The notes: generated by a model from the letters alone, not told the origin. A DNA stretch of 64,000 bases from Candidatus Eiseniibacteriota bacterium (GCA_963823555.1 CAWGMA010000004.1:64001-128000), one strand, 5' to 3'. Positions 1-64,000 are shown, counted from the stretch's first letter. Program-made: numbers and translations.

Positions 1-560
1 AATTGCCCTATGCCATGGATGCCCTGGAACCGCATATCTCGCGCGAGACGCTCGAGTACCACTACGGGAAGCACCATGCTGCCTATGTCAACAAGCTGAA
101 CGAACTCGTCAAGGGAACTCCGAATGAGAAGGCCTCGCTCGAGGACATCGTGAAGAAGGAATCGGGAGGGATCTTCAACAACGCAGCTCAGATCTGGAAT
201 CACACGTTCTATTGGCACTGTCTCGCGCCGAAGAGTGGAGCGCCGAGCGACAAGCTCCTGGCAGCCTTGAATGCGAACTTCGGCTCACTCGAGGAGTTCA
301 AGAAGCAGTTCTCGAACGCCGCGGCCACTCTGTTCGGCTCCGGCTGGGCATGGCTGGCCAAGAAGGGGGATGGCAAGCTCGAGATCGTCCAGGAATCGAA
401 TGCCGGTACGCCGCTCACGCGCGGTTACGCACCGCTGCTCACCTGTGACGTCTGGGAGCACGCCTACTACATCGACTACCGGAATGCGCGCCCGAAGTAC
501 ATCGAGGCATTCTGGAATCTGGTCAACTGGACATGGGTCGAGAAGCAGTGGCAGGCCTAG
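1..560 (+). CDS. sodB: Fe/Mn superoxide dismutase (5' end truncated by window edge)
   Basis: LPY..DALEPHIS..TLEYHYGKHH, NNAAQIWNHTFYW, FGSGWAWL and DVWEHAYYIDY signatures; the AAQ motif suggests the Fe type. Confidence 0.95.
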   Translation, partial: LPYAMDALEPHISRETLEYHYGKHHAAYVNKLNELVKGTPNEKASLEDIVKKESGGIFNNAAQIWNHTFYWHCLAPKSGAPSDKLLAALNANFGSLEEFKKQFSNAAATLFGSGWAWLAKKGDGKLEIVQESNAGTPLTRGYAPLLTCDVWEHAYYIDYRNARPKYIEAFWNLVNWTWVEKQWQA

Positions 561-614
561 AGCGAAGCCAGAGTCCCGTCGCTTCTAGGCGGTTCCTGTA
601 ACTCTGATGGTCGG

Positions 615-650
615 GCCCCGGGAAGCATCAGCTTCCCGGGGCTTGGCCTT
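615..650 (+). terminator. Hairpin, probable intrinsic terminator after sod
   Basis: Perfect 12-bp stem GCCCCGGGAAGC-atca-GCTTCCCGGGGC followed by a weak T tract. Confidence 0.55.
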
Positions 651-722
651 GTGGCCGGTGGGAGTGGTATGATGACCGATAGGGATGGGCCTTGCCGTCT
701 CGAAGCAAGGGGAGGGGAAGCC

Positions 723-1169
723 ATGTCCGACCGCCAGCCCTACCAGTACGTTCTCGAAGAGCACAAGGAACTTCTCGCCCACCTCGAGCAGATCGAATCG
801 CTCGTACGCCCTCATCGCGGGGAATCAGCCGCCGCCAGCGGTTCCGCCTCGCTCCGCGATGAGATCGGACTCCTGGCCGAGAGCCTGGCGCGTCACTTCG
901 CGGGGGAGGAACGGGGATTCCTGGCCGACCTTTCAGCCGAACGGCCGGAGTTCGCCCGCGAACTGGATGCGCTCGGGAAGGAGCACTCGGACCTCCTGGC
1001 CACCGTGACCACGCTCCGCGACCTGGCGCACAGCCTGCCCGACGCCGATCTCGTACACGAGGTTCGCGCCGGACTTCGCGATTTCTTCGCTCGCTTGCGG
1101 GAGCACGAACGCCGGGAGACCGATCTCGTCCAGGAGGCGGCGCTGCGCGATATCGGATTCTCGGCCTGA
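723..1169 (+). CDS. Hemerythrin-like (HHE) domain protein
   Basis: EEH...HFAGEE...EH...HERRE pattern; GGAGGGGAAG RBS before ATG 723. Confidence 0.75.
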   Translation: MSDRQPYQYVLEEHKELLAHLEQIESLVRPHRGESAAASGSASLRDEIGLLAESLARHFAGEERGFLADLSAERPEFARELDALGKEHSDLLATVTTLRDLAHSLPDADLVHEVRAGLRDFFARLREHERRETDLVQEAALRDIGFSA

Positions 1170-1376
1170 TCGGGGACCTGTCCGCCGCCTGGTCTCGTCG
1201 CCGGAGGCCGGCCGGATGGGCTGGCCCCGGCCGGCGGTCCTCCCTGCAAGCGCCCGGGGCCGGTCATCCCGCTGGTCCGCAGGGGAGATCGTCCTGCCTG
1301 GCTCGCCGTCCCATCGGTGCTTCATGCTTTCCCGCTCCTCCCGAGCCGTCCTCCGAAGATGTTCTACAGAAAGGGG

Positions 1377-1406
1377 TTGACAGTTAATAGATAGCCTGAT
1401 TAATAT
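1377..1406 (+). promoter_or_regulatory. Sigma70-type promoter of the marR-kor-hdr operon
   Basis: TTGACA (1377-1382), 18-nt spacer, TAATAT (1401-1406), in an AT-rich patch. Confidence 0.7.
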
Positions 1407-1437
1407 TTAACGTAGGTAACTATACCGGGGAGGATGC

Positions 1438-2097
1438 ATGGACGCAGCATCCGACCGGCGCCCGCCGGACACCACATGGGAGGGGGGAGGAGGTGGCGGT
1501 GAGGGCGCGGAGCTCGTACCGCTCCTACGCTCCAGCCACATCTTTGCCTCCGTCGTTCGCGAGTTTCTCGAGCTCAAGCTCCTGCGCGAAGTAAGTCCCG
1601 CTCCGCTCTCCCTCTCCCAGTTCCATCTTCTCAAGCTCGTTTGCGACAACGGGTCGCACCAGGTCGGGGAAGTCGCCGAGTTCCTCGGCGTCAGCCCTCC
1701 TGCCGCCACCAAGAACATCGACAAGCTCGAAGCTCTCGATCTCGTTCGCCGCAGTCCATCCCGCGGCGACCGGCGGGCCACGATGCTCCATGTCGGTCCC
1801 AAGGGCCGGCGGCTGGTCGATGACTACGAGCAACTCAAGACCGCACGACTGGCTCCCATCCTCGCCGGCTTCCGTCCGGAAGAACTCGGGCAACTCGCGA
1901 CGTTGCTCGAGCGCTTCTCGGTGGCGTTGCTCGAGGCCGAGGATTCGAACGGAGTCTGTCTACGATGTGCCGCCTATGTGGAGAGCGACTGCCCCGTGAG
2001 CCGTGTGCGCGGCTTCTGTCCTTACCAGAAGGCGCGCGGCGGGCGGGTGAGTGAACTGAACCCAGAGGGAGTTGACCGACTCGAGGGGAGTTCTTGA
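1438..2097 (+). CDS. MarR-family regulator with C-terminal Cys cluster
   Basis: LSLSQFHLL...VGEVAEFLGVSPPAATKNIDKLE..LVRR...DRR wHTH; tail CLRC-x7-C-x8-C. Confidence 0.85.
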   Translation: MDAASDRRPPDTTWEGGGGGGEGAELVPLLRSSHIFASVVREFLELKLLREVSPAPLSLSQFHLLKLVCDNGSHQVGEVAEFLGVSPPAATKNIDKLEALDLVRRSPSRGDRRATMLHVGPKGRRLVDDYEQLKTARLAPILAGFRPEELGQLATLLERFSVALLEAEDSNGVCLRCAAYVESDCPVSRVRGFCPYQKARGGRVSELNPEGVDRLEGSS

Positions 2098-2438
2098 TGG
2101 TCCTTTGGCGAAAACCCCTGGATCTCGATCAGGTCAAGATCCCGCGCGGAGAGGTGCGGATCATTGCTGATCGCTGCAAGGGATGCGGATTCTGCGTCGA
2201 GTACTGCCCGAAGGATGTCCTCGTGCTGTCCGAGGAATTCAATCGGAAGGGTTACCACCCGCCACGGGTGGTCAAGAGCGGAGAATGCGTGAACTGCAAT
2301 CTCTGCGAGATGATCTGCCCGGACTTCGCCATCTTCAGCGTTTCCGCCAACGGTCCGGCGCCGGACGCGGGCGAGGCGGATCGTTCGGCGGCCGGGCCGG
2401 CGACTGCGGTGGTGCCGAGCGCGGGTGGAGCGGCCTAG
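2097..2438 (+). CDS. korD: 2x[4Fe-4S] ferredoxin, 2-oxoacid:ferredoxin oxidoreductase delta subunit
   Basis: CKGCGFCVEYCP and CVNCNLCEMICPDFAI; directly upstream of the alpha subunit. Confidence 0.88.
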   Translation: MVLWRKPLDLDQVKIPRGEVRIIADRCKGCGFCVEYCPKDVLVLSEEFNRKGYHPPRVVKSGECVNCNLCEMICPDFAIFSVSANGPAPDAGEADRSAAGPATAVVPSAGGAA

Positions 2439-2470
2439 GCCAGCCTCCGCCCGGCCGAGGAGGATTCGAG

Positions 2471-3628
2471 GTGAAAGCGGATCCATTGGGTGTCCTGACC
2501 GGCGCCCACTATCTGGATGGCGATTTCGCTTGCGGCGAAGGGGCGATGGCTGCCGGGTGCCGCTTCGTCGCCGGCTATCCCATCACGCCGTCAACCGAGG
2601 TCGTCGAACGTATTGCTCGCCGCTTCCCCATGATGGGAGGCCTCTTCATCCAGATGGAGGATGAGCTCGCGAGCATGGCGGCCGTCGTCGGCGCGGCGTG
2701 GACCGGAACCAAATCGATGACCGTGACGAGCGGGCCAGGCTTCAGTCTGATGATGGAGAACATCGGGCTCGCGGCCATGATGGAGACGCCCTGTGTCGTG
2801 GTCAATGTCCAGCGTGCCGGACCTTCCACCGGTCTTCCGACCATGGTCGGCCAGGGCGACATGATGCAGGCGCGCTGGGGATCTCACGGCGATTACGAGA
2901 TCATCGCCTTGTGTCCTCGTTCTCCCCAGGAGGCATTCGATCTCACGATCGAAGCCTTCAACCTGGCGGAGACCTATCGTCTACCGGTTCTGATCATGAT
3001 GGATGAGTGCGTGGGTCACATGACGGAGAAGGTGGTGATCCCCCCCGCGGAAGAGATCGAGATCGTGCCGCGCCGCTTGACCGAGGAGCCACCGGATCGA
3101 TTCCGCCCCTACCGGGTCAACGGGAACATGATCCCCGAGTTCGCGCGGGCCGGTGATGGATTCCGTTTCCATACCACCGGACTTACTCATGACGAACGCG
3201 GCTATCCTGACATGACTGCCGAGTGCCAGGAGAAGAGTGTGCGGCGGCTCATCGACAAGGTGCGCGCCAATGCCGATCGCATCATCCGCGTCGAGGAAGA
3301 AGCGATCGAAGGGGCCGATGTGGTGGTGGTGACCTACGGCATCACCTCCCGCGTCGCTCGCATGGGAATCCAGATGGCGCGCAAGCAGGGAGTGAAGGTC
3401 GGGGCGCTCAGGCTGCTCGTGGTCTGGCCCTTCCCGGAGAAACGGATCCGGGAGCTGGCGGGGAGGGTCAAGGCGTTCGTGGTGCCCGAGATCAACTACG
3501 GACAGATCGTGCTCGAGGTGGAGCGCTGTGCTGCGGGCAAGGCGGCGGCGGTGTCCGTGACGCACGGCGGCGGCGGCGTCCATGATCCGGCCGCGATCTG
3601 CGAGGCCATAGTGAGGGCGGCGAAATGA
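2471..3628 (+). CDS. korA: 2-oxoacid (2-oxoglutarate-type):ferredoxin oxidoreductase alpha subunit
   Basis: AGYPITPSTE, QMEDELAS, TSGPGFSLM, VQRAGPSTGLPT; GTG start at 2471. Confidence 0.93.
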   Translation: MKADPLGVLTGAHYLDGDFACGEGAMAAGCRFVAGYPITPSTEVVERIARRFPMMGGLFIQMEDELASMAAVVGAAWTGTKSMTVTSGPGFSLMMENIGLAAMMETPCVVVNVQRAGPSTGLPTMVGQGDMMQARWGSHGDYEIIALCPRSPQEAFDLTIEAFNLAETYRLPVLIMMDECVGHMTEKVVIPPAEEIEIVPRRLTEEPPDRFRPYRVNGNMIPEFARAGDGFRFHTTGLTHDERGYPDMTAECQEKSVRRLIDKVRANADRIIRVEEEAIEGADVVVVTYGITSRVARMGIQMARKQGVKVGALRLLVVWPFPEKRIRELAGRVKAFVVPEINYGQIVLEVERCAAGKAAAVSVTHGGGGVHDPAAICEAIVRAAK

Positions 3629-4518
3629 CGACGGCTGATTCAACGACCGTTCGCGCGGAAGAGCATCCCATTGCGCCATACATCCGCATGGATCGTATGC
3701 CGCACATCTGGTGTCCGACCTGCGGGATCGGGACGGTGGTCAAGTGTTTTGCTTCTGCCCTGGAGCAGACCGGCGTCGACCTCGACAAGGTGGCGGTTGT
3801 CTCCGGGATCGGTTGCACGGGGCGCGTGGCTGGATACATGAAGCTCGACGGCTTCCACACCACCCACGGCCGGGCGATCCCCTTCGCCACCGGGCTCAAG
3901 CTGGCCCGGCCGGAGCTCAAGGTCACCGTCTTCTCCGGAGATGGCGACCTGGTGGGAATCGGCGGCAACCACTTCATCCATGCCGTGAGGCGGAACATGG
4001 ATCTGCTCGTCATCCTGGTCAACAACTTCATCTACGGGATGACAGGCGGGCAGAACGGGCCGACGACGCCGGTCACGGCGCGTTCGTCGACCATGCCTTT
4101 CGGCAACTTCGAACGGTCCTTCAACCTGCCCCATCTGGCGGCGAGCTGCGGGGCCACCTATGTCGCCCGCTGGACCTGTCTCCATGTGCGGCGGTTGACC
4201 AAGGCCTTCGCCGAGGGAATCGATCGCAAGGGGTTCCGGTTCATCGAGGTCATCACCCCGTGCTCGACTCTCTATGCGCGCCTCAACAAGCTCGGCACCG
4301 GCTTCGAGCTCATGAAGTTCTACCACGACAATGTCGAGATCCAGCACGCGGCGGATACGCGGGATGCGGACATTGGCTTCCAGGGAAAGATCCTCTGCGG
4401 GAAGTTCATCGATGAGGAGAGACCGACATTCCTCGAGATGATGCACGAGCACTACCGGAAGGTCCTGGGAGAGAAGTACGTACCGATGCCGCCCGAGGGA
4501 GGAATGCTCCGTGGATAG
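3625..4518 (+). CDS. korB: 2-oxoacid:ferredoxin oxidoreductase beta subunit (TPP-binding)
   Basis: WCPTCG, SGIGC, HTTHGRA, GDGD...IGGNH, NNFIYGMTGGQ. Confidence 0.93.
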   Translation: MTTADSTTVRAEEHPIAPYIRMDRMPHIWCPTCGIGTVVKCFASALEQTGVDLDKVAVVSGIGCTGRVAGYMKLDGFHTTHGRAIPFATGLKLARPELKVTVFSGDGDLVGIGGNHFIHAVRRNMDLLVILVNNFIYGMTGGQNGPTTPVTARSSTMPFGNFERSFNLPHLAASCGATYVARWTCLHVRRLTKAFAEGIDRKGFRFIEVITPCSTLYARLNKLGTGFELMKFYHDNVEIQHAADTRDADIGFQGKILCGKFIDEERPTFLEMMHEHYRKVLGEKYVPMPPEGGMLRG

Positions 4519-5119
4519 GCTCGAGATGCGGATCACAGGGTTCGGCGGCCAGGGGGTCGTGCTCGCCGGCTACATCTTCGGGCGCGCCTGCGCCATCCAC
4601 GCCGACAAGCACGCCACCATGATCCAGAGCTTCGGACCCGAGGCCCGCGGATCGGCTTGCAGTGCCACCCTGGTCGTATCCGACAGTGAGGTGCTTTACC
4701 CCTACGTCCAGCGGCCGGACATCCTGATCGTGATGTCCGGTGAAGGCTATGAGAAATACGGCGCCGAGCTCAAGGATGGAGGCACGCTGATCTGCGAGCG
4801 GGACCTCGTCAAGGCGGAACCGAAGCCGGGGCTCAAGATCTTTGCCGTGCCTTCGACCCGGATCGCGGAGACGCTGGGCAGGCCGATCGTGCAGAACATC
4901 GTCATGCTGGGCTTCGCGGCCGCCGTGATCGCTGCGGTGCCGCAAGAAGCGATGATCACGGCAGTGAAGGGATCGGTCCCGGCGGGGACCGAGGACATCA
5001 ATCTCAAGGCCTTCGCTGCCGGCTGGGAGTACTTCGAAACCGAGTACGGGAGCAAGGGGCAGGCGGCGCCGGCCAGCGAAGCGGTGGGAGCGGCGCCGGC
5101 GGAATCCGGAGCGACCTAG
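4511..5119 (+). CDS. korC: 2-oxoacid:ferredoxin oxidoreductase gamma subunit
   Basis: GFGGQGVVLAG, QSFGPEARG, NIVMLG, NLKAF. Confidence 0.9.
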   Translation: MDRLEMRITGFGGQGVVLAGYIFGRACAIHADKHATMIQSFGPEARGSACSATLVVSDSEVLYPYVQRPDILIVMSGEGYEKYGAELKDGGTLICERDLVKAEPKPGLKIFAVPSTRIAETLGRPIVQNIVMLGFAAAVIAAVPQEAMITAVKGSVPAGTEDINLKAFAAGWEYFETEYGSKGQAAPASEAVGAAPAESGAT

Positions 5120-5152
5120 TTGCGGGAGAGCCGCAAGGTGGAGTGAAAGAGG

Positions 5153-8100
5153 ATGGGCAAGCGACGGCAGCAGCCGGTGGAAACGATCGAGCCCGCGGTG
5201 GTGGAGAGACGGGCGCTGGTGATCGGTGGTGGTATCGCCGGTATCCAGGCAGCGCTGGATCTTGCCAACGCCCGCGTGCGCGTCAGTCTGGTGGAGAAGT
5301 CGCCGTCACTGGGTGGACGCATGGCCCAGCTCGACAAGACCTTTCCCACCATGGACTGCTCGATCTGAATCCTCGGCCCCAAGGCCATGGATGCCGGTCG
5401 GCATCCGCTCATCGACGTCATCACCAATGCCGAGGTCGTCGCCGCTGAGGGCGAGCCCGGTAGCTTCCGCGTGCGCGTTCGGCAGCACCCGCGCTTTGTC
5501 CGCGAGGATCGCTGCGTGGCCTGTGGGCTTTGCGTGGACGCTTGCCCCCAGGTCGGGGGCAATGAGTTCGACGTCGGCCTGAAGGCGCGCAAGGCCATCT
5601 ACCGCCCGTTCCCGCAGTCGGTGCCTGCGGCCTACGTTATCGACCGCGAATCCTGTCTCAACAAGAAGCTCCTGGTCTGCGATCGCTGCGTTCGCTCCTG
5701 CGACGTCGACGCCATCGACTTCGACATGGCGCCGCGGGACATCGATCTCGATGTCGGTTCGATCCTGGTGGCCGTCGGGTTCCAGGAGTTCGATGCCCGG
5801 AAGCTCGGCAACTACGGCTATGGGCGCTTTCCGAATGTGGTCACGAGCCTGGAGCTCGAGCGGATGCTGAACGCCTCCGGAGTCACCCAGGGCCATGTGG
5901 TACGACCCTCCGACGGCAAGACCCCACGGCGGATCGTCTTCATCCAGTGCGTGGGCGCGCGCGGCGAGGGTGGCCGTCCCTATTGCAGCCGCTTCTGCTG
6001 CATGAATGCAGTGAAGGACTCGATGCTCATCCGCCAGCACGATCCGGAGGTGGAGGAGATCACGATCCTCTACACCGACCTCCGGGCGTTCGGGAAGGGC
6101 TTCGATGACTTCCTCCAGCGCTCGATCGATGAAGAGAGCGCTCGCTACATCCGCGGCCGCCCGTCCAAGGTCGAGCATGTTCCGGAAGGCGATCAACTCG
6201 CGGTCTTCGTCGAGGACACACTGGGCCACGAGCTCAAACGGCTCGAGTCCGATCTCGTCGTGCTCTCCGTCGCGGCCGCTCCCAATGATGGCGCCATCCA
6301 TCTCGCCCGCATCCTCGGCATCGAGACCGACGCCTACGGTTTCATCGCGCGGCGGGATCCCGCCATCTCGGCGGTCGAGACCACCCGTCGCGGCGTCTTC
6401 GTCTGCGGCAGCGCGGTCGGGCCGCAGGTGATTCCGGACTGCGTGGCGCAAGCCTCGGCGGCCGCCTCGCGGGCCGGGCTGTTCTTGACCGGCCATCGTG
6501 TCGAGGAGCAGGAGTCGAAGGTCCAACCTCTGGATCTCTCCGGTCCACCGCGCGTCGGCGTCCTCGTATGTCACTGCGGCATCAACATCGCCGGCCTCCT
6601 CGACGTCGAGGAGCTCGCACGCCACGCCGCGGCCCTTCCCGATGTGGTGGTGGCTCGGACCCAGCTCTTCGCCTGCTCGGCCACCGGCCAGGATGAGCTG
6701 GTCGAGCTCGTCCGCGAGCACGGGCTGAACCGCATCGTGGTCGCGGCGTGCACGCCGCGCACCCATGAACCCGTCTTTCGCGAGACCTGCCTCAGGATCG
6801 GCTTCAATCCCTACCTCTTCGAGATGGTGAACATCCGCGATCAGTGTTCGTGGGTCCACGCGAAGCACCCGGCCGCGGCGCAGCAGAAGGCACGTGCCCT
6901 GATCGGGATGGGGGTGGCGCGGGCCCGGCACCTCGAGCCGCTCACGACCGGGCGCGCGCCGATGACGCGGGCCGCCCTGGTGATCGGGGGCGGTATCGCC
7001 GGCATCCAGGCGGCCACGGACCTGGCCGCCCAGGGTTTTCCCACCGTGCTCGTCGAGAAGTCGAGCCGGCTGGGCGGGCGCCTGGCCGAGCCCCATCTCA
7101 AGCATCTGTATCCCAGCCTCAGGCCGGCGGCCGAGGTGCTCGCCCAGAAGCAGAAGCGCCTCGAGGAGAGCGGAGCCCGCGTCCTGCTCGAGACCGAGGT
7201 CGAGGACATCAGTGGATTCGTGGGCAGCTTCACGGCGAAGCTGCGCGGCCGGACGACCGAGGAGCTCAAGGTCGGGGCCATCATCCTCGCTTTCGGGGCC
7301 GACCTCTACGATCCGGAAGGCGAGTTCGGTCGCGGGCGCTTGCCGAACGTGATCACGAGCGAGGAGCTCGAGCGGGCCTTCTTCTCGGGCGACGGCGAGC
7401 TGACCCTCGGCGGCCGGCGGCCGCAGCACGCGAGCTTCATTCTTTGCGTGGGCTCGCGCGAGGCGCACGGGTTCACCGGCTGCTCGCGCTACTGCTGCCC
7501 GACCGCGATCAAGCAGGCCATGCAGCTCACCCGCCAGGGGATCGATACGACCGTTTTCTACCGTGACATCCGCACCATCTCCACCGGAGCGGAGGAGATG
7601 TACCGCGAGGCGCGCGGTATGGGTGTGCTCTTCGTGCGCATCCCTCCCGGTGAGAAACCCGAGGTGGTGGGGAAGGAGCGGGTCGAGGCGGTGCGCTGCT
7701 TCGACGATCTCCTCGGCCGGCGCCTCGAGGTGCCGAGCGACCTCGTGGTCCTGAGCGTCGGCATGCGGCCGCGCCGGGAGGATACGGCCCGGTTCCACGA
7801 GATGCTCAAGGCGAGCCTCGGCCTCGACGGGTTCTTCCTCGAGCGGCACCCCGAGCTGGGACCGGTGGAAACCCAGGTCGAAGGGATCCTCCTCGCCGGC
7901 ACCGTGCAGGGTCCCAAGGACATCGTCGACACGGTGGCGCAGGCCTCGGCGGCCGCGGCCAAGGCGGCCGTATTCCTGGCCTACGACCAGGTCACGCTCG
8001 ATCCGGCGGTGGCGGTGGTGGACGAGGTCCGCTGCCGCGCCTGCGGCACCTGCGTCGACATCTGCCAGTTCCAGGCGCCGGAGCTCGTCGAACTGGCGCC

Positions 8101-8257
8101 GGGGATCACGACCGCGCGCATCAACGCCTCCCTGTGCAAGGGGTGCGGAACCTGCGCCAGCTGGTGTCCTTCCGGAGCGATCACGGCCAAGCACTTCACC
8201 GATCGGCAGTTGAACGCCATGATCGATGCCTTCTTCGCCGCGGAGGTGGAGTCATGA
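5153..8257 (+). CDS. hdrA: HdrA-like flavo-iron-sulfur protein with two FAD modules; predicted selenoprotein (TGA 5366-5368 = Sec72)
   Basis: ORFs 5153-5368 and 5387-8257 are in frame and join as [22 protein letters not shown]; two GGGIAG FAD motifs; CSRFCC and CSRYCC; ferredoxin motifs. Confidence 0.9.
5389..5406 (+). promoter_or_regulatory. Bacterial SECIS hairpin (hdrA1)
   Basis: GGATGCC-GGTC-GGCATCC, 7-bp stem starting after a 20-nt spacer from the in-frame TGA. Confidence 0.85.
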
Positions 8258-8766
8258 CGGCGACCGCTACATCCTTCACTCCCGACATCGTCGTGTTCGC
8301 GTGCAACTGGTGTTCCTATGCCGGAGCCGACACGGCCGGCGTGTCACGCATGCAGCACGAGCCGCACTTCCGGATGATCCGGGTCATGTGCTCCGGGCGT
8401 ATCCAGCCGGCCTTCGTCCTGCGCGCCTTCGAGCGCGGAGCCGACGGTGTGATCGTCTCCGGCTGCCATTTCGGCGACTGTCACTACGTCTTCGGCAACC
8501 ATCGGGCCGTCGAGCAGTTCGAGAAGACGATGGCGATCGTGAAGCTCCTGGGCATCGATCCGGGTCGCCTGCGGCTCGAGTGGATCAGCGCGGCTGAGGG
8601 CGCGCGGTTTGCGCAGGTCGTGAACGAGTTCATCGCCCAGGTGCGGGCACTCGGGCCGAGTCCGCTCCGGCGCCGGAGGCCGGCCGGCACGGAGTCGGGA
8701 TCGGGAGATCAGGTGGCGGTGGCGCACGCGGCGGCCGGGGCGCCGGGGGTGGGATGCAATGGTTGA
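8254..8766 (+). CDS. mvhD: MvhD/FlpD-type [2Fe-2S] subunit
   Basis: [39 protein letters not shown]. Confidence 0.93.
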   Translation: MTATATSFTPDIVVFACNWCSYAGADTAGVSRMQHEPHFRMIRVMCSGRIQPAFVLRAFERGADGVIVSGCHFGDCHYVFGNHRAVEQFEKTMAIVKLLGIDPGRLRLEWISAAEGARFAQVVNEFIAQVRALGPSPLRRRRPAGTESGSGDQVAVAHAAAGAPGVGCNG

Positions 8767-9904
8767 GCTCAAGGACATCACGCGGCGGGCTCGCACCTGG
8801 GCCTGCTATGACTGCGGCAAGTGCACCGCCACCTGCCCGCTGGCGCGGGTCGGCGGCGGGCTGAGCCCCCGCCGCTCGGTGCTGGCCGCGAACCTGGGCG
8901 ACCGCTCGGCGCTCCTCGTCGATGGCAGTCTCCGTGCCTGCCTCACCTGCAGCCAGTGCGATCAGCGGTGCCCGGTCGAGGTCGACTACACGAGCATGGT
9001 GCGAGAGCTCCGTGAGTTCACTCATCACGGACCGAGCGAGCCCGACTGCCCGCATGGGGGAGCCCTGCAATCGGTCATGCGCATGATGGCCCGAGGGGGT
9101 ACCACACAGAATCGACTCGAGTGGCTGGGCGGCGATCTGGCCACCGAGCCGGCCCAGGGCGAGGTCTTCTACTGGACCGGGTGCGGCGTCTACTACGACG
9201 CGTTCTTCAAGGACCTGGGAGTCGAGGCGGTTTCCGGCCTCCGCGCCGCGGTCCGGCTCATGAACCGGCTCGGCGTCAAGCCGGTGGTGTCCGCGGAAGA
9301 GCGTTGCTGTGGTCACGATCTTCTGTGGAACGGCGATCGAGCGAGCTTCGAGCTCCTGGCCCGGCACAACACGGCGCTCGTGGCCGCAAGCGGCGCCCAG
9401 TGGCTCGTGACCTCCTGCGCGGAGTGTCTGCGCACCTGGAAGGTCGACTATGCGCCGTTCCTGAGCCGCCCCCTCAAGGTCCTGCATATCACCGAATTCG
9501 TGGCCGAGCATCTCCCCGAGCTCAAGCTCAAGCCCGACGGCGAGAAGCGGGTCACCTTCCAGGATCCCTGCCGGATGGGCCGCCACCTCGGGCTCTACGA
9601 GCCGCCGCGCCGCATTCTCCGCGAGCTGCCCGGGGTCGAGTTCAAGGAGATGCGGCGGGCCGGAGCGGCGGCCGTTTGCTGTGCGGGCGGGACCTGGTCC
9701 AACTGCGACCGGTACGCCAAGCAGGTCCAGGTCGAGCGCCTGCGCGAGGCGCGTTCGACCGGCGCTCAAGTGCTGGTGACCGCATGTCCGAAGTGCCAGA
9801 TCCACTTCCGGTGTGCGATGCGAGATCCGAAGCTCGGAGCGGAAATCGAGATCGAAGTGCGAGATGTCGCCGAGCTCGTGGCCGAGAGGCTCGAGCCGGC
9901 TTGA
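8759..9904 (+). CDS. HdrD/GlpC-like Fe-S protein (2x4Fe-4S plus two CCG domains)
   Basis: CYDCGKCTATCP, CLTCSQCDQRCP, ERCCG, SCAEC, QDPCRMGR, CCAG, ACPKC. Confidence 0.88.
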   Translation: MVELKDITRRARTWACYDCGKCTATCPLARVGGGLSPRRSVLAANLGDRSALLVDGSLRACLTCSQCDQRCPVEVDYTSMVRELREFTHHGPSEPDCPHGGALQSVMRMMARGGTTQNRLEWLGGDLATEPAQGEVFYWTGCGVYYDAFFKDLGVEAVSGLRAAVRLMNRLGVKPVVSAEERCCGHDLLWNGDRASFELLARHNTALVAASGAQWLVTSCAECLRTWKVDYAPFLSRPLKVLHITEFVAEHLPELKLKPDGEKRVTFQDPCRMGRHLGLYEPPRRILRELPGVEFKEMRRAGAAAVCCAGGTWSNCDRYAKQVQVERLREARSTGAQVLVTACPKCQIHFRCAMRDPKLGAEIEIEVRDVAELVAERLEPA

Positions 9905-9932
9905 TCGATAGACCGAGAATGGAGAGGTTCTG

Positions 9933-12387
9933 ATGATCTCCAAAGCGACGAACGACGAGCCACGCATCGGGGTCTTCGTCTGCGACTGTGGCCTCAACAT
10001 CGCAGGCGCGGTGGACTGCGCGGCGGTCAGCGAGTACGCGAAGGATCTTCCCGACGTGACTTGCGTGGTCCGCAACAAGTACACCTGCGCCGACCCGGGG
10101 CAGAACGAGATCAAGGCGGCGATCCGCGAGCACCGGCTCAACCGGGTGGTGGTCGCCTCCTGCACGCCCCGGCAGCACGAGCCGACTTTCAGGCAGTGCG
10201 TGTACGAGGCCGGCCTCAACCCCTACCTCCTCGAGATGGCGAACCTACGGGAGCACTGCTCCTGGGTCCATGCCGGGGATCGGGAGGGGGCGACGCGCAA
10301 GGCGATGGACCTGGTGGCGAGCGCCGTGGCGCGCGCCCGCTTCCTCGAGCCGCAGGAGGAGATGACGGTTCCGGTCACCGAGACCGTGCTGGTCATCGGC
10401 GGCGGCGTGGCCGGGATCGAGGCGGCGCTCGAGCTGGCCGAGGCCGGGCACCGGGCGATTCTGGTGGAAAAGCAGCCGTCCATCGGTGGGATCATGGCTC
10501 AGCTCGACAAGACCTATCCCACGATGGACTGCTCTATATGAATCCTCGGGCCTAAGGCCATCGATGCCGGTCGGCATCGGAACATCGAGCTCCTCACCTA
10601 CAGCGAAGTCGAAGAGGTCTCCGGCTACATCGGGAACTTCTCGGTCAAGATCCGCAAGAAGGCGCGCTATGTGGACACCGCGCTCTGCAACGCCTGCGGC
10701 GAGTGCGCCAAGGTGTGTCCGGTGGCGAAGCCGGACGAATATCAGACCGGTCTCTCCTCGCGCCGGGCGATCTACATTCCCTTCCCGCAGGCTGTGCCGT
10801 GCTCGTACATCTTGAACATGGACGATTGCCTGGGCAACAACCCCATCGCCTGCGGCAAGTGCCTCGAGGTGTGCGACAAGAAGGCCATCAACTACGACGA
10901 TCGCGATGAGATCATCACCCGCGAGGTGGGGGCGGTCATCGTCGCAATCGGGCTCAGCGTCTACGATCCCACGGATCTCGACGAGTACGGGTACACGCGG
11001 TTCGACAATGTCATCACCTCGATGGAGTTCGAGCGCTTGATCTGTGCCGGTGGGCCGACCCTCGGCGAGTTCGTGCGTCCGAGTGACCAGGAGCGGCCGA
11101 AGCGAATCGGGTTCATCCAGTGCGTCGGATCGCGCAATCCGCGGATCGGACGTCCCTACTGCTCGAACATCTGTTGCATGAACACGATCAAGGACACGCT
11201 TCTCCTCGCGGACCACTATCCGGACACCTCGAGCTTCGTCTTCTATCAGGATATCCGCGCCTTCGGCAAGTCGTTCGAGGACATGTTCCAGCGGTCCAAG
11301 GAGGAGGGTACCCGCTACATTCGCGGCCTCCCCGGTGACATCGAGGAGGATCCTGGGACCAAGAACCTGATCATCACGGTCGAGAACACGACCTCGGGTC
11401 GCCTCGAGACGTCACGAGCTCGACATGGTGGTGCTGTCCGTGGGGGTCGGTCCGCCGGACGATCTGGCCAAGATCTCGCGCCTCTTGACGCTGTCCAAGA
11501 CCTCCGACGGTTTCCTCATGGAATCGCATCCCAAGCTGAAGCCGGTGGACGCGCCGACTCGCGGGGTGTACTTCGCAGGGTTCTGCGAGGCGCCGAAGGA
11601 CATCAAGGACTCGGTCTGCCAGGCGGGGGCGGCTGCCTCCCGGGCGGGCGCGCTGCTCAATCAGCGCCAGATCAAGATCGAGGCGATCACGAGCCGCGTG
11701 GTGGAGAACGCCTGCATGAAGTGCGGGCTCTGCGCCCAGGTCTGTCCCTACGGTGCCATTCAATGGCACAAGGGCGAGGTGGCGCATGTGATCGAGGCGG
11801 CCTGCGCCGGATGCGGAGCCTGTGGCGCGACGTGCAGCTACGGAGCGATCACCATGCGCCACTTCCGGGACGAGCAGCTCCTGGCGCAGGTGCATGCCGT
11901 CCTCGCCGACCGTCCCGAGGACAAGGTGTTCGCCTTCGCCTGCAATTGGTGCTCCTACGCCGGGGGCGACATGGCGGGAATCTCGCGCTTCCAGTATCCG
12001 ACCACCAACCGGGTCGTCCGCACCATGTGCTCGGCGCGCGTGTCGGAGGAGATGGTGCTCGAGGCCTTCCGCCACGGAGCGCCCGTGGTGCTGGTGTCGG
12101 GGTGTCATTACGCCGACTGCCACTACATCAACGCCAATCGCCAGACCGTGAAGCGCGTGCAGCGGCTATGGGATCAGCTGGAGAAGGCGGGCGTACGTCC
12201 GGAACGGCTGCAGCTCGAGTGGATCAGCGCGGCCGAGGGCCAGAAGTTCGCCCGCGTGATGCGCGATCTCGAGGAGTTGCGGAAGACCGTGACCGCCGAG
12301 GAGATCGCCCATGCCCGGGAGGCGCTCCGGCCCAAACCGAAGAAGGGTGCCGCCAAGAAGGTGGAGGTCGAGGCGGCTGCCACGTAG
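9933..12387 (+). CDS. hdrA: HdrA-MvhD fusion; predicted selenoprotein (TGA 10539-10541 = Sec203); apparent frameshift near 11410
   Basis: [11 protein letters not shown]-terminal domain, [26 protein letters not shown] in frame with the 10671 ORF; continues in the 11425-12387 frame ([10 protein letters not shown], ferredoxin, [12 protein letters not shown]vhD domain). Confidence 0.88.
10562..10579 (+). promoter_or_regulatory. Bacterial SECIS hairpin (hdrA2)
   Basis: CGATGCC-GGTC-GGCATCG at the same 20-nt spacing from TGA; outer pair is C-G versus G-C in hdrA1. Confidence 0.85.
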
Positions 12388-12390
12388 ACG

Positions 12391-12603
12391 TTGTTGACTG
12401 GCCTCGGCCGAGGGCGGAGCGCAGGGGAGAACCGGACGAGAACGACGGCCACGCTGGTGACGATGCGCTGCATGATGTGCGGGCACGAGTACGAGGAGCT
12501 GGTGGAGGAGGGGGAGGACAAGGAGCGCTCGTGCCCGAAGTGCCGCTCGAACTCGATTCGTCTCTTGAAGAAGAGACGGCCGGGGAGCGGGGAGTCACAC
12601 TGA
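12391..12603 (+). CDS. Small Zn-ribbon (FmdB-like) protein; start uncertain (ATG at 12464 possible)
   Basis: RCMMCGHEYEEL...SCPKCRS; stop overlaps the next ATG. Confidence 0.65.
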   Translation: MLTGLGRGRSAGENRTRTTATLVTMRCMMCGHEYEELVEEGEDKERSCPKCRSNSIRLLKKRRPGSGESH

Positions 12604-14044
12604 TGATCCGGACCCCAAGCAAGGAGGACGAGGTCGTCCGCGTCGACTTCGAATTCCGGCGCGAGCTCGCGCGGAAGGTCGAGGGCAACCTGGCGGCTAC
12701 TGCTACCAGTGCGGCGCCTGCGTCGGCGATTGTCCTGCCGCGCGGTACCTGGGCGCGTTCAATCCGCGGGAGATCATGCTCAAGGTGCTCTACGGCCTGG
12801 GGGAGGAGCTCCTCGAGCCCGATTCGCTGCTCTGGGCCTGTGCCAATTGCTACAACTGCCACGAGCGCTGCCCGCAACAGGTGAAGCCGGTCGAGGTGAT
12901 CATCTCGCTCAAGAACATGCTGGCCGACCGCGGGCTGGCTCCCGACCCGGTCGAGAAGATCATCCGCACCTTCGAGACCACGGGCCGCACCACGCCGATG
13001 AGCGCGGCCGTGGATCGCCAGCGGGCCGACTTCGGGCTCGAACCTCTCAAGCCGGTGCCGGTCGAGGAGATCCAGCGGTTGCTCGTCGCCGAGGACCAGG
13101 CGGCGGCCCGGTCCCCCGGTGCGACCCATGCCACACCGACGCCGCAGCCCGAGCGGGACCCGGCGCTTCGCCTTCTTTCCCGGCTGTCTGATCCCGGCCC
13201 GCCATCCAGGGATGGAGGTGGCCATCCGGGAGTCGCTCTGGCCCGGCTCGGGATCGAGATCGTCGATCTCGAGGGCACGTCGTGCTGTCCGGATCCGATC
13301 TACTTCAAGTCGAAGGACAAGATGAGCTGGCTGGCCGTGGCCGCGCGCAACCTTTGCCTGGCCGAGGACCTCGGGGTCGACATCTTCACCAACTGCTCGG
13401 GATGCACGGCGACGCTGTCCGAGTGTTGCCATCTCCTCGAGGACGAGACGTTACGCACGAAGGTCAACCAGCGCCTGGCCCGCATCGGCCGCGAGTACCT
13501 GGGGACCGGACGCGTCCGGCACGTCGTGACGCTGCTCCGGGATGTGGTGGGCTACGAGGCCATACGAGCATCCGTCGTGCGCCCGCTCACCGGACTCAGG
13601 GTCGCCATCCACTACGGATGCCATCTGCTCAAGCCGAGCCGGATCATGCAGGTGGATGATCCCGATGATCCCACGGTTCTCGAGAACCTGGTCACGGCGC
13701 TGGGGGCGACCCCGGTGCGGCATCGCAACTGGTATCTCTGTTGCGGCAAGGCTTGCCAGGCCGAGGAGATTCCGAAGAACATGATGCACGACCTTCTCGG
13801 CGCCGTGAGCGACGAGGAGGCGGATCTCCTCTGCCTCATCTGCCCGACCTGCTTCGGCCAGTTCGACCATGGACAGGTGCGGGTGGCGCAGGAGTTCGGC
13901 GCCGATTTCCACACGCCCCCCATCTACTACTTCCAGCTGCTCGCCCTGGCCCAGGGCCTGCCCTACGAGCGGCTGGGGTTCGAGCGCCAGCGGCTGAAGC
14001 CGGAAGCCATCAAGCGTTTCGCCGCGGACGTCAGCGCGGGATAG
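12603..14044 (+). CDS. hdrCB: HdrC-HdrB fusion with apparent frameshifts near 12695, 13160 and 13238
   Basis: YCYQCGACVGDCP and CANCYNCHERCP (HdrC); FAFFPGCLIP in an alternate frame, then SCCPDP, NCSGC, HYGCH, LCCG, ICPTC..QFD (HdrB); no stop or new start seen between the parts. Confidence 0.8.
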
Positions 14045-17027
14045 GCGTCCCGATGAGCTCCTCGACGAGCTGAGCGGCCTCCTGGAGTCGCCGCTGCACG
14101 TCGGCGAAGAGGTAGCTCCCTGCTCCTGGCCCGTAGCGGTCCTCGTAGCCCAGGATGCGGGCGGGAGCGGTGAGCTGGGACTCCTCGATCTCGTCGCTTG
14201 CGGTCACCGCGACCCGATAGGCGGAGCGCACGGTGATCAGGAAGTCATAGGCCATCCGCAGGCGTTCGTAGAGATCGGTGCGCGGCGGATCGGCGCGCAA
14301 GAGGGCGTCGAAGATCTCACCGCTGGTGGCATCCCAGATCCCGAGCCGGGCCTCGGCGATGGCAAGGCAGAGATCGATGTCCCGGAACCCACCGGGGTGC
14401 TCCTTCAGATGAATCGTCGCGGGCGGCATGGGGCGGAAGAAGCGCCGCCGCTCCAGGATCTCGCGCACCACGCGGGTCGTGAAGGCCTCCGCCTTGTCGA
14501 AGATCTGCGGAGCCAGCACGCGCTGCCGGATCTCCGCCTCGAGCCGCCGGGAACCGACGATGATGCGTGAGCCGAGGAGCTGGCAGCGGTCGACGAACAG
14601 CTCATCATGGTCCTCGCCGAGCAGAGCCGCCAGGTCGTCCATGGCGACGGCGAAGCGCCCGGCCCACTCCCCGAGTCGATACTGAGCGATCACGCCGCGG
14701 CGCGCGATCTGCCGGTTCATCAGCCACGACCACGCGCTCGGCGAACAGCCGCGTCGCCGGGGGTTGGCGAGTCGACGACCACGAGCAGGTCGTAGTCCTC
14801 GTCGTAGGGGCGGCCGCGGGCGTTGCCTCCCGAGAGGAGGATCCCGATGCGGTCGCGCTCCAGGGTCCAGCCATCCGGGTCGCCGCTCGACCTCGCGGAA
14901 GCAGAAGTCGAAGAGCCGGCCCAGGTAGGTGCGCGTGAGCTCGGCGAAGGCGACGCGCGTCAGGCGGTCCGACTGGCCGCGGAGTGTGCCCATCGCGATG
15001 CGCAGGAACTCGATGTCGTAGTAGTCGCCGAGCAGCCCCTTCTGCGTGTCGGGGCTTGGATGCCGCTCGCTCGCGGCGAGCCGGCCCAGGGCGAGCGTAC
15101 GCAGGTGGGGTCGTCCGAGATGGCCTGAACCGTGGCCGGATGACGCTCGGTGACGCGGGCGAGCACGCGGCTGATGTAGTGGCTGCTCTCGCGGTGCAGC
15201 GGCGATCGAGCGCGAGAAAGCGGTCGCGGGCCGCCGCGACCTCGGGATTGCCGATCGGGACGTCGATGGCGCCCTCGAGCTGCGCGAGCCGGTCGCGGGT
15301 CGAGGCGAGAAGAGGAAACGATTGGTGAGCGCCGGATAGATAGCGGAAGACGCGTGACAGCGCCCGCACCGCCTCCGGGAAGTCCGCGAGCTGCGGACAG
15401 ATACGCATCGGCGATCTCGGCGGCAGGATCGACGCCTCGCGCCGCTCGCCGGCGCTTGGCAGCGACAGCGAGAGCAGGATGGTCAGAAAGGTGTAGGGAG
15501 CATCGCGGCCCCATTCGGCGTAGAGCTGGGCCAGCTCTGGCGCGCTCCGGGCGGCAAGCGAGCGTAGCTCTTGACGAAGGCCTCGAGCAGGCGCGCCACC
15601 CGGGGGCCGAGAACGCGGCGAGGAGATCGTCGTAGAAGCGGACCCCGCGAAACGCCCGGGTCGCCGGCGGCCAGGATCCTCGGCCAGCTTCGGTCGCCAG
15701 GTCCTCCGGTGGCGTGCCGCGCGCCACAGCGGAGAAGCGGCTGATCTGGGTCAGGTGCCGGGCCACGCTCGTCCATGAGCGGCCCGGCGGCCGGCGTGGG
15801 CCTCCTCGACCGCCTCGTGGTAGTGGACGAGCAGGTGCTCGACGGCGTGAACCGGACCCCAGTCCCGATAGCCGAGCACGGCCGCGACATCGAGCCAGGT
15901 TCTCGCGCGCGCTCTCCCCCTCGACGCCGATCTCTTCCTCCTGCGTGACCAGCAGCTGGGCCACCTGGCGGAAGGTCTCCAGGAACGATCCGGCTGGTTT
16001 CCGAGCTGGCGAAGTGGGGCTCGAGCACCGGAGTGCACGCATCAGCTTGAGATCAGCGAGGAGGCCTGCGCGTCGCGTCCCCCGCAGGCAGTAGATGGTC
16101 TTGAAGGCGGCGGCCAGGCCGAGAATGAGGCGCAGCGCATCGTCCTTGGGGTTCAGCCGGTCCGGTGCGGGCGGGAGGATCAGAAGCCCGCGCGTCTCAC
16201 CGAGGAGTCCCCTGAGGTAGATCTCGTGGCGATAGTTGTCGCCACCGGGCGGAAGCAGTACTCGGCTGTCACTTCCGCCGCAACCGCTCGCAGCACCTCA
16301 GGATCCCCAGCCACCAGCTCGGCGCCGCAGGAGCTCGGTCACGACGACGATAGCCGAGCCGTCCCGCTCCGCAGAGCCTGATTCAGCTCCTCGATGCTCA
16401 TGGAGAAGCCCGTCGGTATCGGCCTCGGTGGCGACGTAGTTGTCGAGCGGGCTGGCGTACCGCAGGCACTGGCCGGCGAGCCGGGCGAAGGCCTGGTCGA
16501 GCTGCCGCCGGTCCCGGCAGCCGCCGTCGATGAAGGCGACGTCGATGTCGTCCTGGTGGCCGCGGGTGCCCACGGAGAGGATGGCGAAGGGGCCGGTCCC
16601 GGGGGGCAGGACCACGCGCAGGACCTGCTCGATGTACGTGGAGACGAGAAGCGCGAACTCCTCCTCGATCCGCTCCAGGAAGGCCGCGTAGGAGACCAGG
16701 CGGTCGCCGCTCCTCGCCGCGAGGTCCACGGCCAGCTCGCTCCAGGGCCCGGGCGTTCTGATGCAGGAACTGGATCGACGTAGAACGTGCCGAGGAGGAC
16801 CAGCTTTTCTTCCGGACCCCGGCCGGCGGCGGCGACGCGCTCGAAGTCCTCGGCGGGAGCGGCGGAGGTGCGGTCGAGGGTGGACGTGGGAGAGAGCTTC
16901 CGCCGCCTCGAGGCGGCTGAGCAGGAGTTCCCCGTGCTGCTCCACCGCTCGCAGGTACTTGCGGGCGGGATTGCCGAACAGCTGGCACCCGGGTGATGAG
17001 GCGCTCGTAGGCCGGGTGCATGGTCAT
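14031..17027 (-). CDS. Divergent GlnE-like protein with two nucleotidyltransferase modules (multiple apparent frameshifts)
   Basis: Pieced across frames: FAILSVGTRGHQDDIDVAFID...LNPKDDALR; ILLSGGNARGRPYDEDYDLLVV...HLKEHPGGFRDID...AYDFL; ~3 kb span similar to GlnE. Confidence 0.6.
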
Positions 17028-17047
17028 CGGCGGGGGCCTCGAATCGG

Positions 17048-17610
17048 TCACCCGGCCGGCTGGTCCGCGTACTCACCGGCCAGCTCGAGCCCGAGCCGGT
17101 AGGCCTTGCGGTTGAGTTCCTCGGTCCCGCGCGGGACGCGGGCCAGGATCGCCTGCTCGGCGGCCTCTTCGGTCACCGCCTTCGACAGTCGCACGATCAC
17201 GCCCAGGGCGATGATGTTGGCGACGATCGGTTTGGCGAATTTCTCGCCGGCGAGGCCGAGCGAAGGGGAGCGCCGACCACGCGATGATCGCCGTCCGGGA
17301 GGCGAGTCACCGCCCCCGAGTCGACGACGAGCCAGCCACGGGGCCTCAGATCCTTGAGATAGCGATCGAGTGCTTCCTGGGTGAGCGCGAGCAGGAGGTC
17401 GACGTTCTCCGCCTTGGGATAGTCGATTTCCTCCTCGGAGACGATCACGTCGGAGCGACTGGCGCCCCCGCGCGCTTCCGGACCGTAGGATTGGCTCTGG
17501 GTGGCATTGCGGTCGTCGTAGATGGCGGCCGCCTCGGCGAGGATCTTGCCGGCGAGAACGAGGCCTTGTCCGCCCTCACCACTCAAACGAAGCTCGAACC
17601 GAAAGGGCAT
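17048..17610 (-). CDS. korC: Second (orphan) 2-oxoacid:ferredoxin oxidoreductase gamma subunit; frameshift near 17260
   Basis: GEGGQGLVLAG, QSQSYGPEARGGASRSDV; C-terminal IVANIIALG...NRKAYRLG in another frame, ending at TGA 17050-17048. Confidence 0.85.
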
Positions 17611-17689
17611 AGCGTATCCTCAACGCACCGGGATATGGGAGACGAAGCATCTCACCATTATCTCCGCGGTGCAAGCGCTTGCTGCCTCC

Positions 17690-17729
17690 AAATGAAAGGG
17701 CGGCCATCCCGCGAAGGGACGGCCGCCCC
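17690..17729 (-). terminator. Intrinsic terminator of the metallopeptidase gene
   Basis: GGGCGGCC..CCC-gcgaa-GGG..GGCCGCCC stem followed by TTTCATTT on the minus strand. Confidence 0.75.
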
Positions 17730-17748
17730 TGGGAGTGGTGCGCTCAGC

Positions 17749-20700
17749 CTATCGCATGAGGACGGCGCTCCGTGTTGCGCTGAACGAGCCGGCATTCACG
17801 CGGTAGTAGTAGACGCCGGAGGCAAGGTCCTTGCCCAGAGCGTCCCTACCATCCCAGCTCGCCGTGTGCACACCGGCCTCCTGCCGCGCCCCGTCGACGA
17901 GAACACGCACCAGTCGGCCCGACGTGTCGTAGATCGCAAGGCGCACGGTCTCGGCCGTCGGCAGCTCGTAGCGAATGGTGGTCATGGGATTGAACGGATT
18001 CGGCCGGTTGGCGTGCAGCTGGAAGCGCTGCGGCGAGGCCGCCTGATCTTCCACCGCGGAGCCGGCGTTCACCACGAGCGTCACCGGAATGGTGAGCGAG
18101 CCCTGATCGGGGTCGTTGCTCGTGAGAATGAGATCGCAGTTGTACGTCCCCGGCGTGAGCCCGGTGGCGTCCGCGGTGATGTCGATCACCTGGCTCGACT
18201 GCGGCGGCACGGTGCCGCTCGTCGGGTTCTCGCTGAGCCACGGGCACTCGCCGAGGCGGGTGAAGAGCAGCGCCAGGTTGTTCTGGACGTAGGGTCCGTT
18301 GAAGACGACCTGGAGACCGACCGTGCCCGCTGGGTTCTCGATGCCGATCGTGGCCTCGGTGAGCGGTCCGGACATGGTCAGGTACTGGCAGAGGATGTCG
18401 CCGTCCGGCGTGAGAATCATCTGGAACGTGTACGGTGCGCTCCCGCCGAAGTGCTGGATGTTGGTGAACTGGACGATGAACCGATTGCCGACGGCATCGT
18501 GGTAACGATGGATGGTGCCGCCGAGCGCAGGGTTGAGATCGTCCCAGAACCCGGCGATCAGGTCGTTCGGGGCCCCGGAGTTCGGGATCCCGGAGTTGGT
18601 GTAGACGCCGCCGCTCGTCCCGAACGTCATGTAGCCGTTCGCGCTCAGCAGCACCGAGGTCTTGTTCTGCCCGTAGAACGGGAAGGTGAAGGGGAGCGGG
18701 ATCGAGATCGACCCGTCATCCGTCAGGGTGATCGCCGTGCCGACCCCCGTGATGTCCTGCCAGTCGAAGACGGGACCACCCGGATCGTTCGAATCGATCC
18801 ACACGTACCCGAAGGCGTCGGGGCCGCCGAAGTCGCTGGCGGTCGGCGGGCCGAGACGCGGATCGGCCTCGCCCTTGGCCAGGTCGAGATCCGGGTAGGA
18901 GGTCCCACCCTGGGCCGCGACGACGACCGAGTTCCCGTTCGTGAACGGCAGGGGCTCGATGTCGGTGATGCTCCAGGTCAGGTCAGCCCCGAACAAGGGA
19001 TCGGTCTGGTTCTCGATCGTGAGCTGCTGGGTCGATGTGCCGTTGGGCGGCAGGCTGAAGTTGAAGACGAGGGGCGCCGCCACGATATTGGCCGGGGTGC
19101 CGACCGAGTAGCCGGTCTGCTGGAAGTTCGAGACCATGGCGCTCAGCTCGCTCTGCGAGTAGTTGAGCGCGATGGCCGCCTGCAGCATGGCGTTGGCGGC
19201 GTCGTTCTGGCTCGAGGAGGAATTGGTCATGCCGAGACCGGCGAGGCAGGCCTTGTCGGTCTTCTCGCGGCCGATGGCATCCCAGATCCGCATGAGGCAG
19301 GTCGACCAGATCTGGCCATCGGTGTGGATCTGGCCCACGAGCCCGCCGGGATAGGTCGCCCCGTAGTTGGTGACGCGACCCGCCCAGAACGGATTGTGGC
19401 CGTCCCAGCTGAACACGTAATGGTAGGCCGGCTGGTTGGGCAGCCACTGGCCGAGGCTCCGGCTGTAGGATGCGGCGATGTAGTCGCCGAAGCCCTCGCT
19501 GAGCCCGTTCACCTGTGACAGGCTGCCGTTGGTCACCCAGTCGTGGAGGCCGTGGCCCAGTTCGTGGATCACGACATCGGCATCCTCGGAGTCGTCGACG
19601 CCGCCCTCGCCGAAGGCGACGCGACCCGTGCTACCGATGTAGTGCGAGTTGTCGGCCCCGCTCAGACCATGGGGGTCGAACTGCACGCCGCCCGGATACT
19701 GGAAGGGGTGGATGTTGAGGCCGAGGGTGATGTTCACCCAGCGCATGATGTTGTCGATGTGCCAGTAGACGAGCGCCGCCTCGAAGGCGTTGTCGAAGCG
19801 GTTGTAGTTCCAGGTCGGACTGGCCTCCGAGAAGAGCCCGTAGAAGGGCGACTCGAAGTCGATGATCTCCGCCCACGGTCCCTTGAGGGTGTAGGTGCCG
19901 GCGTTGAGCGTGATGTCACGGAGAACGGCGTTGACGAGCTCCGCCTGAAGCTGTGGCGTGTTCGCGTCGTTGCCATCGACGTAACCGGGATCGCCGTAGG
20001 TGGCGCCGGCCGAGGACAGCGGATCGGGATCGAAGATGTTGCCGGCGCCGTCTACGTAGTGGGCGTTGTCGACCGCCTTCAGGATCTCGCCGGTCGACGC
20101 ATCGGCGATGATCTCCCAGTCGCCGACGGGAGAAGTGCTCGGGACGAGGGCCACCCGGTAAGCCAGCCGCCACTCGCCAGCCGTCGGATAGAGAACGAGC
20201 CTGGTCTCCTCGTGGTCGACCGCGCCGCTCACCTGGAGGTGGTTCCGGGCGCGGGTCCGCGCCTCCTCGGCGCTCAGTGCCGGCGCGCCCATCGTGGCCG
20301 GCACCCCGGGCTTGTAACCGTTGGCGACGAAGATCACGCGGTTCTGATGGTCGATCGTGATCGCGATCTCGCCCTTGTAGACCGGCACGCCGCTGACCTC
20401 TTGGTCGAAGCGAACGGTGTGGCCCAGCGGGCTCGCCCAGGTGTGACGGTGAGCGAGATCGGAGAGATCCTCGTGCCGGAGATGGAGCAGCTCGCGATGG
20501 TCGCTGAGGTACTGGCGGGCCATGGTCTCCGGGTCGGCCGGCGCGAGCTCCACGCTGGGTCCGTAGATGGCGAGCGGCACGCCGGTCAGCCTGCTGATTC
20601 GCATACCGTCCCTCTCGAACGAGGGCTCCTCACTCTCCTCGGCACCGATCGTGGTGACCGCTGCCGGCGTGGGCGGGGTCTTGGCCGAAGCGATCGGAGC

Positions 20701-20778
20701 CATCGCTGCCCAGAGCACCAGAGTCAGGGCGACGACAGCGCCAGCAGTTGCAGATCTCGATTCCCATCGTGTCGACAT
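17749..20778 (-). CDS. Secreted M36/M4-like zinc metallopeptidase with propeptide and C-terminal FlgD-Ig domain
   Basis: Signal peptide, FTP-like propeptide, HELGH and EGFGD, C-terminal NRPNPFNP...IYDTSGRLVR...SGVYYYR. Confidence 0.85.
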   Translation of the reverse strand: MSTRWESRSATAGAVVALTLVLWAAMAPIASAKTPPTPAAVTTIGAEESEEPSFERDGMRISRLTGVPLAIYGPSVELAPADPETMARQYLSDHRELLHLRHEDLSDLAHRHTWASPLGHTVRFDQEVSGVPVYKGEIAITIDHQNRVIFVANGYKPGVPATMGAPALSAEEARTRARNHLQVSGAVDHEETRLVLYPTAGEWRLAYRVALVPSTSPVGDWEIIADASTGEILKAVDNAHYVDGAGNIFDPDPLSSAGATYGDPGYVDGNDANTPQLQAELVNAVLRDITLNAGTYTLKGPWAEIIDFESPFYGLFSEASPTWNYNRFDNAFEAALVYWHIDNIMRWVNITLGLNIHPFQYPGGVQFDPHGLSGADNSHYIGSTGRVAFGEGGVDDSEDADVVIHELGHGLHDWVTNGSLSQVNGLSEGFGDYIAASYSRSLGQWLPNQPAYHYVFSWDGHNPFWAGRVTNYGATYPGGLVGQIHTDGQIWSTCLMRIWDAIGREKTDKACLAGLGMTNSSSSQNDAANAMLQAAIALNYSQSELSAMVSNFQQTGYSVGTPANIVAAPLVFNFSLPPNGTSTQQLTIENQTDPLFGADLTWSITDIEPLPFTNGNSVVVAAQGGTSYPDLDLAKGEADPRLGPPTASDFGGPDAFGYVWIDSNDPGGPVFDWQDITGVGTAITLTDDGSISIPLPFTFPFYGQNKTSVLLSANGYMTFGTSGGVYTNSGIPNSGAPNDLIAGFWDDLNPALGGTIHRYHDAVGNRFIVQFTNIQHFGGSAPYTFQMILTPDGDILCQYLTMSGPLTEATIGIENPAGTVGLQVVFNGPYVQNNLALLFTRLGECPWLSENPTSGTVPPQSSQVIDITADATGLTPGTYNCDLILTSNDPDQGSLTIPVTLVVNAGSAVEDQAASPQRFQLHANRPNPFNPMTTIRYELPTAETVRLAIYDTSGRLVRVLVDGARQEAGVHTASWDGRDALGKDLASGVYYYRVNAGSFSATRSAVLMR

Positions 20779-20864
20779 CAACGAATTTCCTCGGGTCTTG
20801 GGGTGAGCGGGGTGGACGCGGGACCGGGATCGCCGCGCCGGGATCATGGGGCAAGTAACTATTT

Positions 20865-20894
20865 ATTAGACAACATCTTGGCGGCGTCTGTCAA
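20865..20894 (-). promoter_or_regulatory. Putative sigma70 promoter
   Basis: Minus strand TTGACA-18 nt-TCTAAT in an AT-rich patch upstream of the peptidase. Confidence 0.5.
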
Positions 20895-20929
20895 GTTCGG
20901 AATGGGAGCCAGGGCAACCCCTCGCGCCG

Positions 20930-23674
20930 CTAGGGCAGCTTGACGACGCGGATCGCGCTCTGCTCGCCCCGATTCTCGAGGCGGAGCCAGTAGACGCCAG
21001 GGGCCACGGGCCGCCCGCCGGCGCTCTTCCCGTCCCACGTGAAGGATTGCCATCCAGCCGGGTGATCCCCCACCGGGAGCGATCGCACCAGCCGGCCATC
21101 CACATCATAGACCCGGAGGGTGGTCCGGCTCGAAGCGGAGGGCAGGAAGGCCTCGACCGCGGTCGCCGTCGAGAAGGGGTTGGGGGAGGCGCGTCCGAGC
21201 ACGAGCCGCGCCGGGGATGCCGGTTGGGAGGCGGCGATCCCCGCGCTCGCCCCGGTGAGCCCCTCGATCACGAGGTCGTCGACTCCGGCTTCGACCAGGG
21301 TCTGCGTTCCGTAATCCGAGGCCGTGAAGCGGAGCTGCATGCGATCGGTGTAGGGCAGCTCCTCGCGCAGGAGCTCCTCCTTCACGAATCGCCACTCCGG
21401 CTCGTCGGATGTGATGGCGAAGAGCGGATGCCAGCTCCCTCCCGCATCGTTCGAGACATCGATCCGGAACACGTCATCACCGGGGAAGCGCGACCAGATA
21501 TAGGCGGAGATCCGTACATAGCTCTCGGCGCTCAGGTCGAAGAGCGGCGAGAAGAGCGTGGTGCGCCCACCATCGACATCCCCAGCCGAGGCGTTGGCTC
21601 CGGGTCCCGGGTTCCCGGTGACGAAGGCGTGCGTGCCTGGGGACGGCGTGTGATCGTCCTCGGGAGCGACGATGAAGCTCCCGATCACCGTGCCGTAGGG
21701 ATCATCATGCACCCAGAACCCGGAGGTGGCATCGTCGTCCGGGGCTCCGGCGGTCCAGCCGACGGCGGTCTCGAGGTCGTTCGTCAGGATCGGCACCATG
21801 GTGCCGACCACGAACAGGAACGGATCCGCTTCGCCGCCCGCCGGGAGCGCCGCATCCGGCCCGTTCAGCGCATCGGCCACGAGGTAGTAGCGGATGTAGC
21901 TGCCGGCCGCCTGCGCCGGGATCTCCCCTTGCCACTCGTTCGGGTTCCCGCTCGGCGTCATCGGCGCGGTCAGGAACGGCCCGCCCGAGACGCTGTAGTG
22001 GATGGTCATGGCCACGACGCTCTCGGGCAACAGGGCCGGAGTGGCGATGGCGACCACGGGATACGGATTCGTCTCGTCGGTCGTGTCGGCCAGAGGCTCG
22101 TGCTCGAGGGTGACACGGTAGAAGACATCGATGATCTGCCCGAGGTCGGGCAGGACACCGATCGGCTTCGAAAGCGGCTCACCCTGCGGGGTGCCGTTCA
22201 TGGCAAGGATGGCGCGCAATGTGAGCGGATCGATGGTGAGTCCGAACATCTGCTGGCAGAGGTTCTGGGTCACGGCGGCGGCACCGGTGATGATCGGCGA
22301 TGCGCTCGAGGTGCCGGAGAAGGTGCCGGTATAGAGCTGGTCGGGATCGCCTGGATTGAAGAGCCCGCCGTAGCCGGTGGTGGCGACCGAGCTGCCGAAG
22401 CCGTGGGCGTCGATCCGGGTTCCGTGATTGGTCCAGCACTCGGGAATGTGGGTTCCGGGCGCGGCGGCGCCGACCATGATCGCCCCCGAATCCCGGATGG
22501 CGCGGTTGAAGAGCCCGTTGTACTGCGGGCCATCGAGGTTCATCGATCCATTGCCGCCGGCCTCGACCACGATGATCCCCGCTGCGGTGTGGGTCTGGAT
22601 GGCGTCGAAGTTCGCCTGCTCCCACTCCATGGGCACGTATTCGAACTGGCTGCAGTTGCAGGGACAGGTCTGGCCGCTGGGTGGTCCCGGCATGTGGTAC
22701 TCGATGAGGTACATCTCGCCGGGCTCGAGATGGCTCGCGGCGAGATCGAAGGCGCCGGCCACCGAGCCGGCGTTCCCGCCGTTGACCATGCGCGCCGTGA
22801 TGCCGTGGGCGATCCCGGTGATGCCGAACGGCCCATCGCAGCCCACCACCTCGCCGAGCACCGCCGTCCCGTGATGGTTGTCCGGAGCTGAAGGTGGGTT
22901 GAGGATGGCCACATCCCCGAGATCCTCGTGGGTCACGTTCCATCCGTTCTCGATGTCGACGAACCAGTAGTCGGGGACACCGCGCCCCGAGGGATGGAAG
23001 TCCCAGGCGGCGAACGCGTCCACGCCGGCGGGTGCGGGCTCGAGGTAGAACTGGTTGCCGACGAAGCTCGGCGTCGTGGGCAGGATGTCGGTGCAAGCCA
23101 GGGCCGGGATGCCCTCGAAGTAGGCGGTCTCGACGCAGTCGAGGGCGAGCCAGCTCGCCGCCACGGACTCGGTGTCGACGCCGGGGGTCAGGTAGACGAG
23201 ATAGTAGTTGTTGAGATCGGCCAGTTCCGTCCCGGAGCGCGCCCTCGCGAAGGCGCGGTCGCGGTCGAGATCCGACTCGGAGCGGGTGAAGAGGCGTTCG
23301 ATGCGATCGATGCTGGTGGCCCTGGTCGCCAGCTCGAGGCCGGGGAGCGGTCGGCCCTGCGTCTCGACGAGAGCGCCGTCGCGGAGCCGGACCCGGAGCC
23401 CCTCGGCGAACTTGAGGACGAAGCGATCGCGCCGCTGGTTCGGTCTCGGGGCGAGATCGACGAGGGCCTTGGGCAGGACGGCGCGCTTGAGCGTCGAGGG
23501 CGGAACCTGCGCCATGAGCGGATCGAGCGGATCGTGGATGGCGCGCACCTTCTCGGCGAAGGGTCGCGGCTGCCGTGAGCCGGCCGTCGCCGGCGAGGCG
23601 AGGGCGAGACCACCGATCATGAAGGCGGCGAGCAAGGGGGCGGCCACGGACCAGGTGGGCAGGCAATGGCGCAT
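20930..23674 (-). CDS. Secreted S8 (subtilisin-like) serine peptidase with FlgD-Ig C-terminus
   Basis: Triad segments VDIENG, HHGTAVLG and GTSSASP; AGGNG oxyanion motif; PNPF...YDVDGRLVR..PGVYW; GGAGG RBS. Confidence 0.87.
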   Translation of the reverse strand: MRHCLPTWSVAAPLLAAFMIGGLALASPATAGSRQPRPFAEKVRAIHDPLDPLMAQVPPSTLKRAVLPKALVDLAPRPNQRRDRFVLKFAEGLRVRLRDGALVETQGRPLPGLELATRATSIDRIERLFTRSESDLDRDRAFARARSGTELADLNNYYLVYLTPGVDTESVAASWLALDCVETAYFEGIPALACTDILPTTPSFVGNQFYLEPAPAGVDAFAAWDFHPSGRGVPDYWFVDIENGWNVTHEDLGDVAILNPPSAPDNHHGTAVLGEVVGCDGPFGITGIAHGITARMVNGGNAGSVAGAFDLAASHLEPGEMYLIEYHMPGPPSGQTCPCNCSQFEYVPMEWEQANFDAIQTHTAAGIIVVEAGGNGSMNLDGPQYNGLFNRAIRDSGAIMVGAAAPGTHIPECWTNHGTRIDAHGFGSSVATTGYGGLFNPGDPDQLYTGTFSGTSSASPIITGAAAVTQNLCQQMFGLTIDPLTLRAILAMNGTPQGEPLSKPIGVLPDLGQIIDVFYRVTLEHEPLADTTDETNPYPVVAIATPALLPESVVAMTIHYSVSGGPFLTAPMTPSGNPNEWQGEIPAQAAGSYIRYYLVADALNGPDAALPAGGEADPFLFVVGTMVPILTNDLETAVGWTAGAPDDDATSGFWVHDDPYGTVIGSFIVAPEDDHTPSPGTHAFVTGNPGPGANASAGDVDGGRTTLFSPLFDLSAESYVRISAYIWSRFPGDDVFRIDVSNDAGGSWHPLFAITSDEPEWRFVKEELLREELPYTDRMQLRFTASDYGTQTLVEAGVDDLVIEGLTGASAGIAASQPASPARLVLGRASPNPFSTATAVEAFLPSASSRTTLRVYDVDGRLVRSLPVGDHPAGWQSFTWDGKSAGGRPVAPGVYWLRLENRGEQSAIRVVKLP

Positions 23675-23746
23675 CGGACTCCTCCAGGCAAGACGTGTCA
23701 CCACGATAATGGTAGCACGAGCCCTGGCAGAGCGATGCATGAAGTG

Positions 23747-23784
23747 GCGGAGCCCGGAAGGTGAATTCACCCTCCGGGCTCCGC
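23747..23784. repeat. Near-perfect 38-bp palindrome (hairpin, possible terminator)
   Basis: GCGGAGCCCGGAAGGTGAA/TTCACCCTCCGGGCTCCGC with one mismatch. Confidence 0.8.
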
Positions 23785-23854
23785 GATCGTTCAGCCCTGC
23801 CCTTCCGGGACGTCACTGTTGCCTGTTCGCGATCGCCCCGGCGATGCGGGGAGC

Positions 23855-24601
23855 CTACCGGGCGAAGGTCGACTTCACCTGGCCCCAGGTTGCCGGCTCC
23901 ACGGCCACCGGGCCGCCGCAGGCCCAGACCGCGATGTTGTTCGCGAGCTGCGTGTTGTCGGCGTTGCCGATGAAGCCATCGGTGAACATGTTGTGGTCGC
24001 CGGTGACGAGGATGCGCCCCGCGTACGGGAAGCCCGTTGCCGCCTCGAGAACGACCATGAAGGTGTTGTTCGAGGCGTCGACGCCGAGGAGCTGCGCGTC
24101 TCCACCGTAGTTGAAGGTTGCGTTCGTGTTGTAGAAGAAGCTCGTCACGCTTTGAGTGATGGGGTGCGCGGATGAGATCGAGCCGTTGCCGACGCCGCCC
24201 ACCGACGTGTATCCGGTGACGCCGTAGAAGGCTGTGAAGGACTCGTAGGCCGGGAGCGGGAAGATGTCCGCGGTCACGATGAGCGTGCCGCCGCCGGTGA
24301 TCCAGGCCTGGAGCGCCGCCTGCTCGGCCGCCGAGAGGGTGCCGGTCGACTGGCTGAGAAGTGATGTGTAGAAGATGTCAACGCCGCTCAGGTAGGCGGC
24401 CGTGAGCGTCGGGGTGGCAGCGGCGACGGTCCCGCTGTTCGAAGTGATGATGGAGCGCAGGACCGAATGCGCGTTTCCGGTCAGCGGACCGTCGGCGTAG
24501 TTGATGCGCGTTCCATCGAAGCTACCCCATCGACACTGGGCGGCGGCGAGGGATGGCAGAACGAGAAGGGCGCAGAGTGCGATAACAAACCAGGACTTCA
24601 C
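23855..24601 (-). CDS. Secreted hypothetical protein (GATase/DUF4350-like) with C-terminal TWGxVK motif
   Basis: GGAGG RBS, GTG start, signal peptide; ALQAWITGGGTLIV, GRILVTGDHNMF; ends AVEPATWGQVKSTFAR. Confidence 0.7.
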   Translation of the reverse strand: MKSWFVIALCALLVLPSLAAAQCRWGSFDGTRINYADGPLTGNAHSVLRSIITSNSGTVAAATPTLTAAYLSGVDIFYTSLLSQSTGTLSAAEQAALQAWITGGGTLIVTADIFPLPAYESFTAFYGVTGYTSVGGVGNGSISSAHPITQSVTSFFYNTNATFNYGGDAQLLGVDASNNTFMVVLEAATGFPYAGRILVTGDHNMFTDGFIGNADNTQLANNIAVWACGGPVAVEPATWGQVKSTFAR

Positions 24602-24789
24602 GGTGAACCTCCATGTTGTTCTGATGTCAGAACCGGGACGATCCGGCCACTGGAGCACGGATGGCTCGATGGGAAGTGACCGGAGCTGAAAGATCATAGC
24701 AGCCGTCAGGCCAGGCGCCAATCGTGTGAGTGAATGGAAGCTCACTCCGCGATGCGGAAAGATCTCGATGTCGAACGCGAGGCATCGGC

Positions 24790-26133
24790 TCAGCGGCCGT
24801 ATGCGGTCTTTCCTGGAGGCGGGGTCGCGCCGTGAATCGTGGCCTCGTAGGCCTTCGCGGGCTGGATGGCAACGGCGCCGGCGTCGTGCCACGAGCGCTC
24901 GAACGTGGTCATCACGGCCGCCGCGAGCGGTCGGTTCCAGAGCGTGATCGAGAGGTTCCGTGAGGCGAGCCAGTAGCTCGGATCCCAGTTCGACGTGCCG
25001 ATCCACACCGCCTCACCGTCGACGACCATGAACTTGCAGTGCTGGACCCGGGCGAAGGGGATGTAGCCGCCACTCCACTCGGGGATCGTGATCATCTTGA
25101 CCTCGATGTTCGGCACCCGGGTGAGGCTCTGCGTGGCCGCCATCCCCTTGCCGCCCGCCTGCCAGTCGGAGACCAGGAGCCGCACGCGCACGCCGCGCGC
25201 CGCGGCGCGCCGGAGCGCGTCGTCGATCGAGGGGTCGTGCCGGCCGCGGGATTCGATGGCGTAGCTGAGGAGCTTGATCGACACCTCGCGCCGGGCGTCG
25301 TCGATGAGGTTCATGATCCGGGTGTGATCCCAGTGGGTCGAGTCGGGGCTGAACGCGAGCGGCGACCAGGCCGGGGCCACCCACACCGTGTCGCCGGGGC
25401 TCGCCACGATCGCGAAGGGAGCGCCGGCGGCGGCGTCCCGGGCGCGGGTCTTCGCCGCGGCGACCTCCTGCTCGCGCGCCGCCGCGGTGGTCAGCGTGTC
25501 CGCGGCCGCCCAGTCCATGGCGAAGATCCCGGCGAACGCCGTTGCCAGCCGCGGATCGCGCACACGGACGCCCATCTCGTGGATGTGCTCGAGCGCGCGC
25601 CAGTCGAGGTTCTGGCTGCCGACATAGACCTCGCGCTCGTCGACGAGGATCATCTTGGCGTGTTGCACCCCACCGGCGAGATCCTTGAAGTCGACAAGCC
25701 TCACCTCGATCCCCGGTATCCGTCCGAGCGAGTCGGCGGGAGAGGGATAGGTCCGGGCCATGCCGCGGTCGAGGAGGATGCGCACACGGACGCCGCGCGC
25801 CGCCGCGGCACCGATCGCATCGAGCACGGGTGCGAGGGGTTCGCCGGGCCAGTGCGCCAGGTAGAACTGCTCGAAGTCGAGGCTCTCCTCGGCGCCCGCG
25901 ATCATGTCGAGCCAGACATCGAGCGCCGAGGGCAGCGCCGGGTTCCCGAGCGTGGTCTCGACCGGTCGCGTCTCGGCGAGCTCGACGAGCGTCGAGGTGC
26001 CCGCGGGTGCCGGGGCGAGCTCGCCCGGCGGCGGCGCGAGGGCCACGGTCGCGGCGAGATGGAGCGCAAGCGCCGTGGTGACCAGTGCTGCTACGGCGCT
26101 CGTGCCTGGCCGGCGGCGAGGTCGGGCAGGCAT
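24790..26133 (-). CDS. Phospholipase D family protein
   Basis: Two HKD motifs: HAKMILVD..GSQN and HCKFMVVD..GTSN. Confidence 0.88.
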   Translation of the reverse strand: MPARPRRRPGTSAVAALVTTALALHLAATVALAPPPGELAPAPAGTSTLVELAETRPVETTLGNPALPSALDVWLDMIAGAEESLDFEQFYLAHWPGEPLAPVLDAIGAAAARGVRVRILLDRGMARTYPSPADSLGRIPGIEVRLVDFKDLAGGVQHAKMILVDEREVYVGSQNLDWRALEHIHEMGVRVRDPRLATAFAGIFAMDWAAADTLTTAAAREQEVAAAKTRARDAAAGAPFAIVASPGDTVWVAPAWSPLAFSPDSTHWDHTRIMNLIDDARREVSIKLLSYAIESRGRHDPSIDDALRRAAARGVRVRLLVSDWQAGGKGMAATQSLTRVPNIEVKMITIPEWSGGYIPFARVQHCKFMVVDGEAVWIGTSNWDPSYWLASRNLSITLWNRPLAAAVMTTFERSWHDAGAVAIQPAKAYEATIHGATPPPGKTAYGR

Positions 26134-26138
26134 CGGTC

Positions 26139-28544
26139 TCAAACCTCCTGCTCGAGGAAGTAGTTGAAGTCCTCCGCTTCCTCGGCGTGGAGGAGCTCGA
26201 AGGCGTCGGCCGCGGTGCGGGAGTTGTAGAGCTGCTGCTGGATCTCGCGATCGCCGCCGATGGCGCGGGCCAGCGCGGCCAGGACCTCCAGGTGCCGGTC
26301 GCGCTCCGCGGGGGGCGTGGCCAGGACCACCATGCAGTGAATGGGGATGCCATCCGGGGTCGGGAACGGGAGGCCTTCGCGGCTGATCCCCATCGCCCCG
26401 ACGAGAGCGGTCCCGTCCTCGAGGAGGCCATGGGGGATCGCGAGCCCTTCCCCGATGCAGGTCGAGACTTCCCGCTCCCGCTCGATAATCGATTGGAGCA
26501 GGCCTTCGCGATCCACCTTCAGGTGGTTCGATGCGATGAGGATATCCGTGAGTCGGGAGATCGCTTCCTCGTAGGTGCCGGCCTTGAGATTGGTGATGAT
26601 GTTGTCCTCCCGGAGGAAGTCGATGAGGCGGGCACGGTCTCGACCGTAGTCGCCGCTCTTGACGAGGGCGGTGCGAGTGAGGATGGGGCCGATGATCTCA
26701 TTCATCATCACGACCGTGATGCCGATCGCCAGGATGAGGCCGTGGATCGATTCGAAGGCAGGATCTTCCTGCAACAGCAGGATGAGCCCGATGGCGAGCC
26801 CGGCCTGGGGCACGAGCGCCAGCCCCAGGTAACGGCGCAGGCTCCTGGTGGCCCCCGCCAGCCGCATGGCCAGTCCCGCGGCCGTCACCTTGCCGAGAAG
26901 CCGCATCGAGAACACGATGACCGCCAGGCCGCCGGCGGCCGCAGCGTATCCGAGATCGAGCTCCATCCCGGCCAGGGTGAAGAACACGGTGAGGATGGCG
27001 CTCTCGAAGTTGACGAAGACGCGGTGACCGATCTCCTCGCGATTGGGCGTGAGGTTAGCAAGCGTCATGCCCAGCGCCATGCAGCAGAGGAGCGAGGGTA
27101 GCTCGAGGAGGTCAGCGAACCCCGAGGCGACGAGAATGGCCAGGATGGACGCGGTGGCGAGGTGATCCGGGCGCACCATGCGCCAGGTCGCCCCGACGAG
27201 CACCGTGCCCACTCCGGCGCCGAGAGCCATGGATGCCGCCACTTGCCGGATGGGAGCGGCGAGGAGATTGGGGAGCGGGTCGCCGGGGGCGGCGTGCAGG
27301 ATCACCACGCCCGCGCCGCGGGCGATCTCGAACACGAAGATGCAGGCGATGTTGTTCAAGGCCACGGCGGCGAGCAGGGTCTTGACGAAGACGCCCTTGG
27401 ATCGCGTCTCCCTCACCAGCGCGACGATGGTGGCGGGGGCGGTGGCCACCGAGATCGCGGCGAGGAGGAGGGCGAGCGAGGAGGAGGTCCCGGGCACGAG
27501 CATGAGCGCCGAGAGGACGAGCGCGGGGGTGATCGTGACTTCCAGGAGGACGAGCAGCAAGAGGCGCTTGCGCGCGTTGCGCAGCCGGCGGAGGTTCAGG
27601 TGATTCCCTACCGTCACCGCGATCAGGCCGAGGGCGAAGTGGGTGACGGGGCGTAGATCGAGGACCGCCTGCGCCTCGAGGACGTGCAGCACCGACGGCC
27701 CGAGGAGAATGCCGACGAGGATCTGGCCGGTGATCCCCGGCACCCGTAGTCGCCGGGCCACGGCACCGCCGACGAGTCCCGCGATGAGGACGATGGCCAG
27801 CGTCAGGAGAGGGTTGGCTTCTGGTAACCAGGCCATCAGGAAACGCCCTGAATCAGTTCGCTGCGAGACTCGCGTCCGGAAGTAGAACATCTCGGCCACG
27901 GCCGACATGTCCCCGTAGCAGGTGAGCACATCTCCCGGGAACAGACACTCCTCTCCCTGCGGGATGGCGATGGTCGTCTCGCCGCGGGTGATCGACAGGA
28001 TCTGGACCTTCCGCCGCTTCAGCCTGAGCTCCAACAGGGTGTGGCCACTGAGAGCCGATCCCTCCTGCACCACGGCCCGCACCACGCCAAAACCCTCGGT
28101 GACCCGCAGCATGTTCTCGAGCGACGGCACGCGCAGATCATAACGGGCGGTCAGCCAGTGCCGGATGCTGTTGCTGATGCGCGTGGTGAGCCCCTGCCAG
28201 CTCATCAGGAGATAGATGAGGTAGATGGCGAGCAGGACCCCTCCCGTGACGAGGCCCATGCGCAGGAAGTTCTGCTGCAGCAATGAAGTGGCGAAGGTGG
28301 CGATCACCGAGACCGTCCCGGCGTGCCCGACGATGATGAGGACGGTGATGATCTTCCTGCGCACCGGGAAATGGACTGCTTCCTCCGTCTCACGGGTGGT
28401 GAAGCCGGTATTGGTGAAAGCGGAGAGCGCCTGGAAGCGGGCCTTGGTGCGGTCCATTCCGGTCAGCTCGAGGGCGATGGCCCCCGCCCGCACGCAGATG
28501 AGCGATGCGATGATGATCGCTAGAAGCAGAGCGGCGGAACCCAT
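26139..28544 (-). CDS. TrkA-C (RCK) membrane module + cation:proton antiporter + PTS IIA domain fusion
   Basis: ARFQALSAFTNTGFTT and RCK-C; multi-TM antiporter with ATAPA and PQAGLAIG; EREREVSTCIGEGLAIPHG IIA motif. Confidence 0.8.
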   Translation of the reverse strand: MGSAALLLAIIIASLICVRAGAIALELTGMDRTKARFQALSAFTNTGFTTRETEEAVHFPVRRKIITVLIIVGHAGTVSVIATFATSLLQQNFLRMGLVTGGVLLAIYLIYLLMSWQGLTTRISNSIRHWLTARYDLRVPSLENMLRVTEGFGVVRAVVQEGSALSGHTLLELRLKRRKVQILSITRGETTIAIPQGEECLFPGDVLTCYGDMSAVAEMFYFRTRVSQRTDSGRFLMAWLPEANPLLTLAIVLIAGLVGGAVARRLRVPGITGQILVGILLGPSVLHVLEAQAVLDLRPVTHFALGLIAVTVGNHLNLRRLRNARKRLLLLVLLEVTITPALVLSALMLVPGTSSSLALLLAAISVATAPATIVALVRETRSKGVFVKTLLAAVALNNIACIFVFEIARGAGVVILHAAPGDPLPNLLAAPIRQVAASMALGAGVGTVLVGATWRMVRPDHLATASILAILVASGFADLLELPSLLCCMALGMTLANLTPNREEIGHRVFVNFESAILTVFFTLAGMELDLGYAAAAGGLAVIVFSMRLLGKVTAAGLAMRLAGATRSLRRYLGLALVPQAGLAIGLILLLQEDPAFESIHGLILAIGITVVMMNEIIGPILTRTALVKSGDYGRDRARLIDFLREDNIITNLKAGTYEEAISRLTDILIASNHLKVDREGLLQSIIEREREVSTCIGEGLAIPHGLLEDGTALVGAMGISREGLPFPTPDGIPIHCMVVLATPPAERDRHLEVLAALARAIGGDREIQQQLYNSRTAADAFELLHAEEAEDFNYFLEQEV

Positions 28545-28545
28545 G

Positions 28546-30123
28546 TCACTTCGCTTTCCTCAAGATGATCACGCCGGGATCGCCGGAGTGATCCATGGAG
28601 ACGAGGAGTCTCGCGATCGCCTCGCGCATGGCCGGGTCCACATAGGCGTCGTTGTTGTACGCCCACTCGGTCATGATCACGCTGACCCGGTCGTGGGTGG
28701 CGACGAGGGTCTCGAACTCGCCCGCGTCGTAGAGCCAGCGCAGCGGGACCGTGCGTGATCCCAGCCGGCCGGTGGGTCCCTCGCCATCCTCCGGCTGCTT
28801 CTGGCGCAGGATGTAGTCGGGGAACTCCCCGGTGTAATACGCCACATGGAGCGGCCAGGGCGACATCACGAGATCCTCCGCCACCACCTCCTTCAGGACG
28901 GGAGCCACGGTCTTCCAGTTGGGGCCGTAGCCGTAGGTGAGCATGCTCTTCGACTCGCCGAGCCAGGTGGTGGTGAAGAGGAGCGGCACCGGGAGCGCCG
29001 CCAGGCACATGACGACGGCGACGGCCCGGGATCTCGTCCGCCACTCCCCGGCGATGGCGCGCACGAGCGGCCGCAGGGCGAGTTCGACCACGTAGCCCGC
29101 AGCGATGAAGAAGTAGGGGAGGAAGTAGAAGAGGTAGCGGTCCTCGACGCGTCCGGTGTAGAGGAGGACGTGGACGGCGAGAAGCGGGATGAACGAGCAG
29201 AAGACGAACCAGCCCGGCTTCCCGTGGTCTCGGATCAGGAGGACGGCGCCGAGCAGGTAGGTGAAGGTGAAAGCCGGGTAGTAGTAGAGGAAGAACCACG
29301 AGTAGAGCCGGTAGGCGGAGATGTCCGGGGCCCAGGGCGGCCGCTCGCGAGCGACGGCGAGGAGCTTCGCGGCGACACTCGGCAGCACGAGCCACACCGC
29401 CAGGCCGAGGAGGGCGAAGATCGCCAGCAGCTTCACGTACCGGGAGCGGAACATGGTCGCGTAGCCGTCGCGGAGGTTTCCGGCCGCCGCCATGAGAAGG
29501 GCGTAGGCCGCGAAGGCGAGGACCAGGTTCATCGTCAGGAGCTGGACCCAGCCGGCGAGGCCGAGGAACACGATCCCCGCGGCGATGAGGAGCCGCAAGC
29601 GTCTCCGGTTTGCCCGCGCCAGCCCCGGGAGCTCCGTCCCGGTTTTCGCCCCGCGGCCGGATTCGAGGAGCTCGAAGAGGATCGCGGCCGCTCCGAAGTA
29701 GAAGAGCTGATGGAGCCCGTACATGCGCACTTCCCGGCCCATCCTGAGCTCGTGCGGGGAGAAGGCGAGCACGATGACCACGATCAGGGCCAGGCGCACG
29801 TTGAACCAGCGGCGCACGACATAGAAGGCGAGCACCAGGAACAGGATGTTGATCGCGAGGAACGGCGCGCGGGCCGCCGCCTCGTTGTTGCCGAACCACT
29901 TGAAACCGAGGGCGGTGAGGTAGGTGACGGGGAGCGCTCGCGTGTAGCGGCCGTCGCCGTAGGCGGGGAGGTAGGGGGTTCCGGTCTCGTTGAGCGACTG
30001 CGCCGCGACGACGTGATAGAGCTCGTCGGTCCAGAAGGAGAAGGTGCCGAGCTGGTAGGCGCGGGCCCATCCCGCGCCGACGAGGACGAGGAGGAGGAGC
30101 CCGTAGGGATAGAGGCGGCGCAT
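28546..30123 (-). CDS. GT-C fold membrane glycosyltransferase (ArnT/PMT-like, family 39)
   Basis: SFWTDE, EAAARAP, REVRMY, many TM segments, DRYL. Confidence 0.75.
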   Translation of the reverse strand: MRRLYPYGLLLLVLVGAGWARAYQLGTFSFWTDELYHVVAAQSLNETGTPYLPAYGDGRYTRALPVTYLTALGFKWFGNNEAAARAPFLAINILFLVLAFYVVRRWFNVRLALIVVIVLAFSPHELRMGREVRMYGLHQLFYFGAAAILFELLESGRGAKTGTELPGLARANRRRLRLLIAAGIVFLGLAGWVQLLTMNLVLAFAAYALLMAAAGNLRDGYATMFRSRYVKLLAIFALLGLAVWLVLPSVAAKLLAVARERPPWAPDISAYRLYSWFFLYYYPAFTFTYLLGAVLLIRDHGKPGWFVFCSFIPLLAVHVLLYTGRVEDRYLFYFLPYFFIAAGYVVELALRPLVRAIAGEWRTRSRAVAVVMCLAALPVPLLFTTTWLGESKSMLTYGYGPNWKTVAPVLKEVVAEDLVMSPWPLHVAYYTGEFPDYILRQKQPEDGEGPTGRLGSRTVPLRWLYDAGEFETLVATHDRVSVIMTEWAYNNDAYVDPAMREAIARLLVSMDHSGDPGVIILRKAK

Positions 30124-31142
30124 CACGATGCTCCGCCGGCGGGATCCTTCCCACCCTCGTTCGCCACCAGCACCGCCGCCCCGCGCACCCGCCCTGCCCT
30201 GAGCGCCGCCAGCGCCTCGTTGGCCGCACCGAGCGGATAGGGTTCGATCGCGGTCCGCACCGGCACCATGGGTGCGAGCTCGAGGAACTCCTCGCCGTCG
30301 CGACGCGTGAGGTTCGCGACCGAGCGCACGACCCGCTCGCCCCACAGGAGCTCGTACGGGAAGGAGGGGATGTCGCTCATGTAGATGCCCGCGCAGACGA
30401 CCGTGCCGCCGCGCGCCACCGCCTCGAGCGCGCGCGGCACGAGGGCGCCCACCGGCGCGAAGATGATGGCGGCATCGAGCAACTCGGGTGGGCTCTCCTC
30501 CGACGAGCCCGCCCACTCGCATCCGACCTCGCGCGCGAAGATCTGTCCTGCTGCATCTCCCGGCCGTGTGAAGGCGAAGAGCCTGCGCCCCTGGTAGCGT
30601 GCGACCTGGGCCACGATGTGCGCCGCGGCCCCGAAGCCGTAGAGCCCGAGCCGGCGTGCATTGCCGGCGGCGACGAGGGAGCGGTAGCCGATCAACCCCG
30701 CGCAGATGAGCGGCGCCGCCTCGAGCGCGGAGTAGCTCGCGGGGAGGGCGAAGCAGAAGCGCCCGTCGGCCACCGTGTACTCGGCGAAGCCGCCGTCCCG
30801 GTCGTAGCCGGTGAAGCGCGCCTCGGCGCACAGGTTCTCGCGCCCGCTCCGGCAGGCGGCGCACTGCCCGCAGCTCCCGCCGAGCCAGGGGATGCCGACC
30901 CGATCGCCGCGCTGCCAGCGGGTCACGCCATCCCCGACCGCTGCGATCTCGCCCACGATCTCGTGCCCGGGCACGAGTGGGAGCTTGGGATGCGTGAGCT
31001 CGCCGTCGACGATATGGAGATCGGTGCGGCAGACCGCGCAGGCGGCGACACGCACCAGCACCTCTCCCGGCCCGGGCTCGGGTCTTGGTATCTCCGCGGC
31101 GCGGAGCGCACGGTGCGGCGCGTCGAGGACCATGGCGCGCAT
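30123..31142 (-). CDS. Zinc-dependent alcohol dehydrogenase family protein
   Basis: VCRTDLH, PGHEIVG, CGQCAAC...NLC, GLYGFG. Confidence 0.9.
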   Translation of the reverse strand: MRAMVLDAPHRALRAAEIPRPEPGPGEVLVRVAACAVCRTDLHIVDGELTHPKLPLVPGHEIVGEIAAVGDGVTRWQRGDRVGIPWLGGSCGQCAACRSGRENLCAEARFTGYDRDGGFAEYTVADGRFCFALPASYSALEAAPLICAGLIGYRSLVAAGNARRLGLYGFGAAAHIVAQVARYQGRRLFAFTRPGDAAGQIFAREVGCEWAGSSEESPPELLDAAIIFAPVGALVPRALEAVARGGTVVCAGIYMSDIPSFPYELLWGERVVRSVANLTRRDGEEFLELAPMVPVRTAIEPYPLGAANEALAALRAGRVRGAAVLVANEGGKDPAGGAS

Positions 31143-31469
31143 CACATCCCACCTCCGCCGCGGCCCCCGCGCCGGACCGCGAACCCCGAGATCACCGTGA
31201 AGACGGCGACCGCCCCGAGGATGAGCGCGAGCCGCTCCCACGGCTCTCCGACCGCCTGACGCCGGCCGACTTGCACGACCAGGGTGCGGATCCACTCGAG
31301 CGCCCCGGCGAAGAGCACGATCGAGAGCGCGCGCCGCGCCAGGCGCCGCCGTGTGGCAAGGACCAGCGGCGACAGGGCAAACGCCGCCGCCAGCGCCCAG
31401 CTGCCGCCGCGAAAATAGTGAGCGCCCAGGAGGAGGGCGCTCACGACGGCCAGGACGATGCTCAGGATG
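31142..31469 (-). CDS. Small membrane protein (start uncertain)
   Basis: LLLGAHYFR...ALEW...PWERLALILG hydrophobic ORF; GAGGAGG upstream without a clean ATG. Confidence 0.6.
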
Positions 31470-31496
31470 GCCGACCTCCTCTGCCGGCGATCGTTG

Positions 31497-33158
<1,662 letters not shown>

Positions 33159-33162
<4 letters not shown>

Positions 33163-34377
33163 AGCCAATCCCTCATCAGCTTGCGGTCGCCCATGAAGAG
33201 CTCGTTGGGCGCATTGGGGTCGAGAGCCCACTTGATGCGCTCGATGCCCTCGGTGATCTCCTTGATCGTCCCGCAGTAGGAGAGGCGGAGGTGCCCCTCC
33301 ATCCCGAACTCCTTGCCGGGCACCATCACCACCCGCACCTTCTCCAGCAGGAACTCGGCGAGCTTGGTCGAGTCCTTGTTGTAGGCGCTGAAATCGGGGA
33401 AGCAGTAGAAGGTGCCGTCGGGCTTGGTCACCTTGATGCCATCGAAGGCCCGCAGGCGGTCGATCATCACATTGCGGTTGTTCTCGAGGGTGAGCCGCAG
33501 GTTGCCGATCGAGGTCTGCACCCCGTTCAGGGCGCCGACCGCCGCCCACTGTGACACCGTGACCGGCCCCGAGGTCTGGTGCGACTGGATGTTGGTCATC
33601 GCCCGCGCCAGCTCCTTGTTGACGATCGCCCAGCCGATGCGGAAGCCGGTCATGGCGTACATCTTGGACACGCCCTGGACGACGATGAGCCTGGAGCTCT
33701 CGCTCTGATCGCCGGCGAACTCGTAGGCATTGGCTGCGGTCTTGCCGTCGAAGACGAGCCGGTTGTAGAGGTCGTCCATGATCAGGTAGAGGTTCTTGCG
33801 CTCGCAGAGCGCGACGACATCGGCAATGAAGTCGCGCGAGTACATGATGCCCGATGGGTTGTTCGGGCTGTTGAGGATGATGGCCTTGGTGTAGGACCCG
33901 ACCGAGCGCGCGATCTCCTCGATGCGCGGATGGAAGGTGCCGTCTTCCGGCGTGATGGCCACCGGAACGCCGCCCGGCGAGCTTCACCATCTCGGGATAG
34001 CTCACCCAGTAGGGTGTCGGGAAGATGACCTCGTCCTTGGGTTCGAGGATGCAGTAGAGCGCGTTCATGATGGCCTGCTTGGCACCGCTCGAAACGATGA
34101 CGTTCTCCGGGGCGACGATCTTGTGATAGTGCTCTTCGGTGTAGCGAATGATCGCCTTCTTGAGCGCGGGCAGGCCGTCCGCCGGGGCGTAGCGGACATC
34201 CCCCGTGTTGAGCTGGGTCGCGGCATTGACCACGGCGTCGATGGGCGATTTGCTCTTCGGCTCACCACCCCCCAGGTGGATGACCGGCTCGCCCTTTTCG
34301 CGGAGCCAGGCCGCCGTTTCGTTGAGCTTGAGCGTGGGGGATTCGCGGATGGACCGAGCCAGCTGACTGATGCTCAT
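33159..34377 (-). CDS. aspC: Class I/II PLP aminotransferase (aspartate aminotransferase-like); frameshift near 33974
   Basis: GAKQAI, PYWVSYPEM, NSPNNPSG, DDLY, SKMYAMTGFRIG, LRLSY. Confidence 0.88.
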
Positions 34378-34718
34378 GACCTCCACCTTCCTGTGACACC
34401 GACCCGCTTGCGGGGTCGCCATGCAAGTGAGGGCTGTGTGTGTGCCATGCAGGCTTCTAAAAGGTAGCACTGGAGGCGTGGCCGGAGCTTGGAGGAGGGA
34501 TGGGATCCCGCGCTTCGTCGCCTCTTGGCCGGGCGCCAATGCCGGCCACCGGATGCCGGGAATCGTAGTGCTTCGGCCATGGACTTGCAAGGGGTGTGGC
34601 CGCGCCGGGCAGCGGTCAGCCCGGACGAGGGAGCCGGACACGCCACGAGACGAGACGCCGGCCGCTCGGCGGCGACCGGCGTCCTCCTGGCGGGTCGGAG
34701 GTCACGTCGAGCAACTGC

Positions 34719-37580
34719 TCATCGTCCGCCCGCGGGGACGCGCCGCGTCGCCTCCACCTGGCGGATCTTGATCCGCAGCAGGACCAGGAGCACGGCGACG
34801 AGGACCAGCGAGACCAGGAGCCCCGTGCGCCGCGTCTTGATCTCGGCCAGCGCCTGCTTCCCGGCCGCCAGGGCTGCGCTCGCGATCTCCATGCCCTCGT
34901 CCGTGCGCGCGATCAGTCGATCCGGATCGAAGCTGTGGATCAAGGCGCGCGATTCGACCGTCGCCGTCTTGCCCTTGCTCGTGAGCTCGAACCTCGGTTC
35001 GCTCACTTCCATGCCGGCGACCTCCGCCCGGTGCAGGAGCTCGCCCGCGGTGCGAAGCTCGCGATCGAGGCTCGACAGGGCTCCATACATGCGCACCGTG
35101 GCCTGGTCGCAGGGATCCCCGGGGGCATGGCAAGTCAGGCATGCCGAGCCGGCGAGGGGATCGACGGCGTCCCCGGGGCGATCATGGATCGAGACCGCCG
35201 CGAGAGCGGCTGTGGATTCAACGGCGAGTCTGATCTTCATGGCGTCGCCGCCGACTACCGGGGTTCCGGACAATGGCTCGATCTCGACCGTCGCTGTGAG
35301 CGGGCCGGCCGTTGCCTGGCGCACCAGCGATCCCGGCGGCTGCACTCCCGGGCGCACCGTGGCGTCCACGACCAGCGGAGACTCGAGCCCCTCGGCGCTG
35401 ATCTCGATCGAGTGCCCAAGGCGCTTGTCATCGGCCTCGACATGCGGTCGCAGCACCGTGCGCCACACGGCCTCCGCCTTGCCTCCGGCCTCGAGCGCGC
35501 CGAGCTCGGCCGCGAACGGCATCTTCTCCGTGATCTCGCCCTGTGACACCACCGGCGCCGCCTCGCTGTTGAACAGCTCGGGCGTGGGGTGGAGAACCAT
35601 GTGGTGCTCGTGGCATACCGAGCACTGGCTCACGCCCATCTCCTGGAAGAGATCCGCCTTGAAGGACTCCGTGAACAGGTTCTGCTCGCGGCCATGGCAC
35701 TGGCCGCAGACGTTGGCCACCGAGCCCACTCCCGGCGGGGCGGCCCCGTGGTTGCCGTGGCAGTCGTTGCAGGCCGGGGCGGCCACGTCGCCGGCGTCGA
35801 AGAGGGCGGCGGCGTGGGCGCTACGCCGGTAGTGCTCGTACTGATTGGTGGGAATGCCATAGCTCGACATCACGTTCGCGTCGGAATGGCAGCGCGCGCA
35901 CATCTCGGGCACGTTGGTGGCATAGACCGGCGAGTTGGGGGAGGTGACCGGGAGCACGCCGTGGGCACCGTGGCAGTCGGTGCAGGTGGCGGGGACGGGG
36001 TCGCCCTTGGCGTTGAGCTGCCCGTGCACGCTCGTCCGGTACTCGGTGAGCTGATCGACGCGGGCCTGTGGGTTGTACTTCTTCATGAAGACGGCGTCGG
36101 AGTGGCAGCGGGCGCAGAAGTCGGCGATCTGGAGTCGCGTCGGAGCGGGCCGGAACCCCTTTGCCGGCGACATCGAGACCTCGGGATCCTCGGAGGTGGG
36201 ATCGCCCCCATGACAGGCGACACAGCTGAACCCGGCGGCGGCGTGCACGTCCTTTTCCCAGTGCTGGGTCGGCTCGAGCAGATTGCCGTCGAGCTCTTGA
36301 TGACAGGTGAGACAGGTCGAGCCGGAGTGGGCTGGCGGAGCGCTCTTGCTTGGGTCCTCCGCCCGGGCGGCCGGGGCGCTCAGGACGAGGGCCGCCGCCG
36401 AGGCCACGAACAGGATCGCAAGCGTATCGGTCCGGCCGCCGGCCGCGAGCCGCCCCGCGAGCCATGGGATCACGCCGAGCGCGATCGCCGCTGCAGCCGG
36501 CCACCAGGCGTGGTACCCGACACAGGTGAGGATGACGATGAAGAGGAGCGCGATCACGCCCGCGATGGTGAAGAGCGGGCTCTTGCCGTCGCGCATGACG
36601 CGCTTGTCGAGGAAAGGCGTCAGGAACGCGAGCAAGCCCATGAGACCGAAGCCCATGATCGCGATCGCCTCGTTCTCCACGATGCCGAGGATCTCGCCTC
36701 CCGGCACGTACTTGAGGACCTGGAACATGAACATGAAGTACCACTCGGGCTTGATATTGGCGAAGGCGGGAGCGAAGGGGTCCGCCTTCTCGCCGAGCTC
36801 CCAGGGGAAGAGCGCCGCCAGCGCGGCCAGGACGGCCAGGGCCAGCGTCCAGCCGAAGAGATCGCGCAGGAGGAAGTCGGGCACGAAGGGCATCGGCCGG
36901 TTCTGGCGTTCGCTGCGCTCGATGGAGGGCGGGACGCTCATGCCGTGCTTCTGGACGAGGATCAGGTGCAGGGCGAGGAGCGCCGTCGTCACCGCTGGCA
37001 GGATGGCCACGTGCACACCGTAGAAACGGGACAGGGTGCCGCCCGTGACATGGTCGCCGCCGCGGAGGAAGCGCAGGATGAACCCGCCGACGATCGGGAC
37101 CGAACCGGCGATGTCGGTGCCGACCTTGGTCGCGAAGAAGGCGAGCTTGTTCCAGGGGAGGAGGTAGCCCGAGAAGCCGAAGGCCATGGCGAGGACGAGG
37201 AGCACGAACCCACTCAACCACGTCAGCTCGCGCGGCGCCCGGTAGGCCTTGAGGAAGAACACCGAGAAGAGATGCACGAAAGCGGCCAGCACCATCAGGT
37301 TGGCGGACCAGGAGTGGATCGAGCGGATGAGCCAGCCAAACGGTACCTGCGTCATGAGGAACTGCACCGACTCGTAGGCTCCCTCCGCCGAGGGCCGGTA
37401 GTAGAGCATGAGCAGGATGCCGGTCGCGACCTGCACGATGAAGAAGAAGAGCGTCATCCCGCCGAAGTAGTACCAGGGGGTGTGACGGTTGACCGGCACC
37501 GTCTTCTTCTCCGCTACATGGCGCAGGGCTTCGAAGCCGATCCGGTCGTCGAGCCAGCGGACGACAGTGTCCAGAGACAT
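34719..37580 (-). CDS. Cytochrome b (b6 + subunit IV parts) fused to a 9-heme cytochrome c
   Basis: [26 protein letters not shown]; then 9 CxxCH motifs and a C-terminal TM helix. Confidence 0.88.
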
Positions 37581-37615
37581 GGATATTCCTCCAGCTTCCC
37601 TTCGAGCCATGCGCA

Positions 37616-38125
37616 TCAGGAGCGGGTGACGAAGATGTCGTCGCCCTCGACCTGCACCTCGTATGCCGTGAGCGGGTGCGGCGGCGGTCCGGCGACGTTG
37701 GTTCCGTTCAGGTCGTACCACCCGTTATGGCAAGCACACCAGATGCGACGCGAACCCTTGTCGAACTGCACCGTGCAATCGAGGTGGGTGCACGTTGCCG
37801 AGAAGGCGCGGTACTCGCCGGGCTCCACTTCGATCAGGATTCCGGGCTGGGAGCCGAAGGGGAAGATCTTCCAGTTCTCCCCGGCCAGCTCGGGCTTCTT
37901 GGCGGCGAGGACGCGGTTGGTCGCCGCTTCGGGGACGCGAGGGGGGCTCAGGTAGCGCAGGATCGGGTAGATGACAGCCGCAGCCAGCGCCACCACCGAG
38001 AGACCGAGGACGCCGTCCAGGAACCCGCGGCGAGTCACCGGTCCCCCGCCGGGATGGGAGCGCGACGGATCGTGGGGCATGCCGGCCGCCCCACCCGGGC
38101 CTGTCGTCGATCGCGAATCCTTCAT
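37616..38125 (-). CDS. Rieske [2Fe-2S] protein with Tat signal (start uncertain)
   Basis: [28 protein letters not shown]. Confidence 0.9.
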
Positions 38126-38205
38126 TCCGCAAAGCCTCCCTGCTGATACCTGAGTCACACCGATTGCGCCCGCGCTCAGCGCGACGGGCAGTGAACAAAC
38201 GAATG

Positions 38206-39336
38206 CTAGCGTGTGGCTGGCGGCAGAGTCCGGTTCTCGGTGTAGAATGTCAGCCAGGTCCGATTCTCCGGACCTCCGGTCGGCGCATGCTCGTAGTGGA
38301 GCTTGAGGGTGATATAGGCCGTGGCCGAGGCCGGAACCGGGAACGCAAAGCGCTCGTTGCGCCGCTCATCCGCCTGGATGCGGGTGTCCGACTGGAACTC
38401 CACCCCCTTGGTGAAGTACTTGCTGTCCCGCGTGATGGTCTCGCCGGACGCATCCGTGAAGGTCTTGGAGTAGCTCCTCTGTTCCTCGAACGACTGCCCG
38501 GTACCCTCCCGCACGCCCAGGGCGAGGATCACCCGGCGGCCCGGCATGCCGGTCGGCACGGCGTGTCCGGCGCCCTTGTTGGCGAGCCGCACGTTGACGA
38601 TGAGCGAGTCTCCCTGACGCTCCGGCTCGAGCCAGACCGAGAGCGCCTTGTGCAGCTGATCCAGCGAATGGCCGCCAGGGACCTCATGCAGGTTGACTTC
38701 CGAGTCGGCGACGCGGGCGATCTTGGGGTCGACGACATTCGCCTTGGTCTTCGCCATGTGGCAGTCCTGGCAGTTCTTGCCTTCCCTGGCGGCGCTGCTC
38801 TCCTTCCACTCCGAGTACGTGGTCATGAGCTGGACGCCGTCCGGGGTCGTGCCCTCATGACAGGGCGCGCAGGCCAGCGCGGAGGTGTGGAGCTCGGAGA
38901 ACTCCACCTCATGCGCCGAGGACACGGCACCCTTGATCGGCCCGCGCTTGACATTGCCGATGTCGAGAACGGGCCTGGGAGTCGCGCTGCTCATGTCCAC
39001 CGAGACCATGCCATGGCACACATCGCAGTTGACGCCTTCCCAGGTGACCTTCTGGGCGAGATTCCAGTCCGAGTTGACCGCGGTGAGGGGGGCATGGCAG
39101 GCCAGACAGCGCCGGGCCACGTCATCGCCCTCGCTGGCCTTCGTTTCGCGGAATGCATCGAGGAAGATCTCGTCCTCCATGGCCCGGGCATGGGCCGAGG
39201 CGGACCACATGCGGTAGATGTCCTTGTGGCATTCGCCGCAGGTCTCGCTCGACGCGATGGTTCCGGCGATGAGCTCCGGCGACTCGAGACCAAGCGTGAT
39301 CGAGGCGACAGCGAGAAGGATCATCTTGCGGGTCAT
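38206..39336 (-). CDS. Secreted pentaheme cytochrome c (c554-like N-terminus)
   Basis: Signal peptide; CGECH, CLACH, CDVCH, CAPCH, CQDCH; AGHAVPTG. Confidence 0.85.
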   Translation of the reverse strand: MTRKMILLAVASITLGLESPELIAGTIASSETCGECHKDIYRMWSASAHARAMEDEIFLDAFRETKASEGDDVARRCLACHAPLTAVNSDWNLAQKVTWEGVNCDVCHGMVSVDMSSATPRPVLDIGNVKRGPIKGAVSSAHEVEFSELHTSALACAPCHEGTTPDGVQLMTTYSEWKESSAAREGKNCQDCHMAKTKANVVDPKIARVADSEVNLHEVPGGHSLDQLHKALSVWLEPERQGDSLIVNVRLANKGAGHAVPTGMPGRRVILALGVREGTGQSFEEQRSYSKTFTDASGETITRDSKYFTKGVEFQSDTRIQADERRNERFAFPVPASATAYITLKLHYEHAPTGGPENRTWLTFYTENRTLPPATR

Positions 39337-39619
39337 TGGGATCTCCTTGGTCGGGTGTCACCCAGAGAACCCGAGGTCATGCTCGACGGCATGCCTCCCG
39401 GGAAGTCACAGCGGGCCCGGCATTTTGCCCGACCTGGGCGTCCGATCGGTCCTGAGCGTCCGGACACCCGGCTGCGGACTGACTTCGAGTCCTGGCCGCC
39501 GGGATGTTGGAGACATACGATAAATGATATTGGGAGTGGTAGGTCCGATTTCCTGCTGGCGAGGCGTCGAACGGCGAGGGGACGGTGGCCCGGGACGGTG
39601 CCAGGCGGATGTCCAATTC

Positions 39620-39633
39620 ATTGTCCCGACAAT
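39620..39633. promoter_or_regulatory. Palindromic putative operator
   Basis: ATTGTC-CC-GACAAT perfect inverted repeat in a divergent intergenic region. Confidence 0.45.
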
Positions 39634-39774
39634 AGATGTGCCATCAGGCACGGTCCACGAGCGGGCTCCCCAGCCTCCGGTGATAGTCTCTTGGCCGTCT
39701 TCTCGCCGTCTCCCCGATTCGAGGCCTTGCTTCTGTGCTTCGGGGAGACCGGGTCGAAGGAAGGAGTGTTCCCG

Positions 39775-40695
39775 ATGCGGGTGGTATCGCTCTCCGGGGT
39801 CTTCGCGGCTGCGGTGACGCCGCTCAACCCGGATGGCTCTCCCGACGATGCGGCCATCCCCGACCTTCTGGCCTTCCTGGCCCGGCGCGGTTGCCATGGC
39901 GCGCTCATTCTTGGCACGACCGGCGAGGGACCGTCCTTCGCCCCGCGCGAGCGTCTCGAGATCCTCCGTGCCGCCGTGCGTGTGCGGGAGGTCCATCCCG
40001 GGTTCGGGCTCCTGGCCGGGACCGGGACCCCGAGCTTGACTGAGACCGTGGACCTGAACCGCGCGGCGTTCGATCTTGGTTTCGACGGAGTCGTGGTGCT
40101 CCCTCCGTACTACTTCCGCCGGGTCGGGGATGAGGGGCTCTTCGCCTGGTTCGCCCAGGTCATCGAGCGATCCGTCCCGGAGGATGGCCTCCTCCTCGGC
40201 TACCACATCCCGGCCGTCTCCGGCGTGCCCCTCTCGCTCGAGCTCCTGGTCCGGTTGCGCGACGCCTTTCCCGGCCGCTTCGCCGGGCTCAAGGACTCCT
40301 CGGCGGATCGCGAGCAGGCTCGGATTCTCGGTCAGCGCTTCGGCGCCGATCTCGTCATTTTCAACGGTACAGACTCGTTATTTGCGCCAGCCCTCGCAGC
40401 CGGCGCGCGGGGCTGCATCACCGCCCCGGCCAATCTCTATTCGCCGGAGCTGCGGCGGATCTGGGACGCGGCCGTCCAGGGCAACGAGGCTCCCGAGGCC
40501 CGGGCCCGCCTCGATCAAGCCCGGGCGATCCTCGATCGTTTCCCGCCCTTGCCCGCGATCATGAAGGCGCTGCTCGCGCGCTGCTGCGGCTTCCCCCGCT
40601 GGCCGGTGCGCCCGCCGCTCGTCCCGGCACCGGAGGCGACGGTGGCGCAGGCCGCAGCGGAGCTCGCGGCCGCGGGCGTGCTCCCGGCGGCATGA
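39775..40695 (+). CDS. Dihydrodipicolinate synthase family aldolase/lyase
   Basis: GTTGEG, LPPYY, YHIP, GLKDSS. Confidence 0.88.
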   Translation: MRVVSLSGVFAAAVTPLNPDGSPDDAAIPDLLAFLARRGCHGALILGTTGEGPSFAPRERLEILRAAVRVREVHPGFGLLAGTGTPSLTETVDLNRAAFDLGFDGVVVLPPYYFRRVGDEGLFAWFAQVIERSVPEDGLLLGYHIPAVSGVPLSLELLVRLRDAFPGRFAGLKDSSADREQARILGQRFGADLVIFNGTDSLFAPALAAGARGCITAPANLYSPELRRIWDAAVQGNEAPEARARLDQARAILDRFPPLPAIMKALLARCCGFPRWPVRPPLVPAPEATVAQAAAELAAAGVLPAA

Positions 40696-40703
40696 GGGGA
40701 GAC

Positions 40704-42060
40704 ATGGTCCGCCGCGCCGACATCGTGATCTGCGGAGCCGGGATTGCCGGGATCGCTGCGGCCTATCACCTCGCGCTTGCGCCCGGCCGGCGGCGCATCC
40801 TCCTCGTCGACGAGCGGGCGCCCCTCAGTCTCACCAGCGACAAATCCACCGAGTGCTACCGGAGCTTCTGGCCCGGACCGGATGACGCCATGGTGCGACT
40901 CATGAGTCGCAGCATCGATCTCCTCGAGGAGCTGGCGCGAAGCACGGGCAACGCGTTCCGCATGAACCGCCGTGGCTATGCGTATGCGACCGCCGATCCC
41001 GAGCGTGTTGCGCGCTTCGTGGAGGCGGCACGGCGAGCGGCGGAGCAAGGCGCCGGACCACTGCGCTGTGATGACTACGCGCCGGTGAGAGCCGGGCGTC
41101 GAGGACTTCTCCGGGGAGCCGGACGGCGCCGACGTGATCCAGGACAGGCGGACGATCCGGGCTCACTTCCCCTATCTGAGCGAGCGTACGGTGGGCGTGA
41201 TGCATCTGCGCCGATGTGGCTGGTTCAGTGGCTACGAGCTGGGGATGTGCCTGCTGGAAGCGGCGCGGGCGCGGGGCGTCGAGCTCCTGTCGGACCGCAT
41301 CGAGGGCGTGGACACGAGCGGGGGGCGCGTCCGCGAAGTCCATCTGGCGGCCGGCGGTCGGATCGCGACCGAGATCTTCATCAATGCCGCCGGTCCGTTC
41401 GTGGCGCCTGTGAGCCGGATGCTGGGGGTCGACCTCCCGGTCTTCTCCGAGCGCCATCTGAAGGTCGCCTTCACTGACCATCGCGGCGTCGTGCCTCGCG
41501 ACGCCCCGCTTCTCATCTGGACCGATCCGCAGATCCTGCCCTGGTCACCGGAGGAGCGGTCCGCACTCGAGGAATCCGCGGACACGCGGTCTCTTCTCGC
41601 TCCGTTTCCTCCCGGCGTGCACACGAGGCCGGAGGGAACGGGGGGAAGCCCGATCCTCCTCATGCTCTGGGCCTACGACGCCAGGCCGGTGGCTGAGACC
41701 TGGCCCTTGCCCGTCGATCCCACCTTCCCCGATGTCGTGCTCCGCGGTCTGGCGGCGATGGTGCCCGGATTCGAGGCCTACATCGGCCGTGCTCCGCGGC
41801 CGCTGATGGATGGCGGGTACTACACGAAGACCCGCGAGAACCGGCCCCTGGTGGGGCCGTTGCCGATCCCGGGCGCCTACGTGATCGGCGCGCTCTCGGG
41901 TTTCGGCTTGATGGCGGCCTCGGCGGCGGGCGAGCTCCTGGCGGCGCATGTGGTCGGATCTCCGCTCCCGTCCTACGCCCCGGCCTTCATGCTCGCGCGC
42001 TACGAAGATCCGGCCTATCAAGCGCTCCTTCGCGACTGGGGTGATACCGGCCAGCTCTAG
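40704..42060 (+). CDS. FAD-dependent oxidoreductase (DAO/sarcosine oxidase beta-like); frameshift near 41090
   Basis: ICGAGIAG, INAAGP, GGYYTKTRENRPLVG, SGFGLM. Confidence 0.82.
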
Positions 42061-42071
42061 GAGGGTCGACG

Positions 42072-43043
42072 ATGATTCCTCACGAAGAACCACCTGCTGC
42101 GCCGCGTTCCTACCGGGGCATCGCCTGGCGGGCACTCCTGTTCTGGGTGCTCACGTTCATCCTTCTCATCCTGTTCGCGATCCCGGTTCGCCTCCTGCGG
42201 CGCTTCTTGCGCCGATCGGGAGTCGAGATCGCCGGCATGAGGGATGTCTCGGCCAGCGATCCCATCCTCGTCCCGGTCGCCATCGCCGAGATCGCTGCCG
42301 TGGTGCTCGCCACTCGTTTCATGATGCGGCGCGACGGCCTCGGCTGGCGGGACATCGGGCTCGGGAGCTCGAATCGTCTCCGCGATCTCGGGCTCGGGAT
42401 CGCGATCGGGACGGCGAGCTTCTCCCTGGTGCCGCTCTTGGGGCTCATCGGGGGCTGGGTCGAACTGGCATCGGACCCCGCGCTGGCGGTGCCGGGAGCC
42501 ATCGGGGGTGTCCTCGTCTCGCTCGGGATCGTCTTCCTCGCCTTGTTGCCGGCCGCTGCGTTCGAGGAGATCGGCGATCGCGGCTATGTCTTCACGCTGC
42601 TTGCCGAGCGGAGCGCCGTGGTCGCGGTGCTGGCGACGTCGCTCCTCTTCACCCTCATGCACTCGCTCAACGATGGGTTCAATGCCATCGCCTTCTTCCA
42701 TGTCTTTCTCGCCGGCTGCTCGCTGGGAATCGCCCGGCTGCGGTCCGGAGCGCTCTGGCTCCCGATCGGGTGGCACTTTGCGTGGAACGCAGCTCAGGGC
42801 TGGATCTTCGGGTGCGCCGTGAGCGGGATGCGACCGGCGGATCCCGCACTCCTGCCGCTTCGCTTCGACGGTCCGCAGATCCTCACCGGCGGCAGCTTCG
42901 GGCCCGAGTCGGGCCTCCTCGCCTTTGCCGCCGAGGTCATGACGCTCGTCTTCTACCTGAGGTTCATCCCGGCGCGTCCGCGCCGCCCGCCTGATCAGGC
43001 GCCCGGGCCGACCGCGACCAGCGCCCCGATAGACTGCCCGTAG
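42072..43043 (+). CDS. CPBP/CAAX intramembrane metalloprotease (Abi family)
   Basis: EEIGDRGY, FTLMH, HFAWN. Confidence 0.85.
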   Translation: MIPHEEPPAAPRSYRGIAWRALLFWVLTFILLILFAIPVRLLRRFLRRSGVEIAGMRDVSASDPILVPVAIAEIAAVVLATRFMMRRDGLGWRDIGLGSSNRLRDLGLGIAIGTASFSLVPLLGLIGGWVELASDPALAVPGAIGGVLVSLGIVFLALLPAAAFEEIGDRGYVFTLLAERSAVVAVLATSLLFTLMHSLNDGFNAIAFFHVFLAGCSLGIARLRSGALWLPIGWHFAWNAAQGWIFGCAVSGMRPADPALLPLRFDGPQILTGGSFGPESGLLAFAAEVMTLVFYLRFIPARPRRPPDQAPGPTATSAPIDCP

Positions 43044-43059
43044 CTGAGTGCCTGAGATG

Positions 43060-43268
43060 CTCGCTCGCCGATTGCACGGTCCAGGGCTCTTCGCCCAAAG
43101 AAGATCATCCGGTCCCAGGTACTCCGACTTGATCGACCGCACGAAGCGCTCAGCATTGGCGTTCATGTTTGGTGCCTGGTACGCCGTCAGCAGGATCCCG
43201 ATATCGGCACCTTCCAACATGGCCTTGAAACCCTGCCCGAAAATCGAGCCCCATTCGCTTCCGGACAC
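43060..43268 (-). pseudogene. Transposase/integrase-core (rve-like) fragment
   Basis: ILLTAYQAPNMNANAERFVRSIKSEYL resembles the DDE 'E' segment; truncated and frameshifted. Confidence 0.7.
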
Positions 43269-43716
43269 GTACGCCTACGGCCTTTCTCACCACATGGGCT
43301 GTCTAGATGTCAGCTCAGCCGAGGCTTCGAGAGCCAGGATGACCAAAACCCGGCCGGCGCGGTCGGGCGGATCAAGGGAGGGGGATGAATCTCAACCTCA
43401 TACTGAACGGCATCTTGTCCTGCCAACGGCCATGCGGTCGATGATCGGTACGATGTATGCGCTGAAGATCGCCACATCCTCTGGCTCTGCGCTGGAGGAT
43501 GAAGGCTCAGACCTCACCGCCCAGCGCCCCCCGCGGGTCCCGGCGCGAGCCGCCTGACGATGAGGCCGCTGGCGGATCCTCTCCTGTATTACATGTCCCT
43601 CGATATGCGGACAACATCCCTGCGACCAGTAGCTTCTGGCAGCAACGTAAGATCGGGAGTGGAGCATGGAGCATCTCGGGACCCAAGGGCACCTTGGCCA
43701 ACGCGGAAGCTTCAGA

Positions 43717-46395
43717 ATGCTCGCCATGGTTACCGTGGCGGCTGGGGTTCTGATCTTCCGCCTTGCCGCAGCCGAGGCTGATCACGAGATTCCTCGAGAT
43801 CCAGCTGGCTTTTCTCCACGATTCGATGTCGCCGCCTGGGAGTCGGCCGAGAAGATCGCCTCCTTCGAGCGGACCCTGGCCCATCCGCGCCCCCCGACTG
43901 CCAATCAGCTCGACTGGGACGCCACCTACTACCGGCTCGACCTGATCCCGGATCACCCCGCGCGCCTCCTCACCGGCACGGTGGTCGCCGAGGGTCGGGT
44001 TGTCGCCGCGAGCCTCGACCAGGTGGACCTGGACTTGACGGTGAACCTGGTGGTCACGGGGGCGAGGGCAGGAGGCCTCCCAACCTCCTTCACGCATGCC
44101 AACGACATCCTGACGATCGGTCTCGATCGGCCCTACGTGAACGGTGAGATCTTCTCCGTCGCGATCGACTACTACGGTGACCCGGCAGGCGATTATTTCC
44201 GATGGGAGTCCTCGCCCTACGGCCGGCGCTTGACCAGGACCACGTCGGAGCCGTACGGGGCACGCGAGTGGTGGCCGTGCAAGGATCAGGCGGCGGACAA
44301 GGCTGACTCGGTCGACATGCGGGTCAGCGTTCCCCCGGACATGATCGTGGCCGGAAACGGCAAGCTCATGTCCGTGGCCCCGAACGGCGACCTCGTCACC
44401 CATCACTGGCACGAAGGGTACCCGATCGCCACCTACCTCGTGGCCATGGCCATCCATCCCTACCGCCAGTTCTCCGACTGGTACCATTACGCGCCGAGCG
44501 ACTCGATGGAGCTCCAGTTCTTCGCCTATCCCGAGGACTACAACGCGGTCCAGGAGAACTGGGGCAAGGCGAAGGATATGCTCGGGATCTTCGCCGATCG
44601 CTTCGGGGAGTATCCGTTCCTGGCGGAGAAGTACGGACATGCACAGACTCCTGGGGGGATGGAAAACCAGACCTGCTCCTTTCTGGGCTATAGGTACGAA
44701 TCGACGATCGCTCATGAGCTGGCTCATCAGTGGTGGGGGGATTACGTCACCTGCGCGAGCTTCCATCACATCTGGCTCAACGAGGGGTTCGCGACTTACA
44801 GCGAAGCGCTTTACTTGGAAGCGCTCAACGGGGAGCAGGCGCTGCACGAGGCAATGGCGTACAACGTGTACTACGGTCCGGGCACGATCTATGTCGAGGA
44901 TCCGAGCGATCCCGGAGAGATCTTCTCTCCTTTCCTCACCTACAAGAAGGCCTCCTGGGTGGTGCACATGCTCCGCCACGTGGTCGGGGATGAGATCTTT
45001 CTCGATATCCTGCAGCAGTATGGTGCCGCCTTCGCTCACGGCAATGCGACCACGGAGGACTTCCAGGCGGTGGCGGAGAGCGTGTCTGGACGGAACCTGG
45101 GGCCCTTCTTCCAGCAGTGGATCTACGGGGAGGGCTTCCCGATCTACGAGTACGCATGGATGGCAGAGCCACAGGGCGACAGCTGGGAGATGATGCTCAC
45201 CATCGATCAGCTGCAGAGCGGCCAGACCTTCGCCATGCCGATCGACATCGAGATCGTGTTCGCTGATGGTGGCAGCGAGACCCAGGTTGTCAACAACGAC
45301 ATGGCTTCGCAGCAGTTCGTGCTGACCGCGGCCGGGGAACCGGTTCACGTCCGGCTCGACCCGGACGACTGGATCCTCTGCCAGCGGGTGGTCGGGATCA
45401 TGAACCCGACGCTCGATGAGGGCATCCTGCTCGTCAACGGCATCGACTGGGAGCAGTACGGCAGCGAAGCTCTCGCAGCCTATGAGGCCCGTGCCTTCTT
45501 CGGGGACCACGAGATCGCCTTCTGGGATTTCTTCCCGGCCCCGGTGGGTGGTTATCCTCCGACGTTACCGGCACCGCTTGGCCATGGCCCGGGAGCGTCC
45601 TCGGTCATGGGCCGGTACTCGTCGGTGGTCTGGGTCGGCAACCGTTCCAACGGCGATCTGGAGCACTGGCTCGAATCCCCGAACATCCGCTACCTCGAGG
45701 CTGGAGGCAACATTCTGCTCATGCCCAGGAACGGGTATTCGTTCTTCACGGAAGAGCTGAGCGAGTACCTGGGCATCGAATGGACCACCCCCTACGTCCT
45801 GCACGGCGCGACCGCGACTTACCCCGGCCTCCGCGACATGACGCCGATCGGCAGCCAGGACCAGTGCTCTTCCTTCGACAAGGATCGGCTCGGACCCGAG
45901 ACCACCCTCCTCTTTGACGATCCCAGCTACACCCCGCCTGCGGGGATCGGCGCCTGGCGGACGGCAACGGCCGGCGGGGAGTTCGTGTTCCTTTCAGGAC
46001 GACCCTACCGCTGGGATCGCGAGGCGCTGCACGACAACACCGACTTCATCCTGCGAGCGCTCTTCGGTGAGGGGGAGCCCACGACGGTGCCCGACTCGAG
46101 CCCGGCCGGGGCGATCTACGTCTTGCGCCTCGGCCCTTGTGTGCCGAACCCCATGACCGCTTCGACCCGTGTCGGGTTCGAGCTCCCGCACCAGGGACCC
46201 GTATCGATCCGGATCTACGATGTGGCCGGGAGATGGGTGCGCACACTCCTCGATGGCGGCCGGGAGGCCGGTCCTCAGGCTGTGGCCTGGGACGGGCGAA
46301 ACGGTCACGGGCAGCCCGTCGGCTCAGGCGTCTACTACATCCGCCTAGAGGCAAACAGCGGCCAGGATCGACGTCCAGTCATCGTCGTCCGCTAG
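43717..46395 (+). CDS. Secreted M1 aminopeptidase with FlgD-Ig C-terminus (start uncertain)
   Basis: GGMEN, HELAHQWWG, WLNEGFATY, YKK; PNP...IYDVAGRWVR..SGVYYIR. Confidence 0.88.
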   Translation: MLAMVTVAAGVLIFRLAAAEADHEIPRDPAGFSPRFDVAAWESAEKIASFERTLAHPRPPTANQLDWDATYYRLDLIPDHPARLLTGTVVAEGRVVAASLDQVDLDLTVNLVVTGARAGGLPTSFTHANDILTIGLDRPYVNGEIFSVAIDYYGDPAGDYFRWESSPYGRRLTRTTSEPYGAREWWPCKDQAADKADSVDMRVSVPPDMIVAGNGKLMSVAPNGDLVTHHWHEGYPIATYLVAMAIHPYRQFSDWYHYAPSDSMELQFFAYPEDYNAVQENWGKAKDMLGIFADRFGEYPFLAEKYGHAQTPGGMENQTCSFLGYRYESTIAHELAHQWWGDYVTCASFHHIWLNEGFATYSEALYLEALNGEQALHEAMAYNVYYGPGTIYVEDPSDPGEIFSPFLTYKKASWVVHMLRHVVGDEIFLDILQQYGAAFAHGNATTEDFQAVAESVSGRNLGPFFQQWIYGEGFPIYEYAWMAEPQGDSWEMMLTIDQLQSGQTFAMPIDIEIVFADGGSETQVVNNDMASQQFVLTAAGEPVHVRLDPDDWILCQRVVGIMNPTLDEGILLVNGIDWEQYGSEALAAYEARAFFGDHEIAFWDFFPAPVGGYPPTLPAPLGHGPGASSVMGRYSSVVWVGNRSNGDLEHWLESPNIRYLEAGGNILLMPRNGYSFFTEELSEYLGIEWTTPYVLHGATATYPGLRDMTPIGSQDQCSSFDKDRLGPETTLLFDDPSYTPPAGIGAWRTATAGGEFVFLSGRPYRWDREALHDNTDFILRALFGEGEPTTVPDSSPAGAIYVLRLGPCVPNPMTASTRVGFELPHQGPVSIRIYDVAGRWVRTLLDGGREAGPQAVAWDGRNGHGQPVGSGVYYIRLEANSGQDRRPVIVVR

Positions 46396-47317
46396 TCGCT
46401 GTTGTCAACGGACGGCACATGAGTAGGTCTTGGCTAGCTTGGCTAGCGGACCCGAAGATTTGCGACCCTCGACAGCCTCCCCCTTTTCCCCCGGAGCCCG
46501 TCGGCGGCGAGGCACACGGCGCACCGACCGGCCACCCCGCTCGGGGTTCGAACCGCGGACTCGCGTTCGGCGGTGGCAGTCCCACGTGCAGTTTCCACGG
46601 CGTCCGACCGCCCAATGCCTGGCTCGGTCGGTATTGGTTGTGGCGCATGGGATGTTTCATCGGTCATTTGGCGTGAACTGGTGGCAACCGCTGGCGCCAG
46701 CGGGAGCGGTTGGCGAACACGCCGTGGTATCGCACGAGATGGCTGACTCGCGATCGATCTCGCGGAGGCCCGCCGCGACGGCGGCGGATTCGACGATCCG
46801 CTGTTCGCCACCGTCAACGCAGGTTACAGAAGTGACAACGGCGTTGGCGGTCAGCGGTTGGGGTGTAGATCAGACCCCGTCGGCCGTCCTCGTGAAGCCT
46901 CCGGGCGGTGGATTTTCGCTGAGAGCTCGGCATGATCCGTGCTCCTTCTGTCCAATGAAGGAGATGGACGCAGCAGACGGGGAGTGGGAGCCTGTCTGGC
47001 TGACGTCGAAGACGAAGACACGATCGCCGTTGCCTACTGCCGACTGCGCTGCGAGCGAGTGGGGGCGCTCGTTCGAGGTGGTGGACGGGTTGGCCGAGGG
47101 CTGTTCTCAGGAGAGCGGACGCGACGATGTCCGGGGGGCGGACCTGGCCACGAACGCGTTTGCAGGAGGTGGGTTCCGCTCGTGCAGGCGACCGCGTTTG
47201 CGCGGGCGGCGGCGGGTCTCGTCACGAACGCGTTTGCTGCGGTGGGAGAGTGAGCTTGAACCGGCATCGCAGAACGCGTCAGCGCAGGGCTAGGGTCCGG
47301 ACGAGTCGCCCGGCCAG

Positions 47318-47465
47318 GGAGCGCTCTGGCTGCCAATTGGGTGGCACTTCGCCTGGAACGCGGCCCAGGGCTGGCTCTTCGGGTGCGCCGTGACGCTCGT
47401 CCTCTACCTGAGGTTCATCCCGGCGCGCCGCCTGCCGGATCAGGCGCCCGACGGGCCGACCGCGA
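47318..47465 (+). repeat. Diverged, internally deleted copy of the CPBP gene 3' end (matches 42747-42822 plus 42943-43017)
   Basis: Encodes GALWLPIGWHFAWNAAQGWLFGCAV/TLVLYLRFIPAR; direct nucleotide alignment by eye. Confidence 0.9.
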
Positions 47466-48657
47466 TATCGACTCCGATCGCTTCGTGATCGGAGAGCGGG
47501 CGCTCGCCATTGTCGCGGTACTCGCGGATCACGACTGGATTCCGGGCGCTGAGGTCCCGGGTGGCGAACCAGTCCAGCTTGAGCGGACAGCGGCCGCCGT
47601 GGTTGCGGAGCGCCCAGCGGATGAACGCGAAGCACCACCCCGGCACCCATTCGCCGAGGCTCCGCCTCGTCCTGAGATCGGCGATGTCGTAGCTGAGGGT
47701 GGGTTCGCCGAGCACGTTCGAGCGGCGATAGTCGAAGCCGCGGCGTTCGAGGAGGTGGAAGAGCTCGCGCTCGAAGCGCGCCTCCGGATGGAGATAGTGG
47801 CTCCGGATGACGTGGTCGACCCCCATCAGCACGCGCCGCCAGAAGCCGAGAATGGCGGGGAGGGCGTGCGATGAGTTGTAGGTCGATGTGTTCCAGTCGC
47901 CCCCGATGACCGCCGGCCCGTCGTCGCCGATACCGTCGATCACGTCCTGGATCTGGTCGTGCCGGTGGCGGCGCGTGGATTGCGCGTCGAGATGGGTGGT
48001 GACCGCGATGAGGCGGGCGTTCGGGAACTCGATCTCGGCGGCGAGCGCCTGCTTCAAGCCGAGGCGTTTCTCGCGCCCGGTCATCTTGTCCTTGCCGTTC
48101 TCGAGCTGGATCGGCCACACCCGCGAGAACGGATAGCGGGAGAGCAAGGCGTTGCCATGCAGGCCGAGCGTGTTCTCTCCGCTGGCGAAGTACTCGATTC
48201 CCGCGCCCTTCGACAGGTTGATGTAGGACGGGATGAACGCGTAGTGCATGCCGAGAGCCTGGGCGATCTCGCGCGCGACGGCTCGATTCCCGGAGCGTGC
48301 CATGCCGACATCGGTCTCGGTCAGCATGAGGACGTCCGCGGTGCTCAGGTACGGATGCGTGCGGAGCGCCTGGATCTGACGGTCGAGCTCGATGCCGCGC
48401 TCCAGGTTCCAGGCGAGGAACCGGTAGCGGGGCCGCGCCGGGGCCGGCCCGGGCGAGAAGCTCCCGGTCTCCGGTGTGGAGAGCACGCGGCGCACGAGGG
48501 GGGCGATCCGCGAATAGAGCGGATGCCGCGCGAGCTCGGCGCTCGACCGGCAACGCGCTAGCGTGGCGAAATGCGGGGCGATCTCGCTGCGGATGAGCGC
48601 GTGGATCTCGAGATCGGTGGGACTCGGAGCGATGTGTTCTTCGATTGAGATCATGAT
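47440..48657 (-). CDS. Endonuclease/exonuclease/phosphatase family protein
   Basis: AWNLERG, LTETD, GNALLSRYP, THLD, GGDWN, KLDWF, SDH. Confidence 0.87.
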   Translation of the reverse strand: MMISIEEHIAPSPTDLEIHALIRSEIAPHFATLARCRSSAELARHPLYSRIAPLVRRVLSTPETGSFSPGPAPARPRYRFLAWNLERGIELDRQIQALRTHPYLSTADVLMLTETDVGMARSGNRAVAREIAQALGMHYAFIPSYINLSKGAGIEYFASGENTLGLHGNALLSRYPFSRVWPIQLENGKDKMTGREKRLGLKQALAAEIEFPNARLIAVTTHLDAQSTRRHRHDQIQDVIDGIGDDGPAVIGGDWNTSTYNSSHALPAILGFWRRVLMGVDHVIRSHYLHPEARFERELFHLLERRGFDYRRSNVLGEPTLSYDIADLRTRRSLGEWVPGWCFAFIRWALRNHGGRCPLKLDWFATRDLSARNPVVIREYRDNGERPLSDHEAIGVDIAVGPSGA

Positions 48658-48675
48658 GGCGTTGGTTCGGGGACC

Positions 48676-49887
48676 TCAAGCGGGTGGTGCTGAGGGACGA
48701 GCGGCAAGCGCACGAGCCAGACGTCGATACTGGGGGCCGGCATTATACAGCTGGGCCGAGATCCGTACCAGCCGTTTGGGTGGTGCGGGCCAAGTGATGA
48801 TGGGAACCTCGATTGCATGCTCGGTGAAGAGAGCGGCCTGGAGCGGGTCGGCGGCGGTGGCGGTCGCCGCGGCCGGAAATCCCGGGGGCAGGGGGATCGC
48901 CGCCAGGGATCCGATCATCTCATCCGGGCAGGGTGGGGGCACCTCGAGCGCGGCGCAGAGGAGGGCGCGGGCCTCGATGGCGAGCTCCCGGTTCCGCCGC
49001 ATGACCTCGGGCCAGCCCCCGGGGACAAGAGAGCCCACGACGCGGATCGCCTCCGGCACGCAGAGATAGGCGGTCGGATCGTCGGTGCCGGTCCAGTCGA
49101 ACTCGAGCCGGAAGCGGGAGCGATCGGCGCGCGGCGAGTTCATCCCGTGGCTGATCGTCACCGGGTGAATATCGGCCTGGCGGTCCCGGCGAACGTGAAG
49201 GAACGCGGCTCCCTTCGGCGCGCAGATCCACTTGTGGCAGTTCCCGGTCGTGTAGGCAGCGCCGAGCGCTTGGATGTCGAGGGACACCATGCCCGGAGCG
49301 TGGGCGGCATCGACGAGCGTGTCGATGCCCCGGCTCTCGAGCTCCCGCACCAGACGAGCGATGGGGAAGATGATCCCGGTCGGGCTCGTCACGTAGTCGA
49401 TGAGCGCGAGCCTTGTGCGCGCCGTGACCGCGCCGAGGATCGCCTCGACGACGCGCGCGGGCGAATCGACGGGGAAGGGCACCCGGGCCACGACCACCCG
49501 CGCCCCGCCCCGGGCGGCCACATACTCGAGGGCGTTGCGGCAGGCGTTGTAGGCGTGGTCGGTGGTGAGGATCTCGTCCCCCGCCGCCAGGCGGAGCGAG
49601 CGCAGGACCGCGTTCACTCCGGTCGTCGCGTTGGGGACGAAGGCGAGGTCGTCGGGATCGGCGCCGACGAAGGCGGCGAGCTCGGCGCGGGCGTGATCGA
49701 GGAGCCCCTCGATCTCGCGGCCGAGGAAGCGGACCGGCTCGCTCTCGAGCCGCGCGCGCAGCTCCTGCTGCATGGCCAGGACTGCGGTCGGGCAGGCGCC
49801 GAAAGACCCGTGATTGAGGAACTGGATGTCGGGGTCGAGGGACCAGTGGCGCGCGAGCGGGGAGGCGCCGGCAGCAACGGAGTTCAT
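48676..49887 (-). CDS. Class V PLP aminotransferase (isopenicillin-N epimerase/Cys desulfhydrase-like)
   Basis: LNHGSFGACP, NATTGVN, DAAHAPG, GNCHKWICAPKG. Confidence 0.87.
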   Translation of the reverse strand: MNSVAAGASPLARHWSLDPDIQFLNHGSFGACPTAVLAMQQELRARLESEPVRFLGREIEGLLDHARAELAAFVGADPDDLAFVPNATTGVNAVLRSLRLAAGDEILTTDHAYNACRNALEYVAARGGARVVVARVPFPVDSPARVVEAILGAVTARTRLALIDYVTSPTGIIFPIARLVRELESRGIDTLVDAAHAPGMVSLDIQALGAAYTTGNCHKWICAPKGAAFLHVRRDRQADIHPVTISHGMNSPRADRSRFRLEFDWTGTDDPTAYLCVPEAIRVVGSLVPGGWPEVMRRNRELAIEARALLCAALEVPPPCPDEMIGSLAAIPLPPGFPAAATATAADPLQAALFTEHAIEVPIITWPAPPKRLVRISAQLYNAGPQYRRLARALAARPSAPPA

Positions 49888-50047
49888 GAGGGCCAGGAGT
49901 CTACCATGGGGCTCCACTGCGGGTGGTGACGCCTGGCCGTGAAGGACGGGTATAATGGTCGCTGGTCCCCCCTGAACGATGCGCCCCGGAGCCGGTTCCC
50001 GGCCTCGACCCGGCTGCCGTGGCGGCGCGCGAGAGAGGAACTCGAAG

Positions 50048-50842
50048 ATGCGATCGCGTCGAATCGCCCTCCTGCTCGGACTCGCCGGGCTCGTCCTGAG
50101 CCTGCCGGCCGCGGCCGGACCCGAATGTGCTTCCCACGATACTCCGGTGGCCACGGCCTCCGCCGAGACCCAGGCGGCCCAGGCTCCGGTCCCGGCTGAG
50201 CTCAAGGCCGAGGTGCCCGAGCTCGACCAGTTGCACGAGGTCATCCGGCCGCTCTGGCACGACGCGTGGCCCGAGAAGGACTACGCGCTCATGAAGGAGC
50301 TCTTGCCGCAGGTGAAGAAGGACGTCGCCGCGGTCGAGGCGGCGAAGCTCCCGGGAATCCTCCGTGACAAGCAGCCGGCGTGGGATGCGGGGGTCGAGAA
50401 GCTCACCGCCTCCACCGCCGCGTACGAGGCGGCGGTGGCCGCCGACGATGAGAAGGCGATGCTCGACTCCGTGGAGGTGCTGCATTCGGATTTCGAATCG
50501 CTCATCCGCACCATTCGACCCCGATCCGCGGAGCTCGAGGCGTATCACGTCGTTCTCTACCAGATCTACCACCATCATGGGCCGGCCAAGCAGCTGGATG
50601 CCCTGCGTCCGGCCGCGGCGGAGCTTGCCGCCAAGTGCGATGCCCTGGCCAAGACCGGGGCCCCGAGCCGCATCGCCGGCGATGAGGCCAAGACCAAGGC
50701 GTACGATGCCGAGGTGGCGGTTCTTTGCGGCAAGACGCAAGATCTCGTGAAGACAGCGGATGGCGGGGACTGGCAGGCGATCGCACCGGCCATCGAGACC
50801 GTGCATTCTCAGTACCTCGCGGTCGAGGGTTTGCTCGAGTAG
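50048..50842 (+). CDS. Secreted helical protein with internal His-containing duplication
   Basis: Signal peptide; LHEVIRPLWH/YHVVLYQIYH and VEVLHSDF/IETVHSQY repeats. Confidence 0.7.
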   Translation: MRSRRIALLLGLAGLVLSLPAAAGPECASHDTPVATASAETQAAQAPVPAELKAEVPELDQLHEVIRPLWHDAWPEKDYALMKELLPQVKKDVAAVEAAKLPGILRDKQPAWDAGVEKLTASTAAYEAAVAADDEKAMLDSVEVLHSDFESLIRTIRPRSAELEAYHVVLYQIYHHHGPAKQLDALRPAAAELAAKCDALAKTGAPSRIAGDEAKTKAYDAEVAVLCGKTQDLVKTADGGDWQAIAPAIETVHSQYLAVEGLLE

Positions 50843-50883
50843 GCAGTTCGGATGAACGCGGTCCGAGTTCAAGAGTGACTCCC

Positions 50884-51645
50884 ATGGAGACCATCGCCCG
50901 CGCCGCGGGCCTCATCGCGGCCTCCCGCCGGATGGTGGCGCTCACCGGCGCCGGCATCTCCACCGAGTCCGGGATTCCCGATTTCCGGAGCCCGACCGGT
51001 GTCTGGACCAAGTACGACCCGGAGGAATTCTCCTATCAGAACTTCCTCGCGCGCTCCACGGCGCGGCGGAAGTACTGGCGCTGGAGTTGCGAGATGTACC
51101 CGCTCATGCGCGACGCCGAGCCGAATGCCGGCCATCTGGCGCTGGTCGATCTCGAGCGCAGGGGGATCCTGCGCTGCGTCATCACCCAGAACATCGATGG
51201 GTTGCATCAGCGGGCGGGCTCGAGCGACGTCATCGAGCTCCACGGCAACGCCATGCGCGCGGGTTGCCTCGGCTGCGGCAAGGAATGGCCCCGCGACGAC
51301 GTGCAGCGCTGGTTAGAGGAGGACGGGGTCGAGGAGCCGACCTGCGATGCCTGCGGCGGACCGCTCAAGCCGAAGACGATCTCCTTCGGTCAGGCCATGC
51401 CCGAGGCGGAGACCCGGCGCGCCTTCATGGAGGTGGGTGCCTGCGATCTCCTGCTCGTGATCGGATCCTCGCTCGTGGTCTTTCCCGCTGCTTCCCTGGT
51501 GCCGGCGGCGAAGCAGGTCGGGGCGAGCATCGTTCTCGTCAACATGGTGCCCACGGACCTCGACGAGATCGCCGATGTCGTCCTTTGCGGCAAGGCCGGC
51601 GAGATGTTGCCCGCGATCACGGCGTGGCTCGAAACGCGGCGCTAG
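50884..51645 (+). CDS. cobB: Sirtuin NAD-dependent deacylase
   Basis: TGAGISTESGIPDFR, TQNIDGLHQRAG, ELHG, two CxxC, GSSL.VFPAA. Confidence 0.92.
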   Translation: METIARAAGLIAASRRMVALTGAGISTESGIPDFRSPTGVWTKYDPEEFSYQNFLARSTARRKYWRWSCEMYPLMRDAEPNAGHLALVDLERRGILRCVITQNIDGLHQRAGSSDVIELHGNAMRAGCLGCGKEWPRDDVQRWLEEDGVEEPTCDACGGPLKPKTISFGQAMPEAETRRAFMEVGACDLLLVIGSSLVVFPAASLVPAAKQVGASIVLVNMVPTDLDEIADVVLCGKAGEMLPAITAWLETRR

Positions 51646-51700
51646 CGATGGTGGGAGGGGCGCGCACCGCGCGCAGCGGCGCGCGCCCCGCTCCGCCAGC

Positions 51701-52231
51701 CTACATGCCCCACAGCTGCATGGTGTTGACGTCCTTGCCCTGCAGCTTCAGGTAGTAGAAGAGCTGACCCTTGTGCTGCCCGAGGTGGTGGATCATGCTC
51801 ATCAGGTGCTGGAACAGCGTGACCTCGGGGCCGCCCCAGGGAGCCGCCATCTTCTTGGTGAGCAGGTTCGGCTCCCCGGCCTTGGCGATGTACTCGAGGG
51901 CGACCGCCTTGTCCGCGGCGAGCTCCTTCAAGGCCGCATCGATGCTCGCCGCCGCGGGCATCTTCTCCGCCGGCGGGAGCATCTGATCCGGCGGCAGGTC
52001 CTCCATCTTCATCCCCTCCGGCATCCCCCAATCCCCGCTGACGAAGCCCTTGATCGCCATTCCGCAGGCGTTGGTGCAATGCTGGACGAGCTGCCCGGTG
52101 GTCATCCAGTTCTTGCCCGTGGCCGGCTTCCAGCCGAGCTGGTCGGGATCGACCATGCGAATCAGGTTCTCGGTTGCGGCATACATGCCGTTCGTTTCCT
52201 GCCTGAGGACATCGGTCAGCGTCATGACCAT
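51701..52231 (-). CDS. DinB/YfiT family protein
   Basis: WKP....MTTGQLVQH...HLGQHKGQLFYYLK. Confidence 0.8.
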   Translation of the reverse strand: MVMTLTDVLRQETNGMYAATENLIRMVDPDQLGWKPATGKNWMTTGQLVQHCTNACGMAIKGFVSGDWGMPEGMKMEDLPPDQMLPPAEKMPAAASIDAALKELAADKAVALEYIAKAGEPNLLTKKMAAPWGGPEVTLFQHLMSMIHHLGQHKGQLFYYLKLQGKDVNTMQLWGM

Positions 52232-52317
52232 TATCTCCTTGCGTTCATGATCGACGAGTACGGTGACGGGGGGTGATCGGACGAGTTCGTAACGTGTCCG
52301 GCCGACCAGAGGTTGCG

Positions 52318-53676
52318 CTAGGTGCCCGAAACGGCGAGCTCGCGCACGCGGAAGGTCGGCGTCTTGGTGGCGTGGTCCCAGACGAGGTCGTCAGCGACGG
52401 CGTCCACGCCCGAGAGGATCTCCTCGAGCGAGCCGGCCACCGTCACCCGCGCCACGGCCGATGTCGGCTTGCCCTTCTCGATCCAGAGCCCGCTGGCCGC
52501 GCTCGAGAACTGCGGGTTCGAAGGGTCCATCCCGATCCACCATCCCGCGAGGTTCCATATCCACAGCCCCTTCTCGATCGGGGCCACGAGCTCCTCGACG
52601 GCCATCGTGCCCGGCACCATGGTGAGGTTGCTCGAGCGGATCTCCGGGAGCCCGGCATAGCCGCCGCGCCGCGAGTTGCCGTTCGATGCCGTTCCCATTC
52701 GCTTCGCTGCGGTGAGATCGAGGAGCATTCCCGACACCTTGCCCTTGTCGAGAAGGGTCACGTCACGCGTGTCGACTCCTTCGCCGTCGAACGGGGCGCT
52801 GGCCAGTCCGCCGCGCCGCCGCCCGTCATCGTGGATGGTGACGAGCGTGCTCCCGATCGCCGCCGCCCCGCGCTCGGCGAGCCATGATCGGTTCTTGCTC
52901 AGATGGTCGCCGTTGAGCGCCACGGCGAGGCGCAGGAGGAGCGTCCACCCGACATCGGTGCTGAAGACGACAGGGTAGCGGCCGGTTGGTACCGGCCGTC
53001 CACCGATGAGCTTGATCGCCCGCTCTGCCGCGCGCTTTCCGATCTCCTCGGGTGCGGCGAGATCCTGCCAGCGCGTCGCCTCGAACGAATAGTCCCCGGG
53101 CTGCAACTCGCCCTCGGCTTCGGCAATGACGCTGACGCCGGCCTGGGCATAGCTCTGGCGATAGTGGCGGAAGAGCCCGCGCGTGCTGGCGATCCAGCTC
53201 GAGCTGAGGGTCTCGTCGAAACTGGCGCCGTCGCTGCGACGGATCCTGGCGTCGACGGCGCGGGCAGCTGCTTCGGCGGCCCGTGCGCGGTCGATCTTCT
53301 CGTCGATCGAGTGCGTCTCGAGCGCTGGATCGAGGAGGGCGAGGGCCTCGCCCTCATCGCGGCCATCCCCCGGGCCGGTGGGTTCGGGGAGGACCAGATC
53401 ATCGCGCGGACTCGCGGCGCGCGCCAGCTCGAGCGCCTTCTCGGCGGCGGGCTTGACGCCGTCGGCATCGAGGGTCGTGGTATGGGCGAAACCGAGGCGG
53501 CCATCCTTCATGGCGCGGACGCCGAGGCCCCGGACGTCGGCACGCGAAATCGTTTCGAGTATTCCATCCCGCACCCGAATGCCGAGCTGGCGACTCTCCT
53601 CGAGGTAGGCATCCCCCTCGGCACCACCCTTCTTGAGCACATCGAGCACCTGATCGAGCAGCGATCGCACGTCCAC
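52318..53676 (-). CDS. pmbA: TldE/PmbA family protein
   Basis: GLGVRA..DGRLGFA, GRYPVVF, PFDGEGV, SNGNSRR, TPTF. Confidence 0.87.
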   Translation of the reverse strand: MDVRSLLDQVLDVLKKGGAEGDAYLEESRQLGIRVRDGILETISRADVRGLGVRAMKDGRLGFAHTTTLDADGVKPAAEKALELARAASPRDDLVLPEPTGPGDGRDEGEALALLDPALETHSIDEKIDRARAAEAAARAVDARIRRSDGASFDETLSSSWIASTRGLFRHYRQSYAQAGVSVIAEAEGELQPGDYSFEATRWQDLAAPEEIGKRAAERAIKLIGGRPVPTGRYPVVFSTDVGWTLLLRLAVALNGDHLSKNRSWLAERGAAAIGSTLVTIHDDGRRRGGLASAPFDGEGVDTRDVTLLDKGKVSGMLLDLTAAKRMGTASNGNSRRGGYAGLPEIRSSNLTMVPGTMAVEELVAPIEKGLWIWNLAGWWIGMDPSNPQFSSAASGLWIEKGKPTSAVARVTVAGSLEEILSGVDAVADDLVWDHATKTPTFRVRELAVSGT

Positions 53677-53736
53677 TTCCAGCCTCCTCTGCCCTCCCCG
53701 CCGCGTGGCCGGAGCGCCCGGCGTCGTCGGCCGGGG

Positions 53737-55254
53737 CTAGCCCTGTCCCGAGCCGCCCACCGTCATCGAGGCGATGCGGAGCGTGGGGGCCCCCGATGTC
53801 ACCGGCACCCACTGCCCCTTCCCGCAGGTCCCGTTCCAGAACTTCAGGTCTGGTCCGATGCGATCGATTCGCTTGAGGATCTCGGGCCCGTTGCCCACCA
53901 GGTTGGCGCCGCGCACCGGCGCGCCGATCTTGCCGTCCTCGATCTTGTAGGCCTCGAGCGTACCGAAGGTGAAGTTGCCGCTCGTCGTGTCCACCTCGCC
54001 GCCGCCGAGCGCTCGGGCATAGATCCCGCTCCTGGTCGAGCGGATGATCTCGTCCACATCGTCCTCGCCCTTGTCGAGATAGGTGTTGCTCATACGAACC
54101 AGCGGCGGGAAACGGTAGGATTGGCGGCGGCCGTTGCCGCTTCGCGGCAGCTCGAGGATCTGGGCCGACATGCGGTCGGTGAGGAACCCCTTGAGCACTC
54201 CCTTCTCGATCACCCGGTTCTCGACCGGGGGGACCCCTTCGTCGTCCACGTCGTACGAGCCGCGGAGGTCGGGGATGCCGCCCCAGTCGATGATGGTGAC
54301 GCGGTCGGAGCCGACGCTCTCACCGACCCGGCCCGCATAGAAGGACGTGCCACGAAAGACGCCGTCCCCCTCGAGCCCGTGGCCGATCGCCTCGTGGAAG
54401 AGGACGCCGCCGCCGGCGGCGAGGATGACGGGCATCTCACCCGCTGGAGCATCCACGGCATCGCACATGGCGACCGCCATGCGCGCCGCCTCGCGGGCCG
54501 CCTTGCCCGCCGCGTCATCGTTCATCTGCTCGGCTCCGAGGCGGAAGCTAACCCGCTCGGTGCCGTTGCCGCGCTTCCCGTTCTTGGCGGCGATGACATT
54601 GACGCGGAAGTAGAGGAGAGGTGCCGCATCCTCGATCCAGAGTCCGTCCGAGTTGACGACGGCGAAGCGCGTCATCTCGTCGGTGTGCTCGATCGTCACC
54701 TGCTGGACGGCGGGGTCGAAGGCCCGGGCTGCTTGGTCGGCGCGCTCGAGCCAGCTCACGCGCTCGTCCTCGGGCACCTCGTCGAAGGGGCGCTTGAAGC
54801 CGATGATCGGCGTGGGCGTGGTGATCGAGAACTCGATCGGCTTCTGAATGGCGTTGCCGGCGGCGATGGCCGCGGCGTTCCGTCCGGCGTCGACGAGCGG
54901 CTTCTCGTCGAAGGAGTCGGCGTAGGCGTATCCCGTGCGGTCGCCGTCGACGGCGCGCACCCCACCACCGGCGAACACGCCTTGCTCCACGGATTCGATG
55001 GCGCCGTCGGCCAGGGTGATCCGCGTGAGCGTGCTCTCCTGCAGGTAGAGATCGGCGAAGGCGGCGCCGCGCGAGCGCGCGGCGGCCAGGATGCGCTCCG
55101 CCGCCGCCCCGGTGAGCGGGAAACGGGAGCTGGCCGCGAGCGCCTCGCGGAGGCTGAGGAGACGGCCGAGGGGGGCGGCGGCGACCAGGCCCGCCGCGGC
55201 GCCGGCGAGTCCCAGGAAGCGCCGGCGAGGTAGCGCGGTGTCGAAGGAGATCAT
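53737..55254 (-). CDS. tldD: TldD metalloprotease with N-terminal Tat signal
   Basis: HEAIGHGLEGD, DDEG, GNGRRQSY, RMSNTY, CGKGQ.VPV; N-terminal PRRRFLGLAGAAAGLVAA. Confidence 0.92.
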   Translation of the reverse strand: MISFDTALPRRRFLGLAGAAAGLVAAAPLGRLLSLREALAASSRFPLTGAAAERILAAARSRGAAFADLYLQESTLTRITLADGAIESVEQGVFAGGGVRAVDGDRTGYAYADSFDEKPLVDAGRNAAAIAAGNAIQKPIEFSITTPTPIIGFKRPFDEVPEDERVSWLERADQAARAFDPAVQQVTIEHTDEMTRFAVVNSDGLWIEDAAPLLYFRVNVIAAKNGKRGNGTERVSFRLGAEQMNDDAAGKAAREAARMAVAMCDAVDAPAGEMPVILAAGGGVLFHEAIGHGLEGDGVFRGTSFYAGRVGESVGSDRVTIIDWGGIPDLRGSYDVDDEGVPPVENRVIEKGVLKGFLTDRMSAQILELPRSGNGRRQSYRFPPLVRMSNTYLDKGEDDVDEIIRSTRSGIYARALGGGEVDTTSGNFTFGTLEAYKIEDGKIGAPVRGANLVGNGPEILKRIDRIGPDLKFWNGTCGKGQWVPVTSGAPTLRIASMTVGGSGQG

Positions 55255-55452
55255 CCTGCCTCCTTGCTCGGCCCGCTTGGGGCCGGGGGTGTCCAGGAGC
55301 GGAGCCTAACACGATCCCAGCGGAAGGGACGCGTCCCTTCGCTCCGGCGCCGGGTCGGTGAACGCCAGCCCGGGTGCTATCATCAAGGCACAGCTTGCCG
55401 CTTCGCCGCGCGCGGACCGCCGCGCCACCGTGTCGACCGGAGGGTCCAAATC

Positions 55453-56994
55453 ATGCGCCACCGCCTGCTGTCCGTTCTCCTCGGTCTGGTCCTGATTCAT
55501 GTCGCGAGTCCCTTCGCCGGCGCCGATGACTGGACGACCCCCGTCGGCAAGAACTCGGCGCGCAACGGGCTTTCCGCCGAGTTCGGGCCCACCGACCCCA
55601 CCATCCTCTGGCAGGGGAGCCGTTCGTCGCTCATCGCCCAGCAGGGGTGCGCGGCCGGGGATCTCCTGGTGGTCAATCGCATCCAGTCCTTCACCATCCC
55701 CACCGGTACCTATCTCGTGGCGCACGATCTCACGACCGGCGCCGAGCGGTGGGCGGTGCAGCTGCCCTACGATCCGCTCGCTCCCGGCCATCGTTCCAAG
55801 GTGACCGGCATCCGTGATGGACATGTCTACGCCACGCGCGCCGGAGACACCCGGCTCGACTACCTCTACGCCCTCGACCCGGCGGACGGTTCGATCATCT
55901 GGAGGTCGGCGGAGAAGATCGACGAGTCGACCACCGAGAGCGTGGCCTATGCGGACGATGGCGATCTCATCGTCGGCAATTACAGCTCACTCCGCCGCAT
56001 CGAGATGACCGACGGCTCGACGGTGTGGTCGACCCCGCGCACGAGCCCGACCACCGACGGCAGCTCGGCCGCCGTCTTCGGCAACCGCGCCTACATCTGG
56101 GAGGCCAGCGGCACGGGGCCCAAGGTGTCGGCATTCGATCTCGCCACCGGCCAGCGCTTGTACCAGAGCGCGGGGTTCGGCGGTCTCGTCCAGCAGCTCG
56201 GGCTGTTCGTCGGTCCCGATGGCACGGTCTACGCGCCCCGCACGCAGAACAACGCCGCCACCGACTTCCTGATCGCGCTCGAGGATGACGGGAGCTCACT
56301 CACCGAGAAGTGGCGAGTGCCGCTGGGCTATGTCCCCTTTGCCTCCTTTGCCATCGGCCCGGACGGCACGATCTACAGCTACACACCGCAGAATGAGATC
56401 GTGCGCCTCGCCCCGGAGACGGGAGATGTTCTCAACACATCGGCCGTGTTCCCGGCCAACGCTCCGGTGCAGCCGCGCCTGGCGCTCGATGCCGACGGCC
56501 GGGTCTATTTCACGAACGGGGGATTCAGCCAGGGCCGGTTCATCAGCTACAACGCTGACCTCACTGAACGCTGGTCGCTGAACGTGACCAACGTGAATCT
56601 CGGCGGCCCGGTGATCGGATCCGGCGGGATTCTCGTCGTCTGCGGCGTCGGCACCGACGTCCGCGCCTTCCGCACGCCCGTTGCCGACGTGGCGACCGGC
56701 CCCGACGTGCCACTCCGCTTCACGCTCGGCCAGAACAGCCCGAACCCGTTCAATCCCGCCACCGAGATTCCCTTCCGGCTAAGCGGTCCGGCTGCGGTCA
56801 CGCTCGAGATCCTCGATGCACAGGGCCGCCGGGTAGCGACACTCATCAACGCCGAAATGAGGGAAGGGGGTCCGCACATGGCCACGTGGAGCGGTCGAGA
56901 CCTTGGCGGGGTGGCCGTCAGCTCCGGCGTCTACTTCTATCGGCTCGATGCGGGGGGCGAGACGGCGACACGCAAGATGCTGCTCGTGAAGTAG
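55453..56994 (+). CDS. Secreted PQQ-like beta-propeller protein with FlgD-Ig C-terminus
   Basis: Repeated A.D..TG...W motifs; QNSPNPFNP...SGVYFYRL. Confidence 0.78.
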   Translation: MRHRLLSVLLGLVLIHVASPFAGADDWTTPVGKNSARNGLSAEFGPTDPTILWQGSRSSLIAQQGCAAGDLLVVNRIQSFTIPTGTYLVAHDLTTGAERWAVQLPYDPLAPGHRSKVTGIRDGHVYATRAGDTRLDYLYALDPADGSIIWRSAEKIDESTTESVAYADDGDLIVGNYSSLRRIEMTDGSTVWSTPRTSPTTDGSSAAVFGNRAYIWEASGTGPKVSAFDLATGQRLYQSAGFGGLVQQLGLFVGPDGTVYAPRTQNNAATDFLIALEDDGSSLTEKWRVPLGYVPFASFAIGPDGTIYSYTPQNEIVRLAPETGDVLNTSAVFPANAPVQPRLALDADGRVYFTNGGFSQGRFISYNADLTERWSLNVTNVNLGGPVIGSGGILVVCGVGTDVRAFRTPVADVATGPDVPLRFTLGQNSPNPFNPATEIPFRLSGPAAVTLEILDAQGRRVATLINAEMREGGPHMATWSGRDLGGVAVSSGVYFYRLDAGGETATRKMLLVK

Positions 56995-57023
56995 CGGCCG
57001 CCATCGACAGCGCAAGCGACGGG

Positions 57024-57046
57024 CGCCGGCGAGGGTCTCGCCGGCG
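57024..57046 (+). terminator. Hairpin downstream of the propeller gene
   Basis: CGCCGGCGAG-ggt-CTCGCCGGCG 10-bp stem with no clear U tract. Confidence 0.4.
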
Positions 57047-57164
57047 GAGCGCTTGGGCTCTTGCATCCTTCGGCGGTCGCCGGCGCCGGCGGTGTCTGAG
57101 CCTGAGAGGCCCGCGCCAAGCCCGGCGCTTCCCCGACACCGGCGTGGCCACCCCCGCCGCACGC

Positions 57165-57193
57165 TTGCGCCCCCCGCGGCCCGCGGCTAGAAT
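57165..57193 (+). promoter_or_regulatory. Putative sigma70 promoter of sdhCAB
   Basis: TTGCGC-17 nt-TAGAAT. Confidence 0.55.
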
Positions 57194-57241
57194 CCGCGGC
57201 TCCTCCTCCGCACTCGATCCCAAGTCTCGGGAGATGCGTGA

Positions 57242-57904
57242 ATGACCAGCGCGGTGCTCACCTTCGAGTCCTCGGTCGGCCGCAAGTTGGTGATGGCCCT
57301 GACCGGCATCCTCCTCTTCGGCTTTGTTCTCGGGCATATGATCGGGAACCTCCAGATCTATCTCGGGCCGGAAGCGATCAACCACTACGGCGAATTCCTG
57401 CGCGAGCTGGGGCACGGCGGCGCGATCTGGGTGGCGCGGCTCGTGCTGCTTGCCGCCGTCGGGCTCCACATCTGGGCGGCGATCACCCTCGCCCTCGAGA
57501 ATCGCGCCGCGCGCCCGCAGCGCTATCGCCGTCTGGGCTACGAGGCCTCCGACTACGCTTCGCGCACCATGATCTGGAGCGGTCCCCTGCTCGCCATCTT
57601 CGTCGTCTACCATCTCCTCCATTTCACGATCGGCTCGGTGCACCACGACTTCATCCCCGGCGATGTCTACCACAACGTCATCGCCGGGTTCCGTGTCTGG
57701 CCGGTGTCCGTCTTCTACATCGTCTGCATGCTGGCGTTGGGATTCCATATGGTCCACGGCTTGTGGAGCATGCTGCAGACCATCGGCTTCAGCCACCCGC
57801 GCTACAACGCCTGGCGCCGCACCTTCGCCGTCATCTTCACTCTCGTCGTCGTCGTCGGGAACATCTCGATCCCGGTCAGCGTGCTGACCGGTGTCATCCG
57901 CTAG
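57242..57904 (+). CDS. sdhC: Succinate dehydrogenase/fumarate reductase cytochrome b subunit (single, diheme type)
   Basis: [20 protein letters not shown], about 5 TM segments with His ligands. Confidence 0.9.
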
Positions 57905-57969
57905 CGCTGGGCCGGGCCCTCGGGCGTCGCGCCGCGCGGTTCCGGTTCACAGGGAGACGGTCAAGCGTC

Positions 57970-59883
57970 ATGGAACTCAAATCCAACGTCCCGGCAGGAC
58001 CGATCGCGGAGAAGTGGGATCGCCATCGCTTCGAGATGAAGCTGGTGAATCCCGCCAACAAGCGGAAGTACTCGGCGATCGTGGTCGGTACCGGACTGGC
58101 GGGGGCCTCGGCGGCCGCTACCATGGCCGAGCTCGGCTACCGGGTTCGCGCCTTCTGCTACCAGGACTCGCCCCGCCGCGCCCACTCGATCGCCGCCCAG
58201 GGGGGGATCAATGCTGCCAAGAACTACCAGAACGACGGCGATTCGATCTTCCGGCTGTTCTACGACACGGTGAAGGGGGGGGACTTTCGCGCGCGCGAGG
58301 CCAACGTCTACCGTCTGGCCCAGGTTAGCGTCAACATCATCGACCAGTGCGTGGCCCAGGGTGTTCCGTTCGCCCGCGAGTATGGCGGCACACTCGCCAA
58401 TCGCTCCTTCGGTGGCGCCCAGGTCTCACGCACGTTCTATGCCCGAGGCCAGACCGGGCAGCAGCTCCTCCTCGGCGCCTATCAGGCGCTCTCGCGCCAG
58501 ATCGGGCTCGGCAAGGTCCAGATGGCCAGCCGTCATGAGATCCTGGATCTGATTCTCGTCGCGGGCCGGGCCCGCGGCGTCGTCGCCCGCGACATGGTGA
58601 GCGGCAAGCTCGAGATCCACCTCGCCGATGCGGTCGTTCTCGCCACCGGCGGCTATGGCAACGTCTTCCACCTGGCCACCTACGCCAAGGGCTGCAACAC
58701 GACCGCCATCTGGCGCGCCTACAAGCGCGGGGCGGCCTTCGCCAATCCCTGCTTCACGCAGATTCATCCCACCTGCATTCCGGTCAAGGGCGACTACCAG
58801 TCCAAGCTGACCCTGATGAGCGAATCGCTGCGCAACGACGGTCGGGTGTGGGTGCCCAAGCAGAAGGGAGACCGGCGAGCGCCCGGCCAGATCCCCGAGG
58901 CCGAGCGCGATTACTACCTCGAGCGCAAGTATCCGAGCTTCGGCAATCTCGCCCCGCGGGACATCTCCTCGCGCGCAGCCAAGCAGGTCTGCGATGAAGG
59001 CCGGGGGGTCGGGGAGTCGGGCCTGGGGGTCTATCTCGACTTCGCCGATTCCATCGCGCGTCTCGGGCAGAAGACGATCGCAGAGAAGTACGGGAACCTC
59101 TTCGAGATGTATGAGCGCATCACGGACGAGGATCCCTATCATGTACCGATGCGCATCTTCCCGGCGAGCCATTACACGATGGGCGGATTGTGGGTGGACT
59201 ACAACTTGATGAGCACCATTCCCGGCCTGTTCGTGATCGGCGAGGCCAATTTCTCCGACCACGGCGCCAACCGGCTGGGTGCCAGCGCACTCATGCAGGG
59301 GCTCGCCGACGGCTACTTCGTCATTCCCTACACGCTCGGCAATTACTTTGCTTCGAACCAGTTCGAGAACATCGAGGAATCGCACCCGGCCTGCCGCGAG
59401 GCGCTGGCCGTCGTCGAGACCAGGATCAAACGTCTGCTCACGGTGAAGGGCAAGCGGACGGTGGACACCTTCCACCGCGAGCTCGGCAAGATCATGTGGG
59501 AGCACTGCGGCATGGCACGCAATGAGGTGGGCCTGGAGGCCGCGCTGGCCAAGATCCCGGCGCTGCGCGCCGAGTTCTGGCGGGATGTCCGCGTCCTCGG
59601 TCGCGGCGACGAGCTCAACCAGTCCCTGGAGAAGGCGGGTCGGGTCGCCGACTTTCTCGAGCTCGCCGAGCTCATGTGCCGGGATGCCCTCGAGCGCCGC
59701 GAATCATGCGGCGGACACTTCCGCGAGGAGTATCAGACCTCCGACGGTGAGGCCTGGCGCAACGACGACGAATTCTGCCATGTGGCCGCCTGGGAATACC
59801 AAGGCGAGGACAACGTTCCGAAACGACACCTTGAGCCGCTGACTTTCGAGAACGTCCCCCTGCAGCAGCGGAGCTACAAGTGA
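57970..59883 (+). CDS. sdhA: Succinate dehydrogenase/fumarate reductase flavoprotein
   Basis: [37 protein letters not shown]. Confidence 0.95.
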
Positions 59884-60662
59884 TGAACTTGACGCTACAC
59901 GTCTGGCGGCAATCGAGCCCGGAGGATCAGGGTCGCTTCGTCACCTATGGGGCGCGGGACGTGAGCCCGCACATGTCCTTTCTCGAGATGCTCGATGTCG
60001 TCAACGAGGGGCTCATCGCTCAGGGCGAGGAGCCCATTGCGTTCGACCATGATTGCCGCGAGGGGATCTGCGGCACCTGTGGCATGGTGGTGAACGGTCG
60101 ACCGCACGGGCCGCGACGGCTTACCACCACCTGTCAGCTCCACATGCGCAGCTTCGAGGATGGGGACGAGCTCTGGGTCGAGCCGTGGCGCGCCCGCGCC
60201 TTCCCGGTGATCAAGGATCTCGTGGTCGACCGCGGCGCCTTCGATCACATCATCCAGGCCGGCGGTTTCATCTCCGTGCCCACCGGCAGCGGTCCGGACG
60301 GCAATGCCATCCCCATCCGCAAGGAGAACGCCGATCTGGCGATGGACGCTGCCGCCTGCATCGGTTGTGGAGCCTGCGTGGCTGCTTGTCCCAACGCCTC
60401 GGCCATGCTCTTCACGGCGGCCAAGATCTCGCACCTCGGGCTCCTGCCCCAGGGCCAGCCCGAGCGCAACGAACGTGCGCTCAGTATGGTGGCGGCCATG
60501 GACGCCGCCGGATTCGGTAGCTGCACCAATCATGGCGAGTGTGAAGCCGCCTGCCCGAAGGGCGTCAGCCTCGAGTTCATCGCCCGGCTGAACCGCGACT
60601 TTCTGAAGGCAGCCCTCACTTCCCGTGGCGAGTCGACCGCAGAGGCCGGCGGAGCGGGCTGA
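59883..60662 (+). CDS. sdhB: Succinate dehydrogenase/fumarate reductase Fe-S subunit
   Basis: [36 protein letters not shown]. Confidence 0.95.
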
Positions 60663-60670
60663 GGCCTTCG

Positions 60671-61381
60671 TTACAAGCTCGCGACATGCTCGAAGAGCGG
60701 CGCGAGGAGCTGCATGGTGGTCCTCAGGCCGGTGAACAGCGTCGAGATCTCGTAGGCAACGAGAAAGGTCACCGCGTAGAAGACAGCGGGTTGCCGGCGG
60801 AGGCAGTAGAAGACGGGGCGCGCCAGCCGGGGGCGAATTCGCTCGCGCGTGAAGCCGGCCACGATCCCGATGCCGATCATACCGCCGATCACGATGTCAC
60901 TTGGATAATGCAGGCCGAGATAGACACGGAGCAAGCAAGCCACGACGAGGACATAGGCGAGAGTGAAGAGCCCGAGGCGGCGAGAGATGAGCAGGATACC
61001 CGCGGCCAGGCCCAGAAAGAGCGCGGCATGGTCACTGGGAAAGGCGCTCCAGGACTCGAGGCTGGTGCGGGTGAGGCCGTACGGGCTCACGAAGTCGATG
61101 GTGGGATCGGCGATCGGGCGGGCGCGAAAGGGCAGCGTGAGGGCGAGCAATCGGGTTGCGACGAGGGCAACCAGGCAGCCGGCGACCGTGGCAATCACGA
61201 GCTCCCTGTCGGTGCGGTGCCTGCGCCCCGGCCGGAACCACGCCCAGGAGAGCAGGGATACGACCAGTCCCCCCTTCAGGATATCGGTCTTGGCGAAGAG
61301 CACCGCCAGCTGATCCAGGGTCCAGGAATGCTGGGCGAAGTGATTCAGCCACAAGACGATATCGTGGTCGATCTGGTACAT
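60671..61381 (-). CDS. PAP2 family phosphatase
   Basis: RARP, FPSDH, RVYLGLHYPSD. Confidence 0.85.
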   Translation of the reverse strand: MYQIDHDIVLWLNHFAQHSWTLDQLAVLFAKTDILKGGLVVSLLSWAWFRPGRRHRTDRELVIATVAGCLVALVATRLLALTLPFRARPIADPTIDFVSPYGLTRTSLESWSAFPSDHAALFLGLAAGILLISRRLGLFTLAYVLVVACLLRVYLGLHYPSDIVIGGMIGIGIVAGFTRERIRPRLARPVFYCLRRQPAVFYAVTFLVAYEISTLFTGLRTTMQLLAPLFEHVASL

Positions 61382-61464
61382 ATGGGCTCCGGGTCTCGTC
61401 CTCAGTCATATATCTGCCGGTTTGGGAGGCATCCTTAGCGTCGGCGCGGCCGCTTGCCGCGGCA

Positions 61465-61493
61465 TTGACGGCGTGCCGGGCAATGTCTAAGCT
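61465..61493 (+). promoter_or_regulatory. Putative sigma70 promoter
   Basis: TTGACG-17 nt-TAAGCT. Confidence 0.5.
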
Positions 61494-61601
61494 CACCCGC
61501 CGATCGACAAACCGCGAATCGCGATCGCCGGGGCGTCGCTCTGAATAGCTTGATGCCTTGGTATCGACGCACTGAGTTCGTTGCTCAGGGAGGTGTCCGA
61601 C

Positions 61602-62084
61602 ATGAAGCTCAAGGGAATGATCTTCTCCATCCTGGCGCTCCTCGTGGTGACGGCCGTCGGGGCCCAGGAGGGGACCGGGGACGTCAAGGCCGCCGTGGAG
61701 CTGACCCGGCAGATGATCCAGACCGAACGCCAGGCCATCGTGGCGGCCAACATGGATCTCACCGAGGCCGAGAGCGAGGCCTTCTGGCCGGTTTATCGCG
61801 AATACCGGGATTCCATGGCCAAGGTCGGTGATCGCCAGGCGGCCTTGATCATGGATTACGCCAAGAGCTACGAGACCATGACCGACCTCCAGGCCGAGGA
61901 GATGGTCAAGGAGATGCTCGACATCCGGAAGAAGGAGCTCTCGGTTCGCGGCGATTACGTCAAGAAGATGGGCAAGGTGCTGCCACCCAAGAAGGTGGCG
62001 CGCTTCTTCCAGATCGAGAACAAGCTCGATTCAGTGATTCAGTACGAGCTGGCCAGCGAGATCCCGCTGGTCAAGACCAAGTAG
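61602..62084 (+). CDS. Secreted helical hypothetical protein
   Basis: GGAGG RBS, signal peptide, MDLTEAESEAFWPVYREY, ARFFQIENK. Confidence 0.75.
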   Translation: MKLKGMIFSILALLVVTAVGAQEGTGDVKAAVELTRQMIQTERQAIVAANMDLTEAESEAFWPVYREYRDSMAKVGDRQAALIMDYAKSYETMTDLQAEEMVKEMLDIRKKELSVRGDYVKKMGKVLPPKKVARFFQIENKLDSVIQYELASEIPLVKTK

Positions 62085-62289
62085 CGATTGTAGGTCTCAG
62101 GCAGGCCTGGAGAGGGCGCGCCGGGCGAAATCCCCCGGGAAACCGGCCGGCCGGCTCCGTAAGCAGTTGATTGACAACAAATTGCGGTGCTTGACAAGCC
62201 GCGATGTTTCGTATCAGCTTACGCGCCGATCGGTCGTCCGAACCCGTCGCCCAGGCGACGCCTGACTGAAGGGAGGAGGATTCCTAGCA

Positions 62290-63766
62290 ATGAATTTGCG
62301 CCGGATTCTGATGCTGGCTGTGCTGGCGAGCTGTCTTTGGCTCGGCGCGGCACAGGCGGAAGTAGCCGGGTTCCATCTCGGTCTGACCCCCTACGTCGGA
62401 TACGCCGACTGGGACGAGCAGGCAAAACTTGGCAGTGACACTCTCTTTCCAGGGAACGAAGACGGCTTTCCCAAGAACGCCGTCGTCTATGGCGGCCGGC
62501 TCGCCATCTACTTGAATTCCTGGCTCGGTGTCGAAGGTCACTACGGCCTTAGCCCCACCGAGCTCGCCAGGCAAGATCTGCCCAACGACCTCGACGTTTA
62601 CCCCTATGGCGCTGATCTGATCATCAACCTGGCGCCCGGGGCCCGCGTGGTTCCCTTCTTCGTCGGCGGCTGGTGCGAGGCCAAGGTCAAGTCCGACTTT
62701 GCCGTGCCCGGCGGGCCGGACGAGTTCGAGCGGACGCTCAATGGCTGGGAAGTCGGTGGCGGTCTCAAGTTCATGCTCAACAACCGCATCTACCTCCGCA
62801 CCGAGTTCCGCGACATGATGCTCGACAACATCCCCGAGGGGAACGACGACCTGCGGCACAACTTCCTGTACACGGCCGGGGTCGAGTTCGACATCTTCGG
62901 CCACGTGCCGGATGACGACGGCGATGGCATCGTCAACCGCAACGACAAGTGCCCGGGCACGCCGCTCGGTGCGACTGTCGACAAGGACGGCTGCCCGATG
63001 GATTCGGACGGCGACGGTGTCTTCGACGGCATCGACCAGTGCCCGAACACGCCGACCGGTGCCAAGGTCGACGCCAAGGGCTGCCCGACGGATTCGGACG
63101 CCGACGGCGTCGTCGACGGCGTCGATCAGTGCGCCGAGCACTCCGAGGGGTGCACGGTCGACACCAAGCGGCTGCCCGATCGACGGTGACGATGACGGCG
63201 TCTGCGACGGCCTCGATCAGTGCCCGGACTCGCCTGCCGGTGCCACGGTCGATGCCAGCGGTTGCCCGACGGATTCGGACGGCGATGGCGTCCCGGACGG
63301 CATCGACCAGTGCCCGAACACGCCGGCCGGCGCCACGGTCGATGCACGCGGTTGCCAGCCGATGGAGACCATGATCCTCGACACCGGTCTCATCCGCCTC
63401 GGCAACGTCAACTTCGACACGGGCAAGGCCACGATCAAGGCGGAGTCGCTGCCGGTTCTCGACCAGGTCGGCAAGATCCTGGTCACTGGCCGCAGCTGCA
63501 AGATCGAGATCGGTGGTCACACCGACTCGTCCGGTTCCGACGCTCTGAACCAGAGGCTGTCGGAGCAGCGGGCGCAGTCGGTGAAGGACTACCTGGTCAA
63601 GACCTTCGCGGATCTGAAGGGCGACCAGTACACGGTCGTGGGCTACGGCGAAGGCCAGCCGATCGCGGACAACAAGACCAAGGAAGGCAAGGCCCAGAAC
63701 CGCCGTGTCGAGTTCAAGGTGCTCAACACCGAGGTCCTCAAGAAGCAAGTCGAGCCTGGCAAGTAG
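62290..63766 (+). CDS. OmpA-family protein: beta-barrel + thrombospondin type-3 repeats + OmpA C-terminal domain; frameshift(s) near 63135-63175
   Basis: Signal peptide, barrel strands, DxDGDGV.D..DQCP repeats, VNFDTGKA, GHTD, NQRLSEQRA, NRRVEF. Confidence 0.88.
62911..63361 (+). repeat. Five tandem ~90-bp coding repeats (TSP3-like)
   Basis: Units start at 62911, 63001, 63091, 63182 and 63272. Confidence 0.85.
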
Positions 63767-63810
63767 ACCGGGCTGAACCGTCGGCTTCGCCGCGGCGAAG
63801 CCGGTGAACG

Positions 63811-63856
63811 AAAGAGCGGCGCGTGGGGCACAGGCCCCGCGCGCCGCTCGCTTTTT
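63811..63856 (+). terminator. Intrinsic terminator after the OmpA gene
   Basis: GAGCGGCGCGTGGGGC-acag-GCCCCGCGCGCCGCTC then GCTTTTT; a second hairpin CGGCTTCGCC/GGCGAAGCCG lies just upstream. Confidence 0.75.
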
Positions 63857-64000
63857 GGGGTGAGATGGCGGGCGAAAGCCCCCAACGGTGCCGGTTGGCG
63901 CGATCATTCCGCCGTTTTGAGCACGCGCGGCTCAAGCTGGCATCCTCGAGCATCGATGAACGAAGAGGAGGTCGTCCCTCCGCCCGGCCCGGGCGTGGCC

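Follow-up and report, generated by a model that had tools for sequence, protein, structure and literature searches.

Background

In the characterized HdrA complexes compared here, the electron source is H2, formate, F420H2, NADH or ferredoxin. A link to a 2-oxoacid oxidoreductase (Kor) has been published: korABCD is interspersed with flxABCD-hdrABC and tfrAB in an rTCA cluster shared by tubeworm symbionts and Thioflavicoccus, and a Kor-Hdr complex with Flx and Tfr was hypothesized for the tubeworm symbionts (Rubin-Blum et al. 2019, PMC6315080). Two bifurcation modules coupled in series are described for class II benzoyl-CoA reductase (BCRII; bioRxiv 10.64898/2026.04.10.717634), HdrA2B2C2 of Methanosarcina acetivorans needs neither hydrogenase nor Fdh for bifurcation (Yan et al. 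2017, PMC5296606), and in the Hdr-Vhu(Mvh)/Fdh-Fwd super-assembly of class I methanogens ferredoxin-like subunits wire the low-potential output of HdrA to a CO2-reducing enzyme (PMC13518236).

In a genome of Candidatus Eiseniibacteriota (GCA_963823555.1), a sequence-only reading had singled out a kor operon joined to a seleno-Hdr cluster as a candidate for an undescribed system. Our literature search returned no description of this exact architecture, although the Appel et al. 2021 review of HdrA(BC) modules may already contain it, and the concept of a Kor-Hdr complex itself had appeared before (PMC6315080).

Gene content, layout and regulation

The window, i.e., the whole stretch of DNA analyzed (64,000 nucleotides), contains a cluster of eleven genes in a single orientation (plus strand, as are all features below apart from the unstranded palindrome), in the order marR-korDABC-hdrA1-mvhD-hdrD-like-hdrA2/mvhD-Zn-ribbon-hdrCB. 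Gene calls together with domain and family profile searches confirmed the gene content, orientation and order given in the sequence-only reading, including the two MvhD modules, the two CCG-type subunits and the lack of any hydrogenase, Fdh or Flx gene in the cluster; the MarR gene with which the cluster begins (1438..2097) had been left unnamed. The overlapping or short junctions were also borne out, the gaps from marR to hdrCB being -1, 32, -4, -8, 33, -4, -8, 28, 75 and -1 bp (every gap ≤ 75 bp). Assembly indels are located at ~11409 in hdrA2 and at ~12690, ~13152 and ~13238 in hdrCB. The possibility that hdrA2 is a pseudogene was rejected, as its reading frame is open in 70/70 relatives and carries one indel here.

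The genes are presumably co-transcribed; five terminator-like matches were found (4.9 expected), none within any cluster junction. At 80% likeness, the korC-hdrA1 junction was unbridged among the listed pieces of two sediment metatranscriptome runs (stretch shares 0.08 and 0.06); these contigs are short and mostly from relatives, and decide neither for nor against co-transcription. The single promoter proposed ahead of the cluster has a counterpart in a sigma70-like site (1377..1406, 10/12 match) that resembles, by eye, the -35 boxes 5' of marR in relatives, but the scan returned 2 such sites vs. 1.3 expected by chance, making the site, taken alone, weak promoter evidence. A palindrome of the TTAAC-N3-GTTAA type with one mismatch (1407..1419; weaker copy at 1391-1403) is likely a MarR site, since operator-like sites (≤ 2 mismatches) occur in 32 of 36 marR-bearing loci vs. 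3 of 15 marR-less ones and in 7.6% of shuffles. The regulator (PF01047), encoded in 34 of the 55 loci with enough upstream DNA, has a C-terminal cysteine motif with two Cys invariant and two more partly conserved among relatives, and would likely autoregulate the operon.

Protein features and comparison with described complexes

All four subunits of a Kor/Oor-type enzyme are encoded: the 2[4Fe-4S] delta subunit KorD (2097..2438; best NCBIfam match NF042987, below cut-off), the alpha subunit KorA (2471..3628; NF006412, 561.8 bits vs. a cut-off of 411; PDB 1yd7 and 8ys5), the TPP-binding beta subunit KorB (3625..4518; PF02775; best PDB match 8ys5, E 9e-61) and the gamma subunit KorC (4511..5119; PF01558; NF006323 below cut-off). 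While 8ys5 is a 2-oxoglutarate enzyme, the best PDB match of KorA is a 2-keto acid enzyme without assigned substrate, and the best named Kor families are 2-oxoglutarate enzymes, yet matched under their equivalog cut-offs. By family and PDB similarity 2-oxoglutarate would be the likely substrate. Among the 45 largest flank clusters of 192 loci, inspected by eye, no recurring gene pointed to a substrate.

HdrA1 (5153..8257), assigned by domain and family profiles, is a permuted, fused double HdrA resembling BamE, consisting of a first FAD core (Cys69-Sec72, with an inserted ferredoxin), a thioredoxin-like cluster domain, a second FAD core and a C-terminal ferredoxin. Its cluster ligands and both flavin-site lysines are invariant across 68 relatives; Lys288 and Glu234/236 of the first module are invariant too, as are their equivalents in HdrA2. 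It is followed by a free MvhD [2Fe-2S] adaptor (8254..8766; PF02662, E 2e-51; invariant Cys ligands), an open frame of 170 codons without TGA, and by an HdrD-like protein (8759..9904; PF02754 twice) with an HdrC-type dicluster and two CCG domains, similar to BamD/EtfD. The second HdrA (9933..12387) is an HdrA2-MvhD fusion with Cys200-Sec203, whose two pieces each matched NF040770 best (725 bits and 395 bits vs. a whole-protein cut-off of 1100, not reached because the indel splits the gene). A small FmdB-type zinc ribbon (12463..12603; PF09723, TIGR02605 below cut-off) has two CxxC motifs whose cysteines are invariant in 65 relatives. Regarding hdrC-hdrB (12603..14044; TIGR03290 and TIGR03288 below cut-off on pieces of a gene with three indels), the earlier assignment stands, but the fusion seen here occurs in only 11 of 64 relatives, the genes being separate in 52. 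Both CCG non-cubane sites are kept in HdrB/HdrC, the first HdrB cysteine lying in a frameshifted stretch where it is visible but uncounted.

In-frame TGA codons at CxxU positions, each followed by a SECIS-like hairpin, were found in HdrA1 (5366..5405; TGA 5366-5368, hairpin 5390-5405) and HdrA2 (10539..10578; hairpin 10563-10578). Homologous sites are selenocysteine-like in 162/162 cases, the hairpin has a 6-bp stem in which one pair is C-G at 146, T-A at 12 and T-G at 4 of the 162 sites, and the genome encodes SelA and tRNA-Sec. Both TGAs thus look like selenocysteine codons, in agreement with the seleno-Hdr label of the earlier reading, and their interpretation as sequencing errors or true stops was rejected given the 162/162 sites and the covarying hairpin.

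With the tubeworm rTCA cluster the locus shares a four-subunit kor co-oriented with hdr, but flx, tfrAB and aclAB are all absent from the window cluster, in which Sec-HdrA modules, MvhD domains and CCG subunits each occur twice. The likeness to BamDEF of Geobacter metallireducens, drawn against the preprint's description and not against Bam sequences, comprises a fused permuted HdrA dimer, a CxxC-type redox pair, a lysine at the first FAD, an MvhD adaptor, an HdrCB-fusion subunit and two energy-coupling modules in series (bioRxiv 10.64898/2026.04.10.717634). According to the same description, the systems differ in the redox pair (Cys-Sec here), in MvhD (short and without Sec here, whereas BamF is long and Sec-containing), in the second FAD site (an invariant Lys here, Gln in BamE) and in the non-cubane sites (both intact here, the distal CCG cluster disrupted in Bam). 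Furthermore, the second module is another HdrA and not of the HydBC type as in BCRII, a TPP enzyme takes the place of the tungsten reductase as catalytic partner, and the BamBC and BamGHI partners are absent from the window cluster and from the inspected recurring flank clusters.

HdrA is fused to MvhD in HdrA2B2C2 of M. acetivorans as well, but that methanogen complex uses F420H2 and CoM-S-S-CoB, and the description consulted mentions neither a link to Kor nor a further HdrA module (PMC5296606). A Cys-Sec pair in HdrA and swappable electron modules, there on the input side, are shared with Hdr-Vhu(Mvh)/Fdh-Fwd, whose input is a hydrogenase or Fdh, whose output is formylmethanofuran dehydrogenase and whose disulfide is CoM-S-S-CoB (PMC13518236). 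The FAD site, the conserved Lys/Glu and the Fe-S ligands in HdrA, together with the two CCG sites in HdrB/HdrC, are as in methanogen HdrABC-MvhAGD/FdhAB, from which the locus differs by lacking MvhAG or FdhAB as a dedicated donor (mvhA/G in 0/80 loci), and from FlxABCD-HdrABC it differs by the absence of flxABCD from the window cluster.

Linkage of Kor and Hdr

We consider a dedicated Kor-Hdr complex fairly probable, and somewhat favor a reading in which the four-subunit Kor and the two selenocysteine-coded HdrA modules form one flavin-bifurcating machine with Kor docked on HdrA2. The cluster is nearly intact in about eight bacterial groups, with 70-85% identity across Planctomycetota, Acidobacteriota, Gemmatimonadota, Myxococcota and other groups. 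In the gene-neighborhood check the adjacency held from both sides: of the 60 loci found through hdrD (≥ 6.5 kb of upstream DNA; about eight phyla), 58 have kor upstream, and both exceptions have assembly N-gaps inside hdrA1; Hdr genes follow in 19/19 metagenome loci found through KorA at ≥ 74% identity. As the loci are mutually related, these counts are not counts of independent events. In relatives, korC and hdrA1 are a median of 37 bp apart, and 42 of 57 loci have a gap of ≤ 50 bp (start codons roughly picked).

Alternatively, Kor and the Hdr modules could be co-regulated yet separate enzymes sharing a free ferredoxin pool, with Kor producing or consuming reduced ferredoxin and both Hdr modules trading electrons with the pool; the operon would then be kept by co-regulation and co-transfer. 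Hdr linkage is not a property of the entire Kor family: at 66-72% identity only 13 of 29 KorA-found metagenome loci are linked, which leaves 16 that are not, and in one genus Kor proteins 77-80% identical occur without Hdr. HdrA2B2C2 of M. acetivorans also works with free ferredoxin (PMC5296606). What separate enzymes leave unexplained is the N-terminal W-R-x-P-L-D arm of KorD (about 2097-2144), in which W4, R5, P7, L8 and D9 are invariant (38/38). The arm is present in 100/100 Hdr-linked, operon-type loci, in 1 of 19 unlinked loci and in neither of the two Kor+Hdr-Flx loci found. In a quick KorA tree (77 hand-picked rows, no bootstrap) the unlinked sequences fall mostly into two groups nested among linked ones, and the arm is missing from both. 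This tracking of the Hdr link suggests that the proteins likely dock into one machine. In addition, none of the four other OFOR loci of the genome is close to an hdrA match. We regard separate enzymes as unlikely.

The complex prediction that the earlier reading had called for passed our mark for KorD against HdrA2 plus MvhD (0.54; best control 0.00; 0.00 when HdrA2 was replaced), with contact agreement of ≥ 91% between runs and a partner pLDDT of ≥ 78. The mark was passed by 116 of 157 solved pairs and 2 of 215 mismatched pairs, but passing scores of ≤ 0.60 comprise only 18 solved pairs plus both mismatches, so that the support is weak, a point in favor of separate enzymes; the tool's own grading has predictions in this range wrong more often than right, except where the pairing was already probable on other grounds. 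The score may also reflect recall of solved HdrA-polyferredoxin complexes, and it concerns KorD only, its output giving no interface from which a docking port on HdrA2 could be located. The dedicated unit is supported by two-way adjacency, by the KorD arm and, weakly, by this prediction; an MvhAG encoded elsewhere speaks partly against it.

Electron donors and acceptors

The genome encodes three NiFe hydrogenases outside the cluster, so an organism without hydrogenase was rejected. One of them lies in a complete hdrC-hdrB-hdrA-mvhD-mvhG-mvhA locus; a canonical MvhAG partner, which the earlier reading named as refuting if it also co-purified, is therefore encoded, but with its own mvhD and hdrCBA beside it. 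Hox and a TGA-containing Fdh-type enzyme are encoded too; no FlxA match in this genome reached E 1e-40. With such a donor in trans (MvhAG, the Hox diaphorase, Fdh or Flx), electrons of H2, NADH or formate might be bifurcated between a disulfide and a Kor running reductive carboxylation, much as was suggested for the tubeworm symbionts. Among the 64 cluster-bearing genomes, many of them incomplete or without a completeness estimate, 24 have MvhA-type and 13 FlxA-type proteins at the chosen cut-offs, i.e., 32 have at least one and 32 neither; both are lacking even in full-operon genomes of 97, 97 and 92% completeness. MvhA is encoded elsewhere in 5/5 genomes with the minimal variant (free mvhD, no HdrA1), which speaks for a donor in trans. 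Conversely, mvhA/G are absent from 80/80 cluster loci (queried with mvhA as a full in-frame ORF), flxA-like matches occur in 4 of 80 and outside the cluster, and the relatives' mvhAG loci checked have their own mvhD (10/10) and mostly their own hdrA (9/10). The two MvhD domains of the operon are the sole MvhD in 2 of 5 genomes tested, and no Fdh-alpha exceeded the family cut-off in 5 genomes tested (sub-cut-off matches up to 405 bits). ATP-citrate lyase was convincing (strong PF16114) in only 1 of 64 genomes, and a canonical ACL-type rTCA role was rejected on that ground; ETF (62/64) and SucC (57/64) are too common to discriminate. Altogether, a donor in trans appears quite improbable.

On the acceptor side, the cluster cysteines retained in both CCG proteins make the proposed thiol/disulfide chemistry plausible, each of the ten CCG cysteines of the HdrD-like protein being conserved in ≥ 95% of 76 relatives; the best PDB match of that protein, however, is not HdrB but 9ojn (E 3e-29), which we take to be mycobacterial EtfD, and the HdrD-like protein scores 145 against a TfrB cut-off of 385. 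That there is no disulfide reduction at all, the HdrD-like arm exchanging electrons with ETF while Kor electrons are brought, as in BCRII, to a potential lower than that of ferredoxin for use by an enzyme whose gene lies elsewhere, agrees with the 9ojn match and with HdrA1-MvhD-HdrD mirroring BamE-BamF-BamD, where BamD reduces ETF (bioRxiv 10.64898/2026.04.10.717634), but is very improbable, as HdrD travels with HdrA2 and not with HdrA1, and the inspected flank clusters hold no BamB/AOR-like or other recurring low-potential acceptor.

Module composition is best read as a Kor-HdrA2-HdrD core plus a swappable second module. The genes hdrD and hdrA2 are retained in all 65 loci with or without HdrA1, while hdrCB accompanies HdrA1 (57/57 loci with it, 0/8 without). 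The eight HdrA1-less loci come from few lineages. At loci L021-L023 a GltD-Fd-MvhD protein takes the place of hdrA1 and mvhD; it is a flavoprotein of the GltD type with the same ferredoxin-MvhD adaptor at its end. Another four loci have a second hdrA1 carrying a GltD insert.

Proposed electron flow and implications

In the machine that we favor, the KorD arm would bind HdrA2, most likely at its low-potential inserted-ferredoxin port, given that ferredoxin-like subunits dock there in solved Hdr complexes. The HdrD-like protein would be the high-potential arm of HdrA2 (thiol/disulfide or ETF), and the mid-potential port would connect to the swappable module with its terminal ferredoxin-MvhD adaptor. 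Usually this module would be HdrA1 plus HdrCB, acting as another bifurcating unit of the BamE-like kind; some lineages would use a GltD-type NAD(P)H flavoprotein instead. Our preference leans only slightly toward catabolic operation. Kor would then oxidize a 2-oxoacid, likely 2-oxoglutarate, to yield very low-potential electrons, which HdrA2 would confurcate with high-potential electrons of the HdrD arm. In the GltD variant NAD(P)+ would accept the resulting mid-potential pair, whereas in the HdrA1 variant HdrA1 would split it once more, between ferredoxin and a disulfide at HdrCB; run in reverse, the same wiring would serve reductive carboxylation. The wiring in full is tentative and less likely than not. 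Equally doubtful is a hydrogenase-free megacomplex in which the KorD arm plugs a TPP-dependent C-C enzyme into HdrA2 and two selenium-containing HdrA centers work in series via MvhD adaptors; we know of no solved precedent for MvhD-to-MvhD coupling of two modules. The probable peptide degrader of the earlier reading is hinted at by peptidases of families S8 and M1 and by aminotransferases encoded in the window.

The KorD arm, the pairing of HdrA1-HdrCB vs. HdrA2-HdrD and the six-gene GltD variant provide smaller targets for expression and for the hunt for the bacterial Hdr substrate. If Kor docked on HdrA, bifurcation would be coupled directly to the making or breaking of a carbon-carbon bond with CO2 fixed or released, as was also proposed for the tubeworm symbionts. 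The serial arrangement of HdrA centers, if true, would represent a first confurcation/bifurcation relay from one Hdr to another, with a socket that accepts either a second Hdr or an NAD(P)H flavoprotein, and would imply a new bacterial thiol carrier. It would be widespread in uncultured sediment bacteria and, with 70-85% identity across so many groups, the cluster may be a common energy-saving route of sediment heterotrophs.

Layout and regulation of the cluster

The host genome (4.6 Mb in 4 contigs, 92.5% complete, ~67% GC) carries on the forward strand of the window, at 1438–14044, the genes marR, korD, korA, korB, korC, hdrA1, mvhD, hdrD-like, an hdrA2-mvhD fusion, a zinc ribbon and hdrCB, in this order. 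Genes overlap at 6 of the 10 junctions and the widest gap is 75 bp; a sigma70-like site lies 5′ of marR, and the window scan gave no terminator-like matches within the cluster junctions. Assembly indels occur in hdrA2 and hdrCB; the hdrA2 reading frame was intact in 70/70 relatives. Of 64 relatives, 11 have hdrC and hdrB as a fusion, 52 as two genes and 1 in interrupted form.

A TTAAC-N3-GTTAA-type palindrome is located at 1407–1419, just 3′ of the –10 box, and with a weaker copy the palindromic stretch covers 1391–1419. At ≤ 2 mismatches it was present in 32/36 marR loci vs. 7.6% of shuffles and 3/15 marR-less loci, counts that are not independent, as the motif was drawn by eye from the same loci. 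The pattern suggests that MarR represses its own transcription at this predicted palindrome. MarR also has a C-terminal four-cysteine motif (1954–2030; two cysteines invariant), which may serve in redox sensing through a metal or an Fe-S cluster.

Directly upstream lie genes for an Fe/Mn superoxide dismutase and a hemerythrin-domain protein (3–560 and 651–1169), hinting at an oxygen/redox setting for the cluster; a small ORF judged similar by eye precedes marR in four other loci (L036, L039, L043, L083). Downstream, a lone frameshifted korC paralog (17081–17601, reverse strand, ~40% identical) is convergent with the operon and is followed by a long frameshifted gene without family assignment. 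The window further encodes an SdhA/FrdA-type flavoprotein (57238–59883), a fusion of cytochrome b with a multiheme cytochrome c (34719–37721), and S8 (20930–23770) and M1 (43666–46395) peptidases with FlgD-like C-terminal domains.

Conservation and distribution

With the HdrD-like protein as query, 464 stretches were confirmed in species genomes, of which the best 80 were kept (Planctomycetota 33, Acidobacteriota 26, Myxococcota 4, Gemmatimonadota 4, five single records from other groups, 8 unlabelled). Among these best 80 of 464, where loci had enough sequence, kor lay upstream of hdrD-like in 58/60 (both exceptions carry N-gaps inside hdrA1), hdrA1 upstream in 75/75 and hdrA2 downstream in 72/73, with hdrB in 62/63 and marR in 34/55. 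In the reverse search, KorA-found metagenome loci with ≥ 2.5 kb downstream had adjoining Hdr genes in 19/19 cases at ≥ 74% identity and in 13/29 below it, so the kor–hdr adjacency noticed in the sequence-only reading recurs across genomes from both sides.

Within the window's own phylum, HdrD-like matches (E 1e−40) were found in 22 of 201 genomes, with none in the nearest kin of the host; this patchiness, together with the mixing of phyla in the KorA tree, suggests a history of transfer and loss. In four loci (L048, L054, L055, L113) korC is relocated to the operon end, 3′ of hdrB. Many loci of Acidobacteriota, and some from elsewhere, have an additional, divergent set of korAB or korDABC genes beside the operon (L049, L052, L080, L086, L087, L091, L092, L094, L107; L074, L098, L050); several of these loci also carry a third hdrA-mvhD(-flx) module downstream.

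Selenocysteine in both HdrA proteins

In each HdrA, the second residue of a CxxC-type pair is encoded by TGA. The window and loci L019–L114 together contain 162 sites of this pattern, every one with TGA and none with a Cys variant. A 6-bp hairpin starts 24 bases downstream of the TGA start, one pair of which covaries (C-G in 146, T-A in 12 and T-G in 4 of the 162 sites), and the genome encodes SelA and tRNA-Sec. Selenocysteine-containing HdrA is not new, since the available part of PMC13518236 already describes a Cys-Sec pair in Methanococcus HdrA.

Electron donors outside the cluster

The claim that the cluster has no hydrogenase or Flx partner held for the cluster itself, with mvhA/G in 0/80 loci (best 80 of 464), but not for the genome, which elsewhere carries MvhAG as well as Hox-type and group 1-type hydrogenases (types judged from neighbour genes). 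A complete hdrC-hdrB-hdrA(GltD insert, HdrL-like)-mvhD-mvhG-mvhA-protease locus is found on contig C3 (G000:C3:130000–138700; L003, L008), and the same layout recurs in relatives L213, L214, L216 and L218. Also present are a TGA-containing Fdh-type molybdopterin enzyme (C1:1637485–1640622) and a fused NfnAB-like protein (C2:198454–201015), with no FlxA match at E 1e−40.

We applied cut-offs of our own choice (≥ 48% identity for MvhA-type, ≥ 42% for FlxA-type) to 64 genomes that carry the cluster, drawn from 50 of the 80 loci and 13 phylum genomes plus the host. MvhA-type matches were present in 24/64 and FlxA-type in 13/64, with neither in 32/64 (completeness figures cover only 14 of the genomes, and one of the 32 has an ambiguous fragment); three full-operon genomes, 92–97% complete, had neither type of match. 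The mvhAG loci inspected had their own mvhD in 10/10 and their own hdrA in 9/10. With half of the genomes lacking both types and mvhAG loci self-equipped, the cluster is explicable without a borrowed donor, though a donor in trans may still serve it.

Modular architecture

HdrA1 is a permuted double HdrA: the redox pair and the inserted ferredoxin belong to FAD core 1, and core 2 provides a thioredoxin-like domain and a C-terminal ferredoxin. It thereby fits the description of BamE, an Hdr-type part of class II benzoyl-CoA reductase (BCRII), in the available part of bioRxiv 10.64898/2026.04.10.717634; as far as that description goes, the second site of HdrA1 retains the invariant lysine, unlike BamE, and the HdrD-like protein retains all ten CCG cysteines, unlike most BamD.

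Across 65 loci with ≥ 4.5 kb downstream, kor, hdrD and hdrA2 were constant, while hdrB tracked HdrA1 (57/57 with HdrA1, 0/8 without). In HdrA1-less loci the place of HdrA1 is taken either by a GltD-type flavoprotein fused to a ferredoxin and MvhD domain, as in the smaller variant of L023 with korDABC, gltD-Fd-mvhD, hdrD and hdrA2, or by a lone mvhD; four loci carry an additional second hdrA1 with a GltD insert. These natural variants divide the cluster into two units, from which we infer a Kor-HdrA2-HdrD core into which an MvhD-terminated module plugs. A different Sec-HdrA supercluster (L030–L032 in G082, G018 and G068) has several hdrA, two mvhD and an hdrD-like gene without kor, with a 2Fe-2S NuoG-like ORF nearby (judged by eye).

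Predicted Kor–Hdr contact

At its N-terminus KorD carries a W-R-x-P-L-D arm that is conserved without exception in 38/38 aligned sequences. The arm was found in 100/100 operon-type and 2/2 other Hdr loci, in 1/19 loci without Hdr within ≥ 3 kb, in 0/2 kor+Hdr-Flx loci and in 12/25 loci too short for classification. In a quick KorA tree (77 rows), unlinked sequences fell mainly into two groups nested among linked ones, one being a genus at 77–80% identity to the window KorA with a degenerate arm. Loci of this kind (L195–L200 of genus g29, and L127; KorA 77–82% identical) have korDABC with a degenerate arm and no Hdr genes where sequence suffices, these having likely been lost secondarily. The rearranged L177, korDABC-hdrC-hdrB-hdrA1(Sec), groups with unlinked KorA, yet has the arm. 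Two metagenome loci (L151, L156) with hdrCB 5′ and hdrA-mvhD-flx 3′ of korDABC, a tubeworm-like Kor-Hdr-Flx order, have KorD without the arm.

A complex prediction for relative L035, run on the alignments of KorD and HdrA2 with MvhD added, gave KorD-HdrA2 a score of 0.54, which rates the pairing rather than a contact site, vs. 0.00 for the best control and 0.00 when HdrA2 was replaced; runs agreed in ≥ 91% of contacts, with partner pLDDT ≥ 78. The tool's mark is reached by 116/157 solved and 2/215 mismatched pairs, with passing scores of ≤ 0.60 for just 18 of those solved pairs and for both of the mismatches. The predicted complex weakly supports a KorD-HdrA2 contact, and the score may reflect similar solved complexes.

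Proposed wiring and direction

In solved Hdr complexes, as presented in the available parts of PMC13518236 and bioRxiv 10.64898/2026.04.10.717634, HdrA offers three ports, one of mid potential (MvhD), one of high potential (HdrC/B) and one of low potential (inserted ferredoxin). By analogy, KorD would sit on the low port of HdrA2, HdrD on the high port and the swappable module on the mid port, a placement that would account for the variants observed. 2-Oxoglutarate lies at about –500 mV and NAD at about –320 mV, so confurcation to NAD(P)+ would be feasible with a thiol near –140 mV. In the available texts, the CoM/CoB thiol is placed at about –140 mV (PMC5296606) or –281 (PMC13518236) and ETF at +16 mV (bioRxiv 10.64898/2026.04.10.717634); with ETF, the reductive direction would be favoured. 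The oxidative direction is slightly preferred, since ATP-citrate lyase is largely absent from the hosts (a strong match in 1 of 64) and the window encodes peptidases and aminotransferases.

Relation to known systems

The sequence-only reading saw here a candidate undescribed system, which may hold for the gene architecture but not wholly for the idea behind it. The architecture was not found in the literature searched, nor is it described in the available parts of PMC6085437, 10.1101/2024.09.26.615249 and 10.1101/2025.06.09.658677. A Kor-Hdr complex, with Flx and Tfr, was already hypothesised for tubeworm symbionts (PMC6315080, available part), serial bifurcation modules were shown for BCRII (bioRxiv 10.64898/2026.04.10.717634, available part), and the parts of the cluster are individually known. 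The cluster is a real, conserved and new variation on HdrA-based bifurcation systems.
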